Notes under the pieces: generated by a model
Database searches by the model: none
Seen by the model: the letters and a program-made list of their open reading frames with translations, nothing else
Told to the model about the DNA's origin: nothing
DNA from: a virus
Virus record (IMG/VR): IMGVR_UViG_3300025141_000029
Coordinates: 93,734-157,733 of that record
Direction: 5' to 3' (one strand)
Length of the DNA: 64,000 nucleotides
Translations under genes and position numbers: made by a program
Shown: one piece after another, positions 1 to 64,000 of the stretch
Position numbering within the stretch: the first letter of the stretch is position 1
How the letters are laid out: every line of letters begins with the position of its first letter

Positions 1-545
1 ATTTTTATTTTATATTGTATATCACATTGTAGACGTGGTATTTTTAAATTATGACTTCCAGTTAATATTGTAATTGAGCCGGTTAAAGGAGCTGAAAAAA
101 AATTAATATCCCAAGCTGGTGTATAATTGGTTGTATATGCCATGGTTCCCAAAGGACCAAATTTTTCTAATTCATATTGCTTTTTTTCAAGTACTTCTGG
201 CCCGTATTCTTCTGTTAATTTTTGAGATCCTTCCAAGCTTACATCTTGGAAAAGATTCTCATTAAGTGTAGCAAAATCAACACCATATGTATCTGCTGTA
301 TTTTTATTAATTTTTTCTTCGGCAGAATATAGATAAACTTGTTGTTTCAGGCGTGGTGTCTCTTGTATGCGTGTTTCAATATCATTTTGTGCTTCATTTA
401 AGCCGACATATGCCGAACCATATAATATGTCATGATCATAAAAAGCATAATATATTGGATGAAATTCGCCCATCTGTAACAAACGTTTACCCAAAGGAGT
501 TATTTCAATATCTAATACTTCTTGTTTTCTATCAAAAAATTCCAT
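1..545 (-). CDS. Partial (3'-truncated by window edge) putative virion/baseplate-associated protein
   Basis: Not in ORF track; my translation from ATG at 545: MEFFDRKQEVLDIEITPLGKRLLQMGEFHPIYYAFYDHDILY...LTGSITILTGSHNLKIPRLQCDIQYKIK, open to position 1; AGGAGG upstream; follows the structural genes. Confidence 0.75.
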   Translation of the reverse strand, partial: MEFFDRKQEVLDIEITPLGKRLLQMGEFHPIYYAFYDHDILYGSAYVGLNEAQNDIETRIQETPRLKQQVYLYSAEEKINKNTADTYGVDFATLNENLFQDVSLEGSQKLTEEYGPEVLEKKQYELEKFGPLGTMAYTTNYTPAWDINFFSAPLTGSITILTGSHNLKIPRLQCDIQYKIK

Positions 546-553
546 TTATTTAA

Positions 554-559
554 CCTCCT
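554..559 (-). promoter_or_regulatory. Shine-Dalgarno site (AGGAGG) of the partial ORF starting at 545
   Basis: Plus-strand cctcct at 554-559 = AGGAGG on the minus strand, 8 nt before the ATG. Confidence 0.8.
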
Positions 560-574
560 TTGAATAGTAGTTCA

Positions 575-3500
575 TCATTCGGCAAGTCCTGTTTCTTCGG
601 GTGTAGATTCCGAGGATGGTAAATCCGGAATGTCTATCAACAGATCTGTTTCTATTTTCGCTAATTCTACCAATGAACAATAATCATAAGGCCAGTTATA
701 ACTATAAATATGATCTTTGTTTACTTTTTTAATCTTTGAATCATCGGATATATCTTCAGTAATATTCGCATAAATATTTTTTGCTCTTTGTTTAACTTTG
801 AAGACCATCCACCTTAGTTGATTTAAAGAATCTTTTATGAATTTTCGTTCGACATTTGCATCTGAAATCTTAGACCAAAACTCATTCATTAATTCACCTT
901 CAGCAACTGGTACACTCAATGTAGAGGTTTCTGGTACAACCTTCATTGATATATCCGGCATCACACCCTGCCAAATATCTGCTAATTCCTGGCGCGTAAA
1001 GTGATGTTTAAATTCAAAAGCAAACATCACAAATTGAGGCAAAGCAGTATCTTTACTATTTTCAAAGTCGTATCTAGGCGGAAAAACAAATTTTTTCATT
1101 TTTTTTCTTAAGTTTATAATAGACTCTTTATCATGAACTGGATCTTGACCGGTGCCTTCGACGGCGCCTGGTGGTATAAATTCTCCCCCAAGAGCAAAAA
1201 AGTATTTATCATCATCCGCAGAATAAACACAATCAAAATTATCAGTGATAGAATTGTTGCCTGAGTTGCCGGCAAAAAATGGTATTGCCACGATACATTC
1301 AGAAATCGATTTTTCATAATCAATTGGTAGTTGGCCAATTGGTTTTGAAAAATCAACTGCCTGGCCAGCAAAGAACATTTTTTCTACTAATGATCCTTCC
1401 GTTACTCCCCCAGCTGCACTAAATAGCGCCGATGGATCCGTGTCTCTTAGTGTAATTCGAACTCCTTCAGAGGAATAATTTGGTATATTTCCGTAACCAT
1501 TCCACATCCCACGAGCCTTTGTATCGTCTGTGTAGTGATTAAAGTTCAGAACAGGAGATTCAAATTTTGTTGAAATTACCCAACGCTCATAATTCGAAAC
1601 ATCTTCTGACTCAAACTCAGTTACCACCCCTAGGGTTTCGGATATAAGTGGATTAATTACCTTGCCAAACAGCTTCAATGAAGAAGAAAGATGCATCATA
1701 GTGCTAAGTCCGGCAGATGCGGTCTGTACATAATGACGCAAAGGCAAGTCCGAAGAGCCGGTATCATATGAAGCAGTTGGAATATTATTGAAATTATTTG
1801 AATAAGAGGCCGTCATATTATTAAAAATTGTAGCCAAAGATGGTTTCGGCGTATCATCTACTGTATTGGTATACGCCAAATCGACGGTTGCCTTGCCATA
1901 AAAATATGGTGGCGTGTATGGAGCAAATGCCGGATCTTGTCTCTCTAAACCGCCGGCAGTTGAGCCTGTAAAAAATGCAACTGCTGGTCCGTAAATCGCA
2001 CCTCTCTTATTTCTCCATCTTCTTTGGAAATTCTTACTAGTAAGATTATCCATATTTGATCCGTTGATCATTCCCTCTGTCATAACAGAGCCAGTAATCA
2101 TTTCAAGATCAATAGACATTCTATATGTAACGCCTTCTTTAAATTCAATATCTTTCATCGGCTTAGAAACAAAAGATGTCAACCTTGAATCTTTGATAAA
2201 TAAATTAACAGATTCAGCTAAAAAGTTATTCATTGCGCGTTCATATAAATCATCATTTCGATTACCGTTCCATGTAAAAAAAGTATCCGTTTCAAAATTT
2301 GAAGCTGCATAAATTTTATTTGCTATGGCTGATTTATTGACATCAAAAATCGGTAAATTTGAAAAATCATATAATGTTTCAAACGGAAGACGATAATTTG
2401 AGGCACTAACAATCCATTGTTCACCAGTAGTTATTGCGTATGGAGAAGAGCCAGTATAGGCCGGCCAATCAACTGCAATTCCAGATTTAATCGTATTGTA
2501 TAATATACCTGGTGCGAAAAATGGCTGTAAGAAAGCTGCTTGTCTAGCCACCAAAGGATCTGTATAATCTGCAATACTGGCTGTTGGCCTCGGCCTCTGG
2601 GTGCCAGAAATATGATTAGCATAGGATTGTGATAACAGGGTAGCTAGCTGTACGGTTCTCGTAACAGGATAAAAGCCATTATAGGGTAATAATTTTTTCA
2701 GACCGTAGCATGTCATTTGAATTTTCTTTATATCTGCAACATTTTTGTGATCGTCAATAACAATGTCAAAATTCTTAAGAAAATCTGAATGTGAATATTC
2801 ATCATAGAATTGTGTATTGGTGCTTGCCGAATTATTAATACCTTGAATATTAAATTTCTCTGTTGGCAGAGTTGATGTAAAATCATTATTTCGTTGTAAA
2901 ACGTACAATGGCATGTGATCAGATATATTAAACTCAGGAATTATTGAATAATCTTTTCCAATTTTGCTTAAATCAGCTGAATATTCTTCATATGAATCAT
3001 ACCATGGGTTCCTGCCCGAATCTATATTGGTTGTCCAATTTATATTGGATGATGCTGTAATATCAGTTGTATAGGATCCACCAGCCTCGGCCGTAACATA
3101 ATCTTCTGAAGTTCCATAATCAACACCATGATACTTACATGATGCTGTCAGCCACTGTAAGTCAAAATATTTTGTACTACCCGTGGTGGTCTGCTGAATA
3201 ATGACATTGGGTCCGTTAAATAATTCTCCAGCAGCCTTAGATCTCACAACAATATAACTATCAGATGGAACAGCAGCAGCATCCGCAAAAGAGCCAGTCC
3301 AGCGACCTTCAGTTGGCCAGACACTTAAAGCAGAAGCAGAAGATGGATAACTAGTGGTGTTGTTTTTTAAATTATATCCTTGGCTATTTAATGCAGTTGT
3401 ATCAGTTCTTAAACGATCGCTGATAAATTTTCTCCAAAATGATCGATGAGAAATTCTATCATAACCATTTGATCCCAATCCGGAAGTTTCAGTATAATTA

Positions 3501-6500
3501 TTTCTTGTCCTAGTTCTATTCAGAAAAGTATTTTTAGCTCGTGGCCAAACAACTTCTTTCATTTCCAAATAATTGAAACCTTTAATTGGATTAAGTGCCA
3601 TTAATTTATCAGCAAGATAAAGGTTCGCTATTGATTTATAAATTTTTGGAGCAGTAGTACGAGCAGCATATAAGTCATTATAATTATTTGAAGTAATGCT
3701 CTTAAAAATATCTTCATTAGCAAAATATGCCATACTATTGCCGTATGTAAATTTAAGATTCTTTTGACTTTCTTGAGAATCCGGATCTAATACGGTATCT
3801 TTGGCTATGAGAGACAAATGAATTGGTTTATACTTATTTGTAACAACAGTTTCGGTAAGATTTGTAATTATTCCACCGCCGAGTATGTCGGTATCTTTAA
3901 ACATTAGGGCACCGCCATTTGCTGATGACCAAGGTACTGGTACAGATGTATAATTTCTATTGGCTGTACTAAAAGTATTTGTTAATCTATGATTTCTAAC
4001 GACTGGATGACTACCACCTCGAATTTGTTTCCAAGTCGGCCAACCATATGGGCCGCGGCGGTGATTTATTAAACTATTTAAAACTTCTGTTATGGCTAAA
4101 GTTCCCAAAGATGTATTTCTATATTCTCCAGTAGAAGAGCTTAAGAAATTTGTTGCAGCATCCAGCGGGTCATAAATTAAAGTATTTAAATTATCAAAAT
4201 CAACATTAAAATTTCCGCCTTTCTTCCCGACTGCAGATATATCACTAGCAGTCACAAAAATTATATCTGCTGAAGATGTAGAATATCCAAGTGGCGTCTT
4301 GGTGGCAGATTCTGTAATCCAAGAATATTGACGCGCACTTTGTGGAATTGGATGCTGAATGAAGAAGTTATCATAATTTGAGCCAGTTATTATACTAGAA
4401 CCACTAGATTCCATACGATAAACTCTATTACGATTAACTTTATGGATAGAAGCCGTTGTTGTTAAAAAGGCATCATAACCACCGCTCGTCATATAATCAC
4501 GATGTAATGTATTTAACGGAGCATCGGTTCTTAATGTTCCGAATAACATATCTTGATAGCCAGCGGAATCCGTATGTTGAATTCCAGTCTTTGCTAAGCG
4601 AACGGTCATATTGCGGTAGTTTATACCGTTATAGACGGAGAAGGTATGTGAAGCAGGGTCGAGATAGCCTGGTGATATAGTCTCCGGAGAACCGGGCGCA
4701 GAGAAGCGGTCAGCGACAGTGACACTTTGAAGAGAAGAGCCAGTTCTAGCAAATGTATTGAAATTCAAATTTCCACTAAGATTCAAAACTTCTGGCGTTA
4801 ATTGTGTTACAGATCCAAAATTATCTTTAAGCCAACCTCTTTGTGTATCCGCTCCAACTGTTTGAACTATTTGATATTCTTTGGAATAATTTCCAAGATA
4901 TAGAGAACTCGTACTGGTTTTAATATTTTTTATAACAACTGGGCGCTTTGCTATTTCATCTAGAAAATATTTTGATTTTGGGCTGATGGCTGTGCGCTGA
5001 GATAGAGTTATGTTCGAAGGATTGATAGCTAAATTATATTCTTCAGCACGATCATTTGTTGTAAGTGGAGTAACCTTTCTTGATTTTTTACCTCCAACAT
5101 GTATCTTACTAAAGGGGCCCTGAAGCGGCTCTTGTGTTTCGGTGCCGTATACATCGCGATGATTATCATTAATTTCAAGACGAAATAAAAACAGTGGTCC
5201 GATATAACCGCTAGAAATAGAAGAAGAGTATGCTGCGAATGGAGCAACCGATCTTCCTTTCAAAAGTCTGCCGTTAACATTTGCTTGAAAATCGACTTTT
5301 CTTTTAACTTTAAGCGCTTTGTCATCATTACAATCTTTAAAAGATTCTAAATTTTGAAGAATAATACTTTCAGTTTTGTTACTTGTATCTAATTCTGTTT
5401 TTGCAAAATTTAATTTGATATTATCAATATTAAAATCTTCAGATCGATCTACAGCAAAACGATATGGTCTAGTAAGTTTTCTTAAGACATATGTTGATCC
5501 GGAAACAACAGAATTTGCGAAACGTTTAACAGTATCTCTTTCAGAATCAACATTAGAATCACCAGAGGTTATAACACTATTTGTTCTTTCAGCTCGGTCT
5601 TTCCAATATAAACAATTGTTAGATTGATCACTAGATACAGGAAAATATCCATGTTCCCAATCATATAATAATTCATTAATTGCCTTTATTTGACCAACTG
5701 GTTCAGGCTGATTTAATTCAAGAACCGGGAATTTAGTTTCAATTTTATTTCGTTCTAGAACATGACTTTCAATTACTGTATATACACGATCTGCAAAATT
5801 AGCAGTTGCCGGAACCAAAGTCGTTAACATATTTGAAATAGAACTATCGATCCACTTATAGTATCGAAGGAACTTATCTAAATCTGGTACATTATTGACC
5901 CTTCTAAAAAAGACTTCTCGAAATTTCTCCATTTGTTTATATTCTTTTCGATATCTGTTGACAGGATCTCCAACTAAATTATGAAAATCTTTGATCGTCG
6001 CAAATAAATTAAGTATTTCATCGGAAATATTTGCGTACATACTTTTCTCAAATGAAAAGAAATGTTCGGACGGCCTTGTTTCTCTGGTGAAAATTTCTCC
6101 TTCAAAATCGACAATACTGACCATCTCTGATGAATTAATTTGATCAAATGGTACCAATTTTGAAGAAGGCATATATCTTCTATCAACAACTCCCGAAGAA
6201 TCTGCTTCAAAGAAATCGCCCCGAGCGGTATGTTGTCTTTGCACAACGTTGGAAAGCTTGTAATCTGATAGACTATTCGATCCACTTGAAAAATCTGCTA
6301 CTGTAAAGCGACCACTGCTGTCACTACCTGTAACTTGTTCAAAATTCCAATCTAAGGCCAGAGAGGACATTTGAGGCATTTCACTATCGGCCGGGCCTCC
6401 AGCGTCTTTTCCTTCAAACAAATATGTATTTCTATAAGGAAAATCAGTTCCATAAGAATCGCCAAATCTAGAATGTGCCTTTATGACATCATTGCTTAAA

Positions 6501-9226
6501 TCTGTATTCCACAATCTCAAGTGGGAGATGTAAGCATCAGAATTTGCTAGTACAGATCCCGTAAAGTTTGTACGATGTGCACCACAATATATTCTTTTCG
6601 GTGTTACCAATAATCTAGTGGCGGCGCTGGCAGAAAAAGTTCCTGTTAAAGTAAATTCATTATTCACCGCATCCATGAGCATTTCAACACCATAAAATTC
6701 TACTGTGGCCAAAGAATTTTCACCCGAACCACTAACAAAATTAACTTGTGGATAATTTTTATGTTTAAGGCGAACAGCAAAATTCCATTTAGAGTTATCA
6801 TATACATCTCTAAAAGCAGATGAAGTTAACTCACCAAACGTACTACCGGTAAGCATGAAATACACTTCAGGATTATCATCAAGTGCTTGAAGTTGTTTTC
6901 GAATAGCATATACTTGGAATGAGCCAGAATCATTATCGGCCCATGTCATATCTGTAGTTGATGTGGCCGACGGCGTAGTAGAATCTGATCTAGCAGAATG
7001 CATTCCGAACAATGAAGAAGTGTAGTTCGTATATTCTTTAAAATAAGGTTCGGCGCGTGATAAATATTTTGGAAATACAACTTCACTTTCAATTGTCAAT
7101 GAAGTGTGTCTATCAATGCCGGTAGTTATATCATTGCTTCCGGAAATATAAGAAGTGGAATTAGAATTTCCAGCATCAAGGTGTCCGTATACATTAGCCT
7201 CGTTATTATTATAAAAATCAGCATATTTGGTTTTCAATGAAACCATTCTTGTATTTGTTTGGGCGCGCCAATCAGTATTAAATCCATACACATTGAGGCG
7301 TACTAATTCTTGATCAAAGCCCATAGCATGCATTAAGTTATTGAATGATTTTTCTGTACCCTTTGTTTTATAGATGTAAATTAAATTATTATATATATTT
7401 TTATAAATTTGATTTTTTACATTATATAATTTTTGTTCGAACAAACGATCATCATCGCGTGTATTCGCGTACGCAAACAAATCCACATCTGTTAAAATTT
7501 CTTCAACATCGAAGCCATATTCAACCAATAGTCTATTATTAAAAAAGTGAGGCTTTGCGCTACTGCTGGCATAATTAATATTTTTGATTGTTGGTAAAGC
7601 TTCTATCTGAAGATATAAAGTATCTAAATAGCTAGATAAAATTTGAATTAATTTATGTAGTTCGCCCGGGCCCTTGGCAAGATCATCTTCAACAATCCAA
7701 GATGGAAGACTATTAATCAAAGAATTTGAGTTACTAAAATCGTATAAATCACCTTTAATTTTTAAATCTGCTAATGTTGATTTAACCGTTGGATGAGACG
7801 AATAAATAATCGGATCTTCAAATTCTCTAGTTGCCTTACTAGATAATACAATTGCGGAGCCTGTGGAGCGGCCGGTACTAGAATCATAACCAGTCCAAAT
7901 ACCATTACTAATCCTTCCGGAATAATCTAACACTGTAGAATCTACAGAAGAAGTTTGGGTTATGCCTTCATTAAACTTATAATAAACCCCCAGTTTGGTA
8001 TTTGAGGAGTCAGTGTTCGTACCGCCATTTACCTGATCAATATAAAAACGACCGATTTCTTTAGCATTTCTAGCAGTTTTCCAAAATCTAAATTCATCAA
8101 TCGAGCCGCTAAGTTTACCCCACCCTAAGCCGCCGGCCGTATCTAAGCCGGCCCTTCTGACTTGTGATCCGATTGTTGCAACATAAGCACCGGTGACGGC
8201 AAGTATTTTTGTGTCTGGTATACTATTTTCACTAGCAATCGCACCATCAACATAAAGCTTAGTATTATTAAATGTACCACTATTTTGTGTTACCAGCGCA
8301 TAATGATGCCAGCTCCCATCAGCAATATCGCCTAATCCAGTATCAAAGCCGCCTTCACAGTTAGCAAAAGCTGTAGGACAATAAGATGCTGATGCTGCTC
8401 CAGACTGGATTAGGGTATAAATTTTGGTTGGTGACGCGCTATTAACATAAATTGAAAGCCTACCATAGTCGCCTCCGGAACCAGAATTATCTACACTTGC
8501 ACTATTCCATAAATCAAAAACATATTCAGTAGTTCCCATGGCACTACCTGTTAATTGAGCATGGTCATTTATCCACTGATCTTTCTTGAGCCAAAATTCT
8601 ACTGTATTTCCATAATAAAGATCTAATTTTAAATTAGATTCTCTAAAGCTTCCAGTATCGTATACGTTGGCCTTCGATAAACCCTTAATCGATTGTCCCG
8701 GGACTATTTCTGATTTAAAGTCTTCACGTTGGTCGGCGTTTGGGCCGCCCTGGAGGTAAATATATTCTTTATCGGTAGAATTATATACCCTGTGATATAC
8801 CGAATGAGTGCCAGTTAGCGGCGTTTGTACGGCACCAATTGTTATATAACCATTAGTTCTCGGATAAATATTCTCAAAAATATATTTGTCTATATAAGTT
8901 GAGGAAAGGTTCCATAATACTTTTTCTTTTTGAGAACCATCGTAAGGATATTGATTATAAGTCCTAATATAAGCATCTTCATAATATTTTGTTGCAGATC
9001 CAAATTTTGCAAAATTAGAAGGAATTGAAAAATCGATTTGTGGTACAAATCGATCTTCCATCTGACCATATGCTTCGAGAAAACGACCTGATTCTATATC
9101 TTTAGCAAATGACGCCGTAGTACTACTGCTTAAAATACTGTTTTTGTACATTCCGACAATAACATCAACGCCAACAGGGCCATCGAGAAATAAATCTTGT
9201 AATCCTTTTGAAAAATCTTTATCCAT
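575..9226 (-). CDS. Giant baseplate/tail structural protein (2883 aa) with LamG/concanavalin-A-like domain(s) and a gp7/P2 gpI-like wedge motif
   Basis: LamG pattern TVEFWLK...DGSWHHYAL...LYVDG...GSIDEFRFWKTAR; second similar segment KWNFAVR...ISHLRLWNTDLS; IYKTKGTEKSF resembles the conserved KGT motif of T4 gp7/P2 gpI-type wedge proteins; downstream of gp25 and gp6-like genes. Confidence 0.7.
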   Translation of the reverse strand: MDKDFSKGLQDLFLDGPVGVDVIVGMYKNSILSSSTTASFAKDIESGRFLEAYGQMEDRFVPQIDFSIPSNFAKFGSATKYYEDAYIRTYNQYPYDGSQKEKVLWNLSSTYIDKYIFENIYPRTNGYITIGAVQTPLTGTHSVYHRVYNSTDKEYIYLQGGPNADQREDFKSEIVPGQSIKGLSKANVYDTGSFRESNLKLDLYYGNTVEFWLKKDQWINDHAQLTGSAMGTTEYVFDLWNSASVDNSGSGGDYGRLSIYVNSASPTKIYTLIQSGAASASYCPTAFANCEGGFDTGLGDIADGSWHHYALVTQNSGTFNNTKLYVDGAIASENSIPDTKILAVTGAYVATIGSQVRRAGLDTAGGLGWGKLSGSIDEFRFWKTARNAKEIGRFYIDQVNGGTNTDSSNTKLGVYYKFNEGITQTSSVDSTVLDYSGRISNGIWTGYDSSTGRSTGSAIVLSSKATREFEDPIIYSSHPTVKSTLADLKIKGDLYDFSNSNSLINSLPSWIVEDDLAKGPGELHKLIQILSSYLDTLYLQIEALPTIKNINYASSSAKPHFFNNRLLVEYGFDVEEILTDVDLFAYANTRDDDRLFEQKLYNVKNQIYKNIYNNLIYIYKTKGTEKSFNNLMHAMGFDQELVRLNVYGFNTDWRAQTNTRMVSLKTKYADFYNNNEANVYGHLDAGNSNSTSYISGSNDITTGIDRHTSLTIESEVVFPKYLSRAEPYFKEYTNYTSSLFGMHSARSDSTTPSATSTTDMTWADNDSGSFQVYAIRKQLQALDDNPEVYFMLTGSTFGELTSSAFRDVYDNSKWNFAVRLKHKNYPQVNFVSGSGENSLATVEFYGVEMLMDAVNNEFTLTGTFSASAATRLLVTPKRIYCGAHRTNFTGSVLANSDAYISHLRLWNTDLSNDVIKAHSRFGDSYGTDFPYRNTYLFEGKDAGGPADSEMPQMSSLALDWNFEQVTGSDSSGRFTVADFSSGSNSLSDYKLSNVVQRQHTARGDFFEADSSGVVDRRYMPSSKLVPFDQINSSEMVSIVDFEGEIFTRETRPSEHFFSFEKSMYANISDEILNLFATIKDFHNLVGDPVNRYRKEYKQMEKFREVFFRRVNNVPDLDKFLRYYKWIDSSISNMLTTLVPATANFADRVYTVIESHVLERNKIETKFPVLELNQPEPVGQIKAINELLYDWEHGYFPVSSDQSNNCLYWKDRAERTNSVITSGDSNVDSERDTVKRFANSVVSGSTYVLRKLTRPYRFAVDRSEDFNIDNIKLNFAKTELDTSNKTESIILQNLESFKDCNDDKALKVKRKVDFQANVNGRLLKGRSVAPFAAYSSSISSGYIGPLFLFRLEINDNHRDVYGTETQEPLQGPFSKIHVGGKKSRKVTPLTTNDRAEEYNLAINPSNITLSQRTAISPKSKYFLDEIAKRPVVIKNIKTSTSSLYLGNYSKEYQIVQTVGADTQRGWLKDNFGSVTQLTPEVLNLSGNLNFNTFARTGSSLQSVTVADRFSAPGSPETISPGYLDPASHTFSVYNGINYRNMTVRLAKTGIQHTDSAGYQDMLFGTLRTDAPLNTLHRDYMTSGGYDAFLTTTASIHKVNRNRVYRMESSGSSIITGSNYDNFFIQHPIPQSARQYSWITESATKTPLGYSTSSADIIFVTASDISAVGKKGGNFNVDFDNLNTLIYDPLDAATNFLSSSTGEYRNTSLGTLAITEVLNSLINHRRGPYGWPTWKQIRGGSHPVVRNHRLTNTFSTANRNYTSVPVPWSSANGGALMFKDTDILGGGIITNLTETVVTNKYKPIHLSLIAKDTVLDPDSQESQKNLKFTYGNSMAYFANEDIFKSITSNNYNDLYAARTTAPKIYKSIANLYLADKLMALNPIKGFNYLEMKEVVWPRAKNTFLNRTRTRNNYTETSGLGSNGYDRISHRSFWRKFISDRLRTDTTALNSQGYNLKNNTTSYPSSASALSVWPTEGRWTGSFADAAAVPSDSYIVVRSKAAGELFNGPNVIIQQTTTGSTKYFDLQWLTASCKYHGVDYGTSEDYVTAEAGGSYTTDITASSNINWTTNIDSGRNPWYDSYEEYSADLSKIGKDYSIIPEFNISDHMPLYVLQRNNDFTSTLPTEKFNIQGINNSASTNTQFYDEYSHSDFLKNFDIVIDDHKNVADIKKIQMTCYGLKKLLPYNGFYPVTRTVQLATLLSQSYANHISGTQRPRPTASIADYTDPLVARQAAFLQPFFAPGILYNTIKSGIAVDWPAYTGSSPYAITTGEQWIVSASNYRLPFETLYDFSNLPIFDVNKSAIANKIYAASNFETDTFFTWNGNRNDDLYERAMNNFLAESVNLFIKDSRLTSFVSKPMKDIEFKEGVTYRMSIDLEMITGSVMTEGMINGSNMDNLTSKNFQRRWRNKRGAIYGPAVAFFTGSTAGGLERQDPAFAPYTPPYFYGKATVDLAYTNTVDDTPKPSLATIFNNMTASYSNNFNNIPTASYDTGSSDLPLRHYVQTASAGLSTMMHLSSSLKLFGKVINPLISETLGVVTEFESEDVSNYERWVISTKFESPVLNFNHYTDDTKARGMWNGYGNIPNYSSEGVRITLRDTDPSALFSAAGGVTEGSLVEKMFFAGQAVDFSKPIGQLPIDYEKSISECIVAIPFFAGNSGNNSITDNFDCVYSADDDKYFFALGGEFIPPGAVEGTGQDPVHDKESIINLRKKMKKFVFPPRYDFENSKDTALPQFVMFAFEFKHHFTRQELADIWQGVMPDISMKVVPETSTLSVPVAEGELMNEFWSKISDANVERKFIKDSLNQLRWMVFKVKQRAKNIYANITEDISDDSKIKKVNKDHIYSYNWPYDYCSLVELAKIETDLLIDIPDLPSSESTPEETGLAE

Positions 9227-9233
9227 TTAAAAA

Positions 9234-10883
9234 TTAGCTATCCTGATTTTTATCTACTCTAAAATTAAAAACTCGATTAAATTCTTTATATCCCGGCTCA
9301 TGATAATAGGCCAACTTTAAGCCGTACATATATCCTGGCTCCAATAAAGACATATCTAAATCAAAGTAGGATCCAGAAACATCATAAGATAAACGCGTAT
9401 ATGAGCCGGCCGTTCCAACAGCTTGAGGAGTTGTACTTCCGGTACCATATGGTATTATGTCAGAATCATCAAAAATACGTATAATTTTGTAATACATATC
9501 ATTAATAATAGTATTCTCAACTTTAGCAGTTGCCCTGGAATATATGGTTGGTTTCCAATCTTTAAGGCGTGTAACAACCCTAAGTCTAGTTTCTTCTGAC
9601 GTATCATAAGAGGGCTTTAGGTTTAAGATGTTAGCAACATAACTACTGGGTACATTTTGATTCGAAGCTTTCAGCGTATTTGGATTTATTGATCCTGTGT
9701 TAATTTGGGCGCCGAGTTGATTGGTGCCATCCAAATACCATACATCAAATATTTTTGTTAACGGCGTAGCGTCGGCCGTTAAAGCAAATGACGCTGAATA
9801 TATGCCCGTTGAAACATAGCCTCCGGTAACAACAGTTGGTACAGCTGTGTCGACAAAATCTGTTGTAGTTACTAAACGCATTGCCAGCCCAGAAGGTACT
9901 GTATTATTTGAAGATCCCGAAAATATTTGAACATATATTTTAGACGACGCATCTGTTAGACCTGGAATATTTTGTAAACGTCCATTAATATAGTTATAAA
10001 GATAGATTGTATTTAAATTATTTGCGGCCGAGGCCAATGAACTACTATAAAAAAGATTTCCACGATCGTCTTGTTTTGTTGAATCCCAGCGCGCCTCGAT
10101 TAGTGGCCTTTTGAAGAAAAATTCACTTGTTCGAGCAAAAAACTTTTTTGTGTAATATGAACGAGTGGCGCCAGAAACATTCTGAATTATAGAGCCATTG
10201 GCAAAGCCACCGACAGAACTTGAATAATATGCCTCTTGACTAGCCGAAAGATGTATTCCGAGTCCATAATTTGGAAAACCTCCTGCGGCAACGGTACCCT
10301 TTATCCAGCGCTCAACCGTATCGGTTATATCTAATTCTAAATTTTCTGTTCCTTTTTCAAAACTTGCTGTTACTCTTAAATCTCCATAATCATTATTAGT
10401 TGATGCCGTTAAGTACGTACCGCCAACTGTTGCCCAGGCAGTTGAAGCGCTGCGCATCATCCAGTTCGAGCCCTCATTACCCTTTGTCAAATCTTGATAA
10501 TTTTCCATATCTAATCCAAAGCCTTCTTGCCAGGATGAAGAAACTGGTACAACTGTCAAAGTCATGCTCTTAGGAACGGTTGAGGCATGCTTAGCATTAT
10601 ATAATTTCAAATAAAAACTAACATTTCCAGATATTGGAATTTCGCTATTTGTTCTATCTGTCGATATATCAGTAATTGGAAATTGTACTAATATTCTAGA
10701 TAATTCTTGAGTTTGATTAAGTCCGTCGGCCGATGAAGAATTAAATGCTTGTCCATAAATTGAAAATATCTCTAAAACATCAGAGGCGCCCATATTTGAT
10801 GCTGTGCCGCGTGTAGATAAATTTTGTTCAAACGCATTTGTTATTGTATTATCTTTGTCGGCTATATATCTTTTGATACCCAT
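9234..10883 (-). CDS. Putative virion structural protein with DNRLRE-like (CBM96/disaggregatase-related) N-terminal domain
   Basis: SRILVQF...LKLYN...SWQEG...SNW...LDITDTVERWI...NYGLGI...FFARTSE...PLIEA fits the DNRLRE-domain layout; TAATG overlap with the gp6-like gene. Confidence 0.55.
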   Translation of the reverse strand: MGIKRYIADKDNTITNAFEQNLSTRGTASNMGASDVLEIFSIYGQAFNSSSADGLNQTQELSRILVQFPITDISTDRTNSEIPISGNVSFYLKLYNAKHASTVPKSMTLTVVPVSSSWQEGFGLDMENYQDLTKGNEGSNWMMRSASTAWATVGGTYLTASTNNDYGDLRVTASFEKGTENLELDITDTVERWIKGTVAAGGFPNYGLGIHLSASQEAYYSSSVGGFANGSIIQNVSGATRSYYTKKFFARTSEFFFKRPLIEARWDSTKQDDRGNLFYSSSLASAANNLNTIYLYNYINGRLQNIPGLTDASSKIYVQIFSGSSNNTVPSGLAMRLVTTTDFVDTAVPTVVTGGYVSTGIYSASFALTADATPLTKIFDVWYLDGTNQLGAQINTGSINPNTLKASNQNVPSSYVANILNLKPSYDTSEETRLRVVTRLKDWKPTIYSRATAKVENTIINDMYYKIIRIFDDSDIIPYGTGSTTPQAVGTAGSYTRLSYDVSGSYFDLDMSLLEPGYMYGLKLAYYHEPGYKEFNRVFNFRVDKNQDS

Positions 10884-12688
10884 TATCTTATAATACCTGT
10901 AAAATCTGTTCCAAACTTAAATTCATAAGCCATATTAAACGGCAAAGAAATATATCTTCTATCTGCCGAATAGCCGGATTCTATAAAGAACATCGTATCC
11001 GCATATAGGGCGCCCGTTTTTTGAGTAACCTCAATATTAACAGTATCTGCGACGCCTTCAACTGAATTTAATAATTTATAAATTTGAGCTATATCTAAAT
11101 GTTCGCCTAGATCCGGAGGACTATTAAAATTATTAATCAATGCTTGAAAGCATCTATTCAAAGTCGCTGCTTTATTTGTTCTCGACTCTGATAATATTTC
11201 AAAATCTATTCCAAAATTAACAATTTGTCCATCTAAAATATCAATCGTATCATTGATCATCCTATATCTATTCAGCCAAGTCTTTAAATTATATTTTAAA
11301 GAAGGATTAGCAGTAGTTAAAAATCCAGATGAATTTTGACATAAAACAAATAAATTAAGATTTCTTTTAAATGAATCTTGATCTTTCACCAATGTACATC
11401 GAGCGATAGAGCCATAACTAGGGGGCATTGAATAAATTAAAGTTTTATAATCTTGTAATGTAACGGCGCGATTTTGAGAATGAAATGATCCATATGCTCT
11501 TTGCTTTATATCATCTGTAGATATATTAACTTGATCTCCTAAAATCGGACTTTCATTAATTACTTCTAAAGATCTTCTTACTGCCCTCATTTTAGTGCTG
11601 CTTAAATCGTTAGGATTGTCAAAAACAAATTTTCTTTTTTGAATAGTTGCTATTGTTCCGACCGGTGCGTTAATCGCATCGCCCGTAGATGTTCGATAAA
11701 TAACAGTCAAAATCGTATTTGATGGGCCTACTCCTAACTTATCAGAACTAATCAAATTTCCTGGATCAAAACTTTTATCTGTAACATAGTCGCGGCCATG
11801 TAAATCTAAAATAGTCTTATTTGGTTCTGAAATACTATCTGAAGATAAATCAGAATCAGAGCCGTGTCCAAATATTATCATAGTTTGAGTTGCAGTTTTT
11901 TCTACCACATATCTGCGTGGTACTACAATTGGTTTAATTAAAGCTGGAGTGATCGCTCTTTGTTCTTTAGAGGGATTTACAAATTCTCTATAGACCACAT
12001 CTTGAGTTAAATAATCTACTTGATAATATGAGTTCCCATTTTGATCAAAAACAGAAATAACTTCTGCGATGTTGGGCCCATCAGGTAATTCTAATTTTCG
12101 AAATTTTGTAAATTCTCCAATATCAAATTGTACTGATTTATGCACTCCTGAAATAACATATCCTTTTGCTTTCACGGCATATTCAAGAGGCACTCCATTT
12201 GTACTATTAACCCGACCAACAACAATTTCATTTCCAGCGTCGGCAAAATTCACATCCTGTGTTAACATAAATGTATTGCCGCCGGATGAAGCTAATTCAG
12301 TACCTCGACGTAAAACAGGCATATATAAAGAATCGGGGGCGCCGCCAACAGTAGTAGCCGGCACCAATACAAAGAAGCTCACCTCACCATATGAAGTACC
12401 AGAAGCATCAAATTTATATCCTAACTGGCGACTTAGTTTAACAATACTATTATATTCTATGGCGGTATGTAAGAAACTTTCATTTGCTTGATAATCTAGA
12501 TAAAAAGATAAAACGTCCCCAACATAAGAGACCATATCTAACATCAGGGCTCCAAATGAAGCTTCACTAAAATCTTTAAATGTACTCGGGTAGTATCTTT
12601 TTGTATAATTTATTAATTCTTCCTTAATAGAAGAGAAATTACGAGCAGTATAATTAATAGCTAATTCTTTAATTTTTGTATTGGCCAT
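10883..12688 (-). CDS. Baseplate wedge subunit, T4 gp6-like / baseplate J family
   Basis: NYTARNFSSIKEELINY...DFSEASFGALMLDMVSYVGDVLSFY and QNRAVTLQDY are hallmark gp6 motifs; adjacent to gp25. Confidence 0.9.
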   Translation of the reverse strand: MANTKIKELAINYTARNFSSIKEELINYTKRYYPSTFKDFSEASFGALMLDMVSYVGDVLSFYLDYQANESFLHTAIEYNSIVKLSRQLGYKFDASGTSYGEVSFFVLVPATTVGGAPDSLYMPVLRRGTELASSGGNTFMLTQDVNFADAGNEIVVGRVNSTNGVPLEYAVKAKGYVISGVHKSVQFDIGEFTKFRKLELPDGPNIAEVISVFDQNGNSYYQVDYLTQDVVYREFVNPSKEQRAITPALIKPIVVPRRYVVEKTATQTMIIFGHGSDSDLSSDSISEPNKTILDLHGRDYVTDKSFDPGNLISSDKLGVGPSNTILTVIYRTSTGDAINAPVGTIATIQKRKFVFDNPNDLSSTKMRAVRRSLEVINESPILGDQVNISTDDIKQRAYGSFHSQNRAVTLQDYKTLIYSMPPSYGSIARCTLVKDQDSFKRNLNLFVLCQNSSGFLTTANPSLKYNLKTWLNRYRMINDTIDILDGQIVNFGIDFEILSESRTNKAATLNRCFQALINNFNSPPDLGEHLDIAQIYKLLNSVEGVADTVNIEVTQKTGALYADTMFFIESGYSADRRYISLPFNMAYEFKFGTDFTGIIR

Positions 12689-12722
12689 ATGATATCCTTA
12701 ACAATATTAATTAGTTTTATGT

Positions 12723-13106
12723 TTAATTTGTATTTGATATGGTGAGAAGTAAATTATCTGACTCACCTAAATTTCCTATAGAATAAGCTATAAAAATATT
12801 CACCCTGTGTGAGCTTGTAGCGCTTTGAGTTATTTCAATTGTTTTTAAATTAAGAAAAGACATATATGTCTTTACTTGAGACATTATTCTACTTTTTACG
12901 CGACCTTCCAATCCATTGTCAAAATTTTCAAATAAATATCTTCTTAAGCCAACTCCAAAATTAATATCCATGACGCGTTCACCAGGAATGGTAAACATTA
13001 AATTTCTAAAATTTTGTTTTATGGCTTCTTTCACAGTTTTGGTTAAACTATAGTGTCCATCTAAATCATCAATAGTCAGCGGTATCTTAGGAGAAATTCC
13101 ATACAT
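12723..13106 (-). CDS. Baseplate wedge subunit gp25 (GPW/gp25 family)
   Basis: AIKQNFRNLMFTIPGERVMDINFGVGL motif, 127 aa, next to gp6-like gene. Confidence 0.92.
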   Translation of the reverse strand: MYGISPKIPLTIDDLDGHYSLTKTVKEAIKQNFRNLMFTIPGERVMDINFGVGLRRYLFENFDNGLEGRVKSRIMSQVKTYMSFLNLKTIEITQSATSSHRVNIFIAYSIGNLGESDNLLLTISNTN

Positions 13107-13165
13107 ATTTTTTCAATCCTCTTATCATATCATAATTATGGTGTATATATCTGTAAATATATATT

Positions 13166-16100
13166 TTATTCATTTTCATTAGCCTCTTCTATGTCAGCAG
13201 CAGTTTGAGCATCAACCTCGTATGATCCCCCTGTTGAAGGATCACATGGATTTTCTGGACCTGTATTAACAGCGGTACCTCCAGTTCCCGGAACTGTAGT
13301 AGTACCGTCCGGCGTTGTGGTACCCGTCGACTCTTGTTGGTGCGCGCCTTCAACACCGGTCAAGAGATTCATAGTCATATAGGCCATGCCAGCGATTGTA
13401 ATTGGCGTGCTAAGATCACCAAAAAAGGGCATGCCGGGCGGAAATATTGGAGTTGGTCTAATTCCAGCGACGATCAATGGTAACTTATCATCGTTTAATT
13501 TATGTTCTTCTTGAATTTCAAATGCCTTTTTCATACATGGATCAACTTGAGGAAGGGCATGCCGAAATATCCATTTAGGAATAAGTTCTTTAATAAATTC
13601 ATACCAGAGTTCCCCATCTAATCCCATGGACAGTGATTGATCTAGGCGATCATTATAATTTTCATCGCCCGGGCCGCTCGACGGGTCAGCATACTCATCT
13701 CTAGGTATGGATGCAGCACCATGAGTTTTCGCAACAATTTTTTTACAACTTTTAAATAACTTATCAAAATTAAAACCTGCTCTATACGGAAAATACATTA
13801 CATGTAATAACGCAAAATTTAAAAAATCTTTATTTGGCATAGCAAACCTATTCATTAGCAAGCTCAAAGGCATATTCATTGTTTCGTGAACAAGATTTTC
13901 CGAAGTTATGCCCAAGCGAACAAGATAGGGATCGGCATCAGCCAAATTCAACAAATCAATATGATCTTTGAGGAAATCATCGTCAAAATTAATCATGCTC
14001 AAGCCAGGTAATTCTCGCTCAGCATGTGCGTCTGGTATTGGAATTACATATATCGATTTTAAATATTTCGCATGAGATTCAATATCCTCAGCAACTTCAG
14101 TAGATAAGTGTCCTTCTCCTCCATGAGCCGTTGAAAAAGTACCGTGCGCAACGGGTAACATTTCTCTAATTTCATAAGCTCGATTAGTAAAAATTCTTTC
14201 TTTATTAGAAATATCCTTTTCCATCGAAGTTGTAATTAAATTATGAATGGATCCCTCAATATCCGACGATCGTGATGTTGCTCTAAAATTTTTAGAACCT
14301 GGAGAAGTATAAGGATGGCCGTTGTCCATGGAGGGAAAAGAATCAGGATCATCGGTATTTTTTATAAAATCATTTACTGGGGCATGCGGAAGAACATAAA
14401 CTAATCTAGTACCGTATTTGATAGAAGAAAATATATCGCTCAATGATACATCTGAGCGAGAGCCTCCTGAATTTTCAAATTGAGCGAACGACGAGCTTAT
14501 GTCTCTTAATCCAAAATCAAAAGCTTTATAAGATATATATAAATCTCCTGTTTTGTTTGCATCGGACAAATCATCAGCATTAATAGATTCTAAAAATTTA
14601 TTTACCCAAGCTTGCTGTTGGCCACCGGTGCCGCCGGATATATTATCAATTTTTTCAATTGCTTCAGCTGAATTATTCATTCTTACTTTTATAAATCTTT
14701 GAAGAATTAATCCACCATTTTTTGTGGCCATACCGAGATCAGTTAATACTTCGACATCGTAGAGGTACGGGTACTGAACACCTAATTTATGAAAGCAACT
14801 TTGTTCAATCGCATTGCTGGCTTGGTTTTCTGCAAAGAAATAAGGATCAAAATTAATATTCTTAGAATCAAAGCCATGTTGGTTCGCCAGCTCTTCTTCT
14901 TGGGCTACATCAAGCCACATATTTCCTATATTCTGAAATGTAAAATTAAAGACTCCAGACGGTGGGTCCCCGCCTGGATCACCGAGCTGAAAGTCGTAGA
15001 AGCCTTCTACTTCTTTAACGTCGGTCAGGCCCGCTACACCTTTTTTGTCATGATTTCTGATGTCTTCCAAAGAAAATAATTTGGTCGGCAAATCATGAAG
15101 CCTGTTCGATGCTAAAGTTGTTAATTGGTTAGAATTCTCATCAAGAACCTTCTGACTTATAGAAGGTGCCATGGATATAATATTCTCATTTATTAAATAT
15201 TTAAGTGAAATGTTCTTTAATTTACTTTCAAGCCTGGTATATACCTCTAAAGCTGAAAATGCATCAGCATCGCCATCGACATCAAATCCGACACCTTCTG
15301 CTATTTTTACCAAAGCAACTGGATTAATAGGAGAAGCAGTGAGGAGAATTAGATCTGCTAAATTAAAACGCTTTTGTTTGAAATTTGTAAATCTTCTTTC
15401 ATCTACATTATTTGAAAAATCATAATAAAATTCATTAGATAAAAATTCAACTGTTACCTTCTCATTAATTCGTCTTTTCAAAAAATTATAAGATGTATCA
15501 TAAGCGTCTGTCATAAAACCAGGTGCGAATATATCACTACCTTCATCCATTCTGTTTACTACCATGGAGAGAAACAAATCAGAATCTAGAATTGTTGACT
15601 CTGCTGAATGGCGGGAAAAAAACATGATTCCTCGAACTATAAATTCAGAAATACATAAACGCATATAAAGTAAAACCATCGCAAACTTTATGGCCTCATT
15701 TACCGGGTCGGCGACGGCTACGGGGCCTGTTTTATAAGCGTCGCAAGCAATCTTTTTATAATATTCATCCACTAGAGCCTTGATATCATCCGGATTAAGC
15801 AAGCTTTTTCTCAAAGCACTAAAATCAAGTTCTGAATTATCACACAACATAGAATCTTGAGCCCATTGAGATTTGGGAGCAAAAAGTATTTTAGAAAAAT
15901 TATTAACATCAAAAAGACTGGAATCACTTACATTATTAAAAACTCTTTGTTGTCTCTCAAGCAACAAGTATTGATGCATACTAGCAATATTACTTTCTAA
16001 TTTGCCTCTAGTGCCGTGAACACCCACAAAATCAACCAAAGAATAAGATAATAATTTTGTAAAAGCATATTGTGGAATAGTTATTGTACCATCTCCTATA

Positions 16101-19100
16101 TATAAGCCATCCCCTTCCGCGGGTTGATTAATATTTCGAAAAGCCGGCGTCGTCAATGTTTTCATAAACTGGTGGGCCTCATTGCTTTCTAGTGTGTCAT
16201 TTACATCAAAATTTAATTCAGATACTTCTGAAATTCCTTGATCATTAATTGAGCCTTTAGTCCAGACAGTAAACTTATTATAATCCAATGTAATAGGATT
16301 GGCATGCTGTTCTGCTTCTTTTTCTAATATAAAGCTATATTTAGGAAAATGCATTTCAACTAATGTATTAGTTGTATTTTCCTGACCGGAAAAAATATTA
16401 CTATTTTGTATCTTATCTAGCTCATTGTTGTGGTTTGTCATATCCACATATTCACCTAATAAAATAGGAAGTTGATTTTCTATTTTCCAAAGGGATTCAT
16501 TGTATACAGTTACCTCCATCTCAGTCTGGGCAATTGCGTCGACGATATCGTTATAATAATATGTGTTAGCGGTCGGGGAGTTAGGATCGTATAGTTCGTG
16601 TTCTGGTGCAATAACTAGCTTCGGATTGGTCGACTCGATCCAGATCCCGCCAGTCTCGTCCGTGTCCATCCCGGCGAGTTCGGGATGCTCGTGGAAGACA
16701 TTTCTAATAAGATAAAGTGGCTCAAGCTCAGCATATTTTACTTGAACGCGCCAATGCGCAATAGAGTACTCACCGTTCTTGCCGGAGAAGGCGTCGACGA
16801 ATATATCGGAGAAGATCTGGGCGCCGACCCACTGATACTCTTCGGCTAGCTCATGTTTTTCAATGTCAACAACGTCACCTTCAAGCTGTTGCGGTGTTCC
16901 AAAAAGTTTTTCAATTTGATTTAATACACTAGCTGGATCATAATACAAAGAAGAAACATTTCTTCCTATTTTATCCATTGCTATATTCGTTGTAGAATAT
17001 AGAGTTTTAACAAATTTATCACCCTCTGAGCTTGGCTTCAGGCTAACAATACCTTTTTTTAAAGTTTCAGAAGTATTATCAGTAGTAACATTGCTGTATA
17101 ATTCTGGTACCACTTCTTTTATTATTTTATCTTGTCTTGGAAAATTTTCTGGCTGTGGCACTCCATCGCTGTCGAAAAATACAGCACTTTCATTGCCGCG
17201 GCCGTCGTCACCTACGAGTTCGCCTTGTCCATTCCACATATCCTGATAATCTCTTCCCACTTCTGGATATCGCGGGTATTCGCCACCATATGGAATAATA
17301 TTATCTTTTATAAAAATTGTTTTAATTCCCATCATTTCCGTATCAAATTGTTGAGAAACAAGATTGATAGCCAAATCAATACAATTTTCTAATGCCGCAT
17401 TAATATACGGATCATTTATTAAAGCAGATATTGGACTGCCGGGGGCGCATGGATCAGTTGGTACGAGTGATTGAAAATAATCTGAAATTGTTGGATATGA
17501 TAATATTAATTCTAATTTTTCAAGCTGGCCCTTTAAAGCCTCTTTTTCTTGAGCTAAAAGTGACTCACATTGTTCTTCAGAAAAACCTTTTTGCTTTAAA
17601 ACTTTACAATAAAAATCTTGTGAAATTGCTTTCTCACAAAGCATTGTAACTAAACTTAAGTCCTTAAGAGCGGTTTCACAAAAAGTATTATTAACATACT
17701 GTCCCAAAAGAGCAAAATATTTTGCTACATTATCAGTTGTTTGTATAAATAATCGTATAATACTAAACTGTGTTTTAGCATTGATTATTTTAAGAACAAT
17801 TTTCAATGTTTGATCCGTTGCCGCATATGATAAAAGAGAACAAATCTCAGTAGGCTTTAAAACTTGTGATAAATAATCTAACAAGAGCTTTAATTGTTCT
17901 ATTACATCCCAGGTAATGGGTACATTGGGATTTAAATTTTCTACTATGCCACCTAAATCTTGTTCAAAATTACTAGTATCAGGAAATATATCAGATAAAT
18001 CTATGGTACCAGGAAGATTGCTTCGTATACCGCTATCAGCGCTGTCTTCACCAAAAGCAAGTATCTCTTTATCTGTTAACAAAGTTATTGGACCCAGAAC
18101 TTGTTGACTTTGTCCTGGAATGAATTCAGCAGTTTGATCCAAGGCACTTGCCAGATCAAGGCCCTCACACTCAGCAAGTAATGTTTCTAATAGCGATTTA
18201 ACGACCGATATCAAAAGTTCAGTTACAAGTTCTTTTAACATTTGTTCTATTGCTTCGTCGGTGGGGGCAAGAGGATCATCAGAATATTCTTGACCGACGA
18301 GGCCAAATGCTGGAGCGTCCATTATTTGAGATGTTACAGCATCTTGTAACTCTTCTCCTGAAGCTACCCTATTGACAAGCTCTAAAACCATATCTAGCTC
18401 AGGTAGAATTGGCAATAAGACAATATAAATTGCTTGTAATTCTTCCGGCCATTGTTCCGGATCAGTATTCTCTACCAGCCACTCTTTGATATCGTTGCTT
18501 ACTTTTTCCAAAAGATTCGGAAAAAAGTCAATAATGCCATATTCATCATATTTTTTGAGGACCTCAAGAGAAATTGATTTCCAATTTTCGGGCGTTAAAT
18601 TTGCCGCACACTGAAGGTCACCGGCGGCGCTCGCCATATGTGGTTCACGATAAAGAGTTTCATGTATACCCTCTAACATAGAGGTGGAAGTTTCAGACAT
18701 CCCAGCGGGAGGAGTAACAGCAAAGGGTTCGCTGGTGCCAGTGGGCGTCTGATCATCAACTTCAACACCATCAGGTGTTGGATTAATCATGAGATCTGAA
18801 GGCGGTGCTAAATTAGCACTCAATATAGATTTACTATCATTTTCTAATGCTACTTTTTCACACTCCTTTGCTATAGCCTCGCTAAATGCCTCATCAAGAG
18901 CATCAGCAACGTCTTGGCCAAGTTGTTCCACAATTGCGGCATGAGTATAGACGCCTGTTAAAAAGGTTACCAAATCTTCAGGAGCCATACTCTTAAGAAA
19001 GCCCATTACTGCTGCGCCAATAGCATCGATAGACGGTAATTCATTTGCTAAACATGCGGCGGCGCGCATAAGATAATCAGTCAAGTTAAGACGAAACAAA

Positions 19101-21460
19101 ACTTTTGTATATACGGCTTCCGCTGTTTCAACGTCTTTTTTAAAATCTCCTAGGCCTTTGAAAAAACTATCAGTACCAGAATCATTTTTGGCCTCAACCG
19201 CCGCTTTACTTTTTGTTTCTTCTACCGCGGGTGGCTTTTCTCGGTCTTTCTTCTCTTTCTTGGCTGTCGTGGCAGTTTTTACTGCTGGCTTAGGCTCCGG
19301 TACTTCTTCTGCCACTGTCGAGGGATCGGCGCTCGCCGTATCTTTTTCCTCTTTTTTACTCGCGTGAAGCGTCGGGCGCCCATATAAAGTATAAGCAACA
19401 ACCCAATTAATACCATGAAGGTTTGAGTTTGCCGGGGCATCTTTTGTTTGATTAATTTTATCGGCTGTAATATAATAAGAGGTTGTTCTTCTATCAGCAA
19501 ATACATCAACCACCTCCTTCAAACATCTAACTCCTCTTAATAGGGGCTCAACTTTTCGGTCTCCGCCGGCCTCGGGCTCTTGTTCAATGGTGGCATATAA
19601 ATAATGTTTATAGTCACGCGTGCACGCAATGATTATTTTATCATCTTTACCTTTTCTAAATTCTCTATCATTTAATGTTAAAAATTTTGTTATTTGAGTG
19701 ACAAATGTATCTAATCGCTTGGTTACTTGAGAAATAGCAGAGGCGTCGATACCCTTGACATCGCCATCATATTCATTTATACGTCTTTTAAAAACTTGTA
19801 AATCTTGTTTTAATGTTTGAATTCGTTTCTCTACTTTATTAGTTTCTATTACGATAGAACCCAAGCCGTCGCTGTCGACGACTATATCTTCATATGCGTC
19901 GCGAGCAATTTCTTCCCACTGAGCATGAGTTAATATTTCTGTTGGCTTTAAATAGTCGGCATCTAAGTTGGTTTGAGGTACGCGCACCAAAGCCTTTACA
20001 AGTTCATCTTCACGGGCTGGATCCGAATAGAAGGTTCCACCATTCCAAGCGCCCAATTCGGGATCTTTCACGTACTCATCCAGTTCAGCAGCAAGCATAT
20101 TTCTGTAATTAGGTAAATTAACCAAGCCGTAATAATCGCACAATGCCTCTATACCATCATCACCGCACAAATCACCCCATTCTTCATCCGTGTTGTATTC
20201 TAGCGTCACCCAATATTCATTTTTTTGTCTATTAAGAAAAGGTTCACATTTTGTTTTTTTTCGCCAATCAGGAACAGTTACAGATGGTTCTGGTTCGGGT
20301 ACTGTTACGCGAGGGGCGCCCTTAAATCGATTACAATATTCCTCAAGAGAATAAGGATTAAATTCTATTAAAACACGAGTATCAATATAGCCTTCATTGA
20401 TTTTCTCTGCGTCATCGTTTAAAACATGGACATATGCCCAATGAGCCCCTTGACCAGTATAGCGAAGAATAACTACTTGTGTATAAGATTCTAATTCTGT
20501 TTTTGGTGCTCCGGAGAAAAGAGTTTGAGCTGCGTTAAACGTTGAGTCGGTTTTGGTATCGTCGGTAATTTCATCAGTCGCATCAGACTTAATATAGTCC
20601 TCGCGCAAAAGTGCCACTGTATCTGAATTAGTAAATTTCTTTACAAAATGGGATCCCACTTGATTTGGCGGGCCGGGATCTGGAGCCGCCGGTTGAGCTA
20701 AATTAACGCGCTCAATAACAGCATTGACGATCGGACTAGTCTCGGCAGTTGGTACTATAATAGTAGTTTCACCGCCCTCTAGATCACTAATTACTTTAGT
20801 TCGAGTCTGATCAATTGCAAAAACATGAGGGTATCTATTTGTAAAGGCCCAAAAATCCAAATAAGAAACAACAGCCTCTACAGCCCCTGTATACAGAGTG
20901 GTTTCAAGAGCAAGATAGGACTGAGACTGGTCTTGGCCTTTTATATATCTATCAAAATCAACTTGGATAAATTGATTATAAATTGAGGAACCGATAACAT
21001 CTCTTAATACATTTTCACTGGCGCTTCCATTTTTAATAGCCTCCGCAACATTATAAAAAATCGCAAACATGCCCAAGCCACTTACTTGCGACGGAACTGC
21101 CCCGCCAGATATACTTTCAAGTTTTTTCCACAAGATAAAATCAAAATTACTAGTATTTTTAATTTCTCCTGAATCACACTCAACCTTCATAGGAGGAGCA
21201 ATCCAAACATCATGAAATGCTGAACCATGGAAAGTGGGGCTTCCATATTCTTCGGTGCTTACAGTTGAAAGATCGAGTTCGGTCCAAAGCGCATTAAGTG
21301 AAAAATCTCCGTCGCCGGCTGTATTATATATTTGTTTCTTCTGCGTCCAAGCAGAAACTGTGGTCGCGTGCGGATCTCCATTGTGTGTGATATAAGAATT
21401 TAAATTTTGTATCTTTTTTTTATCAAATAAAATCAGATCTTTTAATTTTAATAATGCCAT
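13166..21460 (-). CDS. Giant hypothetical protein (2764 aa), probably virion/baseplate-associated
   Basis: Uninterrupted 8.3-kb ORF between gp5-like genes and gp25; acidic; SH3b-like segment near residues 320-365 and a Lys/Glu/Pro-rich linker near 700-770; no other family recognised. Confidence 0.6.
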   Translation of the reverse strand: MALLKLKDLILFDKKKIQNLNSYITHNGDPHATTVSAWTQKKQIYNTAGDGDFSLNALWTELDLSTVSTEEYGSPTFHGSAFHDVWIAPPMKVECDSGEIKNTSNFDFILWKKLESISGGAVPSQVSGLGMFAIFYNVAEAIKNGSASENVLRDVIGSSIYNQFIQVDFDRYIKGQDQSQSYLALETTLYTGAVEAVVSYLDFWAFTNRYPHVFAIDQTRTKVISDLEGGETTIIVPTAETSPIVNAVIERVNLAQPAAPDPGPPNQVGSHFVKKFTNSDTVALLREDYIKSDATDEITDDTKTDSTFNAAQTLFSGAPKTELESYTQVVILRYTGQGAHWAYVHVLNDDAEKINEGYIDTRVLIEFNPYSLEEYCNRFKGAPRVTVPEPEPSVTVPDWRKKTKCEPFLNRQKNEYWVTLEYNTDEEWGDLCGDDGIEALCDYYGLVNLPNYRNMLAAELDEYVKDPELGAWNGGTFYSDPAREDELVKALVRVPQTNLDADYLKPTEILTHAQWEEIARDAYEDIVVDSDGLGSIVIETNKVEKRIQTLKQDLQVFKRRINEYDGDVKGIDASAISQVTKRLDTFVTQITKFLTLNDREFRKGKDDKIIIACTRDYKHYLYATIEQEPEAGGDRKVEPLLRGVRCLKEVVDVFADRRTTSYYITADKINQTKDAPANSNLHGINWVVAYTLYGRPTLHASKKEEKDTASADPSTVAEEVPEPKPAVKTATTAKKEKKDREKPPAVEETKSKAAVEAKNDSGTDSFFKGLGDFKKDVETAEAVYTKVLFRLNLTDYLMRAAACLANELPSIDAIGAAVMGFLKSMAPEDLVTFLTGVYTHAAIVEQLGQDVADALDEAFSEAIAKECEKVALENDSKSILSANLAPPSDLMINPTPDGVEVDDQTPTGTSEPFAVTPPAGMSETSTSMLEGIHETLYREPHMASAAGDLQCAANLTPENWKSISLEVLKKYDEYGIIDFFPNLLEKVSNDIKEWLVENTDPEQWPEELQAIYIVLLPILPELDMVLELVNRVASGEELQDAVTSQIMDAPAFGLVGQEYSDDPLAPTDEAIEQMLKELVTELLISVVKSLLETLLAECEGLDLASALDQTAEFIPGQSQQVLGPITLLTDKEILAFGEDSADSGIRSNLPGTIDLSDIFPDTSNFEQDLGGIVENLNPNVPITWDVIEQLKLLLDYLSQVLKPTEICSLLSYAATDQTLKIVLKIINAKTQFSIIRLFIQTTDNVAKYFALLGQYVNNTFCETALKDLSLVTMLCEKAISQDFYCKVLKQKGFSEEQCESLLAQEKEALKGQLEKLELILSYPTISDYFQSLVPTDPCAPGSPISALINDPYINAALENCIDLAINLVSQQFDTEMMGIKTIFIKDNIIPYGGEYPRYPEVGRDYQDMWNGQGELVGDDGRGNESAVFFDSDGVPQPENFPRQDKIIKEVVPELYSNVTTDNTSETLKKGIVSLKPSSEGDKFVKTLYSTTNIAMDKIGRNVSSLYYDPASVLNQIEKLFGTPQQLEGDVVDIEKHELAEEYQWVGAQIFSDIFVDAFSGKNGEYSIAHWRVQVKYAELEPLYLIRNVFHEHPELAGMDTDETGGIWIESTNPKLVIAPEHELYDPNSPTANTYYYNDIVDAIAQTEMEVTVYNESLWKIENQLPILLGEYVDMTNHNNELDKIQNSNIFSGQENTTNTLVEMHFPKYSFILEKEAEQHANPITLDYNKFTVWTKGSINDQGISEVSELNFDVNDTLESNEAHQFMKTLTTPAFRNINQPAEGDGLYIGDGTITIPQYAFTKLLSYSLVDFVGVHGTRGKLESNIASMHQYLLLERQQRVFNNVSDSSLFDVNNFSKILFAPKSQWAQDSMLCDNSELDFSALRKSLLNPDDIKALVDEYYKKIACDAYKTGPVAVADPVNEAIKFAMVLLYMRLCISEFIVRGIMFFSRHSAESTILDSDLFLSMVVNRMDEGSDIFAPGFMTDAYDTSYNFLKRRINEKVTVEFLSNEFYYDFSNNVDERRFTNFKQKRFNLADLILLTASPINPVALVKIAEGVGFDVDGDADAFSALEVYTRLESKLKNISLKYLINENIISMAPSISQKVLDENSNQLTTLASNRLHDLPTKLFSLEDIRNHDKKGVAGLTDVKEVEGFYDFQLGDPGGDPPSGVFNFTFQNIGNMWLDVAQEEELANQHGFDSKNINFDPYFFAENQASNAIEQSCFHKLGVQYPYLYDVEVLTDLGMATKNGGLILQRFIKVRMNNSAEAIEKIDNISGGTGGQQQAWVNKFLESINADDLSDANKTGDLYISYKAFDFGLRDISSSFAQFENSGGSRSDVSLSDIFSSIKYGTRLVYVLPHAPVNDFIKNTDDPDSFPSMDNGHPYTSPGSKNFRATSRSSDIEGSIHNLITTSMEKDISNKERIFTNRAYEIREMLPVAHGTFSTAHGGEGHLSTEVAEDIESHAKYLKSIYVIPIPDAHAERELPGLSMINFDDDFLKDHIDLLNLADADPYLVRLGITSENLVHETMNMPLSLLMNRFAMPNKDFLNFALLHVMYFPYRAGFNFDKLFKSCKKIVAKTHGAASIPRDEYADPSSGPGDENYNDRLDQSLSMGLDGELWYEFIKELIPKWIFRHALPQVDPCMKKAFEIQEEHKLNDDKLPLIVAGIRPTPIFPPGMPFFGDLSTPITIAGMAYMTMNLLTGVEGAHQQESTGTTTPDGTTTVPGTGGTAVNTGPENPCDPSTGGSYEVDAQTAADIEEANENE

Positions 21461-21469
21461 TTTTATATC

Positions 21470-22387
21470 CTAGTTTAGGTAATGCCATGGAGAGTTAATA
21501 TAGGTTCTATTCGCTTCACCCATTTTTCTTCCAGATGGCTCAAGATAATTTGTATTCCAAACGTTTAGATTGTATTTTTGTGTTGCCAATGATCTAAGAG
21601 ATCTTGATTGCATATTGGTATATTCTTGCATCCATGAACTCCATGAATCAAATGGCATCATAGTGGGCATGCCGGGGAAGATTGTCATATGAAAATGAAA
21701 CATTGTCGAAATATTAAATTGTGATTGATATTGAATAAAGCCGGCCATTATACCATTTAATTTTCTAATTTCTTTATTAAGCTCTCTTAGGGCTTTTACT
21801 AAATTATCGCCCTTGACCATTCGTTGCATATCGCTGGCATCATTGCCACCAATTAAATCAACTCCATAATGAGTATTTGCAGATTTACCTGTTGATAATT
21901 TTTTGTCTGTGCCTGTTACTATCTTAATTCCTTGTCTGGAAATAAAACGAAGATTGTCTGCTTTTAAAGCGATCGCAGATTTTGATTTGGGTTTTCCGGC
22001 CGGGCTGTTGGCGATTTTGAAATTATCATCCACCTGAGTGGCCTGAGATATATATATCGTCGCAGCATCTTTAAGAAGATCTGGATCCGCCCATAATTTG
22101 TTGCCGGTCTTATCTATATCGCCTGTCTGCGGTGAGGGGCCGGCGACAAGACGTATTGTTGCGCAACTTTCTCTACCTTTGCCGCCTAGGCCGCTTTCCA
22201 TATCAGCTGGGCGGTCGCGACCGAGAACGATCCAACTATTATTTTCCCCAGCAATAACTTTTTCACACGGTGCAGCGAGATATTGTGGAAAACCTTCATA
22301 CTTATGGCCACTATAAATGCCAGTTGGTGCGCCGCGGTCGTTAGCAGCATCCTTCTTTGGGCCGGTCTGGTTCTTGGGTTCAGCCAC
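21470..22387 (-). CDS. Putative baseplate hub/spike protein (gp5 C-terminal-like)
   Basis: GENNSWIVLGRDRP, DAATIYISQ, SAIALKADNLRFISRQGIKIVT, MVKGDNLV and an HxH (HFH) motif resemble spike C-terminal regions; position in baseplate module. Confidence 0.5.
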   Translation of the reverse strand: MAEPKNQTGPKKDAANDRGAPTGIYSGHKYEGFPQYLAAPCEKVIAGENNSWIVLGRDRPADMESGLGGKGRESCATIRLVAGPSPQTGDIDKTGNKLWADPDLLKDAATIYISQATQVDDNFKIANSPAGKPKSKSAIALKADNLRFISRQGIKIVTGTDKKLSTGKSANTHYGVDLIGGNDASDMQRMVKGDNLVKALRELNKEIRKLNGIMAGFIQYQSQFNISTMFHFHMTIFPGMPTMMPFDSWSSWMQEYTNMQSRSLRSLATQKYNLNVWNTNYLEPSGRKMGEANRTYINSPWHYLN

Positions 22388-22393
22388 TAAAGT

Positions 22394-23743
22394 CTAAATC
22401 CCCCCGGCCGGCGTGTGATACTGATGGAGAAAAGTTACGAGATTAGAAAGTACTGGCCTCTTGGTATGGAGCCCACTCTTATTCCTTACGCACACACTTT
22501 CGGCCGCTCGTATTGTTGTATCGAATGCTTCTCTATGGCTCACGCTATACATAATTCTCATATATAAATAATGTTCATAAAATAATCCATCAGTATGGGT
22601 ACTCGTACCAGAGTGCGCATGAGATGTTAAGCCGCCGCCATTTGATGTAGTAAAATCACCCGGGATCGTCCCGGGATCGGCCATGCCAACAGAAGTATCA
22701 TAAACACCTAAATATTTCTTGGCGGTCGCGACCTTGAAAGATCCCCAGTAGAACCCGGGTTTTCTACCATAATCGGATTTATCTCCAGTAATTTGTTCTG
22801 ATAATAAAACTCCTGGAAATCTTGGTGGTATCGAATAGTGTTCCATTAAAGCTATCACAAAATTATAAAGTTGTATCATTTGGTTCTCGGGTGGTAAAAT
22901 CCAATTTTTTTTGCCTCCGGTCCATTTTTTAGGGGTTCGAAGGTCATTGGTTTCCCATTCTGTAGTGCCGGTTGACGGTATTGTTTTAAGGCCGGCGTAG
23001 TCCTTCTTCTCTTCTTCAGAAGCCAAAACATATCCGGCACCATAAGCAGGATCGTGAATATTTTCCCATTTGTCAGGAGGAATCCATTTGTTACCTTGGT
23101 TATAAGTAGAAAATCTATTCTGTACCTCAACTGCGATTGAGGATTCATTTCGACCGGGACAATGATCGAGCAGATCATCATCATAGGCATGATATTCAAT
23201 AGTACCATCTCTATCAACAGTATAGTGTACACCCAGACATGCTGCAGTTAAACTTTCCATAGTTTTTTTAACTGTCCACGTCATTGGCTCATGTAATAAT
23301 ATCAAGTTCACTGAAGATGGCCCCCCCAATCCAATTCCGGCGCGCTTCTTTTGATATGAAACACAAGGGGTGCCTTTTTTAAGAGCTATTTTTGGCGATG
23401 TCACGGCTGTAAATAAATTCTTCGTCGTGTTGGGATAATTCGAATCTTTTAGACTAAATTCTTGTTTTCGTCTTTCTCCCTGGCGTTCAACACACTTCGC
23501 GATGTAATAATCTATACCAGAAACCGATCCTGCTAAATCTGATAGTCCTTGCGGGGGTACTCGACACCCTTGTCTTGTAAAAATTTCCGCGCCGTGCTCG
23601 CCGACAGCATCTTTTTTGTTCACGCCTTGCCTCTGTGCCGAGCCCACGCCTTCGAGCGCGCCGCCTGGCTTTTTGAGATTGGCCAAGCTGTCTTTCGCCT
23701 GGCCGGGTCCGGCGCCAGATGATTTATTACCATTTTCGGCCAT
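22394..23743 (-). CDS. N-acetylmuramoyl-L-alanine amidase (Amidase_2 family) domain protein, probably tail-associated
   Basis: LILLHE...GVHYTVDRDGTI...HCPGRNESSIAVEVQN...Q...L...LMEHYSIP...HAH...HTD follows the Zn-amidase_2 motif order. Confidence 0.8.
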   Translation of the reverse strand: MAENGNKSSGAGPGQAKDSLANLKKPGGALEGVGSAQRQGVNKKDAVGEHGAEIFTRQGCRVPPQGLSDLAGSVSGIDYYIAKCVERQGERRKQEFSLKDSNYPNTTKNLFTAVTSPKIALKKGTPCVSYQKKRAGIGLGGPSSVNLILLHEPMTWTVKKTMESLTAACLGVHYTVDRDGTIEYHAYDDDLLDHCPGRNESSIAVEVQNRFSTYNQGNKWIPPDKWENIHDPAYGAGYVLASEEEKKDYAGLKTIPSTGTTEWETNDLRTPKKWTGGKKNWILPPENQMIQLYNFVIALMEHYSIPPRFPGVLLSEQITGDKSDYGRKPGFYWGSFKVATAKKYLGVYDTSVGMADPGTIPGDFTTSNGGGLTSHAHSGTSTHTDGLFYEHYLYMRIMYSVSHREAFDTTIRAAESVCVRNKSGLHTKRPVLSNLVTFLHQYHTPAGGI

Positions 23744-26469
23744 TAAGCTCCCCCCTCGGCTGCAGCTGCATATTGTTTACAAAGTTCTAAAATACGATCC
23801 TTGTTCTCTTGTACAATTTGTTCTTGAGCAGTTTTGATTTGTTCTTGGACAACCTCAGTGGTAACTGGAGTTTCGGACGGTGGAACAGTAACATGTTCTG
23901 GTGGTGGATGAGCTTCCCAAAACTCTACTTCAGCGGCCCGGGCTTCGTCGGTCGCGCCGGCGGCAGTTAAAAATCCATTAGTAGCATTTTTTAATTCTCT
24001 TGCTGTCCAATATCCAGTTCCATCACTCTTCGGTGTGAACGGCATTGGGATATCCCATTCTCCAGTCTTATTATAAATTTTGGGCTTGAGTCCAAGAATG
24101 CGCCAGAAATCTGGTCCTGTTCTTCCCCATCCTTCGTTTGCGCCTGGGGGTAAAAATATATTTGTCTTAGTTACGCCTCGAAAGTAATTCGCATGATCGG
24201 CCTCAACTCTAAGAAATCTTTTATATTCTGTAACAATACCTGTTAAATATTGCTCTACACCAAACATTTTTATAATATTTTTATCATATTCACTGGCACG
24301 GGCCATTCGGCCGGTTGTCGAATCGACGTTATTTAAATGCTCATATCTTACCGCCAAATCGCCAAGCTCTTTTAAAACACTCCATCTTTTTTCTGCCCAT
24401 GGAATCCTCTCATACTTATCTTTTTCATCAGAATATACACGTGAGGAGGTCGGACCGCCCACTATACTACTATCATTTTCGTCTGATTTTGGCCAGGGGC
24501 CCCAAAGAGTTGCCATGGCCCCTCCCTCTGATGACGCTCCGTCTCCATACGCATCATTAGAAAAAATAGCACCAGCCATTTGACGCATACCGGCCGGCCT
24601 TACATCACCTATTTCAGGCTTAATAGGCTGTGGAGAAAACCTGGTTCCCGGCGCAAAACCCGTACTTAGTCCAGGTATTATATATTTAAAACCTAATGTT
24701 TTAAGTATATTAGCTTGATGTACGGGGGCTGGAAAAAGAGCGACCTGATCCTGCCATGCCTCAGATGCCGCAGTATAAGATTCGCAAGCTTCTGGATCAA
24801 TAGTCTCACCGGTTTCATCTTCAGCACAAGCCGCTTGTTCTGACTCCCAATCCGATCCAACCCAAAATCCAGTTTCTGGATTCCAAGTTGCTGCGTTTTC
24901 GAGTTCTCCATAAAGTTCAGGATGTCCACTAAATTTATGAATTACAAAGTCAGCTGCCAACGGACCGGTCGCTAACATGGCCCATGGTATTTTTTCGATT
25001 CCTGATATTCCCTGTAGAAGTGGCTTAGGTTGATTTGGCCCCGATGGTATGGCTTTATCAGGAAATCCAAATTCTGCAACCGAAATGCCAATTGATAAGC
25101 CGGCCGCTTTGGCTGCTCCATGAATCTTTTGCCAAAAATCTGTTAAAGTAACGGCATCAGAATCGGTCATTGCCCACACATCTCCTATGCCATCTTGAAG
25201 TTCGCCTTTCATGAACCATTTTGGGGGGCCCCCAATAGCATGAGCTGGAAATTCAGCATTAGTGGCGCGCTCTATACATCCCGCGCCGGTCGCCTGATTA
25301 CAACCATATACAGAATCATTCTCAACCCATCCCTCGACATATTTTGTTGTGGGCGAGTGTGTAGTCATTTCAACTACTATACCAATTACACCAGTCTTAG
25401 TGTCACCAGCTTTAGCTTTGGTATCGTATGCCTTTGCGCGGGCTATTATTGTTGATGCATACTCATCAATCAGCGCGTTCCACTCTTTGATGGACATCTT
25501 TTGGGTGAGGATGAGGTTGGGAGAGCGAACCATCATATAAGTTCGAACACCATTTTGATGATATTTTTTAATCCATTTTCCAACATTGGTAGCTGTCACG
25601 GCCTTTTGAGCTGCTCTATCAACGGGTGCCATGACAGACACACTTCTATTATTGTCCTTATGATAATCTGGTATATCAACCCCCCTAAAGCATATCCAAC
25701 TTAATTTAGCGTCTTGCATGGCGCTAAGAGGGTGGGTTTTTAGAGTTGGTGTATCGATACCAGTAAAAATCCCTTTGCCGGCCGGTAGGGCGCCCTTGGA
25801 GCCGCTAATATCTAATACCACTGGTACTAAATTGGCCTGTTCAGCGTGGTGTTGTATTGTCTCAACACCCAGAGCTTCGCCCCAGGGACCCTGGGCACAA
25901 AAAGAACATTCTAATTTTTTAAATTCTCGTAGACCTCCCCGCTTAACTCCTGGTTCGACGGCGCCGGCGAGAAAAGGACTCAAATATATGCCTCCTGTAA
26001 AATCCTTTCTGTTTCGATAATCAACCCAAACAATATCACCAGGCTTTGGGGGCGGATCTTTCCAAGATTCGGCTGCTTCAAAATCTGGAAATACACTTAT
26101 TGCTGTTAGGTCGCCGCCTCGCCCGTGCTCATCAGGTATGCTCTTGGGTATTGGTCTGGGATCTACTTCTGGAACAAGAACTTTGATTATTTGATGATGT
26201 ACCTTGGCACTTTGTCCATGAACTAGGTCTTTTGAGTCACGAGTCGGCGAACGAACAGGATCATTACCTCCTTCCACAACCATATCTTTCACCCATAAAA
26301 CAATCCCCTTAAAACGACCGACATTTTTTAATAATTCTTTTTTGTATCTTTCATCAATTATTGCGCGCATGGCGCCTATTCCAGTTGTCGTTGGAGTGCG
26401 TACGGGGCCGGCATTCGATCCAATATTGTCTCTGTTCAAGGCTCCGTTGACAGCATCTGTTAGTTTCAT
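23743..26469 (-). CDS. Putative baseplate hub protein with gp5/VgrG-like N-terminal OB fold and an unassigned central domain
   Basis: FKGIVL...IKVLVPE...PKPGDIVWVDY...GGIYL resembles the gp5 OB fold; central alternating beta/alpha segment; TAATG overlap with the amidase gene. Confidence 0.5.
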   Translation of the reverse strand: MKLTDAVNGALNRDNIGSNAGPVRTPTTTGIGAMRAIIDERYKKELLKNVGRFKGIVLWVKDMVVEGGNDPVRSPTRDSKDLVHGQSAKVHHQIIKVLVPEVDPRPIPKSIPDEHGRGGDLTAISVFPDFEAAESWKDPPPKPGDIVWVDYRNRKDFTGGIYLSPFLAGAVEPGVKRGGLREFKKLECSFCAQGPWGEALGVETIQHHAEQANLVPVVLDISGSKGALPAGKGIFTGIDTPTLKTHPLSAMQDAKLSWICFRGVDIPDYHKDNNRSVSVMAPVDRAAQKAVTATNVGKWIKKYHQNGVRTYMMVRSPNLILTQKMSIKEWNALIDEYASTIIARAKAYDTKAKAGDTKTGVIGIVVEMTTHSPTTKYVEGWVENDSVYGCNQATGAGCIERATNAEFPAHAIGGPPKWFMKGELQDGIGDVWAMTDSDAVTLTDFWQKIHGAAKAAGLSIGISVAEFGFPDKAIPSGPNQPKPLLQGISGIEKIPWAMLATGPLAADFVIHKFSGHPELYGELENAATWNPETGFWVGSDWESEQAACAEDETGETIDPEACESYTAASEAWQDQVALFPAPVHQANILKTLGFKYIIPGLSTGFAPGTRFSPQPIKPEIGDVRPAGMRQMAGAIFSNDAYGDGASSEGGAMATLWGPWPKSDENDSSIVGGPTSSRVYSDEKDKYERIPWAEKRWSVLKELGDLAVRYEHLNNVDSTTGRMARASEYDKNIIKMFGVEQYLTGIVTEYKRFLRVEADHANYFRGVTKTNIFLPPGANEGWGRTGPDFWRILGLKPKIYNKTGEWDIPMPFTPKSDGTGYWTARELKNATNGFLTAAGATDEARAAEVEFWEAHPPPEHVTVPPSETPVTTEVVQEQIKTAQEQIVQENKDRILELCKQYAAAAEGGA

Positions 26470-26491
26470 ATTACTATTCTGCTCCCTTCAT

Positions 26492-26803
26492 CTAAGATTC
26501 ATCCTCGGCACTATTAATTAAATCATATAGTTCTTCTTTATCTATAGCAGTTAATTCCTGGGATATGGAACTCTTTTTAAATAAGAGAGCGTTAAGCTTC
26601 ACTAATTGTTCGTTAGATCTCTGTAGTGTTTCTAGATATTTAGCGGCCACTGGCCCTGTTTCTTTATGTTCATGTTTGTTTGTTTTAATATGATTTACCA
26701 AATCAATCAAAAGAGTGGAAGCAACGGCGCGGTCTTGCCGAATATTGTCCAAAGATTCTTCAATTAAAGAATCGAGACTATTGTTGGGTTTTTGCTTGCT
26801 CAC
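26492..26803 (-). CDS. Hypothetical helical protein (103 aa)
   Basis: ORF packed directly after the sigma-like gene (GTG start abutting its stop); no family recognised. Confidence 0.65.
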   Translation of the reverse strand: MSKQKPNNSLDSLIEESLDNIRQDRAVASTLLIDLVNHIKTNKHEHKETGPVAAKYLETLQRSNEQLVKLNALLFKKSSISQELTAIDKEELYDLINSAEDES

Positions 26804-27520
26804 TCAAATTTCACCTTCATCCCATTTTGTTTTAAAGTCTCGATACCGGCTTCGCATTTTATTAAGATTATTAACAACTTGCTTGGTATTAAGACCTGTT
26901 ATTTCTCGAATATATAGATAAATAGCTTTTTTATTAAAAATTTCAATATCATCAACACTTTCAAAAAGAATTTTAATGGCCTCTAAAACACGACGTTCGT
27001 TATCTTTGAGATTTAAATTATCCCAATTGTTAATTTCATTTTTTAACAAAGACATAAATTCTCTTTTTTGACGTTCTTTTTCATATTGATTTTCGACAAT
27101 CAAAACTTCATGAGCCTCAATTCTGCCGGCGGCGGCCAAATCTTCATAACATATTTCTCTTCTTAGGCTTTTAGAGTTCTTCTTGACTTTATGAATGAAC
27201 CAATTTTTGGTTATAACGCTAAAATATGAAAAGGCTTTGGATTTTCGGCCGGGGTCATATTTGTCTAAAATTGTAGTGAGCCAGATTTTACAATCATCTT
27301 TTAAATAATCAATATTTGGAAGATTTGTAAATTTATATGTGTATACAATCTTGTCAACTAATTCATTAAAAGCAGGCCCTATTAAATTTATATAAAGATC
27401 AGTTCGTATTTTATTACACTCTGTTGATGCGTATTTCACAATTGCGTCTTCATGTACCTTTGTAAAATATAAATTTTTCTTTCTTTTTTTAGTTTTCTTT
27501 GGCGGGGGCACGGGTATCAT
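26804..27520 (-). CDS. Phage RNA polymerase sigma-like factor (T4 gp55-like late transcription factor)
   Basis: YFTKVHEDAIVKY...LVDKI...DDCKIWLTTILDKYDPGRKSKAFSYFSVITKNWFI matches sigma region 2 as in gp55-type factors (FDP.K...F.YF..I); C-terminal HTH-like YIREITGLNTKQVVNNL. Confidence 0.75.
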   Translation of the reverse strand: MIPVPPPKKTKKRKKNLYFTKVHEDAIVKYASTECNKIRTDLYINLIGPAFNELVDKIVYTYKFTNLPNIDYLKDDCKIWLTTILDKYDPGRKSKAFSYFSVITKNWFIHKVKKNSKSLRREICYEDLAAAGRIEAHEVLIVENQYEKERQKREFMSLLKNEINNWDNLNLKDNERRVLEAIKILFESVDDIEIFNKKAIYLYIREITGLNTKQVVNNLNKMRSRYRDFKTKWDEGEI

Positions 27521-27896
27521 CTATTTCTTGTTCCTTTTCGTCTTCATATTCATATTCTTCATCCATTTCTGAAAAATATTCTTCCTCAAATTCATAAAAA
27601 CCTTGGATCAATTCTTTTGAATGGTTAATCAAGCTTTCTAACGTCTCATCCCCATAAAACATTTCAAGCTCATATATTTGTGATAAGTGAGTTGAAAATA
27701 TTTCTATTTTTGGTAGCAGACTATTAAAATGATTTTGGATTCTTGTTCCTTCGTCCAACAAAAATCTTATATATCCAAGCGCTAATATATTAAATAGCAC
27801 CAGCATAAACAACAGAAAAGGCATCAAGCCAAATAAATATATCAGAAGGAAAGAATTAAGTATTAAAGAGCTAATCAGAAATATTTTCATCATCAT
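27489..27896 (-). CDS. Hypothetical membrane protein
   Basis: N-terminal ~40-residue hydrophobic stretch, acidic tail; overlaps neighbours as in an operon. Confidence 0.65.
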   Translation of the reverse strand: MMMKIFLISSLILNSFLLIYLFGLMPFLLFMLVLFNILALGYIRFLLDEGTRIQNHFNSLLPKIEIFSTHLSQIYELEMFYGDETLESLINHSKELIQGFYEFEEEYFSEMDEEYEYEDEKEQEIDDTRAPAKEN

Positions 27897-28152
27897 TATG
27901 ATTTTTCCTTTGTAAATCTTCTTTATAATCTTTCAAAACATCGCGATTGGCTTCTATAAATTGTTTAGTCAATTCTCCAACTTTTTTATTTGAATTTGAT
28001 ACTTCTTGTTTTTTAATAAAAATTTTATTAATTTCACGTACCAATGTATTTTCTGCTTTGCAGAGAGGACAATCATTTAATTTTTCTTTTATCCTATGAA
28101 AAGCTTTGAATGAGTGTGTACATTCATCACATCGATAACTATATTTAGGCAC
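27871..28152 (-). CDS. FmdB-family zinc-ribbon protein
   Basis: MPKYSYRCDECTHSF...CPLC (MPxYxYxCxxC...CPxC). Confidence 0.85.
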   Translation of the reverse strand: MPKYSYRCDECTHSFKAFHRIKEKLNDCPLCKAENTLVREINKIFIKKQEVSNSNKKVGELTKQFIEANRDVLKDYKEDLQRKNHNDDENISD

Positions 28153-28353
28153 TTATTCTGAGCCGTTGTCTATAGGATATTCCTCATCATCACTAAATTT
28201 GACCAAGGGAGGATTCATAACAAATAATTCCCCCTCATCTCCAACTTTAAAATCAAAACCTTTTAAAACTGGAACAATATCGCTCTGCTCCATTAGTGAT
28301 TTTTGTAGTGCCATCATAACTGCGCCGAGCGCTTCATCTGAAAATTTTAACAT
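28153..28353 (-). CDS. Hypothetical protein (66 aa)
   Basis: Fills the gap exactly between neighbours; AGGAG upstream. Confidence 0.65.
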   Translation of the reverse strand: MLKFSDEALGAVMMALQKSLMEQSDIVPVLKGFDFKVGDEGELFVMNPPLVKFSDDEEYPIDNGSE

Positions 28354-28354
28354 C

Positions 28355-29179
28355 TTATTCTCCTTTGCTTCTTTGAAAATTGTTAAATTCTATGCTTTTT
28401 TCTAGCATTTCAAATATTATATCATTTTCTTTGAGAAAGTTTAATAATTCTATAGAATCTTTAGGCAAGCATTTACCTCCATATCCAAATTTTCCATCAG
28501 GACCTGGAACCATTGTATGTTGTTCTCCGACCCATTCTGCTCTTGCAAAATGTTCGCGAAAAGAATCATAATCTATATTTTCTTTTTCACAAAGATTATA
28601 TAAATAATTACAATAACTTACTTTTAACCCATAAAAAGTATTTCTTGCTAATTTTAGTAGTTCGACCTCCGACCAATTCTGTGTTTCAAAGATTTTCACA
28701 TCATGATTTCCCCTATAATCAAAAAAGGTCTCATAAAGATTTCTTACTTTCAAGGTATTTTCTTTTTTACCAGCCAGATAAAGCTCTTGTTGATTAACAA
28801 AATCTTCCATTGCGGTTCTTTGAGATAAAAACTCTGGATTAAAAACAATATTGTTTAGACGATAAAGTTGTGATAAAGTTTCACAGGTTCCAGCTGGAAT
28901 TGTGGACTTAATAACAATTACAGAATTACTATTTTGATTTTCCTTTATAAAATCCTGGATACACGATTCTACAATTGATATATCCAGGCGCCCATCTTTT
29001 AAATCCGTGGGAACATTAATAAAAATAACATCCGCATTATAGGCATTTCTTATGTGTTTAAGGGATTTATAGTCCGAGTTGAATGGGTCATATATGTTTG
29101 TCGGGAAAACGTCTTTAAGCTGTGCTGTAGCCTTTCCTACGAACCCGTAGCCTATTATTCCAATTGTTGTTTTGTCCAC
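28355..29179 (-). CDS. ugd: UDP-glucose/GDP-mannose dehydrogenase family, short form lacking the C-terminal domain
   Basis: GIIGYGFVG, INVPT, VIKSTIPAGT, FNPEFL, ELLKLARNTF, GYGGKCLPKD (catalytic Cys). Confidence 0.85.
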   Translation of the reverse strand: MDKTTIGIIGYGFVGKATAQLKDVFPTNIYDPFNSDYKSLKHIRNAYNADVIFINVPTDLKDGRLDISIVESCIQDFIKENQNSNSVIVIKSTIPAGTCETLSQLYRLNNIVFNPEFLSQRTAMEDFVNQQELYLAGKKENTLKVRNLYETFFDYRGNHDVKIFETQNWSEVELLKLARNTFYGLKVSYCNYLYNLCEKENIDYDSFREHFARAEWVGEQHTMVPGPDGKFGYGGKCLPKDSIELLNFLKENDIIFEMLEKSIEFNNFQRSKGE

Positions 29180-30006
29180 TCTTTGTACCTCTCAAAAATA
29201 TATTCTGGTATATCAACTTTTCCATTCGCGCATAAATATAAGACATGTGTTTTTAAAGGGTTCCAGTTTTTAGTATATCTAATTTCATCTTTTTCTGTTA
29301 CTGATGGTGTAGAAAATACGACATGGGGGGCGCCACATAAACTAGCTAGATGCATGGGGCCGGATGATGGTCCAAAAACAGCTTCACAATTTCTCAATAT
29401 ATCAAATAATTCATTAAGTGGTATATTTCTTAAATCATCTGTTCCCTCAATATATCCAGATTCTTTGATGGTGCCGATACATGCTATTTTTTTATCATCT
29501 TGTGATAACAGCTTAAGCAGTTTTTTCCAATTATCGAAAGACCAGTTATCTTGTTTTCTTAATTCTCTATTTCTTATATGAAAAATATAATCATATTTTT
29601 TCTCTCCAACATTGCCATATTTTTTGTATTTTGGCTTAATGTTTAGGTGTTTAAAGCTTACTTCTTCTGAATAATGTGTATATGGCGGAAAGCCAATTCT
29701 TCTAGGGGCGAATATGGTTGTATTGCTATCTACTATATCCTTGTTTTCATAAAGAATTTTTTTAGTATAAGAAGGCATATCTAATCCGTGCATAAAAAAA
29801 GAATCAGATAATCCTCCAGGTGGACTTATATCAATAAATTTTGTTGCGAAATCTTGATATAAAGACCGCGAGGATGGTCGACATAAAACTATTATTTCAT
29901 CAAAATGATCAGCCAACGAACGAATATATGCTTGCCAAGCAAATAATTCCCATCCAAATTCGCCAACCCATGGGCCGGCTATTAATCTTTTATTTGATTT
30001 CGTCAT
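29155..30006 (-). CDS. Glycosyltransferase, GT9 (heptosyltransferase-like)
   Basis: GEFGWEL, DNWSFDNW, TDDLR...LNEL, VFGPSSGPMHLASLCGAPHVVF. Confidence 0.8.
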   Translation of the reverse strand: MTKSNKRLIAGPWVGEFGWELFAWQAYIRSLADHFDEIIVLCRPSSRSLYQDFATKFIDISPPGGLSDSFFMHGLDMPSYTKKILYENKDIVDSNTTIFAPRRIGFPPYTHYSEEVSFKHLNIKPKYKKYGNVGEKKYDYIFHIRNRELRKQDNWSFDNWKKLLKLLSQDDKKIACIGTIKESGYIEGTDDLRNIPLNELFDILRNCEAVFGPSSGPMHLASLCGAPHVVFSTPSVTEKDEIRYTKNWNPLKTHVLYLCANGKVDIPEYIFERYKEWTKQQLE

Positions 30007-30859
30007 ATAGATTTATTATTTGTTTAGCCCAATTCAGACGTGTAAACTGTTGTACTGTTTTACATCCATATTCTGCAATTTTTTGTGTTTCTTGAGGATT
30101 TTGTAGATAATATTCTATTTTTTGATTTAAATCATTAATATTTTTAAAAATAATTAAATCTTTTCCATCTATAAAATATTTCTCTCTATTATACCAATCA
30201 TCTGAAATTAAAAATCCTTTTGTAGCTAATACCTTATAAACTCTATCGGATGCGCCGGATGCGGTACAAAGATTTAAATTGATTTTACTTTTTGAAACCT
30301 CAAGTGCGTGCTTTCTACTATATGCATCAGAAATTATGTTAACCGGCTTATTGATTTGATTAATTATTTGTGCGCGGTCGCCATATATATTGCCAATAAA
30401 ACTGATATCATATTGTTTTTTGATATTGTGAGGCTTATCTATGTCAGAATCGTATCCTTCAAAAACATGAAATGAGTTCTTGTTTATTTTCAAAGCTTCT
30501 TTGAGTACATTTTCTTTATCACAACAAAAATAATCTACTGCAGTAGTTTTTTCTCTAATCTCTTGATTATAAGTAATTAAAGGATCCATAAACCACATGC
30601 ATGTTTTGGTAAGTTTATTTATTTCTCTGAACGTTTGTAACGCTATAACATTACATTTACTATAAATTACTAAATCAAAATTTCTATTTCTAATAGTAGA
30701 AACCAAATCTTTGTCTCTGCCCTCATTTCCCATCAAAGCAGCTTTTTGTCTGTAGTTGTAGCCAGAAACTTCATGGCCTAATTTTTTAAGAGATAGAATT
30801 TGTGATACGTTAGTTGATTTACCTTCGCGGTCGAAGACGCCAATAAATAAAATTTTCAT
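29990..30859 (-). CDS. Glycosyltransferase, CgeB / Glyco_trans_1_2-like
   Basis: WFMDP, YDISFIGN...R, SKINLN...SDRVYKVLATKGFLISD, DLNQKIEYYL...IAEYG. Confidence 0.8.
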   Translation of the reverse strand: MKILFIGVFDREGKSTNVSQILSLKKLGHEVSGYNYRQKAALMGNEGRDKDLVSTIRNRNFDLVIYSKCNVIALQTFREINKLTKTCMWFMDPLITYNQEIREKTTAVDYFCCDKENVLKEALKINKNSFHVFEGYDSDIDKPHNIKKQYDISFIGNIYGDRAQIINQINKPVNIISDAYSRKHALEVSKSKINLNLCTASGASDRVYKVLATKGFLISDDWYNREKYFIDGKDLIIFKNINDLNQKIEYYLQNPQETQKIAEYGCKTVQQFTRLNWAKQIINLYDEIK

Positions 30860-30864
30860 TTATT

Positions 30865-32064
30865 TTACTCTTCTTTTCTGTATGAAAGCATAAATTTAGT
30901 CATCAAATTTTCTAATTTAACCCAATCTTCTTCTGTTATTAAATGATTATTACCAATATAAAATCCCTTAAAATGTAAATCATCTACTTTTGGATAATTT
31001 TCCAAATCAAGATTCAAGTATCGTAAGAATGGCTGTCTCAATAAATTTCCGCTACATAGTGGTCTAGTTTCTATTCCATTGGTTGCAAGATATTGTTCTA
31101 GTTTATTTTTTAACTCCACTGATTCACAAAGAAACGGAAGTATAAAACTTGAATTACCCTCTATTTTAAAGCTAGTATCAAATTCTGTATAATTCAGCAA
31201 CTTTATAAATCGATCAAGATTCTTTTTACGTTCTATTATACTACTGTCTAGATTCTTTAGTTGTGACAGTCCTAGCACAGCATTTATTTCCATATTTCTA
31301 AAGTTATAGCCATCTGTTATAAAAAGGAATTGTGGGTGTACATCAGGATATTTTTCTATAATAGGTTGCTGAGCTTCTTTGCTCATTTCTCTTGCTAGCC
31401 CATGTGAACGTTTGGCTCTCATTAATTCATATAGTTCAGTATTGTTGGTTGATACAAATCCACCTTCTACTGTTGTCATATGATGACCAAAATAAAAACT
31501 AAACGTACCGCCTTCGCCAAATACACCTGCTTTTTTTTCATTTATCTCAACGCCATGTGATTCACATACATCTTCTGCTATAAGTGCATCAGGAAACAAT
31601 TCTTTGTAATGATCTACATCGGCAGCGATTCCAAATAAATGTGTAATCCATATTAATTTAATATCCGGATGTTGTTGTTTTATTTGGCTCAAATGTTCTT
31701 TATCAAAACTAAAATCATAAGAATTAATATCACAAAATATAGGTTCTAACCCCAATTGAATTACAGGGCCAATATTGGTAACCCATGTCATGGAAGGTAC
31801 CAGAACTTTATCGCCAGATTTAAGATTATATAGATCTTTTATAGCAGCCAACAATAAATAATTAGCAGTGCTGCCAGATGAAACAAATAAGGAATGTTTG
31901 CTGCCCAGCCAATTACTCCATTTGGCTTCAAATTCTCGAACTTTTACGCCATTAGTAAATCTATTAGTCGACTTTATAAAGTCTATCATGGCATCTTTAT
32001 CAACATCTGTTATTATATTTTTCATTAAAGGCCAAAAGTGTTTCATTAATACCGCTTTTTTCAT
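30865..32064 (-). CDS. PLP-dependent DegT/DnrJ family enzyme, ColD-like (GDP-4-keto-6-deoxymannose 3-dehydratase)
   Basis: [34 protein letters not shown] (His in place of the Schiff-base Lys), RSHG, GYNFR, IETRP; ATGA overlap with gmd. Confidence 0.78.
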
Positions 32065-33053
32065 CGTAACTCTTCCTTTTCACCAAATCTTTTTATATAT
32101 TCGTAGTCCTCTTTATACATCATTTCTGCTAATTGTTTGAATTTAATTTTTGGCTCCCACCCCAACACACTTTTCGCTTTTGAATTATCGCCTAACAAGA
32201 CTGGGACCTCATGTGGTCTGAAAAGACGAGGATCTATTTCAACGTGCTTGTCTATATGAAGTCCCGCATAATCAAAAACCGTCTCCAAAAATTCTCTGAC
32301 CGTATGTGTTTCCCCTGTGGCTATAACATAATCGTCTGGTTTTTTATTCTGTAGCATCAACCACATTGCCTCGACATAATCTCCCGCATATCCCCAGTCT
32401 CTTTTGGCGTCTAGATTTCCCAAACTTAATTTATCTTGCACTCCCAATTTAATCCTAGCAGCTGCCGTCGTAATCTTTCGAGTAACAAACGTCTCTCCTC
32501 TCCTAGGAGATTCGTGGTTAAATAAAATTCCCGACGATAAATGCATCCCATAACTTTCGCGATAATTTCTAACTATATTGTGACCAAATACCTTTGCGCA
32601 TGCATACGGAGAGGCTGGCATAAAACGAGTGCTTTCATTCTGAGGAATTTGTGGATTATCTCCGAACATTTCAGAGGAAGATGCTTGATAAAATTTAATA
32701 GTTGGATCTATAGATCGAATTGCTTCTAAAATTCGCAACGTTCCCATAGCTATTATCTCCACCGTCTCTTCTGGAGCTTCAAATGAAACGCGCACATGTG
32801 ACTGGGCTGCAAGATTATAAACTTCGTGGGGACCAAAGGTGGCTATAGCTCTATAGAGGGATCCTCCGTCAATTAGACTACCGTAAACTATTTTAAGATT
32901 AGGGTTGTCCAACAAATGATCAATCCTATCTGTACAAATGAGAGATGTCCTTCTTTTAACACCCATCACCTCGTATCCCTTTTCCAAAAGCAATTCAGCC
33001 AAATAAGAACCATCTTGTCCGGTGATTCCGGTAATTAATGCCTTTTTTTTCAT
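32061..33053 (-). CDS. gmd: GDP-mannose 4,6-dehydratase
   Basis: [78 protein letters not shown]. Confidence 0.97.
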
Positions 33054-33056
33054 ATA

Positions 33057-34997
33057 TTAAACCTTTTCAATGGGGTGAAAAAACTTACCCCCCTTCCTTC
33101 CATACCACACAACTTCCCTAGAGAATATTTTTCTATCTTCAAATGTCTTGGTGGGTAATATCTTAAGCTTATTTTGTTTCTCCTCTAATTGAGAAACCAT
33201 CCCTGTCCGTGATTCCTCAAAAAATTCATGGACATCATAAAACAAAGTAAGATATTTAATTTCTTGATTATTAAAACTCACTAGGCGCGCCTTTTGGTAT
33301 GTCATGATATCATCTATCGCCTTATCCCCAGATAGCTGACAATACGATTTGTCAAGATATTCCCTCACTTCCAAATAAAACGTATCCAATTCTTCTGAAA
33401 TTCTTAAGAACGTCGCTTCTTCTGCTGGCCACAAAACATCCTCAAAATCTGGAACATGTTGGCCAAAACTTTTTCCCTCAAATACTCCTTCAAGAAGACA
33501 GTCGATTTTTTGCAGCTCTGCCCCAATAAGTGTCTGAGGATTTTTTTCTCCATATTTAATAAAGCCCTCATAAAAATCTGAATATTTTATTCCGAAATGG
33601 TGGCGTAATGTTATGGCAATGGCTTGAAGCGGCCCTAATAAGTGCATGCTTTGTACTACCCAAGCGAACTTAAAAGTCCTTTTGTATTCATTTCGTGACA
33701 TAGAGTTAGTTCCGACTACGATCGTTTCACTTTCAACTACTTCGTCATTTTTTGCCCCATCCGAATGCGCTTGAAATATTGGGATATCTACCATATCAAG
33801 ACCCAATTTAGTTTGATATTCTTTGCTACCCATTTCCGCGTTGGGCATTATAGAGCAATTATAAATAACAATTCCAGAATGCTGGGAGCTATCTAAAAGG
33901 TTATCTATGCCGTCAACAAAAGATTGATATGTCTCCCCGGGAAGTGGAAGAATTAATTCTGTATAAGTAACTAAGCCGTTTTCTACATACTTTTTTTGCA
34001 AATCTCTAAAGAATGTCATTTTTATATTCTTCCGCTGGATATTAGCCAGGGTTGATTCATCAAGAGACTGCATGCTAATACTCACGCCTTTGTTCATTCC
34101 TGCATTAGAAAAAATTTGTGCCAGTTTAAACACTCTGTCAGTTGAGTTCTTCGTAAAACACACTCTAAACTGATTGGGGAACCCCGTCTCAGATTTCTTT
34201 TCTGCTAACTTAAGGGCAAAATTAGTATCTCTCTCAAAGATACCAAAGTTAGCATCCGCCCCGAAAACTAAATCTACTTTCTTTTCTGAGAAAAAATCTA
34301 TTTCCTCTAACAATCTTTCGTCACTGAATTTTCTTATTTTAGCGGCTATAGCGGATCCCCAATCACAAAAAGAACACTTAAAGGGACAACCACGATTTGT
34401 TTCCCAAGTTATCATCCAAGAGAAGTCTTCACTTTCAAAAAGATCGTCAAAAACGCCCGTCAAGTATGGGGAGGGAATGGTTTCCAAATCTGTGATTCTT
34501 GGACGAGGAGGTGCTACTTTAATTTCTCCCTCTTGCTTATCATAAAATGTAGTTCCCAAAATGTTTTTAAGGTTGGCTCGGGTACCCCGCGTATATTTCT
34601 TCAAAATTTCTTGAAACGTAATCTCGCCCTCGCCATGAACCACCATGTCAATGAAGGGGTATTTTTCAAAAAAATCACCAACTCTATTTGGTATCTGTGG
34701 TCCTCCAAAGATTATCAAACAATTAGGATTTTTCTCTTTTACTCGTTCTGCCAATTTTAAGCTTATAGACCAATTCCATATATAACACGAAACGCCTAGA
34801 ACGTCCACGTCCCCTATACTTTTAACAAGACTCGACACCTTATCTCTCACAAAAAGAAATTTATTGAAAGAAAAGTTGTCACGGATATCTTCATCGTCAG
34901 CAGCATACGATTGAAGAATCCCAACACTATAGGGTAGATAAACTTGCGATCCATATTTATTGTTTAGTTGGACCAATTGGACTTTCTTTTGGTTCAT
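33057..34997 (-). CDS. Cobalamin-binding radical SAM protein (class B-like)
   Basis: LPYSVG, SCYIWN, IIFGGPQ, VHGEGE, PSPYL, ETNRGCPFKCSFCDWG (CxxxCxxC), DANFG, ELILPLPGET. Confidence 0.9.
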   Translation of the reverse strand: MNQKKVQLVQLNNKYGSQVYLPYSVGILQSYAADDEDIRDNFSFNKFLFVRDKVSSLVKSIGDVDVLGVSCYIWNWSISLKLAERVKEKNPNCLIIFGGPQIPNRVGDFFEKYPFIDMVVHGEGEITFQEILKKYTRGTRANLKNILGTTFYDKQEGEIKVAPPRPRITDLETIPSPYLTGVFDDLFESEDFSWMITWETNRGCPFKCSFCDWGSAIAAKIRKFSDERLLEEIDFFSEKKVDLVFGADANFGIFERDTNFALKLAEKKSETGFPNQFRVCFTKNSTDRVFKLAQIFSNAGMNKGVSISMQSLDESTLANIQRKNIKMTFFRDLQKKYVENGLVTYTELILPLPGETYQSFVDGIDNLLDSSQHSGIVIYNCSIMPNAEMGSKEYQTKLGLDMVDIPIFQAHSDGAKNDEVVESETIVVGTNSMSRNEYKRTFKFAWVVQSMHLLGPLQAIAITLRHHFGIKYSDFYEGFIKYGEKNPQTLIGAELQKIDCLLEGVFEGKSFGQHVPDFEDVLWPAEEATFLRISEELDTFYLEVREYLDKSYCQLSGDKAIDDIMTYQKARLVSFNNQEIKYLTLFYDVHEFFEESRTGMVSQLEEKQNKLKILPTKTFEDRKIFSREVVWYGRKGGKFFHPIEKV

Positions 34998-35902
34998 AGT
35001 ATTTTATATGCTTCTCGTAATCCATCTACTAATTTTATAAATTTGTAATCTTTAATTATAGATTTCATTTTCTTAGTCGAAATATCTTTTCGATGTTGAC
35101 CGTTGGGTTGGGATTTATCATACTTAATTTTTAGATGTGTACACCCAGTCGCCATGAGTCCTAGTCTTGCTATCTCGTCAATCTTTAAGTTTTCTTCTGC
35201 AGCTACGTTGAAGCTCTCATATATTTCGCGGTCAATCATAATTTTTAAAATTTGAGCCAAGTCCCGGGAATGCATAAGCTGTCTTATTGGGGTGCCGTCG
35301 CCAAATAAAACTATATGGTCCGCATCGGTTTCTACGGCCCTTTTAATCTTAGCAAGCAAAGCCAAAGGAAAATGACTCTTATTAGAATATTCTCTATTAC
35401 TTTCTCCATAAAGGTTGCAAGGGATTACATAATTATATTTTGTTCCATATTGTTTATTATAGGCATCAATTTGAACAGCCATCGATCTCTTCGCATAAGC
35501 ATAGAAAAAGTTATCCTGTGATGGCGGTCCATTATGTATTTCTGATTCATTTAGAGGATATTTGTCCATATCGGCTCTATCGGGGAACACACAACTACTA
35601 AGAATTGCAATGAATCTGTCAACTCTGTTTATTTGAGCGTGTTTGAGCAAGAGCGTGTTCATTAACACATTGTCATCGAAATAAAGTGCGGGATTTTTTA
35701 TATTGTCTTTAATGCCTCCAACATGAGCTGCGGCATGAATAATAATCTTAGGACTATTATTCAAAAACATTTGTTTTATATCATCCTCAACTCTCAAATC
35801 AAAATCATTGCGCGTAATATGCACAGCACGAGGAAACAGAGTTTTTAATTCTGTTCCAACCTGTCCTGCTGCACCTGTTATTAAAATTTCTTCTTGTTTC
35901 AT
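34994..35902 (-). CDS. fcl: GDP-L-fucose synthase / ColC-like epimerase-reductase
   Basis: ITGAAGQVG, IHAAAHVGGI, LSSCVFP, YAYAKR, PCNLYG, SH, GDGTPIR, PNGQHRK. Confidence 0.85.
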   Translation of the reverse strand: MKQEEILITGAAGQVGTELKTLFPRAVHITRNDFDLRVEDDIKQMFLNNSPKIIIHAAAHVGGIKDNIKNPALYFDDNVLMNTLLLKHAQINRVDRFIAILSSCVFPDRADMDKYPLNESEIHNGPPSQDNFFYAYAKRSMAVQIDAYNKQYGTKYNYVIPCNLYGESNREYSNKSHFPLALLAKIKRAVETDADHIVLFGDGTPIRQLMHSRDLAQILKIMIDREIYESFNVAAEENLKIDEIARLGLMATGCTHLKIKYDKSQPNGQHRKDISTKKMKSIIKDYKFIKLVDGLREAYKIL

Positions 35903-35911
35903 ATTATTGCC

Positions 35912-36709
35912 TTATTTATATATTTTACCATCTTCTAAAATAGATTCAATTTTTGGACGTTTTGTTGGATCTATATAATCATAAATTAGAAGAATATCTT
36001 CTTTTTTGATTCCGGTTGGGCAGCCCCATGGATGTTGTTGGTTCCAGCGAGGAAATGGCACTCCCTTATCATAAACATTACTAGTTTTGATTAAATTATT
36101 TGGGGCGGCGAGGTCGGACAAGGTAGCTGGGTCTACAGAAGGAAGGCCTGCGGGGCTTACACAAGAAATTATAGTTGCGCCGTCATTTTGTGATTCAGGT
36201 ATATTTTTAATTTCGAAATCCCATGCTGTAAGATTTGGTTTTAAATATTTCTTAAAATATTCTTTTCTCCATATAGCGGGGTGTAAAGTAGTTCGATATG
36301 GCGCGTCGGGGGACAGCTGTACTATTCCTGCTTTATATTCAATCGAATAGGCATTCAAATGCGTGTCTAATATCGCTTTTTCTGCATTACTACAGCTTAT
36401 CTCCTTCTCTAATAATTGCATTCTTTCGACATCTACGTAATCAGTTATAAGCATGTCGCCCGCCATGGCGACAAAGTATTCTTCTTTAATATTATTTATA
36501 TAAGGTATTAGAGGATTAGTCCAATACTTTCCAAAATCACTCTGTTTTCCCAAAGAGACATAATCAAAATTATCCGGTAACGTGGGAAGATTTGAGTCAT
36601 CAAAACCCAATATGGTTACATCTTGATTTGGCCAATATTTATTGAACAAAATAGCATAAGGCGTAAGCAAATGTAAATACTGATCGCATGTGGTAACTAA
36701 AATTCGCAT
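35912..36709 (-). CDS. Putative glycosyltransferase-like protein
   Basis: TCDQY...FNKYWP...W...YRTTLHPAIWRKEYF...TAWDFE pattern seen in polysaccharide-locus GT-A-like proteins; context. Confidence 0.5.
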   Translation of the reverse strand: MRILVTTCDQYLHLLTPYAILFNKYWPNQDVTILGFDDSNLPTLPDNFDYVSLGKQSDFGKYWTNPLIPYINNIKEEYFVAMAGDMLITDYVDVERMQLLEKEISCSNAEKAILDTHLNAYSIEYKAGIVQLSPDAPYRTTLHPAIWRKEYFKKYLKPNLTAWDFEIKNIPESQNDGATIISCVSPAGLPSVDPATLSDLAAPNNLIKTSNVYDKGVPFPRWNQQHPWGCPTGIKKEDILLIYDYIDPTKRPKIESILEDGKIYK

Positions 36710-36724
36710 TTTTTTATTCTTTGT

Positions 36725-37084
36725 TTAATTCTTGTTTTTGAAGCCTTTATATTGCTTCACATTTCCGTCATCAAATTTTTTGATATATTCTTTGTTTATA
36801 TGCGCATCTAAATATTGATTTATTGCTTTTGTTAATTTAGGTCGTCTATCTTTAAAACAAAAATCTAATTTTCTTTTTAAATCAAAAACTTCTTGAGGAT
36901 CATTAGATTCTGCGCATGCGTCTTCAATCTTCCACATACGAATGTGAAGAATGATATACTTTTCAAGCATCTCTGCGAAATTATCAGACCACTCTACGCC
37001 TTTAAAATGAGGCGGCTCTTTGTCAAATCTAGACTCAATTTCTTCTAATAAAAGTTCGCTAATTTTTTCTAATCTACTGCTCAT
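36725..37084 (-). CDS. Small helical protein, DUF4254-like
   Basis: LHIRMWKIED...LKRKLD...R...IN resembles DUF4254-type proteins found beside GT9 genes. Confidence 0.5.
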   Translation of the reverse strand: MSSRLEKISELLLEEIESRFDKEPPHFKGVEWSDNFAEMLEKYIILHIRMWKIEDACAESNDPQEVFDLKRKLDFCFKDRRPKLTKAINQYLDAHINKEYIKKFDDGNVKQYKGFKNKN

Positions 37085-37974
37085 AAAGATACTCTCTCTA
37101 ATATATTATTTAATACTTCTTTTGCTGAAATGTTATCACATCCGCCAGGGGCATAAAATGTTTGGCCGTTATCATTGACCGGTTCTAAAGCCAGCAAATT
37201 TGTATTATGGTTTGGCAGCCAATTAGTCATTAAATTAATAGCTGGATGTGAATATGCCCCCATAACCCATTGTGCCCCACTATCAGTTCCTATAACTAAA
37301 CGCGATGCTAAAGCAGCTTTTACTTGATCAAAGTATGATAAGTGAGGATATGTTTTATAGCCATCTAAATTACTTAAAACCGGATCCCAGGGCATGCCAT
37401 AGTGATTCACCGTATATCCATTTAAAATTAAATTATCAATTAATCTATTCCACCATCGGGTCGACGGGGATCTGCCAGGGGATCCTGCAAATGGCCAAAT
37501 TGCTATGTTATTGTGATATTCTTCATCGTTTGTATTTTTAGACTTGGCATATGTAGAAGTTATCGCTGGTATGCCAGCGTCAAACCACCTATAAAGATGT
37601 GGCTTCATTTCATCTTCGGATAACACATCTTTTAGATCTGGTATTCCTGCCATATACGCAGTTTCTCTTACACACGATACAGTATTATACCAATCTGATG
37701 ACGAATGTTCCCATCCCTTTATTGAGGGTTCTAAGTTGATGTTACATTGTGATATCAATTGTTTATCATATTCTCCAAATTCATCCCATTCATCAGTAAT
37801 TTTGATTCTATCAATAAGAGGATGATTGAAATATAGGGGAGCACATTGAGAGCACTTTTTTTCTATTACCCAAAATTTATAACTACCGGGATATTTCTTT
37901 TCATAGTAATTGAGTATAGGTAGCCCCATTATTAGATCACCTATTATACCATAAACGGGGCCCCAGATTTTCAT
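37081..37974 (-). CDS. Glycosyltransferase, GT9-like
   Basis: IGDLIMGLP, NHPLID, IAIWPFAG, LVIGTDSGAQWVMGAYSHP, CDNISAKEV. Confidence 0.8.
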   Translation of the reverse strand: MKIWGPVYGIIGDLIMGLPILNYYEKKYPGSYKFWVIEKKCSQCAPLYFNHPLIDRIKITDEWDEFGEYDKQLISQCNINLEPSIKGWEHSSSDWYNTVSCVRETAYMAGIPDLKDVLSEDEMKPHLYRWFDAGIPAITSTYAKSKNTNDEEYHNNIAIWPFAGSPGRSPSTRWWNRLIDNLILNGYTVNHYGMPWDPVLSNLDGYKTYPHLSYFDQVKAALASRLVIGTDSGAQWVMGAYSHPAINLMTNWLPNHNTNLLALEPVNDNGQTFYAPGGCDNISAKEVLNNILERVSL

Positions 37975-39050
37975 GTTAAATCGCCCTTTAAGTGAATATT
38001 ACAAAAATAATTATAACATGACAAAAGGCCATCTTTAAATCTATATTTGGGTGTATAGCCAGAAATAGATTTTACTTTAGATATATCTGGTTTTCGCCGA
38101 GTGGGCTCATTATCCGGATAGCCATCCGGATGTGGCTGTATTGAATAAGTAGAATCTTCTGGATTTATTATTGTATATGCTCTTTCGGTTATTTCTAAAG
38201 CAGATAATTCTTCATCTTCTGAGCCTACATTATAAATTTGGCCAAACTTATTAGATAATAAAACCTTGAACATATAAACTACAGCATCAGCAACATAACA
38301 ATATGTTCTCGTTTGTTTTCCATCTCCGTATACTGAAAACTCTCTTTTTTCTATCATAGCTTTACAAATATTTGGAATGATTCTACCATCATCAAAATTC
38401 ATAAGAGGGCCGTATAAATTAAATGGCCTTAAAACGTTAACTGGTATTTTATATTTATCATGATAAACATAACATAATGTTTCTAAAATATTTTTTCCAA
38501 TATCATAACAACTTCTGTTTCCGAATGTAGTAACAGAGCCGATATAATCTTCTTTAGTTGGAATATTTTCTGGATCCGGTGTACCATAAACTTCACTCGA
38601 AGAGAACATTAAAACTGATTTTGTATTTCTGATCTTAGCAAATTCAAGTATATTTTTTGTTCCAGTATAGGATACGTCCATTGTTTTAATCGGTACTTTA
38701 AGATATTTTTTTGGAGATGCGATGCCGGCACAATTAATAATATAATCAACTGTTTCTGCCTCTTCGTGGAGGCCCCTCGCTATAAAATCATCTAAAGGAT
38801 TACAAATATCATGATCTTCATAATCTATTGCTATAATTTTAATTAAATCTTCTTTCTCAAATTTAAATTCATTTAAAAAATTTAGAAAATTAGTAATTGT
38901 TTTACCTAAAAATCCTTTTGAGCCGGCTATTAAAACTGTCGATCCCTTGAGAATATTTAAATCGTTTTCCAAATGTTTATATATGTGTATATTATCTTTT
39001 TCTAAAATTCTAATTGTTTTCGTAGATTTCATGGTTATACAATCATCCAT
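37971..39050 (-). CDS. NAD-dependent epimerase/dehydratase, UDP-glucuronate decarboxylase (UDP-xylose synthase)-like
   Basis: AGSKGFLG, AGIASPKKY, SSSEVYG, GNRSCYDIGK, RPFNLYGP, DGRII, YGDGKQTRTYCYVAD, PTRRKPDI. True start may be a few codons downstream. Confidence 0.82.
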   Translation of the reverse strand: MDDCITMKSTKTIRILEKDNIHIYKHLENDLNILKGSTVLIAGSKGFLGKTITNFLNFLNEFKFEKEDLIKIIAIDYEDHDICNPLDDFIARGLHEEAETVDYIINCAGIASPKKYLKVPIKTMDVSYTGTKNILEFAKIRNTKSVLMFSSSEVYGTPDPENIPTKEDYIGSVTTFGNRSCYDIGKNILETLCYVYHDKYKIPVNVLRPFNLYGPLMNFDDGRIIPNICKAMIEKREFSVYGDGKQTRTYCYVADAVVYMFKVLLSNKFGQIYNVGSEDEELSALEITERAYTIINPEDSTYSIQPHPDGYPDNEPTRRKPDISKVKSISGYTPKYRFKDGLLSCYNYFCNIHLKGDLT

Positions 39051-39795
39051 ATATTCTTTTATAATCCAAATTTGCTTGTTCTAGTTTACATTCTTGATAA
39101 TCAATATTCATCCGGTGTTTATCTAGGGCCTCTTGGCTTATATTTTGTTCATCAAACACTCCGCGGCCTGCGTAGTGAATAATATGACTATTAAACCTGT
39201 TTGGGTTGCCATTCCATGGTTCACTAAACATTGTCATATGATTGAAGTGATAGGATAATGGAAATACCTTATAATTATTTTTTTTAATCTGATATCCAAT
39301 ATGTACATCATCCGTCCCGTGATCTGTATAAAAATTTCCATTAATTGGTTGAAATATGTCGCGATGACATTTTGATGTAACAAAAACACCAGTATTGATA
39401 TATCCCGAAGTCCACCCAATTTGTCCAAATAGTTGCTGAGCCTTCACCATCCAGTGTCGGCGGATGGCTGCCCGATTTCCTACATCTTCATAAACTGTCC
39501 CAATGTGGTCGTAAGGAACGTGTTCAAATAAATTTGGACAAGATGGTGTAATAAGTGTATCACCATCAAATTGAATTATTCTGTCATACTCTTCGTGAAG
39601 ATTGTAGTGTTCCATAATCCTAAAATGCCACAAGCCGTCGCCGCAGCCCGAGCGCGCTGCTTCGCAATTTAATGTCTCGTCTAGCAGCATAAAATCTGCA
39701 CCAACTTTTTTTGCATAATCTTTAAATATCGGATGAGTTAAAGCTGCCCAGCCTTTAACTTTGCTGTCTGCTCTGGTTGTTATTAGAAGTTTCAT
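39043..39795 (-). CDS. Glycosyltransferase, GT-A fold (GT8/GT34-like)
   Basis: YAKKVGADF, YDRIIQFDGDTLI (DxD), YINTGVFV, FNHM, IIHYAG. Confidence 0.75.
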   Translation of the reverse strand: MKLLITTRADSKVKGWAALTHPIFKDYAKKVGADFMLLDETLNCEAARSGCGDGLWHFRIMEHYNLHEEYDRIIQFDGDTLITPSCPNLFEHVPYDHIGTVYEDVGNRAAIRRHWMVKAQQLFGQIGWTSGYINTGVFVTSKCHRDIFQPINGNFYTDHGTDDVHIGYQIKKNNYKVFPLSYHFNHMTMFSEPWNGNPNRFNSHIIHYAGRGVFDEQNISQEALDKHRMNIDYQECKLEQANLDYKRIYG

Positions 39796-39837
39796 TTATT
39801 ATTCCTTATTTTGTTTATTATTATAAATATTTTTTTA

Positions 39838-40476
39838 TTATTTAATGTTTTCAAATAGTGGCACTGTTTTTGGACCAAAGGGTCGCGGCTTCTCAATAAC
39901 CGTTACTCTGTGTACCTTGTTTTGTTGAATGAATTCATCAACAATTTTAACATTCTGTTCTCTGCAGAGTTCATCTAAGTTATAAAATCCGGCTGCGAGA
40001 TTCTCACTTATATTATGTCGTAGATCTCTTACTTTATCATCAATGGTAATGATTACTCCACCATCTTTTAGACTAGAAACCATCTTTTTAAAAGTTAGTC
40101 TGGTACCCCAGCTTTCTTGAAGATAGAAAACTCCAAACATAAAGATCACATCAAAATCTTTCTCTTTAAAATTCTGGAACTCTGTCCTAGAGAAGAGGAC
40201 ATTTTTTCGATGGTGATTTTCATTTATATCCCTAAATGCGTCGACGGCATGAATAGATTTTGCCCTTTCACTTAAAAATGATGTATATCTTCCATTTCCA
40301 CATCCTATATCAAGTACTTTACTTTCAGGTGTAAAATATCCTTCTATATGTGGCCATATCTCAGATTGAAATATTTCCATTGTGTTTAATGGATTTAGGG
40401 CTTCAAGGTCATTTTCCTGATATCTTTGTAGGCCCGTGCCTAGGATCGGTATTAAATTAACATTACTCTTATTCAT
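39838..40476 (-). CDS. Class I SAM-dependent methyltransferase
   Basis: KVLDIGCGNGRY, HAVD, FDVIFMFGVFY, LKDGGVIITID. Confidence 0.88.
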   Translation of the reverse strand: MNKSNVNLIPILGTGLQRYQENDLEALNPLNTMEIFQSEIWPHIEGYFTPESKVLDIGCGNGRYTSFLSERAKSIHAVDAFRDINENHHRKNVLFSRTEFQNFKEKDFDVIFMFGVFYLQESWGTRLTFKKMVSSLKDGGVIITIDDKVRDLRHNISENLAAGFYNLDELCREQNVKIVDEFIQQNKVHRVTVIEKPRPFGPKTVPLFENIK

Positions 40477-41086
40477 TCTCGATTACCTCACATTTTTTAT
40501 AAAGTGGCATTGTTCTTAAATCGCGATATGGAGGATTTTCTCCTTGATCTTCATGATAATCCGGAAATACTTGTAACAACGTCAAACCTCTAGCAGCCTG
40601 TTCTGGAGTCATGTACATATTCCATCCGCATATTTCAATATCATCATCAATATGATCCCTGCCTTCATATCTAGCTAGCTTAAACCACTTGGCTGCGTTT
40701 AAATCATCGGTTAAAATCATGCCGCCTTTCCCTATCTTAAGATTTTTTTTAGTTTGGAATGAGATACACATATAAGACCCGGGGATATACATATTGGATG
40801 TAAATCTTTTGGCAGCATCATAAATTGGATAGGGCTCCAGTTGGTATATGCCCTTCCACTCATAATCTCTTAATTTAACAGTGCCGCCGGCGTGGATTAT
40901 AGTTTGAGGCACAGAAAGGTATGTTTTACAGGGGATTGTCACATCTTTGACCTTTAAATATTTGCAGCACATCATTAGTCCATCTGTACAATTATCCACA
41001 GCTATTGCATATTTTGACCCACAGTATTGAGCAATATTCTCTTCAAACATTTCTACGACGTGCCAAGGATTATTCTTTAATTTCAT
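40469..41086 (-). CDS. Short DegT/DnrJ/EryC1/StrS-family aminotransferase (205 aa)
   Basis: FEENIAQYCGSKYAIAVDNCT, TYLSVP, IYDAA, CISFQTKKNL (Lys retained), GGMILTDD, GWNMYM. Start moved to ATG 41086, which gives an ATGA overlap with the upstream gene. Confidence 0.8.
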   Translation of the reverse strand: MKLKNNPWHVVEMFEENIAQYCGSKYAIAVDNCTDGLMMCCKYLKVKDVTIPCKTYLSVPQTIIHAGGTVKLRDYEWKGIYQLEPYPIYDAAKRFTSNMYIPGSYMCISFQTKKNLKIGKGGMILTDDLNAAKWFKLARYEGRDHIDDDIEICGWNMYMTPEQAARGLTLLQVFPDYHEDQGENPPYRDLRTMPLYKKCEVIENE

Positions 41087-41787
41087 GTTCTTTCCGCAAA
41101 AAGTATAATTTGTTCTGGATGATGGAATGGTAGCCTTCCCAACACCTGGCAATTTCCGTAATACTCTGTTAAAACTTCTTCATAAACAGATATCTGGGAT
41201 TTCATATCTCCAATTATTGCATATTTGCATCGGGGAAGGAATTCTTCAAAAATCTTTTCCTGATATTCAACTGGCATTTCCGATATCGACATCCATGCCA
41301 AAAATAAATCATAGTCTTTAATCGCCTTATCCGCTTGCGGAAAGGAGGGGGCCCATCGTACATATGATGGATCCGAAACCTCCGCGGTCTCGCTAGAATA
41401 TAAATCAACTTTCTTATTGTTTTCCTCTAAAAAAACCTTTGTAAATTTTAACATCTCTTCAAATTCAACAATTGAATATTCTGTATCTGGTTCTAATTCT
41501 AAATATTCATTACATAGATTTCCATATGCTGCCCCGAACTCAATTATGCTTTGAGGTGGGGTGGGCAAAAGGTCTGTAATATTTTTGGCGCGCTCATACA
41601 TCTGCTTTGTATTTTCTCTAAGTGGAGATGGCACAAGCATTCTCATAACATTAGAATGTGCAAAATTAAATTCTTCATCTGCCGGAGTTTCGTTTAGGAC
41701 CTTTTTGATAGAAGCCCAAAAACTCTCGTCACAATCAACTCTATAATTTCTTAACAAACTTAAATTTCTTGATTTTCTATTACTCAT
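41083..41787 (-). CDS. Putative sugar O-methyltransferase (NanM-like family)
   Basis: SIIEFGAAYGNLC, YSIVEFEEML, YDLFLAWMSISEMPVEYQEKIF. Confidence 0.7.
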   Translation of the reverse strand: MSNRKSRNLSLLRNYRVDCDESFWASIKKVLNETPADEEFNFAHSNVMRMLVPSPLRENTKQMYERAKNITDLLPTPPQSIIEFGAAYGNLCNEYLELEPDTEYSIVEFEEMLKFTKVFLEENNKKVDLYSSETAEVSDPSYVRWAPSFPQADKAIKDYDLFLAWMSISEMPVEYQEKIFEEFLPRCKYAIIGDMKSQISVYEEVLTEYYGNCQVLGRLPFHHPEQIILFAERT

Positions 41788-41936
41788 TTCCCCACTCTAT
41801 AAATTAAATCACCATCTTTGGAATATATTACCATACTTTTTCTAGATTGTATATAGAATACTTCATCTTTTATTTTATGATAGTGCCACGAACATCTCTT
41901 ATTTTTGACAAATTTAATTTCCAAAGAAGTCTTCAT
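41784..41936 (-). pseudogene. Internally deleted cupin remnant (50-aa mini-ORF)
   Basis: Not in ORF track; MKTSLEIKFVKNKRCSWHYHKIKDEVFYIQSRKSMVIYSKDGDLIYRVGK*. Retains cupin motif 1 (SxHYHxxKDExFYIxS) but lacks the KxWG segment and cupin motif 2. Confidence 0.7.
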
Positions 41937-42234
41937 CTTTCATTCCTTTATCGTCGATATAAATGTCGCCGGCCGGCTTTCCTAATTTAACGCCATGAAA
42001 TTTGACACCCCAGCTTTTTAACTGTCTATCGGTAAAAGTATAAAATTCTGGCCATGCTTTGCTTCCGTCGTTATCATTTCGACCCATACCCCGGGCTGTA
42101 TAAAAAAATATTGTGTGTCCTTCGTCATAAAGTTCATTCACTTTTTTGATTCTTTCTTTAAAAGGGAGGGCCTCTTCATAATTTCCATCTGTTTGAGTAC
42201 AAATTGTGCCATCTATATCAAATACATAAGTCAT
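41914..42234 (-). CDS. Minimal HAD-superfamily phosphatase (EcbF/BcbF capsule-biosynthesis type)
   Basis: FDIDGTIC, YTARGM, QLKSWGVKFH, GKP, YIDDK. Confidence 0.85.
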   Translation of the reverse strand: MTYVFDIDGTICTQTDGNYEEALPFKERIKKVNELYDEGHTIFFYTARGMGRNDNDGSKAWPEFYTFTDRQLKSWGVKFHGVKLGKPAGDIYIDDKGMKDEDFFGN

Positions 42235-42902
42235 TATTTAATCCATTCTTCAAAATCTTTTAAAAAGCCACTTACAGATTCGTCTGTTTTTGGATGTTTC
42301 ATCGATTTTTGAATTATATTATAGCCGGCAGTCACAATATGGGAGCCGGCGCTCCATGCATTCTCTAGATCGTAGCTATTTCTAATGCTTCCTGCTATAA
42401 TTTCACAATTCAAATTATTAGAATCAATAAAATTTCGTACTTTTCTTAAAACTTTAAGTGGGTCTCCATCAGCATCAAAAAGCCTATTATAAAACAAAGA
42501 AACATATCTGGCGCCAGAAAGGGCCGCTAATTCCATTTGGGGAGCTGTAAAACAACAAGTACAATTAACTGGAATTCCTAAATTGGTTAATTCATTAATA
42601 ACTTGTAATTCTTCATAACCAACTGGTATCTTAATATTTAAGCCGCTGTAATTTAATTTTTGTATAATCTCCCTTGCTTGAGAAACCATCTCTTTCGGAT
42701 CTGATGCAAAAACTTCGACGCTTAATGGAGCAACGTTTTTATAATTTTTACAAAGACTTACAATTTTTTTAATATGTTCATAAAAATTTGCTTTTGGCTC
42801 TTTAGCTAGCAAAGAAGGGTTTGTAGTAACACCTTGAATTACTCCTTTGGTCATAGCATCACTAATCTGTTCTAAATTAGCTGTGTCTAAAAATAATTTC
42901 AT
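42234..42902 (-). CDS. tal: Transaldolase (short TalC/FSA-fold type)
   Basis: LFLDTAN, GVTTNPSL, SVEV (Glu), NIKIP (Schiff-base Lys), YVSLF (Phe), IIAGSIR, HPKTD...FLKDF; Glu+Phe pair indicates transaldolase rather than FSA (Gln+Tyr). Confidence 0.9.
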   Translation of the reverse strand: MKLFLDTANLEQISDAMTKGVIQGVTTNPSLLAKEPKANFYEHIKKIVSLCKNYKNVAPLSVEVFASDPKEMVSQAREIIQKLNYSGLNIKIPVGYEELQVINELTNLGIPVNCTCCFTAPQMELAALSGARYVSLFYNRLFDADGDPLKVLRKVRNFIDSNNLNCEIIAGSIRNSYDLENAWSAGSHIVTAGYNIIQKSMKHPKTDESVSGFLKDFEEWIK

Positions 42903-43322
42903 TTAAAAATCCTCTATGTGTTTGTATGTCTTCCCATCTTCAACTATATGTGAATCACCATCATCATCTAAAGTAGAGAATTCGATAATTACTGTGTCTT
43001 CTATGGCAATTCTCATATGCATGAGCCCGGGGGGAATGTGAAATATGTCTCCGGAATTCATTAGGAATGACGTATTCTTTGCCCTTCCTATTCTTGTGCC
43101 TACTTTGAGTATTCCAGATTCAATATAATAAGATTCTTCTTTTTTAACATGATATTCCATACTGCTTTGAGTACCTTTTTTCATAAAAATTCTTTTTACA
43201 GTATATTGATCATTTTCGAAAAGAGTCTTCATGTTTCCCCAATATTTTTTCACCTCTTTAATAGGTCGTGATTTTGGAGGTAACTGTTGACGACCATATC
43301 TTATTTCATCACTTTTGTCCAT
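42903..43322 (-). CDS. Cupin-domain protein (sugar isomerase/epimerase-like)
   Basis: VKKYWG, SSMEYHVKKEESYYIESG, GDIFHIPPGLMHMRIA, IEFST. Confidence 0.8.
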   Translation of the reverse strand: MDKSDEIRYGRQQLPPKSRPIKEVKKYWGNMKTLFENDQYTVKRIFMKKGTQSSMEYHVKKEESYYIESGILKVGTRIGRAKNTSFLMNSGDIFHIPPGLMHMRIAIEDTVIIEFSTLDDDGDSHIVEDGKTYKHIEDF

Positions 43323-43998
43323 AATATTTCTGGCTTCCGTGTTTTCTTAAAAAATGCTTATTTAACAAATTTTCATCGAATTCAACAAGCTTATTATAGC
43401 ATAAGTTTATTGTTTTGTACGCCATTTCAGCAATATTTTCTAACACGACCGCGGTCTTCAACGCATTGTCTAAGCTATCGCCCCATACAAATACGCCATG
43501 AGAAGGCGAAAGCGCTGCAGGCATTTCCCGAGGAGATATATTTTTTTCTTTAAAATATTCTACAATTTTCAAACCAGTGTTTCTTTCATATTCATGCTCT
43601 ATTTCTTGCGGACTTAAATCTCTAACAACAGGTACCTCGCCATAAAAATAATCAGCATGCGTTGTGCCCATACAAGGAATACTTATCTTTGCTTGAGCAA
43701 AAATGGTACAATACTTAGAATGAGTATGGATTATCGCTTTAACTTCTGGAAATGCTTTATACAAAATAAGATGTGTTGGAGTATCAACCGAAGGTTTTAG
43801 GCCGCTTAGATGGATTTCTGTCTTTAAATCGATCTTGGATAACTTTTCCTCTGTTAAGTCGCTAAAAGGTACCCCAGAGGGTTTGATATATATATTATTA
43901 TCGTCGAAGCGACAGCTAGCATTTCCCCATGTAGAGATAACCAATTTTTCTTCTTTTAATCTTTTATTAACTTGAACTAATTTATGTAAATCATTCAT
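43309..43998 (-). CDS. araD: L-ribulose-5-phosphate 4-epimerase (class II aldolase/epimerase)
   Basis: TWGNAS, IKPSGV, KPSVDTPTHL, HTHS, GTTHADYFYG, YERNTG, HGVFVWG, LLNKHFLRKHG..YYGQ. Confidence 0.93.
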   Translation of the reverse strand: MNDLHKLVQVNKRLKEEKLVISTWGNASCRFDDNNIYIKPSGVPFSDLTEEKLSKIDLKTEIHLSGLKPSVDTPTHLILYKAFPEVKAIIHTHSKYCTIFAQAKISIPCMGTTHADYFYGEVPVVRDLSPQEIEHEYERNTGLKIVEYFKEKNISPREMPAALSPSHGVFVWGDSLDNALKTAVVLENIAEMAYKTINLCYNKLVEFDENLLNKHFLRKHGSQKYYGQK

Positions 43999-44756
43999 AT
44001 TTTTCCATTAATATAGTCAGCTGCATATTTATTGGCTTTTTCTGGATTTTCAAAAGATAGAAATGCTGCGTAAAAACAATCGCCGGCACCAATTAGGTTC
44101 TTTGGATTATCAATTGCGTTCGTCGGATATATAATTCCATTAAGTTCGCATCCCTTTTCCCCTTTTGTGATTAATATATTTTCTCTTCGCTTGAACGAAT
44201 CAGCCTCGGCCTCGTTACATATTAGATAATCCATATTCATATATTTCGTAAAATTGGATTGATGGCTTGATATTTGAGAAGCTCCAAAAGTTATCGCTTT
44301 GCTTTCCAAGCTTCTATTAATCATTTTTTGTGAAATTAAACCACAGCGATAATCTGAAAATGCTATTACATCAAAATTATTAAAATCTAAATCAATATCT
44401 AAATTCAAATTTTCTTTATTTGTATCATTAACTTGTAAATATTTATATCTCTCATTTCCGTGTTTCACAAAAAACCTAGATTTAATATTTTCTATATCGC
44501 TACTTAGATTTAAAAACGTCAACTTATTCTTTTTAAGAAATTTATATTCAGAATCTTTAGACATGCTGCTGGCGAATGTTACATCTAAGCCAAAAGAAGC
44601 AGCATATTTGGCTACATTTGAGGCGCCTCCAAAATTTATTTCTTTATCAATATATGAGGTTTTCATTGTTGGAGATTCTAAAGATAACCCAACAGCCTCA
44701 AGATTGAAATTTTTATCGATAATTGTATCGCCGATAATTAAGATTCTTTTTTCCAT
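43995..44756 (-). CDS. PfkB-family sugar kinase, HldE/RfaE kinase-domain-like
   Basis: ILIIGDTIIDK, LSLESP, GGASNVA, FSDYRCG, CNEAEA, ITKGEKG, IGAGDCF. Confidence 0.82.
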   Translation of the reverse strand: MEKRILIIGDTIIDKNFNLEAVGLSLESPTMKTSYIDKEINFGGASNVAKYAASFGLDVTFASSMSKDSEYKFLKKNKLTFLNLSSDIENIKSRFFVKHGNERYKYLQVNDTNKENLNLDIDLDFNNFDVIAFSDYRCGLISQKMINRSLESKAITFGASQISSHQSNFTKYMNMDYLICNEAEADSFKRRENILITKGEKGCELNGIIYPTNAIDNPKNLIGAGDCFYAAFLSFENPEKANKYAADYINGKI

Positions 44757-45607
44757 GAACTCAAACCATAAATTTTCTTAATAGTATTTGTTGTTGAATA
44801 ATTTTCAACAAGAGAATAGATTTTTATTTCGATATCTTCAGATACACTATCTCTTTCGCGAACCTGTTCTTTTGTCCATTCCCCACCTTTAACCAAAATA
44901 TCAGGCATTAAACTTTCTCTTAAATCATGAGGATCAATATCATCAAAAATAATTACCTGATCAACTACATTTAAAGATTCTAAGATTTTTTTCCTATCAT
45001 TTTGATTATTAATTGGACGATTATCGCCTTTTAATTTTTTGACTGACATGTCTGAATTGATACCAATGATCAATTTATTACCCAGGCTTTTAGCAAAATT
45101 TAAAAGTTCAATATGGCCGGTATGAAGAATATCGAAAACACCATTTGTAAAAACAATTTCTTTTTCTTTGTTAGACAATTTTTCAATTCTTTTGACATGT
45201 CGGCCTTGTCCAAATTCTGTTTCAAGCCAAAAATTTAATATTTCTTTTGCTTGAGGATATGGAGTAATCCAACTACCCAAACATAAAATATTCGAATCAT
45301 TATGCTCGCGACATTTTGGCGCCGTAAATTGATTGTGTACCAACGCAGCTCTTATTTTTTCATTTCGATTAGCTGCGATGCTCATGCCGACGCCGGTGCC
45401 ACATATCAAAATACCTTTATGTACATCACCCGAAGCAACAATATGAGATAACTGATTAGCATAATCTACATAATCTACTTTAGTTTTACTTTCGAAGGGC
45501 CCTATATCAATGGTATCAAATCCTTTTTCTTTTAAAAATATATGCAGTTCTTTTTTTAATTCCACGCCATTATGATCTGACGCCAATAGAATTGTTTTAT
45601 TTTTCAT
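44738..45607 (-). CDS. rpiB: Fusion: ribose-5-phosphate isomerase B domain + HldE/RfaE-type nucleotidyltransferase domain
   Basis: N-half ASDHNG, DYVDYA, GILICGTGVGMSIAANR, HNDSNILCLG, F.QGRHVKRIEK; C-half VFTNGVFDILHTGH, GINSDMSVKKLKGDNRPIN, VKGGEW, YSTT. Start taken at ATG 45607. Confidence 0.88.
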   Translation of the reverse strand: MKNKTILLASDHNGVELKKELHIFLKEKGFDTIDIGPFESKTKVDYVDYANQLSHIVASGDVHKGILICGTGVGMSIAANRNEKIRAALVHNQFTAPKCREHNDSNILCLGSWITPYPQAKEILNFWLETEFGQGRHVKRIEKLSNKEKEIVFTNGVFDILHTGHIELLNFAKSLGNKLIIGINSDMSVKKLKGDNRPINNQNDRKKILESLNVVDQVIIFDDIDPHDLRESLMPDILVKGGEWTKEQVRERDSVSEDIEIKIYSLVENYSTTNTIKKIYGLSSWKKES

Positions 45608-46436
45608 TTCTACACCATTCGTCAAACATGTTCAAAGCTTTGTTTTTTTGATCTCGAATTTTTTCTATTAATTCGTTACCCTTTAAATATGAATAATCTT
45701 CGCTAGCAAAACCTAACATATTTGGAGTAGTCACCAAATTACAATTCAGCATTTTAGCTTCTGCGGCGAGACGTGAAAATGTTTCCAGCACTTGTGGAAA
45801 AAATATTAAATTTTCACATTCTGCCAATTGAGCTAAGAAATCATAATAATTATTAGATTTAATTAAGTGAGGCTTAATTTCTCTATGTTGGCAATATTTT
45901 AATGCCCTGTCTAGACCTTTGACTGGATTTTTATTATCTACAACGCCAAATTTATACTTTTTTTCTACACGAGATAAAACAGCTAAATGATCAAGTGTTT
46001 TATCACGCCACAAGCTACATCCAATATTAGATACATTATTAGAAATACTATTCTTTTCTAAAATATCTTTACATATTCTACTAAGAACAATAACCTTCTG
46101 TGCTTTTTTGTAAAATTCTTGATGAATTAGTTGATCAGGAGGGATTTCAAAATCTTTGAATTTAGAAGCATCCCGTGTTCTTACGTATTTGTGATCATGC
46201 TCATATATAAGATATTTTTTATCTGTAAGCCAATCGCGGATCGGGATAGGAAGAGTAACGAAATTTGATACAATATATAAATCTTCTTGTTGTAAAGAAT
46301 CAAGATTAATTTGGGAACATCGATATTTTGTCAAATGATGTTTCTGCAATAAAAAGTCAATTAATACTGCATCATTTAGTTCACCGCCTCCTTGTAGATT
46401 TTCTACAAAAAGATCTCCTAAAAATCCTATCTTCAT
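45597..46436 (-). CDS. Putative glycosyltransferase (GT-B/GT4-like)
   Basis: GGGELND, YEHDHKY, VKG, IFFPQVLETFSRLAAEAKMLNC (Ex7E). Confidence 0.65.
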   Translation of the reverse strand: MKIGFLGDLFVENLQGGGELNDAVLIDFLLQKHHLTKYRCSQINLDSLQQEDLYIVSNFVTLPIPIRDWLTDKKYLIYEHDHKYVRTRDASKFKDFEIPPDQLIHQEFYKKAQKVIVLSRICKDILEKNSISNNVSNIGCSLWRDKTLDHLAVLSRVEKKYKFGVVDNKNPVKGLDRALKYCQHREIKPHLIKSNNYYDFLAQLAECENLIFFPQVLETFSRLAAEAKMLNCNLVTTPNMLGFASEDYSYLKGNELIEKIRDQKNKALNMFDEWCRNEK

Positions 46437-46438
46437 TT

Positions 46439-47713
46439 TTATAGTATTTCAATTTCGTCTAATTTACTTATCCATTCTCGTTCTTCTCTCGAAGGTAAAA
46501 ATTTCTCAATTAAAGAATTTATTTTTTCATATTGATTCTCTTTCGAAAGATTTTTTAAGAGATGTTTCTGAAGTTGTTTTGCTTGTTTTTTAAACCTTCC
46601 ATGATCTCTATAGATCTCTCTCATTCGAATCTTGAATGAGCCTTGCTCTGGAAAACACCACATTGAATCTTGTTGAATTACGCCATCCCATACTGCTTCT
46701 TTTTGAATTGGCGCCAATGAATATTCAACTTTGGCAAACATAGCTTTATTTTTAATTTTATCTTTTTTATCTTTTGTTGGCATATGAAGAAAATCTACAT
46801 AACCGCTCCAATCAGCAGCAACTATTGGTAAGCCCTCATACGCAGCTTCAAACATAGGTAATCCAAAGCCCTCTCCATGGGTTGTTGTTAGAAGAGCTTT
46901 TATTTTTGAATTACGATAAAGCTGATGTATTTCTTGATCTGTCATATCACCATGAAGAAGATATACTTTACATTTTCTATTTTTATAATCTTCTTTAGAT
47001 AAGATATTTTTTAACATTTCCAAAGTATGATTTCTATCCATTAAAGAATTTTTAGCAAAATTCGTTTTTAAAATTAAACCAACTTCTTGATCAATAAATT
47101 CTTCAACAAACCATTGTATACAATTTACAATATTTTTTCTAGGACTCCATTGTGCGACGGCCAAAAAATTAAAATCAGTTTCTAGATTTAAACTTAAATC
47201 AACATCTTCAAAAGATTTGACAGGATAAGATACAACTTCAATTGGAGTCATACAACGATAATCGGGTATAATTTGTCCTGTTTCTTTTACAGTTGCCTCA
47301 TATTGTGTATTCTCATACACCTGTTTTGAATGATTTGATGGAACAATAATTAAATCCATTATATTTCCATTTTCAATCCAAATAGGTGCGACTTTAGTTG
47401 TTTCAATTCCTGCTGTAACTCCAATATTGATTGGTGCTAATTTTTCCCATTCATTGGGGATAGATACTTGTATAGATATATCAAAAACCGCAGTCTTGTT
47501 GTTGACTACCAATGTTGTTTTTTGTATTATGGAATCCAACCATTCTCTTTCGTCATCATTATCGACAACCCAGCCAGTATGACCCCATCCTAGAGGAATT
47601 ATATATAGATCTAGCTTATCTTCCATAGTTCTTAAAGCCCGTAATAAAAATCGAACATGTTCTCCATATCCAGATCTTGTTAAAACTGGTCCTCTTACTA
47701 ATACTTTTGTCAC
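46439..47713 (-). CDS. Glycosyltransferase family 4
   Basis: SGYGEHVR, TAGIET, IVPSNHSK, RKN, HGEGFGLPMFEAA...WSGYVDF. Confidence 0.88.
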   Translation of the reverse strand: MTKVLVRGPVLTRSGYGEHVRFLLRALRTMEDKLDLYIIPLGWGHTGWVVDNDDEREWLDSIIQKTTLVVNNKTAVFDISIQVSIPNEWEKLAPINIGVTAGIETTKVAPIWIENGNIMDLIIVPSNHSKQVYENTQYEATVKETGQIIPDYRCMTPIEVVSYPVKSFEDVDLSLNLETDFNFLAVAQWSPRKNIVNCIQWFVEEFIDQEVGLILKTNFAKNSLMDRNHTLEMLKNILSKEDYKNRKCKVYLLHGDMTDQEIHQLYRNSKIKALLTTTHGEGFGLPMFEAAYEGLPIVAADWSGYVDFLHMPTKDKKDKIKNKAMFAKVEYSLAPIQKEAVWDGVIQQDSMWCFPEQGSFKIRMREIYRDHGRFKKQAKQLQKHLLKNLSKENQYEKINSLIEKFLPSREEREWISKLDEIEIL

Positions 47714-47714
47714 T

Positions 47715-48983
47715 TTATTGCCTCACTTCAATTAATTGCCATGACTTATAATTTTTTCTTGTTTTCCAAGAGCCATAATTTTCATGAATTTGTTCTAATA
47801 ATTCAGGCCAACGGGCAGAATAATTTTCAAAATTATAATTTTCTTCGACATGTTTCCGTCCCAAAAGTCCAATTTCTTTACGTTGTTCTCTTGTTAGTTC
47901 ATAAATTTTTAGAAGTGCATTAATGAAATCATTTTTAGTAATTCGGTCTTCATATATATATGGTACTTCTTGCGATCCAATGATGGCTTTTGAACTAGGC
48001 TCAATGCCTACTCCAAACCAATTTTTACCATCTGTAACTTGCTCTTGAAGGCCGCCAGTCATATTAACAATAATCGGCGTTCCACATGAAAGAGACTCTA
48101 AAGTAGCTAAGCCAAATCCTTCAGCATCAGATATATTGATAGTACAGTCGGCAAAATTATAAATCTTAGCTAAAATCTGTGGATCGACAGGGTGTGTTGA
48201 AAAAGTTACCTCTCCATTAACCAATCCAAGCTCATTTATTATTGCTGCCAAATCTTGACCAGCACCATCTTTTGGATTAGTATGCATAATCAAAGATGCT
48301 TTATCGTGGCCAATTTTATCCAAAAATTCTTTAAACCAATAAATCAAAGTTCCACTTTGTTTTCTCCTAGCATTTCTATTATTCCAAAAGAATACAGTCT
48401 TGTTTTCCAATTGAGGCATCGCCTCCAACATGAACTCTTTAGTTTCTTGTTCATCCAAAGGTTTAAAAATTTCGCTAGGTACTCCATGTGGAATATAGTG
48501 GCTTTCGACATCTGGTGATACAGTTTTCACAATATCATCAGTCACTTTCGAAATAGCGGCTATCACATCTGTAGAATCATAAAAGACTTTATTAAACTTA
48601 GGATATGGATAGTTATCCCATACATGATAATAGACCATTGGCATTAAACTGCGAATTTCATTTTCAATTTCCCAAAGCCATCCAAAAAATCTAGGATCTG
48701 TCATAAACCAAAGAATGTCTGGTTTATGACTTCGTATCGCAGATCTGATCATATCATGATCACCATATCCATCAACTGGAAATATTAACCAGTCTTCACC
48801 ATATGGATCAACTTTTCGCGGAGTATAATCTGCATGTTTTATTGCTCCCCCAAAACACACAAATTGAAATTTCTTAGTTTTTAAACAAGAATCAATCATA
48901 TATTTTGTTTGTGTACCGACGCCGGAAGGAGATAAAGGATGATCAGATAATACAAGAACTTTAATTTTTTTATTTTCTTTCAT
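47715..48983 (-). CDS. Glycosyltransferase family 4
   Basis: SDHPLSPSGVGTQT, IPHGV, NNRNARRKQ, SDAEGFGLATLESLSCGTPII...TGGLQEQV. Confidence 0.9.
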   Translation of the reverse strand: MKENKKIKVLVLSDHPLSPSGVGTQTKYMIDSCLKTKKFQFVCFGGAIKHADYTPRKVDPYGEDWLIFPVDGYGDHDMIRSAIRSHKPDILWFMTDPRFFGWLWEIENEIRSLMPMVYYHVWDNYPYPKFNKVFYDSTDVIAAISKVTDDIVKTVSPDVESHYIPHGVPSEIFKPLDEQETKEFMLEAMPQLENKTVFFWNNRNARRKQSGTLIYWFKEFLDKIGHDKASLIMHTNPKDGAGQDLAAIINELGLVNGEVTFSTHPVDPQILAKIYNFADCTINISDAEGFGLATLESLSCGTPIIVNMTGGLQEQVTDGKNWFGVGIEPSSKAIIGSQEVPYIYEDRITKNDFINALLKIYELTREQRKEIGLLGRKHVEENYNFENYSARWPELLEQIHENYGSWKTRKNYKSWQLIEVRQ

Positions 48984-48989
48984 AAATAC

Positions 48990-49769
48990 CTATTTTTTAC
49001 ATATTGTGGGCTTGTCTTTAAATGGACAATACATACAAGACAATTTATTTTTTACATATTGTCTATTTTTAATATTGTACATTGCTGTTGACAATAAGTT
49101 AAGCGCATTTTGAGTTTTTTTGGGGCCAGCACTTACCTGGAATATTTCTATTTGATCTTGTTTTGCCGTACGTTTTAAAAGTGCAAAATAAGTTTTAATA
49201 TTTTTTGGATCAATATCGTGTTTTTTGGCAAAAAAATGTTTATATAAAGTTAACTGATAGGTTACTAACCTATCTTGTTTCTTTTGCTGTTTCCAGCCCC
49301 AAGAACAAGTCTTCCAATCAATAATATGATATTCATCATCCTTTTTCAGCACTAAGTCTATAAAACCTTTAAAATTATTTTCTTCTTCTTCGATGGGCTC
49401 ATATAATCTTTCTTCTACAGAAAAAACATCAAATTCTTCAAAATATTCTTTAAGGCCCGGTATCATTTGAGGAGCAAGAAGGGCGCCCTGTTGTCTCATC
49501 TTTTGTACCAAAGAACTATCTAATTTCAGATCTTTGTCTTCTTGAGTCAATGATTTTAATTCATTTAAAAATTGTAGTTCAAAATACTCTTCTGGTGCTG
49601 TATTCGAATCCTCAACAAGAAATTTCTCTCCTACGGCATGAATAGCTTTGCCAAAAGAAGTAAATTCATTACCCTTAAAGATTCTTAATCCATCAAGATA
49701 TTCTAATTTATGCCGATATGGACACTCTGCCCATGTTTTAAGCTCAGAATATGAAATATGTTTTTTCAT
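48990..49769 (-). CDS. PD-(D/E)XK exonuclease, Cas4/AddB/RecB-like, probable Fe-S cluster
   Basis: SYSEL...CP, G.AIH, VEERL, KGFIDLV, IIDWKT, QLTLY, CMYCPF...C (1+3 Cys arrangement). Confidence 0.88.
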   Translation of the reverse strand: MKKHISYSELKTWAECPYRHKLEYLDGLRIFKGNEFTSFGKAIHAVGEKFLVEDSNTAPEEYFELQFLNELKSLTQEDKDLKLDSSLVQKMRQQGALLAPQMIPGLKEYFEEFDVFSVEERLYEPIEEEENNFKGFIDLVLKKDDEYHIIDWKTCSWGWKQQKKQDRLVTYQLTLYKHFFAKKHDIDPKNIKTYFALLKRTAKQDQIEIFQVSAGPKKTQNALNLLSTAMYNIKNRQYVKNKLSCMYCPFKDKPTICKK

Positions 49770-49788
49770 TTTTATAATTCCTATTAAC

Positions 49789-50457
49789 TTAATTTAATAA
49801 TTTTTTTATTTTTTTGATCAAGCTTGGACTTATTGTCTGTAAGTCTCGATGATCACCTAAAATATATTCTTCAAATCCTGTCGCAAAATATTCTCTCAGA
49901 GAAGTAGCAGCATATGGGGTGATAAAGAGTCCATAATTTGTTAATTTATCAAATTTCTCATAGCCTACCACATTTAATAAAAACATGTCAAATGCTCCAT
50001 TATATTTTACATCGTAAAAATCATATTTAGATATATCAAATCCTTGATGTTTAAGGGTGCTTTCTAATTTATGACGCTTTAAAAGAAATTCATCTTCAAT
50101 TTCTTTATCAGAATATATCTGATCTCCATATATTTGTTCTAACGCATGCGAATATTCATGAATAATATCATCTAATAAATCCAACATATCATCTTGATCA
50201 TTAGAAATATACAAATTATTTTGATGATAAAGTGCGTTAATCTTTCTATCATTAAAGATAGCATAATCTCCCACATAAATATTTTTGATCATATCTTTTG
50301 GAGGGAGCGGCAATAATGTTTCAACCGCAGCAATAAGCTCACGCATATCAATATTGTTTGTTAATTTATCTTGTATAATTATAGGAACAGAACCAAATAA
50401 AGTATATTCAAAATTTTGTTTTTGTTGCTCTTTAATCCGATTGATTATTTTTTTCAT
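49789..50457 (-). CDS. HEXXH zinc-metallopeptidase-like protein
   Basis: DIIHEYSHALE and downstream PYAATSLREYFATGFE (YA...EYFA as in lethal-factor/MtfA-like zincins). Start taken at ATG 50457. Confidence 0.65.
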   Translation of the reverse strand: MKKIINRIKEQQKQNFEYTLFGSVPIIIQDKLTNNIDMRELIAAVETLLPLPPKDMIKNIYVGDYAIFNDRKINALYHQNNLYISNDQDDMLDLLDDIIHEYSHALEQIYGDQIYSDKEIEDEFLLKRHKLESTLKHQGFDISKYDFYDVKYNGAFDMFLLNVVGYEKFDKLTNYGLFITPYAATSLREYFATGFEEYILGDHRDLQTISPSLIKKIKKLLN

Positions 50458-50731
50458 TTTCAGTTCTTTTATTATCAGCCTCTTGAAAATCATTTAAAGC
50501 CTGTTCATAACCTCGAAAGAAATTTTCTTCAGCGACTGCTAGCAAAAACTCTGGAAATTCTTGTGCTATTGTTCCAACAATCATCTCTACTGTTACTTCT
50601 CCGCTTTCCGGTCCATGTCGATTACCTACATATTCTATAAGCCATTTTTTTAATTCCGTATCCGGAAATGATTGTTCTAATAAAACAGGATTACGCTCGT
50701 ATATCTTTGAATCTGAATCGTTGATTTCCAT
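50432..50731 (-). CDS. Hypothetical protein (99 aa)
   Basis: AGGAG upstream; ends EFPEFLLAVAEENFFRGYEQAL; no family recognised. Confidence 0.65.
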   Translation of the reverse strand: MEINDSDSKIYERNPVLLEQSFPDTELKKWLIEYVGNRHGPESGEVTVEMIVGTIAQEFPEFLLAVAEENFFRGYEQALNDFQEADNKRTENEKNNQSD

Positions 50732-50786
50732 AAAATGCTCCTTTTCACATTGTATACTTAAGACTATATCATAAAATTTTAATAAT

Positions 50787-52097
50787 TTAAAGTATTTTCG
50801 ATGCCAGCGTAGCCACTTTTGATCTTTCGCCTTTTTTGAGAGTTATATGCCCTGAAACTTCATGTTCTTTAAATTTTTCAATGGCATATGAAAGACCATT
50901 AGAAGTAGCATCTAAATAAGTATTATCAATTTGTTCAATGTCTCCAGTTAAAATAATTTTTGAATTTTCACCAATTCTAGTGACAATTGTTTTTAATTCA
51001 TGAACTGTTAAGTTTTGTGCTTCATCAATAATAACATAAGCATTGGAGATAGAACGACCTCTAATATATGTAAGCGCTTCGATTTCAATAACTCCTTGAT
51101 CCATTAACAAGGACATTGTATCTTTTTTATCACCCATCAAAAATTCTAAATTATCTTGTACGGGCATTAACCATGGGCCCATTTTCTCTTCTAAGGTACC
51201 AGGTAAAAATCCTATATCACGGCCGACTGGCTGAACCGGCCTAGAAACGACCAATTTTTTATACTTATTCTGATCCAAAACTTGATCCAGGCCAGCAGCA
51301 AGAGCTAATAAAGTTTTTCCACAGCCGGCTGGCCCAATCATTGAAATAATGGGAATATCTTCATTCATCAACATATCTAGAGCAAAAGCCTGTTCTTTGT
51401 TTCTAGCTTTTAAACCCCATATTCCTTTATTTTTATATTCATTGATTTTTTGTAATGGTGTATTATTATTAATAAATTTGGCCAATGTTGTATGTTTTGG
51501 ATCTGAGCTAGATATCAGCATGATATATTGGTTTGGATTAAATTTTCCTTCTATGACCTCAGCAGTGATATTTTCGCCGGTATAAAATCTATCAATAATC
51601 TGATCATCGACTAAATGGGTCTTAAAGCCATCGTAAAGCTCTTGGATATCCGAGACTACCTGATTCTCTATATAATCCTCTGAAGGCAAGTCTAAGGCGT
51701 CGCATTTGATACGCATATTGATATCTCTAGATATCACAATTACCTTGCGTTTTGGATTATCTCTTTTTTCTGTTAAGGCTGTGGTAACAATTTGATTATC
51801 AGCATTAGTTTCATCTAACCCAATGGGCATTAAATCTAAATCATACATTTTAACAGATAAAATACCTTTACCTTTTCCCAGACGTATTCCTTTATGAAGA
51901 TTTCCCTTTTCTCTTAAACTATCAAGAATGCGGATTGAAGATCTCGCATTTAAGCCAACTCCATCTTGTCTTTTCTTGTGTTTATCAATCTCTTCTAGAA
52001 CTTTTAATGGAATTATAATATCATTATTCTTAAATGAAAATATAGATTTAGCATTGGTTAAAAAAACATTCGTATCAAGCACATAAGTTTTTTTCAT
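50787..52097 (-). CDS. phoH: PIN-domain + PhoH ATPase fusion (PhoH2/YlaK-like)
   Basis: YVLDTNV, LEEIDKHK, ADNQI, SRDINMRIK (PIN); RNKEQ, GPAGCGKT, DIGFLPG..EEKM.PW, YIRGRS, IIDEAQN, GDIEQID, RS (PhoH). Confidence 0.93.
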   Translation of the reverse strand: MKKTYVLDTNVFLTNAKSIFSFKNNDIIIPLKVLEEIDKHKKRQDGVGLNARSSIRILDSLREKGNLHKGIRLGKGKGILSVKMYDLDLMPIGLDETNADNQIVTTALTEKRDNPKRKVIVISRDINMRIKCDALDLPSEDYIENQVVSDIQELYDGFKTHLVDDQIIDRFYTGENITAEVIEGKFNPNQYIMLISSSDPKHTTLAKFINNNTPLQKINEYKNKGIWGLKARNKEQAFALDMLMNEDIPIISMIGPAGCGKTLLALAAGLDQVLDQNKYKKLVVSRPVQPVGRDIGFLPGTLEEKMGPWLMPVQDNLEFLMGDKKDTMSLLMDQGVIEIEALTYIRGRSISNAYVIIDEAQNLTVHELKTIVTRIGENSKIILTGDIEQIDNTYLDATSNGLSYAIEKFKEHEVSGHITLKKGERSKVATLASKIL

Positions 52098-52127
52098 ATT
52101 TTTCCTAACGTTACAAGTATTTATAGT

Positions 52128-52868
52128 ATGGTGAACTTACTAAAGAAAGCATTTTTATTCTTTTTTATTCTAACTTTAACTAGTTGCGCGCACTCAAATT
52201 TTCAATCATTTGATACTACAGAGATGCTACTCAAGCAAGCAAAAAAATCATTTGTAAAAATTGAAGTTGAAGTGTGGAGCGTCGAATGTATAACGTTAGA
52301 AGATAAGCAAAAAGAATGTATAAAAGAGAAAATAGGAGGAGCATGGGGATCTGGCTCTATTATCAATTACAAGGGCAAGAAACACATATTAACTGTTGCT
52401 CACGTATGTGAAAGTGAAAGAATAAATATGATGGCTTCAATGACCGGTCAAGAAGTTCATTATGATTTTCTAGCAACTGTTGAGGCCAATGATTGGCAAT
52501 CATATGGTGCCAAGCCAATTAAGATCGATCATCAAAATGATATATGTGTGATGTCAGTCGTCGATATTGATGCGCCATATTTAAAAATCTCCAACAAAAG
52601 ACCTTCCTACGGAGAAAAAATCTACACTGTCGCGTCGCCAGGGGGTTTAGCTAAAAATGGAATGGTACCGAACTTCGAAGGCAGATTTCTAGGTATTCAT
52701 GATGGAAGGGCTTTTTATAGTGTACCAGCGATGGGCGGATCAAGCGGTTCTCCATTGATTAACGGAAGAGGTGAAGTTGTAGGTATCACCCATTCGGTAT
52801 ACGCATATTTTCATCACGTAACGGTTTCTACTACTTTTGAAGAATTATGGAAATTTATCGCTAATTAA
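52128..52868 (+). CDS. Trypsin-like serine protease, probable lipoprotein
   Basis: Signal peptide with LTSC lipobox; GSGSII, LTVAHVC (His), DICVM (Asp), GGSSGSPLINGRGEVVGI (Ser). Confidence 0.88.
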   Translation: MVNLLKKAFLFFFILTLTSCAHSNFQSFDTTEMLLKQAKKSFVKIEVEVWSVECITLEDKQKECIKEKIGGAWGSGSIINYKGKKHILTVAHVCESERINMMASMTGQEVHYDFLATVEANDWQSYGAKPIKIDHQNDICVMSVVDIDAPYLKISNKRPSYGEKIYTVASPGGLAKNGMVPNFEGRFLGIHDGRAFYSVPAMGGSSGSPLINGRGEVVGITHSVYAYFHHVTVSTTFEELWKFIAN

Positions 52869-52878
52869 TTGTTATTCT

Positions 52879-53064
52879 TTAAAAAACTTTACTTTTTACT
52901 GATGTGATATCCCAATCACTTTTATTGTGTCTTTTATTGAGACTAGCTTTATATACATAAGCGCCAGGGCATGCCTCCGCAAATGTTTTTGCTTTTATTT
53001 CTAAATTTTCAATTCTTTGTGTAAGTTGATCAAAAAATGTAAAATTATATAATCTATCTTTCAT
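52879..53064 (-). CDS. Hypothetical protein (61 aa)
   Basis: Last of a tightly packed run of small minus-strand ORFs. Confidence 0.5.
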   Translation of the reverse strand: MKDRLYNFTFFDQLTQRIENLEIKAKTFAEACPGAYVYKASLNKRHNKSDWDITSVKSKVF

Positions 53065-53065
53065 A

Positions 53066-53236
53066 TCAATCCAATAATAATTTTTTATTTTTTTCTTTTA
53101 TCTCAGAAACTTCTTCATCAATAACAAATTCTTCCAAGTGCATTTCTGCTAAATGAGGATATTTTTTAATCAATTCTTTGAGGGTCATATTTTCCTCCCT
53201 CATTATTTCTTTTATTTTTTTTGTTACGTTTGACAT
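53066..53236 (-). CDS. Hypothetical protein (start likely MSNVTKK)
   Basis: ATG at 53236 with purine-rich upstream; overlaps the 3' end of the preceding ORF. Confidence 0.5.
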   Translation of the reverse strand: MSNVTKKIKEIMREENMTLKELIKKYPHLAEMHLEEFVIDEEVSEIKEKNKKLLLD

Positions 53237-53468
53237 TTTTCTTTTTTTCCTTCTTGGTTTCAAAATCTGGATGTAAACGCGTTTTTACAACAAATTGATT
53301 TTTTGACGATAAGAAATGAATTTTAACTTGCATTCCTTTATGCTTCTCATCATTTTTCCAAATACGTAAAAGCTTATTGCGAAGACTATCGGCCGACTCA
53401 TACGTTTGATGAAATGAATCATCTTTCCATGGTTTGCCCGGGCCGGCCACTTCTTGTTTTTCCAACAT
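53166..53468 (-). CDS. Hypothetical basic protein (100 aa)
   Basis: ATG 3 nt after the upstream stop, AAGGT upstream; Lys-rich tail. Confidence 0.55.
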   Translation of the reverse strand: MLEKQEVAGPGKPWKDDSFHQTYESADSLRNKLLRIWKNDEKHKGMQVKIHFLSSKNQFVVKTRLHPDFETKKEKKKNVKRNKKNKRNNEGGKYDPQRID

Positions 53469-53471
53469 AAA

Positions 53472-53651
53472 CTACCTTTTCTGTAAAGTTGTTACGACTT
53501 TTTTCATATCACTGGCAACTTGACTCTTAAACGTACCAATTTCTGCTTTGAGCAGAGCTAAATCATCAGCAATTAGACCAATTCTATTTGTTAAACGATT
53601 GATTGTTTCTTTTTGTGTATCTACTACTTTAATAAGTTCTACATTGGTCAT
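53472..53651 (-). CDS. Small coiled-coil hypothetical protein (59 aa)
   Basis: Not in ORF track; MTNVELIKVVDTQKETINRLTNRIGLIADDLALLKAEIGTFKSQVASDMKKVVTTLQKR* with AGGAGGT just upstream. Confidence 0.75.
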   Translation of the reverse strand: MTNVELIKVVDTQKETINRLTNRIGLIADDLALLKAEIGTFKSQVASDMKKVVTTLQKR

Positions 53652-53706
53652 GGTGGACCTCCTTTAATAAATTATAATTATAATATAACACATCTATAAT
53701 AACATG

Positions 53707-54066
53707 TTAATCTTTAATAAACCAATTTTCTATTTTAAATTTTTTCAAAAGTTTACGAAATTCATTTTTGTTTATACCCAGCATAGCAGCAGCTTCATTT
53801 TTTGTTCTACAGGCACTATTGGCATATTTTAAAACTGCATCTTTCGCAATATTTGGAATTTCTTTCCAAATATTAAAACCATATAATTTACCATTGACTG
53901 AATTGGCAGCCAATTCTAAACGAAGAGCGATAATTTCTTCGAGAGTCAAAGCAGAAAGCAAAATTTCAAAATCAGTTGTAATTTTGGCTTCAGACTTTAA
54001 CTTGTTTGAGATAGAATAATACTCTTGGCCAGGCCTGGAATATTTTTTTCTTTTAAACTTCCACAC
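53707..54066 (-). CDS. Putative DNA-binding protein with C-terminal Fis-type helix-turn-helix
   Basis: KDAVLKYANSACRTKNEAAAMLGINKNEFRKLLKKF resembles HTH_8 (N...AA..LGI....L...LK). Confidence 0.6.
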   Translation of the reverse strand: MWKFKRKKYSRPGQEYYSISNKLKSEAKITTDFEILLSALTLEEIIALRLELAANSVNGKLYGFNIWKEIPNIAKDAVLKYANSACRTKNEAAAMLGINKNEFRKLLKKFKIENWFIKD

Positions 54067-57066
54067 TTATAGGCCCATAGAGGCTTCTTGTTCGACAGTT
54101 TCATCAGAAATATTTGTACTTTCACTTTCTTGATCCATTTGGCTGGGATCGTAATCTGGACTAGTCGGTTCTTCAACTGGTGTCATATCGTTTTCAAATT
54201 TATCAAAATATAGTTTGATATTTGTTAGAAGATAATTATAAAATAAATTTTGATCTTCTGGACTTCCAGTTAGTTCATCATATTTTGAGACAATTTGTTT
54301 TGAAATTTTCTTGAATGTATCAAACGCAGCATTTCTTCCAACTTCATTTTCGCCCTCAATACCGAATTGTTCTCTTTCGTCTTCAGTAGAGGTTGGTTCG
54401 CCACTTAGCTCTGCTTCTTCGTCTTCTATTTCTTTATCAGATCGGATATCAATAAAGCTTGGATCATCTTCTACTCGAATTTCTAAACCTTCTTCCTCTT
54501 CTTCTACTAATTCTGTCAAAGAAACTTCTGCCTCATCACCAGCTTGTGTGGTTACTTTTAAGGGTTCAATAGTATCTTGAATCGCTTTAAGGATATGATT
54601 TCTGAAAGACTCTCTTTGTTCTTTTGAACTGGTAAGTGTTTTATAATCATCTTCTAGTGTAGGTACTATATTCTTTAATAATTTTTCTAAATAATTAATA
54701 CCTGTTGTTTCATGTGCGGCTGGCTGTGTATCTCCGGTCGTAGTTTTTTCCATAAGAATAAATTTACGAACAATATTTCTTAAACGTTGTTCTTCAATAA
54801 TTTCTTGCTGTTTTTCATTCTTAAATTTGGCATTAATTTTCTTAATTCCCTCACGAATAATGTTACGTAAGCGAATTTCTTCATAAATTTCATATCTATC
54901 CATTTGTTCCATCCCTTCTCTAATTAGTCCTTCAGGTTCTCTTTTTCCTCCGGAAGAACCTTGAACAGCACTTACGCCAGATGCCTCTTCTAGTTCTTCT
55001 TCCTCTTCTTCTTCTTCGTCTTTTTTATGGGTGCCCCAAGTTGTATCTTCACCTGGATCATTAAGGAAAGGGACACCTATACGTTCTTCTAATTCTTCTT
55101 CTCCTAACATTCCAAGAGCTTTTCCAACGGCTTGTTTTTGTGTTAAGCCTTCTTTATCTTTTAAAAATCTAATTTTTCTAGATATCTTTTTTTGTTTTTT
55201 TGTTTCTTCATTCATCACTTCTTCAATTACCCCAAGAAAGATACCGAGTGATATACCCTGTACCTCCTCGTTAAGTGTATCTGATTTAAACTTTTCTTTA
55301 AAGAGATTAAATAAATCTTCATCAAAAAATCCCATAATACTTTCAAATTTTTCCTTATCGCCCATACCCAGAGCTGTGCGACAAGTTGTACCGCACATTT
55401 CGCCAAAACCAGGAATGTCTATTGAAACATGGGGAGCAACAGCTAATCTCCAATCATAGCCTTCTTTTGTTACACCACCTCTTTTTGAAAATCTAGGATT
55501 TTCTTTCATATCTTTGGCGCCTACAAAATATAAAACTTCTATTTCGCTGGGATCCCATCGCGATATTATTTCTTTAGCATTATACGGATTTTTAACTTGA
55601 ATAATTTGATTTTCTGGTATCCCATAGGTCATTATTACTTGTTTCTTCTCTTCAAAATTTAATGGAGATTTCGGAAGCTTGACACTGTCGGAAGTCGCGA
55701 CAAATGTATTGTCTATACCATATTCTCTAGCTATTTCATCGTAAGCTGCATAATGATGTTGTCCCATCGGCTGAAATCTACCAGGATATATAGCAATTAT
55801 TCTTTTTCCTTCGGTTTCGCCTTCTTCAACAATCTGTAGTGCCGGAATATTACCTCGACCATATTTAAATAATCCTAAAAGCTGGTTCATTGGAGCAAAA
55901 TTACCAGTAAATTTATAAGTAACACCATCATAATCAAAAACAAATCCTTCTGCCGCAGTTGTAATATTTTCAATCTTTTTTATTTTTTTCATTTGTTTCT
56001 GAAGGATTTTCATTGCTTCTTCATTTTCGGAAGTTTCAATTCCTTCCTTGGCGCGCTGAAGTTCAGCTTGTAATCTTCTAACTTCTGATTCTTGATCTAA
56101 AACAAAGGCACTTTGAAGATTTCGAATCATTTCAACTGAAAAATCATGTACTATGTCTTCTAATGGCTGAATTGCGACTTGAAGTAATTCTTTTACATTA
56201 CCAACAAGTATATTTACAGCTTCGATTTGTGCAGGATCTAAATCTTTTCTAATAACACGAATATTAATTCCTTTAGCACCCAGCATTTTTTTAATAAGTA
56301 TGCCTTCTTTCTCTTCTGAAAGTCTCACCTCTCTTCGAATTAATGGTAAAAGGCGTGCGATCATATATTCGCCAACTGTTTGACTATCGGAAACTCCTGC
56401 TTGATTTAAAATATTATTTAATCGATTGATAGTATGATTTAAATATTTATCATCTGATAAGCTATCAAGCCGACGAATCGCATTAACTTGTACACCAAAT
56501 TGCTGGGCGGCTATTTTATCTTGTATCTGACTTAAGGTATTTTCTAGTATAGTTGCTTGACCACTGAGATCCATTTCTTCAGATGTAAGAATTTTACCAG
56601 CTTTTAAATCAACAGCAAAGTGTCCAACTCTATGAATGTTGAGAAGCTTTGTGTCATAATTGATTACATTCGCATTTCTTGGATCTTGAACCTCGGCATT
56701 ATAAAAAATTATATAATCAATTCCATCTCCAAATAATTCTTCCTGGACTTCAACTGGAAAAGATTGTGCTGTTAACTCAAAAGCTTCGAATGCTTCATTA
56801 AATGCTTGCTCGACAGTTCCGCGGCCTCCGAACATTTGTGCTAATCCAGCAGCATCTAGGCCACCTTGTAAAACATTTGATTTATTACGCGCAGCTTTTG
56901 CTTTGCCTTCAGTTGTATTATAACCAACAAACAGATTTTGTCCGTCAGTTTTTTCTGTGCCTTCTAATTCTCCACTAGACGCAGCTTTAAATATATCCAT
57001 CATCTGAGAAAACTTCAGATCTGGATTATCATAAAGATGGTTCATATGTCCAGCAACGCCGCCCAT
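54067..57066 (-). CDS. Multidomain protein: ATP-dependent ligase-like (KxDG) domain + HIGH-type (cytidylyltransferase/NMNAT-like) nucleotidyltransferase + acidic LxE-rich C-terminal region
   Basis: TEKTDGQN (motif I), FYNAEV, AEGFVF, YKFTG; IYPGRFQPMGQHH, SPLNFEEK, YFVGAKD, MCGTTCR; then repeated LxE/IxE motifs. Confidence 0.65.
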   Translation of the reverse strand: MGGVAGHMNHLYDNPDLKFSQMMDIFKAASSGELEGTEKTDGQNLFVGYNTTEGKAKAARNKSNVLQGGLDAAGLAQMFGGRGTVEQAFNEAFEAFELTAQSFPVEVQEELFGDGIDYIIFYNAEVQDPRNANVINYDTKLLNIHRVGHFAVDLKAGKILTSEEMDLSGQATILENTLSQIQDKIAAQQFGVQVNAIRRLDSLSDDKYLNHTINRLNNILNQAGVSDSQTVGEYMIARLLPLIRREVRLSEEKEGILIKKMLGAKGINIRVIRKDLDPAQIEAVNILVGNVKELLQVAIQPLEDIVHDFSVEMIRNLQSAFVLDQESEVRRLQAELQRAKEGIETSENEEAMKILQKQMKKIKKIENITTAAEGFVFDYDGVTYKFTGNFAPMNQLLGLFKYGRGNIPALQIVEEGETEGKRIIAIYPGRFQPMGQHHYAAYDEIAREYGIDNTFVATSDSVKLPKSPLNFEEKKQVIMTYGIPENQIIQVKNPYNAKEIISRWDPSEIEVLYFVGAKDMKENPRFSKRGGVTKEGYDWRLAVAPHVSIDIPGFGEMCGTTCRTALGMGDKEKFESIMGFFDEDLFNLFKEKFKSDTLNEEVQGISLGIFLGVIEEVMNEETKKQKKISRKIRFLKDKEGLTQKQAVGKALGMLGEEELEERIGVPFLNDPGEDTTWGTHKKDEEEEEEEELEEASGVSAVQGSSGGKREPEGLIREGMEQMDRYEIYEEIRLRNIIREGIKKINAKFKNEKQQEIIEEQRLRNIVRKFILMEKTTTGDTQPAAHETTGINYLEKLLKNIVPTLEDDYKTLTSSKEQRESFRNHILKAIQDTIEPLKVTTQAGDEAEVSLTELVEEEEEGLEIRVEDDPSFIDIRSDKEIEDEEAELSGEPTSTEDEREQFGIEGENEVGRNAAFDTFKKISKQIVSKYDELTGSPEDQNLFYNYLLTNIKLYFDKFENDMTPVEEPTSPDYDPSQMDQESESTNISDETVEQEASMGL

Positions 57067-57077
57067 AATTAATCCTC

Positions 57078-58580
57078 TTATTTAGTCCATTTTTTAGTAA
57101 GCATCTCAAAAAGCACTTGATCTTTCTTCGAAGTGAAAGTTTCTTCTAATTCTATGACTCGTTTTTCATACATTTCACCGCTAGGAGGAGTTCCTTCTCC
57201 AAAGCCGGCTTCTTCAAGTGCCTTCTTCTTTATCTTTCTCTTTTTGTCGCGTTTGGCAGTAAACGCGCCTGGCGATGTCGATGCTGCGGAGGAAGGAGCG
57301 TTGCTCTTCGGCGTGACCGATTGATCTGTGCGTATAGCTGCGTCTGTACTTCCCGGCGTTCCGTACGGGTCGAATGAAGAGTCAGTACGCATCGATGGGG
57401 TATCCGACACTCGTTTGAAGTCCACCTCTGTCCCTTTTGGCGCTGGGGTAAGTCCGACTTCTTCAAGCTCTTTCTTCTTTATCTTTCTCTTTATCTTGTC
57501 ACGCTTTCCGCCGGGATGAGGGCCCGGGCCAGCCGGCCCAGATGGGGGGTTTTCACGGGGCGCGGGACGGCCCGGGGCGTGCGTGATGGCGCCCGGCCCG
57601 GGAGCGCCGACCTCAGCAAGCGTACCAGCATCATCTTCTTCATCTTCACGAAGCTTCTTGTTGCGTTTGCCTGGTATCCAAGGTTTATCAGTATCACCAC
57701 CCCTGGTGTCTGCAGGTTTGTTCTCTTCTATCACTCTTTTAATAGTGCTAGATAAAACTGTTTTAATTTGTTCGCTGGTTAATTTTTTCATTTTTTTACT
57801 CTCCGTTAAATTTTGATAATTTTGTTTTAATGAATCTTCGAAGTCTCTAACTAAAAAACCATTTCCTAATAAATAGGCTTCTCCTTCCATTCGTCTCAAA
57901 TGTGGATCTTTTTGTGCATATCCAGGTTTTAATGCTCCCATATGCTGAAAATCTCCTCGACAATTTTGAGAATGATGAACAAGCTCATGAGATAATGATC
58001 TTAACATATCTTTAGGGTGTCTGTTATCTACAAATATAGTAATTTCCATTACTTCTGGATTATAATAAGCAGTTCTGCCCCAAGGATCTTTAGCATTTTT
58101 AGGATCTGAGATTAAAATAACTTTTGCATCTTCTTTAAAACCTAATTTTTCTTTGACATATGGATAGAAACGTGATACAATATTTTCTAATTGACTTAAG
58201 TCTTTAGTAGAATTATTAGTAATATCGCATTGTTCTTCTATGGCATATTTAGTTCTACCAGTACCAACAGGTATATCTGCTCCTCTTGCCGGCTGGCGCC
58301 GGTATTGAGATAATTCATCTGCAACTCTTTTTTTATTACGTCTTAAATTATCTTTACGAAGTTCAGCAGTTCTTAGGGCACGTTCAAGTTTTGTTTTTTC
58401 ACTTCGAGTTATGGTTCGGTCTCTTAATTTAGCTTTTAAATTATTGATTATTTTATCTACTTTAGTTAATTTAATAACATATGGTTCAGTGCCTCCTTCT
58501 AATTCATCTTCCGCACTAACACTTTCCCATCTTTCATCTAAAAGTTTTTCTATTAATTTATATTTTTCTTTTATATTCAT
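57078..58580 (-). CDS. HEXXH-motif protein with repetitive low-complexity C-terminus, probable head-internal protein
   Basis: TAYYNP...RHPKDMLRSLSHELVHHSQ...MEGEAYLLGN...RDFED; repeated (G/A)KR(D/N)KK...LEE units. Confidence 0.6.
   Translation of the reverse strand: MNIKEKYKLIEKLLDERWESVSAEDELEGGTEPYVIKLTKVDKIINNLKAKLRDRTITRSEKTKLERALRTAELRKDNLRRNKKRVADELSQYRRQPARGADIPVGTGRTKYAIEEQCDITNNSTKDLSQLENIVSRFYPYVKEKLGFKEDAKVILISDPKNAKDPWGRTAYYNPEVMEITIFVDNRHPKDMLRSLSHELVHHSQNCRGDFQHMGALKPGYAQKDPHLRRMEGEAYLLGNGFLVRDFEDSLKQNYQNLTESKKMKKLTSEQIKTVLSSTIKRVIEENKPADTRGGDTDKPWIPGKRNKKLREDEEDDAGTLAEVGAPGPGAITHAPGRPAPRENPPSGPAGPGPHPGGKRDKIKRKIKKKELEEVGLTPAPKGTEVDFKRVSDTPSMRTDSSFDPYGTPGSTDAAIRTDQSVTPKSNAPSSAASTSPGAFTAKRDKKRKIKKKALEEAGFGEGTPPSGEMYEKRVIELEETFTSKKDQVLFEMLTKKWTK
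57209..57508. repeat. Imperfect ~47-50 bp direct repeat pair (57209-57255 and 57458-57508)
   Basis: cttcttcaagNNNNttcttctttatctttctcttt(atc)ttgtcRcg; encodes KRDK(I)KRKIKKK(E/A)LEE on the minus strand; a weaker third copy near 57645-57670. Confidence 0.85.
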
Positions 58581-59566
58581 TAACTTCCTCCAAAACCGGC
58601 CGGTGCGGATTTAGATCTTTTATAACTAGGTTTCTTACTAAAAGGGGAAACATTTTTTTGCCCCCCAAAACCAATTAAAAATTTCTTTTTAATACTATGT
58701 TTTTGCTTTAATCTTCTTTGGAAGTTGGCCTCCTCGACAATCGGATCAAATCTTTTGCGTACATCGTCTTCTAAATTATCGATCATTATTTTAAGTGAAC
58801 CTCGTACATCTTTATGTAAAGACATAATTCGATCATATGATTCATTAATTAATTTATAAAGTAATTTCAGATAACCAGTTCGTCGCAACATCTTGAATGT
58901 TAAATTTTCTGGTGAATATATGCCATCTTCTTTTAAGCCTAGATTTCTCATATTTTTAATTTTTTCTTTAAGGTTTTTTGCTGCGTCTAAGCTTTTAGGA
59001 TATTCTTTCAATTCAAATAGATCAAAAACTCTTTCGATCCGATCGATTAATTGATTGGTTTTTTTCGAAGTTGTCTCAAGATCAACTTCGAAATCAGCTC
59101 TGATTGGCTTTTTAAGCCATTTATTATTTTTTACAGAATATACACTATCAGATATATGTGGTTCTTTTTCATTTTGTACATAAATCTCTACTTCATGATC
59201 ATTCATTTTAATATTGTGTTTGTTGTTCCAGATAAAAATTTTGCCTCCGAAAAATTCTTTGACTAACTCTTCATTTTCATCCACATCTAAAAAATCTAAC
59301 AATATATGAAGATCAATATCAGAATATTTTGACCAATTATAGCCAGATAATGATCCAGTAATAATAACATCTTTGAGCTTTACTGATTTTAACAAATCTA
59401 ATGATTGAAAAAAATCATCGGCAATTTGAAGTAATTTTTGACGAACCGATTTATTAAGCACCATCTTGTGATTCCAAAATGCTGGTTGCAACTTTTCTTT
59501 TGGCACTAGAGATTCGATATCTAAGTCGGCTTCTTTTTTAAATTCTTCCCAAAGTGTTTTAATCAT
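58580..59566 (-). CDS. DNA polymerase beta-superfamily nucleotidyltransferase
   Basis: ITGSLSGYNWSKYSDIDLHIL (GS...DxD), EVEIYVQ, VYSVKNNKWL, GIYSPENLTFKMLRRTGYL. Confidence 0.8.
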   Translation of the reverse strand: MIKTLWEEFKKEADLDIESLVPKEKLQPAFWNHKMVLNKSVRQKLLQIADDFFQSLDLLKSVKLKDVIITGSLSGYNWSKYSDIDLHILLDFLDVDENEELVKEFFGGKIFIWNNKHNIKMNDHEVEIYVQNEKEPHISDSVYSVKNNKWLKKPIRADFEVDLETTSKKTNQLIDRIERVFDLFELKEYPKSLDAAKNLKEKIKNMRNLGLKEDGIYSPENLTFKMLRRTGYLKLLYKLINESYDRIMSLHKDVRGSLKIMIDNLEDDVRKRFDPIVEEANFQRRLKQKHSIKKKFLIGFGGQKNVSPFSKKPSYKRSKSAPAGFGGS

Positions 59567-59814
59567 CTTAGGTTATCCAGTTTTCCTTCTAGGCGGCCAA
59601 TAATACGCAATATTTCAGTATTATTATCTTTTATTTTATCGATATCTACTCGAATTAATTCAATTTCATGTTCTACTCGTTCCACTCGATCATCACCTAC
59701 ATTTTGAATCCAGAAAATAATTCCCGCGACTGTAGTAACTATAGCGACTCCCAATAAAATATAATCTCGAACTATACCAATACCCGATGATGTTACTGTG
59801 GTTTCACTGCTCAT
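59563..59814 (-). CDS. Small single-TM protein with C-terminal coiled coil
   Basis: YILLGVAIVTTVAGIIFWI then heptad-like VERVEHEIELIRVDIDKIK...IGRLEGKL. Confidence 0.6.
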   Translation of the reverse strand: MSSETTVTSSGIGIVRDYILLGVAIVTTVAGIIFWIQNVGDDRVERVEHEIELIRVDIDKIKDNNTEILRIIGRLEGKLDNLR

Positions 59815-60058
59815 TTTTTATTCCTTTTTTTATTCTTTCTTCTAGGCGTTTTAGACGCTTGATAATTCTTCTTTGTTCAACGTTTATACTCGGATGCTTT
59901 TTGTCGATAATTATGATTTTTTCTTTTTTAGAATCTTCTGTTTTTGTTATTGCCAATGCTGTAAATGCTAACACAGAGCTAATAAAGAAAAATATTGACA
60001 AGGCAAAGAGAAAATAACAAACCTTGCCGCGGCGGTTATTACAAATATTTTCTACCAC
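59804..60058 (-). CDS. Small membrane/secreted protein
   Basis: Hydrophobic FLFALSIFFFISSVLAFTALAI followed by a basic coiled-coil; GTG start uncertain. Confidence 0.5.
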   Translation of the reverse strand: MVENICNNRRGKVCYFLFALSIFFFISSVLAFTALAITKTEDSKKEKIIIIDKKHPSINVEQRRIIKRLKRLEERIKKGIKNEQ

Positions 60059-60079
60059 AATACAGTAAGTAGTTTTATG

Positions 60080-60108
60080 TTGACTTGAAAAAATTTATTA
60101 CATATAAT
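60080..60108 (+). promoter_or_regulatory. Sigma70-type promoter
   Basis: TTGACT (60080-60085) - 17 nt - TATAAT (60103-60108) in the divergent intergenic gap upstream of 60167. Confidence 0.7.
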
Positions 60109-60166
60109 AATATTGAAATACTTCTATAATCTAATTATTTTAGAGGATGGCCTTTAAGTATTATTA

Positions 60167-62110
60167 ATGAAATTTGCAAATATTGATGTAAAAATCCGAA
60201 TTCTAGCCTGGTCAATCACGTTAGTTTTAGTATCTCTTTTATCTTTCTGTGCTGAGGCTCAAAACTCTGATACCGGCAATATTAACAATATATCTGATGT
60301 AGATGAAAACGAAGAAAAAGATACTCTAGAGGAACCAGATATTATAATTATTCCATGGGAAGAAGAAGATGTCATCCCAGAGCCGGAATGTTTAGAATGC
60401 AAATGGTACTTTTGTCCTCCGCTCGATGAAATTTGGAAAAAAGAAATATGTATGAATATTTGTGATGATCCTCCAACACTTTACTCTGAGTCTGAATGTA
60501 TACAATATATGGAATGTGATCCAACACAATATCTTCTTGATGAGATCGATTGTATAACTGATGATGGTTATCCCGGTATACAACAAAAAGTTTGCAATAA
60601 AGGAATGATACAATATACAGATTGTGTTACAAACTGCGAAGAAGAATTATGTAATTATGAAGATGACGATTGCGACGGAGAAATTGATGAAGGACAACTC
60701 AACGACTGCGACGAATGTGGAATCATACCATATGAAGAGTGTAATAATTTTGATGACGACTGTGATGGAGACACAGATGAAGATTTGATTCAGCCTTGCG
60801 CTACAGCATGTGGAGCTGGATATGAAATGTGTTATAATGGAAATTGGATATCTTGTACTGCTCCTCTAGAAAATGATGAAATATGCGATGGCCTTGATAA
60901 TGATTGTGATGGCCAGATTGATGAAGGCTTAGATTGTGTTTGTACAATACAAGACGTTGGTGTGTTATTTCCATGTCAAGATGATCCTTTATTATGTGGA
61001 CAAGGCTATAAAACTTGTGAATGTGTAGATCCGGATTGTAAAAATCTCTTAATGACTGATTGTTACGCTCTATGTTATTGGATTCCGTCAGGAAATCCAA
61101 ATGAAATTTGTGATCCACTTACTGGAATGATATTAAGTCAAGAAAAATGTAATAATTTTGACGATGATTGTGATCAGGAAATTGATGAAGATCTCTATGC
61201 ACCTTGTTATACCGGTCCAGAAGGTACGATTATGGTTGGTATATGTATTCCAGGCGAAATGACTTGTGACGCTGGTACTTGGGGAAATTATAATGAAGCT
61301 GAAAGTTTTATTCCATATTATTGTAAAGATGAGATAGTACCTCAAGAAGAAATTTGTAATGGATTGGATGATGATTGTGATGGAATCGCTGATTGGGGCG
61401 ACGAAATGAAAGACACAGATGTTTTATTCATCGTCGATTGGTCTGGATCGATGATTGATGAAATGGGTGCAGTAATGATAGCATTAAATCAATTCGCACA
61501 AAATTTCAGCGATGAAGATGTTATTAAGTGGGCATTTATACGCGGACCGGTCGCCGTACTACCTTCAACTTCTAATGAGCGCTTAGAATTACAGCAAGAT
61601 TTAATTGGATTTTCAGATTTTCTGACTTCTTTGGCCGGAATAGATACGAATCCTCAATCGATGAGCACTGCTTTCGAAATGCTTTTAGATGCGATTTACA
61701 TATCAGTTCATAATATTACAGCAACGCTTTCGCAACCAATTTCCAATTTTCAGTGGATTGGTGAAGCTGGAATGTCCCCACATGTAATAGAATCAGAACC
61801 TCCATTACAAAATTTCAATATAAGTTGGCGTCCCGGGGCAGACCGAATAATCATCGTTTTTAGCGACGAACACCCCCAAAGCTACCTGGTACCTAAACTT
61901 GACATAGAAGACGTTAAAATGGCCGTCTCTGGCGTGCCTCAGCTTAAATTATATACATTTTCTCGACCCGGCTCTGATCAAAACAAGTGGGAACAAATAG
62001 CGAACGCTGGAAATGGAAACTGGTATAAGCTTACAAATAATCCTACTGAAATGTATGCTAGTTTAATGGAGATACTTGATGAGATTTGTAAAGGCGGGTC
62101 AAATGAATGA
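60167..62110 (+). CDS. Secreted Cys/Asp-rich protein with MopE-like putative metal-binding repeats and C-terminal von Willebrand A domain
   Basis: Signal peptide; five E.C(N/D)..D(D/N)DCD...D repeats; DVLFIVDWSGSM (MIDAS DxSxS), WRPGADRIIIVFSDE. Confidence 0.85.
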   Translation: MKFANIDVKIRILAWSITLVLVSLLSFCAEAQNSDTGNINNISDVDENEEKDTLEEPDIIIIPWEEEDVIPEPECLECKWYFCPPLDEIWKKEICMNICDDPPTLYSESECIQYMECDPTQYLLDEIDCITDDGYPGIQQKVCNKGMIQYTDCVTNCEEELCNYEDDDCDGEIDEGQLNDCDECGIIPYEECNNFDDDCDGDTDEDLIQPCATACGAGYEMCYNGNWISCTAPLENDEICDGLDNDCDGQIDEGLDCVCTIQDVGVLFPCQDDPLLCGQGYKTCECVDPDCKNLLMTDCYALCYWIPSGNPNEICDPLTGMILSQEKCNNFDDDCDQEIDEDLYAPCYTGPEGTIMVGICIPGEMTCDAGTWGNYNEAESFIPYYCKDEIVPQEEICNGLDDDCDGIADWGDEMKDTDVLFIVDWSGSMIDEMGAVMIALNQFAQNFSDEDVIKWAFIRGPVAVLPSTSNERLELQQDLIGFSDFLTSLAGIDTNPQSMSTAFEMLLDAIYISVHNITATLSQPISNFQWIGEAGMSPHVIESEPPLQNFNISWRPGADRIIIVFSDEHPQSYLVPKLDIEDVKMAVSGVPQLKLYTFSRPGSDQNKWEQIANAGNGNWYKLTNNPTEMYASLMEILDEICKGGSNE

Positions 62111-62718
62111 TGAAGAAAATAACAATTTTTATCATCATGCTTTTATTTGCTGTTACGTGTAGTAATCACAATTCAACTATTTTTCTCAATAACAAGCACA
62201 AATTTATATATAAAAGACAACAATGTGATCCACAAAAACCTTTCCCACAAATGATATTGATTCCTTATTTTGAAAAAGCTACTCAAATAATACCAAATTG
62301 TAAAACATATCCAGTACATCAAACAACATTTGCTTTATTTATTTTTTATCACCAATGGTTAGAAAACTTTGAAGATAATAATATGGCAGTCAGAGGAATG
62401 CTAGAAAAAGTCATGATTGAGTGGGGAACAGAAAAACGTGTTAGTATTGGCGGCTATGATTTAAAAGGAATTCCGGCTGAAAATCAAAATATCCTAGGTA
62501 TTGTAGAGTCTGAAAATATGATTTGGGTTTGGGAAGGTTATAATCATAATATATCTGAAAGTGCTTTATTTCATGAATTAGTACATCTGGCAATTAGAGC
62601 GAAATATGGCGAGCATGGGGATCCGGATCATGAAGGATCTAAATATAGAGGATGGACGGCGGCACATACTAGAATGATTATTGAAACCAAACAAATGTTA
62701 CAAGCATTTGAATTATAA
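62107..62718 (+). CDS. Secreted/lipoprotein HEXXH metallopeptidase-like protein
   Basis: Signal peptide ending AVTC; SALFHELVHLAI...GDPDH; ATGA overlap with the vWA gene. Confidence 0.6.
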   Translation: MMKKITIFIIMLLFAVTCSNHNSTIFLNNKHKFIYKRQQCDPQKPFPQMILIPYFEKATQIIPNCKTYPVHQTTFALFIFYHQWLENFEDNNMAVRGMLEKVMIEWGTEKRVSIGGYDLKGIPAENQNILGIVESENMIWVWEGYNHNISESALFHELVHLAIRAKYGEHGDPDHEGSKYRGWTAAHTRMIIETKQMLQAFEL

Positions 62719-62736
62719 AAAACTATTTATTTTATT

Positions 62737-64000
62737 ATGAAAAACTTTATTAAGTTATTCGAAAATTATCGTCGCTTCTTAAACGAAGAACAGCTTCTTG
62801 TTGAAGCTCGCGAAACGGATGCCCTCAAAAGGGTTGTCAAAGGAGTCAAGAGCGAAGAAGTAAATGAATTTTTAACTTCCTATATGGATCATCTTTTTGG
62901 TTATGATCCTTCTGGCAATCAAAAATATGCACTTTGGATTGCCAAAATGTTGAATAATTCAGCCCATCGAATGATTCACAGCGTTGAAAAGGAACGTTTC
63001 GCGGTGGCAGATTATCTTGACTCCATCAAAGCCGGAGTTGGTTCAGACATTCAAACTATTCAACGAAACTTGGCCAATTATCATAAAATGGCTCAAAAGA
63101 ACTTGATTGAAAAAGATATTAATAAATTTGATGATATATCCGATTGGGCTCATGCTGTCTATAGGGCAATTGCCGAGAACGAAGAGAGACAACAGATGAA
63201 GGCAATGGAAAAAAAGGCCAAATCTGAATCTGATGTTATTTCCAGTGGTGATGATTATATGATTGTTCGTCCTCGATCAAAAGAAGGCTCTTGTTATTAT
63301 GGCCAAGGAACTCGCTGGTGTATCTCTGCCACAAAAAGCCAAAATTACTTTGATAGTTATACTGAAGAAGGCAAAGGCTTCTATTTTGTTTTCTTTCATC
63401 ACTTACAGCAAGATGATATAATGAAAAAGATGGCTTTGGTTTTTGAGCCCGGGTACGACGAACCCTCTGAGGTTTATGATCGTCCGGATGATGAAGTTGG
63501 AATCGACGGCTTAAGAGAAGCTGTCGAAGAGAATCTTTTGCTGAAAGGATTCTGGAATTCGTTGCCAGATAAAAAAGCAGTAAAGAAGATCTTCAATAAA
63601 AAACCAGAAGAATTAAAAAAGTTAGTAGCTAAACTTCAACACGAATTGGAAATATTTAGAGAAGGGGACGAGATAGGCGATAAAACTCTTAAATATAAAG
63701 ATGCGGATCTTGAAGTTCTCGCTACAGCTTTTAAAGCTTTGGGTATTGATATCGAAGATAACAATGATATAGAAGAAGAATTTGATGAGCTGATCAGCGA
63801 AGATCTTTGGGATATTATCGCGGCATCAGCTCGCCATTGGGATGAAAATCCTGCAGGACCAACTGAAGAAGAATATCAAGTAATAGAAGACGCAGTCGAT
63901 CTTAATCATTTTTATATCTCTCGCGAAGAAATGGATGAAGGTAGAATGTATTGGGATGCTGGAACAACATTTCAGTTTGATGATGTTGATGATCTTGTAG
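62737..64000 (+). CDS. Partial (runs off window) putative head-internal protein with GTxWC (PcfJ-like) motif
   Basis: Not in ORF track; MKNFIKLFENYRRFLNEEQLLVEAR...DPSGNQKYALWI...KDINKF...VRPRSKEGSCYYGQGTRWCISATKSQNYFDSY; no stop seen to the window end. Confidence 0.7.
   Translation, partial: MKNFIKLFENYRRFLNEEQLLVEARETDALKRVVKGVKSEEVNEFLTSYMDHLFGYDPSGNQKYALWIAKMLNNSAHRMIHSVEKERFAVADYLDSIKAGVGSDIQTIQRNLANYHKMAQKNLIEKDINKFDDISDWAHAVYRAIAENEERQQMKAMEKKAKSESDVISSGDDYMIVRPRSKEGSCYYGQGTRWCISATKSQNYFDSYTEEGKGFYFVFFHHLQQDDIMKKMALVFEPGYDEPSEVYDRPDDEVGIDGLREAVEENLLLKGFWNSLPDKKAVKKIFNKKPEELKKLVAKLQHELEIFREGDEIGDKTLKYKDADLEVLATAFKALGIDIEDNNDIEEEFDELISEDLWDIIAASARHWDENPAGPTEEEYQVIEDAVDLNHFYISREEMDEGRMYWDAGTTFQFDDVDDLV

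Follow-up and report, generated by a model that had tools for sequence, protein, structure and literature searches.

Why should a tripeptide as plain as [S/T]-[G/A/S]-S recur dozens of times in putative tail proteins of a phage whose genome also carries a 20-kb island of sugar enzymes? An earlier note on the present window, a stretch of 64,000 nucleotides, had proposed that the tripeptide is a glycosylation sequon, selected on outer virion proteins and read by the glycan island that lies upstream on the same strand. The source is an uncultured marine T4-like phage. The following genes of its baseplate region are considered here:

3..545, minus strand: first 181 aa of a 353-aa ORF running on past the window (genome 93217-94278); 2 motif copies
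575..9226, minus strand: putative peripheral baseplate protein, 2883 aa, predicted to consist at least in part of LamG/pentraxin-like jelly rolls; 48 copies of [ST][GAS]S
9234..10883, minus strand: 549-aa protein, next after the gp6-like gene; 14 motif copies
10883..12688, minus strand: gp6-like inner baseplate wedge protein (phrog_219, phrog_6; 31% identity to the immuto baseplate wedge)
12723..13106, minus strand: gp25-like baseplate wedge protein (PF04965, E 6e-11)
13166..21460, minus strand: 2764-aa neighbour, family unknown; motif at background

The label "baseplate" for the motif carriers is a provisional one, given by synteny only, as their genes stand directly after those of the gp25-like and gp6-like proteins.

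A directional tripeptide in a subset of virion proteins

Motifs were counted by regular expression on the translated ORFs, and expectations were taken from 1000 composition shuffles. The 2883-aa protein carries 48 copies of [ST][GAS]S versus 12.2 +/- 3.5 expected (z 10.3) and the 549-aa protein 14 versus 3.0 (z 6.5), where counting by eye had given roughly 40 and about a dozen; the partial ORF at 3..545 contributes 2 copies versus 0.1 expected, the LTGSITILTGSH pair, which lie 7 residues apart. The stricter form [ST][GA]S accounts for 38 of the copies in the 2883-aa protein. When every tripeptide was scanned without bias, TGS (14 versus 1.5) ranked first and TAS (9 versus 1.5) second, and the signal has a direction, with 23 T[GA]S against 3.0 expected, compared with 5 against 3.0 for the mirror S[GA]T and 2 against 2.4 for T[GA]T. 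Since the copies are dispersed along the proteins (spacing of 4-267 residues in the window), fall in 33 distinct 9-mers among 38 copies and use ordinary codons, the excess is a signal at the protein level.

It is scarcely credible that the excess is a by-product of composition, of local S/T/G clustering or of a repeated DNA word: the carriers are indeed Ser/Thr-rich (S 10-15%) and related control tripeptides stand slightly above expectation ([ST][GA]T 1.5x in homologues), but the 38 copies of [ST][GA]S compare with 8.2 +/- 2.8 under block shuffling (maximum 21 in 1000), the excess survives shuffles within 20-, 40- and 100-residue blocks as it does global ones, an expectation conditioned on dipeptides comes to 14.9, the mirror motif shows no enrichment, and equally S/T-rich proteins of cyanophage P-HM1 reach only 1.3x. 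Together with the codon analysis, these controls refute all three variants, and we conclude that the motif carries a signal at the protein level that composition does not explain.

This signal is confined to a subset of the virion proteins, namely, the 2883-aa, 549-aa, 380/381-aa and 262-aa proteins, a neck protein and the sheath, whose 8 copies all avoid the conserved C-terminal core. Most of the 14 copies in the 549-aa protein occupy invariant or nearly invariant positions among 11 homologues. No excess is found in the gp6-like protein (0 versus 1.1-1.8 expected), which serves as an internal negative control, nor in the gp25-like, tube (0 versus 0.7), portal and 2764-aa proteins, the last with 3-4 copies versus 3.2-4.9 expected (4 versus 4.9 at the upper count). 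The other 138 ORFs of the genome total 31 motifs versus 41.4 expected, and the enzymes of the glycan island have 0-1 copies each. The density of the motif, its scattered placement in varied codons and its scarcity in the large neighbour and in the enzymes, all described in the earlier note, therefore stand up to composition-shuffled controls applied genome-wide. Its broader proposal of selection on outer virion proteins holds in part: some tail, baseplate, neck and sheath proteins are carriers, but the 1296- and 1053-aa proteins encoded just downstream in the source genome have no copy and the capsid protein hardly exceeds expectation (4 versus 1.4).

Distribution among phages and the fold of the carrier

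More than 1000 homologues of the 2883-aa carrier exist in metagenomes, and all 120 that were tested are enriched in the motif, by 2.3-6.3x. Across 40 aligned homologues, T[GA]S reaches 5.2x and its mirror 1.7x; the middle position favors G/A (4.1x) and S (2.5x), with every other class at or below 1x, and the third position favors Ser (4.1x) over Thr (1.5x) and Asn (0.9x). Neither megablast with positions 1-12000 of the window nor tblastn with the 2883-, 1296- and 1053-aa proteins returned a match in cultured phages. Cultured relatives whose tail proteins show the excess are Flavobacterium phage immuto, Microcystis phage Mel-JY01 (60 motifs versus 13.4 expected) and Rhodothermus phage RM378, the sheath of the latter not being enriched. 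A 1053-aa "tail spike" of immuto, with 53 copies, contains TASY/SASF/TGSF arrays, the sole tandem arrays seen.

The enriched proteins of RM378 and immuto are mostly without a BLASTP homologue in the source genome, and relative to control tripeptides the motif is raised about 3x, whether one looks at the conserved core or at lineage-specific insertions. It is thus unlikely that the motif was simply inherited along with one fold. That myovirus tails share the excess universally is ruled out by T4, which has no excess (13 versus 21.5 expected), by the giant S/T-rich baseplate proteins of P-HM1, with no comparable one (64 versus 49), and by the 3245-aa baseplate protein of Xanthomonas phage Xoo-sp13 (5 versus 4.9). 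The motif excess is specific to one clade.

The explanation that competes most seriously with a sequon is that the motif is an unmodified small-residue turn, with Gly/Ala between hydroxyl residues, closing beta-strands in LamG-like or other all-beta tail domains, in which case the glycan island would serve other ends, e.g., host surface glycans or small molecules. The 2883-aa carrier is predicted to contain a LamG/concanavalin-A-like jelly-roll beta-sandwich: its residues 256-391 match Laminin_G_3 (PF13385), and an AlphaFold model of residues 180-1010 displays two LamG-like domains, for which Foldseek retrieved PAPP-A, PTX3, laminin LG4-5 and neurexin LNS at E about 1e-6. The model, which informs on the secondary structure of the sites and not on their solvent exposure, places 8 of 16 sites within 2 residues of a strand end; that of the 549-aa protein is poor (pLDDT 44) and unfit for mapping sites. 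The flanks resemble strands: V/L/I occupies -1, aromatics occupy -2 and -4, and charge is sparse. Combined with the proximity to strand ends, this suggests that some sites may be partly buried. Furthermore, certain sites are near-invariant among sequences of 30-40% identity, such as SGS at 981 (37 of 39 sequences) and S[GA]S at 373 (33 of 39), the latter overlapping the "G-x-I-D-E" strand that is canonical for LamG. Where a semi-conserved site no longer shows the motif, retention is highest for the middle Gly/Ala/Ser (60%) and lowest for the third Ser (24%), as fits a structural turn. The conserved core also shows the strongest enrichment. Most of the excess lies in conserved or semi-conserved columns, 47 columns common to more than 3 sequences carrying T[GA]S versus 12 for the mirror, and singleton columns exceed the controls by only 1.3-1.9x.

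A general turn preference is nevertheless disfavored, because it should equally appear in the all-beta giant baseplate and fiber proteins of T4, P-HM1 and Xoo-sp13, which lack the excess. The motif is moreover in excess in proteins without detectable homology across the clade and in lineage-specific insertions, and both the strict choice of Ser, not Thr, as third residue and the mirror asymmetry are hard to obtain from turn geometry alone. Buried sites or simple beta-turn repeats had been named beforehand as outcomes that would weaken the glycosylation proposal; many sites are indeed turns with a conserved glycine where a beta-strand ends. We judge an unmodified turn unlikely, if by no means far-fetched.

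The GT4 pair and the glycan island

A candidate sequon calls for a candidate enzyme, and the relevant genes of the window are as follows:

26804..27520, minus strand: late sigma factor, gp55-like (phrog_234, E 1e-5), separating the glycan island from the baseplate module
28355..46436, minus strand: variable part of the glycan island, encoding soluble proteins
46439..47713, minus strand: second GT4-like transferase of the pair, 424 aa, R-K motif and E-x7-E kept
47715..48983, minus strand: first GT4 transferase (GT4-1), 422 aa, virus-only family, candidate priming enzyme
48990..49769, minus strand: PD-(D/E)XK (Cas4-like) nuclease, at the head of the island in the source phage and in immuto

The existence of a glycan island upstream of the carriers on the same strand is confirmed by the enzyme families identified in it. 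Its variable part encodes a UDP-sugar dehydrogenase, GT9-like and GT1_2-like transferases, DegT aminotransferases, a GDP-mannose 4,6-dehydratase, epimerases, a B12 radical-SAM enzyme and methyltransferases, as well as a heptose-like pathway (transaldolase, cupin, class II aldolase, PfkB kinase and RpiB-cytidylyltransferase) whose genes are, by annotation, not conserved in immuto or RM378. The GT9-like proteins are weak members of their family (PF01075, E 2e-6; TIGR02193, E 2e-4), and no solved TibC-like chain matched them, TibC and Aah being bacterial autotransporter heptosyltransferases that act together with an ADP-heptose supply. Counting the two GT4 genes, the window therefore holds phage-encoded glycosyltransferases of GT4, GT9-like and GT1_2-like types. 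Both GT4 proteins match generic GT4 models only (Pfam, E <= 0.001: Glycos_transf_1, Glyco_trans_1_4, GT4-conflict and Glyco_trans_1_2).

GT4-1 falls in virus-only clusters, is 60-84% identical in 12 of the 12 related contigs long enough to test and is better conserved than the baseplate protein. The two GT4 genes are adjacent in the window, in immuto and in RM378; the nuclease gene precedes them in the source phage and in immuto, and in RM378 the gene found there bears the annotation "similar to DNA polymerase I". All 16 motif-positive phages checked carry the GT4 pair, no relative with the motif but without glycosyltransferases was found among them, and we found no clade member that had lost the GT4 pair. 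Since RM378 possesses the pair and the motif excess but no large adjoining island, the motif tracks the GT4 pair and not the 20-kb island. The idea that the whole island reads the motif has to be narrowed accordingly: glycosyltransferases are always present, but the covariation is with the nuclease-GT4-GT4 head. The co-occurrence of motif and GT4 pair is perfect, but it comes from one clade and amounts effectively to a single evolutionary event. The siphoviruses Mae-JY09 and phiPsal1 have distant GT4 genes right after the capsid gene and show no excess of [ST][GA]S, so they have no bearing on this link.

No island protein has a TM-like segment, and the island encodes no flippase, no polymerase and no priming phosphoglycosyltransferase or lipid-carrier primer, which implies a cytoplasmic acceptor. 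DNA is a weakened candidate for this acceptor, given that LC-MS of immuto DNA found canonical dA, dC and dT, with dG replaced by fdPreQ1, and reported no glycosylated base (PMC10516641), and that no genes for a ThyA-type hydroxymethylase, QueC or TGT were found in the source contig.

The restriction to one clade, the non-homologous carriers and the directionality all point to a reader acting in trans, and such a reader might be a clade-specific factor other than a glycosyltransferase, either one involved in phosphorylation, acylation or phosphoglycan attachment at Ser/Thr or a tail-assembly chaperone or protease that recognizes the tripeptide. A non-systematic look beside the tail genes identified no conserved kinase, acyltransferase or dedicated chaperone, and the GT4 pair provides the only conserved co-occurring candidate enzymes found, so that we consider a reader of this other kind improbable.

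A proposed sequon and its known counterparts

We propose that [ST][GAS]S is a candidate O-glycosylation sequon for a phage-made sugar coat, a reading that we find plausible, if short of probable. If the motif is modified at all, and if the modification is a sugar, [ST]-[G/A/S]-S, mostly after an aliphatic residue, would be a clade-wide tag on exposed tail, neck, sheath and outer baseplate proteins. O-glycosylation of one hydroxyl of the motif would take place in the cytoplasm of the host, while the virion proteins fold or once they have folded. The enzyme that reads the motif and adds the first sugar would be the conserved virus-specific GT4 pair beside the Cas4-like nuclease, and the variable soluble transferases and sugar-nucleotide enzymes encoded downstream would then extend this sugar, giving each phage its own glycan on a common set of sites. 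In its fullest form, our tentative working hypothesis, which may well prove wrong in part, is that a large aquatic T4-like clade uses an undescribed sequon, hydrophobic-[S/T]-[G/A/S]-S, that the GT4 pair reads it, and that hypervariable islands extend the product into a tail and baseplate glycan particular to each phage.

If this is true, phage virion glycosylation would gain its first defined sequon and would extend from a few mycobacteriophages to abundant marine and freshwater myoviruses. The proposal would also explain large, fast-changing glycan islands that have no export machinery, provide a simple sequence rule to predict sugar-coated virion surfaces, and bear on host recognition, protease resistance and the stickiness of particles in the sea. 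Three clade members, infecting Flavobacterium, Microcystis and Rhodothermus, are in culture, which makes direct testing possible.

In mycobacteriophages, transferases encoded by the phage attach glycans to the virion (Freeman et al. 2023, Cell Host Microbe 31:1216, as described in PMC12619734). As in that case, phage-encoded transferases would here decorate virion proteins inside the host cell with a self-made glycan coat. According to the same description, the glycans of these siphoviruses were shown by chemistry and are carried by capsid and tail-tube subunits at their C-termini, whereas the candidate sites considered here, known from sequence, are a dispersed tripeptide on the tail, sheath, neck and baseplate proteins of T4-like myoviruses, with the capsid and tube proteins at or near background and the transferases in an island beside a nuclease gene.

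A further parallel may be found in the GT4 enzymes GtfA/GtfB, which prime O-GlcNAc on alternating serines of the serine-rich-repeat (SRRP) adhesins handled by accessory Sec systems of Gram-positive bacteria; there, a conserved pair is combined with variable extension transferases, whose number varies by strain and yields differing glycans (PMC6973325). The likeness extends to a conserved adjacent GT-B pair, to an acceptor of alternating serines with a small residue between them, to a cytoplasmic start of Ser/Thr O-glycosylation and to variable further transferases, and GT4-1 has weak, family-level matches to Gtf1 (5e9t) and SdgA/SdgB. In contrast to GtfA/GtfB, the phage GT4s lack the DUF1975 domain (Pfam, E <= 0.001), which mediates the interaction of GtfA with GtfB and with the acceptor. 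Also unlike GtfA/GtfB, neither phage paralogue looks like a pure chaperone, since both keep E-x7-E. Moreover, apart from the immuto "tail spike", the phage copies are dispersed in folded beta-domains instead of long tandem arrays, and the phage island has no export system.

The Bacteroides sequon D-[ST]-[AILVMT], to which the motif had initially been likened, is not enriched in the 2883-aa protein (10 versus 12.1), in the 549-aa protein (3 versus 2.5) or genome-wide (131 versus 144), and it is thereby ruled out as the motif. What the two systems share is a three-residue sequon spread over many proteins and, for at least one clade member, a Flavobacterium host. General O-glycosylation in Bacteroidota is periplasmic, whereas virions assemble in the cytoplasm, and the clade also infects Microcystis and Rhodothermus. 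Virus-encoded, host-independent glycosylation in the cytoplasm at atypical sequons is known from chlorovirus PBCV-1, although the glycans of this eukaryotic virus are N-linked to its capsid protein. Both phage GT4s match the PBCV-1 GT4 B736L (PDB 3oy2) at the family level, with E values of 7e-6 and 0.01.

The dispersed motif and its carriers

The window is the final 64 kb of an IMG/VR viral contig of 157,733 bp, for which CheckV estimates 87% completeness, and nearly all of its genes lie on the minus strand (window coordinates unless marked).

48990-49769, minus: PD-(D/E)XK nuclease, first in transcription order
47715-48983, minus: first GT4 glycosyltransferase (GT4-1, 422 aa), adjoining the second
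46439-47713, minus: second GT4-like glycosyltransferase, adjoining the first
28355-46436, minus: sugar-nucleotide and transferase genes (~18 kb), after the GT4 pair in transcription order
26804-27520, minus: late sigma factor, between the glycan genes and the baseplate module
13166-21460, minus: 2764-aa protein, baseplate module, upstream of the gp25-like gene
12723-13106, minus: gp25-like protein, baseplate module
10883-12688, minus: gp6-like protein, baseplate module
9234-10883, minus: 549-aa protein, baseplate module
575-9226, minus: 2883-aa protein, baseplate module
start only in window: 353-aa ORF, baseplate module, last in transcription order
genome 86124-93217 (L018:11124-18217), minus: genes of the 1296- and 1053-aa proteins, just below window position 1

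Window 50787-52868 encodes a PIN-PhoH fusion of 436 aa on the minus strand and, after it on the opposite strand, a trypsin-like serine peptidase (52128-52868).

The earlier note had described [ST][GAS]S as dispersed through the baseplate proteins, and composition shuffles confirm this: the 2883-aa protein holds 48 copies against 12.2 ± 3.5, and the 549-aa protein 14 against 3.0 expected. The partial ORF at the window start has 2 copies, the island enzymes have 0-1 each, and the 2764-aa neighbor, which matches no Pfam or PHROG family and could be a hub, a tape measure, or something else, stays at background (4 against 4.9 expected). TGS and TAS are the top two over-represented tripeptides of the 2883-aa protein in a scan of all tripeptides, and the sharper form [ST][GA]S occurs 38 times against 6.8 expected, 14.9 when conditioned on dipeptides, and 8.2 ± 2.8 in 20-residue block shuffles (maximum 21 in 1000). 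The motif is directional, since T[GA]S is found 23 times against 3.0 expected, its mirror S[GA]T 5 times against 3.0, and T[GA]T twice against 2.4. The shuffles, the 33 different 9-mers among the 38 copies, and the ordinary codon frequencies rule out composition or DNA words as the source of the excess and, together with the directionality, place the signal at the protein level.

Further carriers are the tail sheath (8 copies against 2.9, all at aa 144-629, the conserved C-terminal core having none) and a neck protein (4 against 1.0). An excess was also seen in a 262-aa protein (10 against 2.1), in two paired proteins of 380 aa (8 against 1.5) and 381 aa (5 against 1.3), and in a protein of 203 aa; the capsid protein is borderline (4 against 1.4). 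No excess was found in the gp6-like, gp25-like, tube, portal, or terminase proteins, nor in the remaining 138 ORFs pooled (31 against 41.4 expected). The idea that the motif marks outer proteins generally does not hold, as the 1296- and 1053-aa proteins encoded directly downstream of the 2883-aa gene contain no [ST][GA]S (1.5 and 2.3 expected). These two proteins had no counterpart among PHROG or Pfam families or in cultured phages; they could be parts that are hidden, or receptor-binding proteins gained recently.

Motif sites in homologues and predicted structure

Metagenomes yielded more than 1000 homologues of the 2883-aa protein, ~3000 aa in length, and all 120 examined contain [ST][GA]S at 2.3 to 6.3 times expectation (median, 4.0), compared with 1.55 for the control [ST][GA]T. 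The middle position is enriched for tiny residues only (G/A 4.1-fold, S 2.5-fold, all other classes at most 1-fold), and the third position for Ser (4.1-fold) versus Thr (1.5), Asp (1.25), and Asn (0.9). Position -1 is aliphatic, -2 and -4 are aromatic, A, V, or L follows, and charge and proline are scarce. Alignment of 40 full-length members shows near-invariance at some sites (SGS at 981 in 37/39, S[GA]S at 373 in 33/39), and 156 of the 299 motif columns are singletons. Shared columns hold most of the excess, singleton columns reaching only 1.3 to 1.9 times the control tripeptides per expected count, and the excess over controls is about threefold in the conserved core and likewise in lineage-specific insertions. 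At semi-conserved sites that have lost the motif, the small middle residue survives most often (60%) and the third Ser least (24%). Sites in the 549-aa family are mostly invariant or nearly so.

The model of the 549-aa protein (pLDDT 44) was too poor for site mapping. For the 2883-aa protein, a model of residues 180-1010 (pLDDT 65; 398 residues at ≥70) predicts two jelly-roll domains, which match LamG, pentraxin, and neurexin LNS domains and are linked via an uncertain helical stretch. The 16 modelled sites comprise 1 deep in a strand, 8 no more than two residues from a strand end, and 7 in loops, of which several have low confidence. These predicted positions fit exposed turns and, equally, a plain turn motif.

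Co-occurrence with a conserved GT4 pair

The closest cultured phages by portal identity are Flavobacterium phage immuto and Microcystis phage Mel-JY01 (39-42%) and, more distantly, Rhodothermus phage RM378 (32%). The excess is strong in immuto tail proteins (53 against 12.1 in a 1053-aa protein) and in Mel-JY01 (60 against 13.4; [ST][GA]T, 9 against 9.0), and in RM378 every gene in a block of tail genes reaches 4-10 times the expected count (79 against 35 over the whole genome). No excess was seen in 21 structural proteins of T4 (13 against 21.5), in the giant baseplate proteins of cyanophage P-HM1, themselves rich in Ser and Thr (64 against 49.4; [ST][GA]T, 96 against 64), or in the 3245-aa baseplate protein and neighbors of Xanthomonas phage Xoo-sp13 (16 against 12.8). 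BLASTP against this genome gave no match for most of the enriched RM378 proteins or for the most enriched from immuto. Taken together, these comparisons tie the excess to the clade rather than to a single protein family or to tail proteins generally. Microcystis phage Mae-JY09, a siphovirus with a GT4 gene directly after its capsid gene, has a 218-aa tail-region protein (L027:20757-21413) with 13 [ST][GA]T against 2.6 and no [ST][GA]S; it may use another motif.

As a tblastn query, GT4-1 retrieved only 15 phage records, with full-length matches in immuto, Mel-JY01, and an uncultured 484-kb phage and a match over 75% of the query in RM378. The second GT4-like gene directly follows GT4-1 in this phage, immuto, and RM378; the preceding gene encodes the PD-(D/E)XK nuclease in this phage and immuto and is annotated 'similar to DNA polymerase I' in RM378. 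After the pair come, in this phage, an 18-kb set with heptose-like, GDP-6-deoxyhexose, aminosugar, and methylation genes, in immuto an 8-kb set unlike it, and in RM378, by annotation, no adjoining island. The motif had been tied to a 20-kb island, an assignment that RM378 corrects: what goes with the motif is the conserved GT4 pair. All 12 related metagenomic contigs of sufficient length for the test carry GT4-1, at 60-84% identity, above the 39-58% of the baseplate protein, and the ESM Atlas clusters nearest to GT4-1 are 87-100% viral. No clade member lacking the pair was found, and, the positive phages being one clade, the co-occurrence represents one evolutionary event.

Among relatives (contigs G006-G015), GT4-1 and the giant baseplate gene lie ~26 to 41 kb apart, so the island varies by ~15 kb between conserved flanks. 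Window 41914-45625 holds a heptose-/octose-like nucleotide-sugar pathway (transaldolase, cupin, class II aldolase, PfkB kinase, RpiB-cytidylyltransferase fusion); a GmhA-type isomerase was not seen. Inside the island, a B12-binding radical-SAM enzyme of 646 aa (window 33057-34997) is probably a sugar C-methyltransferase.

A candidate glycosylation acceptor

LC-UV-MS of immuto DNA found canonical dA, dC, and dT, dG wholly replaced by fdPreQ1, and no glycosylated base was reported (PMC10516641). Genes for ThyA-type hydroxymethylase, QueC, and TGT were not found in this contig; DNA is thus an unlikely target of the island, and proteins are the most plausible acceptor. No island protein has a membrane segment, and neither flippase, polymerase, nor priming phosphoglycosyltransferase was found among them; the acceptor should therefore be cytoplasmic. 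Our tentative working hypothesis is that [ST]-[G/A/S]-S is a cytoplasmic O-glycosylation acceptor on outer tail proteins, at which the conserved GT4 pair would prime glycosylation and the variable island would extend the primed glycan. The main rival, which we find somewhat doubtful, is an unmodified turn idiom: the conserved glycine, the sites at strand ends, and the hydrophobic flanks speak for it, but the excess is absent from comparable proteins of other phages and present in unrelated proteins within the clade. Another reader of the motif, or another modification, seems improbable.

The closest working analogy for a priming GT4 pair is GtfA/GtfB of serine-rich-repeat adhesins, in which further transferases, varying in number, join a conserved priming pair and alternating serines serve as the acceptor (PMC6973325). 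Unlike GtfA/GtfB, the phage pair has no DUF1975 domain and its candidate sites are dispersed, so the phage pair falls outside that system. The closest known phenomenon is mycobacteriophage virion glycosylation (Freeman 2023, through PMC12619734), whose sites and carrier proteins differ from those of this phage. The best substrate for a chemical test would be the 1053-aa 'tail spike' of immuto (L019:35287-38448), in which [ST]-[GA]-S-[YF] (TASY, SASF, TGSF) recurs every 4-9 residues in dense tandem arrays, with 53 copies in all; YadA-head-like SHAEG repeats follow the arrays.

What the first reader, a model, noticed from the sequence alone, without database searches (positions are those of the whole stretch)
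41914..45607. RpiB-nucleotidyltransferase fusion + kinase + AraD + cupin + transaldolase + phosphatase: candidate new route to an NDP-heptose/octose
Seen: six coupled genes inside the glycan island, with no GmhA (SIS) isomerase in the window. Known: NDP-heptose synthesis uses isomerase, HldE kinase, HAD phosphatase and HldE nucleotidyltransferase; lincomycin octose synthesis starts with a transaldolase (LmbR) acting on ribose-5-phosphate, then isomerase, kinase, phosphatase and nucleotidyltransferase. Inference: AraD/RpiB supply an unusual pentose phosphate, transaldolase extends it to a C7/C8 ketose phosphate, and the rest activate it for the two GT9-like transferases. Here tal would be biosynthetic, not the pentose-phosphate auxiliary gene of cyanophages.
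Basis: partly seen in the sequence, partly recalled or inferred. Interest (0 to 1): 0.82.

Follow-up and report, generated by a model that had tools for sequence, protein, structure and literature searches.

The report
GmhA-free phage higher-sugar activation cassette
An uncultured marine T4-like phage carries a tightly packed six-gene set, shared with other phages and a few bacteria, that most likely builds and nucleotide-activates a seven- or eight-carbon sugar by an undescribed route lacking the usual first enzyme (GmhA). Which sugar it makes is still unknown.

Summary
Six overlapping minus-strand genes (41914-45607) encode a mini-HAD phosphatase, a TalC-type transaldolase, a PMI-like cupin, an AraD-like 4-epimerase, an HldA-like PfkB kinase and an RpiB::HldC-like nucleotidyltransferase fusion. 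No SIS/GmhA gene occurs in the 157.7-kb record.

The order is conserved in 21 IMG/VR loci and five MAG contigs. Two of those contigs are cellular glycan clusters with GT9 heptosyltransferase-family genes alongside.

RpiB and Tal occur only with one cupin subtype (12/12 loci). A widespread four-gene module (NT, kinase, HAD, second cupin subtype; also in cyanophages S-SM2 and Sf-CH8) never has them nearby (0/68). Both modules can sit in one genome.

The three pentose-phosphate-like enzymes are specialised paralogues:
- RpiB has Trp where 72/75 stand-alone RpiBs have a phosphate-binding Arg.
- AraD has Val for Ser at E. coli Ser75, 15/15 against 0/23.
- Tal groups apart from cyanophage TalC.

Best reading: a dedicated HldE-type pathway to an (A)DP-C7/C8 sugar. 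An octose, by analogy with lincomycin's LmbR route, is plausible but unproven.

This scan has already reported the same cassette on at least ten other genomes.

Novelty: new variant of a known kind.

The parts
41914..42234 (-). Mini-HAD phosphatase (106 aa), GmhB analogue. Proposed to remove the terminal (omega) phosphate from the sugar 1,omega-bisphosphate.
   Evidence: DxDGT, T46, K86 and DD motifs are visible in the sequence. It matches phrog_1238 at 1.7e-28 and, weakly, TIGR01662 HAD-IIIA and TIGR01689. It is 50-66% identical across cassette loci. In L014 it is fused in frame to the cupin.
42234..42902 (-). Cassette-specific TalC-type transaldolase (222 aa).
   Evidence: PF00923 scores 154 bits, and TIGR00875 165 bits, below its 246 cut-off. 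Asp6, the Glu of SVEV, the Lys of IKIP and the Phe of SLF are kept, which marks a transaldolase rather than an FSA. It is 30-34% identical to cyanophage TalC, and the canonical and cyanophage TalCs form a clade apart from it (94/89). It differs at positions invariant in 34 canonical TalCs, namely G98E, L116C, P136L, G139N, A171G, P193G and G209S.
42903..43322 (-). PMI-like metal cupin (139 aa), the proposed ketose-phosphate to aldose-phosphate isomerase replacing GmhA.
   Evidence: PF01050 scores 29.6 against a cut-off of 23.6. The motif S54-x-E56-x-H58-x-x-K61, E63 and H102 parallels the type II PMI motif S-x-Q-x-H-x-x-R (PMC9602691). The AF2 model has pLDDT 84, and its cupin-fold matches include D-lyxose isomerases, cupin PGI and PMI. 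It is the most conserved cassette protein (64-88% identity). A cupin-HAD fusion occurs in L014.
43309..43998 (-). AraD-like class II aldolase-fold 4-epimerase (229 aa), an optional cassette member.
   Evidence: It is about 47% identical to E. coli AraD (1JDI), with the Zn ligands, Asp120 and Tyr229 kept. NF006047 scores 269 against a cut-off of 257. The equivalent of E. coli Ser75 is Val in 15/15 cassette forms and Ser in 23/23 Acidobacteriota AraDs. It is absent from the cassettes in L013, L016, L099 and L100.
43995..44756 (-). HldA-like PfkB anomeric sugar-phosphate kinase (253 aa).
   Evidence: PF00294 scores 37 bits and TIGR02198 rfaE_dom_I 60 bits, far below its cut-off. The GAGD and NEAE motifs are present. 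The AF2 model has pLDDT 88, and its top seven Foldseek PDB hits are all B. cenocepacia HldA (E 5e-16, TM 0.75-0.78), well ahead of other PfkB kinases.
44738..45607 (-). RpiB::HldC-like nucleotidyltransferase fusion (289 aa).
   Evidence: RpiB half: TIGR01120 scores 156 against a cut-off of 139, and the Asp-His, Cys-Gly-Thr, His-Asn and Arg-His-x-x-Arg residues are kept. Trp replaces the conserved phosphate-binding Arg (MtRpiB Arg113) in 15/15 fused forms, against Arg in 72/75 stand-alone RpiBs. N13, H91, N92, K98 and G133 are also group-specific (PMC3755991). NT half: TIGR02199 rfaE_dom_II scores 160 against a cut-off of 181.5, with HTGH and NYSTT motifs. The fusion is common in metagenomes and mostly viral.
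45597..48983 (-). Upstream closely packed genes: a 279-aa unknown (possibly GT-B-like) and two GT4 glycosyltransferases. They are probable users of the island's sugar donors.
   Evidence: Pfam Glycos_transf_1 and GT4-conflict hits. The genes are syntenic with the cassette in L003-L005, L092 and L094-L098.
29155..30859 (-). GT9-family (heptosyltransferase-family) gene and its Glyco_trans_1_2 neighbour, the candidate acceptor-side enzymes for the cassette product.
   Evidence: PF01075 scores 27.6 against a cut-off of 22. Orthologues lie directly after the cassette in L003, L004, L092 and L095. GT9 genes also flank the cassette in L014 and L016.

Best explanation
The six genes form a mobile, self-contained cassette for a GmhA-independent, HldE-type route to a nucleotide-activated higher-carbon sugar (C7 or C8, most likely ADP-linked). 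GT9-family and GT4 transferases of the same island then use this sugar to decorate either the host surface or the virion.

Proposed order of steps:
1. The dedicated transaldolase makes a 2-ketose omega-phosphate with 3S,4R configuration from fructose-6-P plus an aldose phosphate. Erythrose-4-P would give sedoheptulose-7-P; ribose-5-P would give octulose-8-P.
2. Where present, the AraD-like enzyme inverts C4 of that ketose phosphate.
3. The PMI-like cupin, possibly together with the remodelled RpiB domain, converts ketose to aldose. Alternatively, the RpiB domain supplies the ribose-5-P acceptor.
4. The HldA-like kinase phosphorylates O1.
5. The mini-HAD removes the terminal phosphate.
6. The HldC-like domain fused to RpiB makes the NDP-sugar.

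Shown: the gene content, the conserved linkage, the intact catalytic motifs, the HldA/HldC affinity of the back end, and the paralogue-specific substitutions.

Inferred: every substrate, the order of the front-end steps, the nucleotide and the carbon number.

My split for the product is roughly 55% a non-standard sugar (an octose or a C4-epimeric heptose) and 45% D-glycero-D-manno-heptose.
For: Linkage:
- Identical gene order in L001-L009 and L092-L103, although the flanks differ.
- The core (RpiB::NT, PfkB, cupin, Tal, HAD) is also found in MAG contigs L012-L016.

Fusions that tie the parts together:
- RpiB::NT.
- Cupin::HAD in L014.
- A double cupin in L016.

Heptose-type back end:
- The NT domain scores 160 bits on rfaE_dom_II.
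- The kinase model matches HldA first.
- The HAD has complete motifs.

No GmhA (SIS_2):
- Absent from this record (with SIS).
- Absent from three related phage records, two of them 94-100% complete, and from S-SM2 and Sf-CH8.
- Absent from the Parcubacteria MAG that has the cassette next to a GT9 gene.

GT9 neighbours occur in both viral and cellular contexts.

Dedicated rather than housekeeping enzymes:
- G001, G002 and G005 keep a separate stand-alone RpiB.
- G002 keeps a TalB-type Tal as well.
- RpiB Arg-to-Trp, AraD Ser-to-Val and many Tal-specific substitutions lie in or beside substrate- or phosphate-binding residues.

A distinct product is suggested by these points:
- RpiB and Tal co-occur only with cupin subtype 1 (12/12 against 0/68).
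- The four-gene module with cupin subtype 2 coexists with the cassette in L002, L005 and L092-L096.
- L016 has a canonical HldE and a GmhB-like HAD beside the cassette.

Precedent: lincomycin's GDP-octose route uses a transaldolase (LmbR, acting on ribose-5-P), an isomerase, a phosphatase and a nucleotidyltransferase (PMC5854111, PMC12945683); the matching kinase, LmbP, I cite from memory.
Against: - No biochemical data exist for any member.
- The RpiB domain passes the curated RpiB equivalog cut-off and AraD passes an AraD subfamily cut-off, so both may simply run standard pentose-phosphate reactions.
- The strict Tal/RpiB/cupin-1 association could reflect block inheritance rather than substrate co-adaptation.
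- The cupin fold matches are generic (TM 0.6-0.7, 11-23% identity).
- The kinase is far below the HldE-domain cut-off (60 against 345 bits).
- No HldD-like epimerase was recognised.
- The functional meaning of the Arg-to-Trp and Ser-to-Val changes is inferred from homologous structures, not modelled.
Confidence: 0.68

Rival explanations
1. [quoted passage not shown] The cupin, kinase, HAD and NT convert sedoheptulose-7-P as in the textbook pathway, with the cupin standing in for GmhA. Tal, RpiB and AraD only boost sedoheptulose-7-P supply from hexose and pentose phosphates during infection.
For: The NT and kinase are closest to HldC/HldA. GT9 neighbours are present. A PMI-like cupin would give the manno configuration at C2, by analogy with F6P to M6P. 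RpiB passes the RpiB equivalog cut-off and its catalytic residues are canonical. S-SM2's related cluster carries a transketolase-like gene.
Against: Bacteria that have the cassette keep housekeeping RpiB and Tal. L016 already has a canonical HldE and a GmhB-like HAD beside it. Several phages carry both this cassette and the minimal module. The phosphate-site substitutions in RpiB and AraD are not expected for plain PPP supply. L-ribulose-5-P 4-epimerase has no role in sedoheptulose-7-P supply. No transketolase is found in the record.
Confidence: 0.2
2. A shorter sugar is activated, either a hexose (F6P to M6P to mannose-1,6-bisP to mannose-1-P to ADP-mannose) or a pentofuranose. The pentofuranose could come from ribose-5-P made by RpiB, or from L-ribulose-5-P made by AraD.
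For: The cupin scores on the PMI family. RpiB and AraD look like pentose-phosphate enzymes. The kinase is very divergent from HldE domain I.
Against: This leaves no role for the invariant transaldolase. AraD is dispensable. The NT is much closer to heptose-1-P adenylyltransferase than to other cytidylyltransferase-fold enzymes (160 against at most 53 bits). The kinase fold matches HldA best. The GT9 association also points to a heptose-type donor.
Confidence: 0.08
3. Tal, RpiB and AraD are ordinary auxiliary metabolic genes that redirect the host pentose-phosphate pathway for nucleotides and NADPH, as proposed for cyanophage talC. They merely lie next to glycan genes.
For: talC is a common cyanophage auxiliary gene. 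All three are PPP-type enzymes.
Against: RpiB is fused to the sugar nucleotidyltransferase. The order is fixed across distant phages and in cellular glycan clusters. The Tal lineage is distinct from cyanophage TalC. The genes are never found with the minimal module (0/68). No psbA is found in this record.
Confidence: 0.04

Closest known systems
[quoted passage not shown] 2024 (as summarised in PMC11461863 and PMC11573728)
   Same: Both use anomeric kinase, then terminal phosphatase, then HxGH/STT nucleotidyltransferase. The kinase fold is closest to HldA. The NT domain scores near the HldE domain II cut-off. The phosphatase is a HAD. GT9-family neighbours are present.
   Different: There is no SIS-fold GmhA. 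The kinase and NT are split, and the NT is fused to RpiB, an architecture not among the three HENase subgroups in those summaries. The HAD is a 106-aa minimal form. A transaldolase, a PMI-like cupin and usually an AraD-like epimerase are integral. No HldD was recognised. The motif's fifth position is Tyr, not the Arg (STTR5) linked to CTP/UTP use.
Lincomycin/celesticetin GDP-octose pathway (LmbR transaldolase, LmbN isomerase, LmbP kinase, LmbK phosphatase, LmbO nucleotidyltransferase); Sasaki et al. 2012 as cited in PMC5854111, gene table in PMC12945683
   Same: The logic is the same: a transaldolase builds the ketose phosphate (ribose-5-P plus a C3 donor gives octulose-8-P), followed by isomerase, kinase, phosphatase and nucleotidyltransferase.
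   Different: The context is different (an actinomycete antibiotic cluster against phage and bacterial glycan islands). The cassette has a cupin and/or RpiB where LmbN is the isomerase (LmbN is SIS-type from my memory, not checked here). Its NT is HldC-like. The octose product is unproven here. No sequence comparison with the Lmb proteins was possible (no sequences at hand).
Four-gene module of T4-like cyanophages (T4-GC 304-307: 'HldE-like' NT, carbohydrate kinase, 'phosphoheptose isomerase' that is really a mini-HAD, 'cysteine dioxygenase' that is really a cupin), e.g. S-SM2 and Sf-CH8
   Same: The NT (about 45% identity), HAD (55-58%), cupin (38-40%) and PfkB (about 26%) are homologous. GmhA is absent. 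Both sit in glycan islands.
   Different: The minimal module never has RpiB, Tal or AraD within 7 kb (0/68 loci). Its cupin is a different subtype. It can coexist with the six-gene cassette in one phage.
Cyanophage TalC auxiliary metabolic gene (pentose-phosphate redirection)
   Same: Both are short TalC/FSA-family transaldolases with the same catalytic Asp, Glu, Lys and Phe.
   Different: Identity is only 30-34%. The lineages are separate. Residues that are invariant in canonical TalC are altered. The gene is always embedded in the sugar-activation cassette, not beside cp12/zwf/gnd-type genes (for example, P-HM1 talC sits next to CP12).

Membership tests
NDP-heptose (HldE-type) biosynthetic pathway | SIS-fold sedoheptulose-7-P isomerase GmhA | tested here: not met
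   No PF13580 or PF01380 match in the 157.7-kb record. No PF13580 match in related phage records of 94-100% completeness or in S-SM2 and Sf-CH8. A host GmhA cannot be excluded.
NDP-heptose (HldE-type) biosynthetic pathway | PfkB-fold heptose-7-P anomeric kinase (HldA / HldE domain I) | tested here: inconclusive
   TIGR02198 scores only 60 bits against a cut-off of 345. The AF2 model's seven best PDB matches are all HldA, and the GAGD and NxxE motifs are present.
NDP-heptose (HldE-type) biosynthetic pathway | HAD-IIIA heptose-1,7-bisphosphate phosphatase (GmhB) | tested here: inconclusive
   All four HAD motifs are present in 106 aa. The match to TIGR01662 HAD-IIIA is weak (23 against 44.6). 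There is no GmhB equivalog hit.
NDP-heptose (HldE-type) biosynthetic pathway | HxGH/STT heptose-1-P nucleotidyltransferase (HldC / HldE domain II) | tested here: inconclusive
   TIGR02199 scores 160.4 bits, just under its 181.5 cut-off and far above any other NT model. The HTGH and NYSTT motifs are present.
RpiB (ribose-5-phosphate isomerase B) | Equivalog-level HMM score and the catalytic Asp-His, Cys, Thr, His-Asn residues | tested here: met
   TIGR01120 scores 155.9 against a cut-off of 138.65. The residues align with the solved RpiBs 3HE8 and 4EM8.
RpiB (ribose-5-phosphate isomerase B) | Phosphate-binding Arg of the beta5/alpha5 loop (MtRpiB Arg113) | tested here: not met
   Trp in 15/15 fused forms, against Arg in 72/75 stand-alone RpiBs. 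The role of this Arg is taken from PMC3755991.
AraD (L-ribulose-5-phosphate 4-epimerase) | Zn ligands plus the epimerase acid/base pair Asp120/Tyr229 | tested here: met
   Aligned to 1JDI at about 47% identity with all of these retained. NF006047 is above its cut-off; TIGR00760 is below (247 against 389).
AraD (L-ribulose-5-phosphate 4-epimerase) | Phosphate pocket Ser74-Ser75 (assignment from my memory of the E. coli AraD/FucA literature) | tested here: not met
   PSVD in 15/15 cassette AraDs, against PSSD in 23/23 Acidobacteriota AraDs and in E. coli.
TalC-type transaldolase (not FSA) | Schiff-base Lys, Asp6, Glu (Gln in FSA), Phe (Tyr in FSA) | tested here: met
   Alignment to 3R8R, 1VPX and 3S0C. 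TIGR00875 scores 165, below its cut-off of 246. The lineage is distinct.
Type II phosphomannose-isomerase cupin | Pfam PF01050 above gathering score, and the S-x-Q-x-H-x-x-R motif with metal ligands | tested here: inconclusive
   PF01050 scores 29.6 against a cut-off of 23.6. The motif is present as S-x-E-x-H-x-x-K, with E63 and H102 invariant. Isomerase activity and substrate are untested.
Lincosamide-type NDP-octose pathway | Transaldolase that uses ribose-5-P as acceptor to give octulose-8-P | not testable with these tools
   This needs an enzyme assay. Only the parallel in gene logic is shown.

The most novel reading that the evidence does not exclude
The cassette is a transaldolase-driven chain-extension pathway that makes an NDP-octose or a C4-epimerised heptose. 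Specialised RpiB, AraD-like and cupin enzymes would act on C7/C8 sugar phosphates rather than pentose phosphates. This would be the first such route outside lincosamide antibiotic biosynthesis, spread by marine T4-like phages to build unusual surface or virion glycans.
Probability: 0.3. Interest if true: 0.85.

Novelty: new variant of a known kind. Interest (0 to 1): 0.68.

Why it matters
If confirmed, this would add a second, GmhA-independent way for nature to make activated heptose-class sugars.

It would also reassign 'pentose-phosphate auxiliary genes' (tal, rpiB) in many uncultured phages to glycan biosynthesis.

The cupin, RpiB and AraD variants would become new higher-sugar-phosphate isomerases and epimerases for enzymology.

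NDP-heptoses are ALPK1 innate-immune agonists (PMC11461863), so a widespread viral source or variant structure is of general interest.

It also bears on whether marine phages glycosylate their own virions or remodel host surfaces.

Tried and rejected
- Megablast of the region against GenBank phages found nothing. Protein searches there found no fused form, and the AraD hits were records without annotation or labelled as bacterial genomes, which I take to be bacterial sequence.
- phmmer of the kinase against PDB sequences found nothing. An AF2 model plus Foldseek was needed.
- The promoter and terminator scan was at chance level.
- The PhoH2 search gave no close cultured relative or host clue.
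- A paper search for a cupin-type sedoheptulose-7-P isomerase, and for the gene combination, found nothing relevant. Sasaki 2012 (PMC3486926) is not held.
- The methionine-salvage reading (MtnB-like aldolase plus ARD-like cupin) was considered and dropped. The aldolase-fold protein scores 269 bits as AraD against about 72 as MtnB, and Tal and NT have no place in that pathway.
- The FSA (aldolase) reading of Tal was rejected on the Glu/Phe signature.
- A search for a culturable carrier failed: only the one MAG among 151 genomes sampled from its family has the fusion. A cassette-like Tal in G198 stands alone, with none of the other cassette genes nearby.
- No HldD-like epimerase was found in the island.

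Full report
WHAT IS THERE

The window is bases 93734-157733 of a 157.7-kb IMG/VR virus record (CheckV 87%). The record has a T4-type major capsid gene and no psbA.

Between 48983 and 41914 every gene lies on the minus strand, and stops and starts overlap or lie a few bases apart. The six genes of the finding are as follows.

- HAD (41914-42234, 106 aa). It has a full DxDGT/T/K/DD motif set.
- Transaldolase (42234-42902). PF00923 scores 154 bits. It keeps Asp, Glu, Lys and Phe, so it is a transaldolase rather than a fructose-6-P aldolase.
- Cupin (42903-43322). It is above the Pfam gathering score for the phosphomannose-isomerase C-terminal family.
- AraD-like protein (43309-43998). It is about 47% identical to E. 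coli AraD, with the Zn ligands, Asp120 and Tyr229 retained.
- PfkB kinase (43995-44756).
- RpiB::cytidylyltransferase-fold fusion (44738-45607). The second half scores 160 bits on the HldE domain II model, whose cut-off is 181.5.

No SIS-fold protein is encoded anywhere in the record. One correction: only one nearby transferase scores as GT9.

IS IT A UNIT?

Yes. Searching IMG/VR with the fusion protein returned nine loci. All nine have the order RpiB::NT, PfkB, AraD, cupin, Tal, HAD, although the flanks differ between them.

Searching with a cupin alignment returned 80 loci, which fall into two sharp classes.

- Twelve loci have a cupin at least 64% identical to the window's. All twelve have RpiB, NT, PfkB and Tal, and eleven have the HAD; the exception, L103, ends just after Tal. 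Ten have AraD.
- Sixty-eight loci have a cupin 35-43% identical. None has RpiB, Tal or AraD within 7 kb, but most have an NT and a HAD, and about half have a recognisable PfkB kinase.

The four-gene module is the one annotated in cultured cyanophages S-SM2 and Sf-CH8. There the gene names are misleading: 'phosphoheptose isomerase' is the mini-HAD and 'cysteine dioxygenase' is the cupin.

Both modules occur together in L002, L005 and L092-L096. Proteins joining RpiB to two NT domains also exist.

The fusion is abundant in metagenomes. Its Atlas clusters are 70-88% viral.

CELLULAR COPIES

Among GTDB species genomes the fused form was recovered on five MAG contigs.

- L016 (Acidobacteriaceae) is a typical polysaccharide locus. 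It carries an initiating sugar transferase, a canonical bifunctional HldE, a GmhB-like HAD, then the cassette with a double cupin and no AraD, an extra NT, a GT9 gene and a UDP-glucose dehydrogenase.
- L014 (Parcubacteria) has a GT9 gene upstream of the cassette, with sugar methyltransferases and a GT4 gene nearby. Here the cupin and the HAD are one open reading frame.

G001, G002 and G005 also have a separate stand-alone RpiB. G002 has a TalB-type transaldolase as well. The cassette copies are therefore dedicated paralogues.

The cassette is sporadic in cells. Only 1 of 151 genomes sampled from that family has it.

THE BACK END IS HEPTOSE-LIKE

- The NT domain is far closer to heptose-1-P adenylyltransferase than to any other model.
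- An AF2 model of the kinase (pLDDT 88) finds Burkholderia HldA as its seven best PDB matches, about a thousand-fold better in E-value than other ribokinase-family members.
- The fifth position of the (F/L)xxGxSTT motif is Tyr, not the Arg associated with CTP/UTP use (PMC11461863). ATP is therefore the best guess for the nucleotide.
- GT9-family genes follow the cassette directly in L003, L004, L092 and L095, and flank it in both cellular loci.

THE FRONT END IS NOT TEXTBOOK

GmhA (SIS_2) is absent from all five other phage records checked, two of them 94-100% complete, and from the Parcubacteria MAG.

The cupin is the best GmhA substitute, for these reasons:
- It is the only isomerase-like protein in the minimal module.
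- It carries a PMI-like S-x-E-x-H-x-x-K motif with invariant His, Glu and His metal ligands (PMC9602691).
- Converting sedoheptulose-7-P to the manno-heptose is the one-carbon-longer analogue of the PMI reaction. This point is inference.
- Its fusion to the HAD echoes the GmhA-GmhB fusions I recall from bacteria (from memory, not checked here).

Its predicted fold is a small cupin whose PDB matches include D-lyxose isomerases, cupin phosphoglucose isomerase and an archaeal PMI. These matches are generic.

THE THREE PENTOSE-PHOSPHATE-LIKE ENZYMES ARE SPECIALISED

- RpiB domain. It keeps every catalytic residue and passes the RpiB equivalog cut-off. In 15/15 fused forms, however, Trp replaces an Arg present in 72/75 stand-alone RpiBs. 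The literature identifies that Arg (MtRpiB Arg113) as a phosphate ligand, and its absence accompanies the longer pocket of the hexose-phosphate enzyme LacAB (PMC3755991). Lys98 and Asn13 are also group-specific.
- AraD. The cassette forms differ from 23 Acidobacteriota AraDs and from E. coli AraD at one diagnostic position. Val replaces Ser75, which from memory is a phosphate-pocket residue.
- Tal. Cassette Tals are 30-34% identical to cyanophage TalC. The cyanophage and other canonical TalCs form a 94/89-supported clade that excludes them; the cassette Tals themselves are left as an unresolved group (midpoint-rooted tree). They differ at seven positions that are invariant in 34 canonical TalCs, several of them next to the catalytic Phe/Arg and Asn/Thr residues.

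AraD is optional. Its slot is empty in L099 and L100, and holds a second cupin in L013 and L016. That pattern suggests a stereochemical tailoring step.

An AraD-type retro-aldol 4-epimerase fits chemically. Transaldolase products have the same 3S,4R arrangement as its normal substrate, xylulose-5-P. This is inference.

WHAT IT PROBABLY DOES

The cassette is most likely a dedicated, GmhA-free route to an (A)DP-activated C7 or C8 sugar.

Three observations argue that the product is not simply ADP-D,D-heptose made from host sedoheptulose-7-P:
- The transaldolase is strictly present and specialised.
- Housekeeping copies of Tal and RpiB persist in the cellular carriers.
- The cassette coexists with the minimal module, or with a canonical HldE.

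Lincomycin's pathway is a precedent for an octose. It runs from the LmbR transaldolase acting on ribose-5-P through isomerase, kinase, phosphatase and nucleotidyltransferase to GDP-octose (PMC5854111, PMC12945683; the kinase, LmbP, is from memory).

Nothing here fixes the carbon number, the stereochemistry, or which of the cupin and RpiB performs which isomerisation. Block inheritance could also explain the co-occurrence pattern. I put ordinary ADP-heptose with PPP-type supply at about 0.2.

STANDING

I found no paper describing this cassette or the RpiB::NT architecture. The summaries of Tang et al. 2024 list NT-only, kinase-NT and isomerase-kinase-NT forms only.

This scan's earlier notes show the same cassette reported on at least ten other genomes, with concordant readings. 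I re-derived the main points independently.

- the two-class cupin census;
- the diagnostic phosphate-site substitutions in RpiB and AraD;
- the Tal-specific substitutions;
- the cupin::HAD fusion.

One genome (G306) is flagged as unpublished. No claim here rests on it.

Noticed in passing
L014:10052-10855 (Parcubacteria MAG contig VMFZ01000005.1): The cupin (51% identical to the window's) and the mini-HAD (56% identical) are one uninterrupted reading frame. This is a cupin::HAD fusion, parallel to the GmhA-GmhB fusions I recall from bacteria (from memory, not checked here).
   Followed up: yes
L016:5601-13386 (Acidobacteriaceae MAG): The cassette lies between a canonical bifunctional HldE plus a GmhB-like HAD on one side, and an extra stand-alone NT plus a GT9 gene on the other. 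Its cupin gene encodes two cupin domains (279 aa), and AraD is absent.
   Followed up: partly
P0002, P0004, P0023 (metagenome proteins, 441-469 aa): These variants of the fusion join the RpiB domain to two cytidylyltransferase-fold domains, in the order RpiB-NT-NT or NT-RpiB-NT.
   Followed up: partly
window 43995-44756 compared with L001-L004, L006-L009: The cassette kinase comes in two very divergent forms. One is a 253-aa type (window, L005, L092, L094; 52-64% identical to the window's). The other is a roughly 285-aa type only 31-33% identical. AraD identities split the same way.
   Followed up: no
window 40469-41152: This DegT/aminotransferase-like ORF is only 227 aa, with a TTG start and two separated matching stretches, and it overlaps the next gene by 70 bases. 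It looks truncated or internally deleted.
   Followed up: no
window 28355-29179: This UDP-glucose/GDP-mannose dehydrogenase-like ORF is only 274 aa. It lacks the C-terminal UDP-binding domain and part of the N-terminal domain, so it may be a split or decayed gene.
   Followed up: no
window 33057-34997: A KedN5-family B12-dependent radical SAM C-methyltransferase (310 bits, below cut-off) sits between an Fcl-like reductase and a bona fide Gmd (462 bits, above cut-off). This hints at a C-methylated deoxyhexose.
   Followed up: no
window 50787-52097: A PIN-PhoH (PhoH2-type) gene, a PD-(D/E)XK nuclease and a 234-aa unknown are syntenic with the GT4-cassette block in L003-L005, L092 and L095. The closest cultured-phage PhoH2 is only 36-38% identical.
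   Followed up: partly
L234 (G198:C2:3736000-3755900, Acidobacteriota, 4.36-Mb contig): A transaldolase 45% identical to the cassette Tal, closer than to canonical TalC, stands with none of the other cassette genes nearby.
   Followed up: partly
L010 (Synechococcus phage S-SM2, NC_015279.1 147703-160080): The cyanophage glycan cluster with the minimal module also holds a transketolase-like gene, a Zn alcohol dehydrogenase, a divergent class II aldolase and two mini-HAD genes mislabelled 'phosphoheptose isomerase'.
   Followed up: partly
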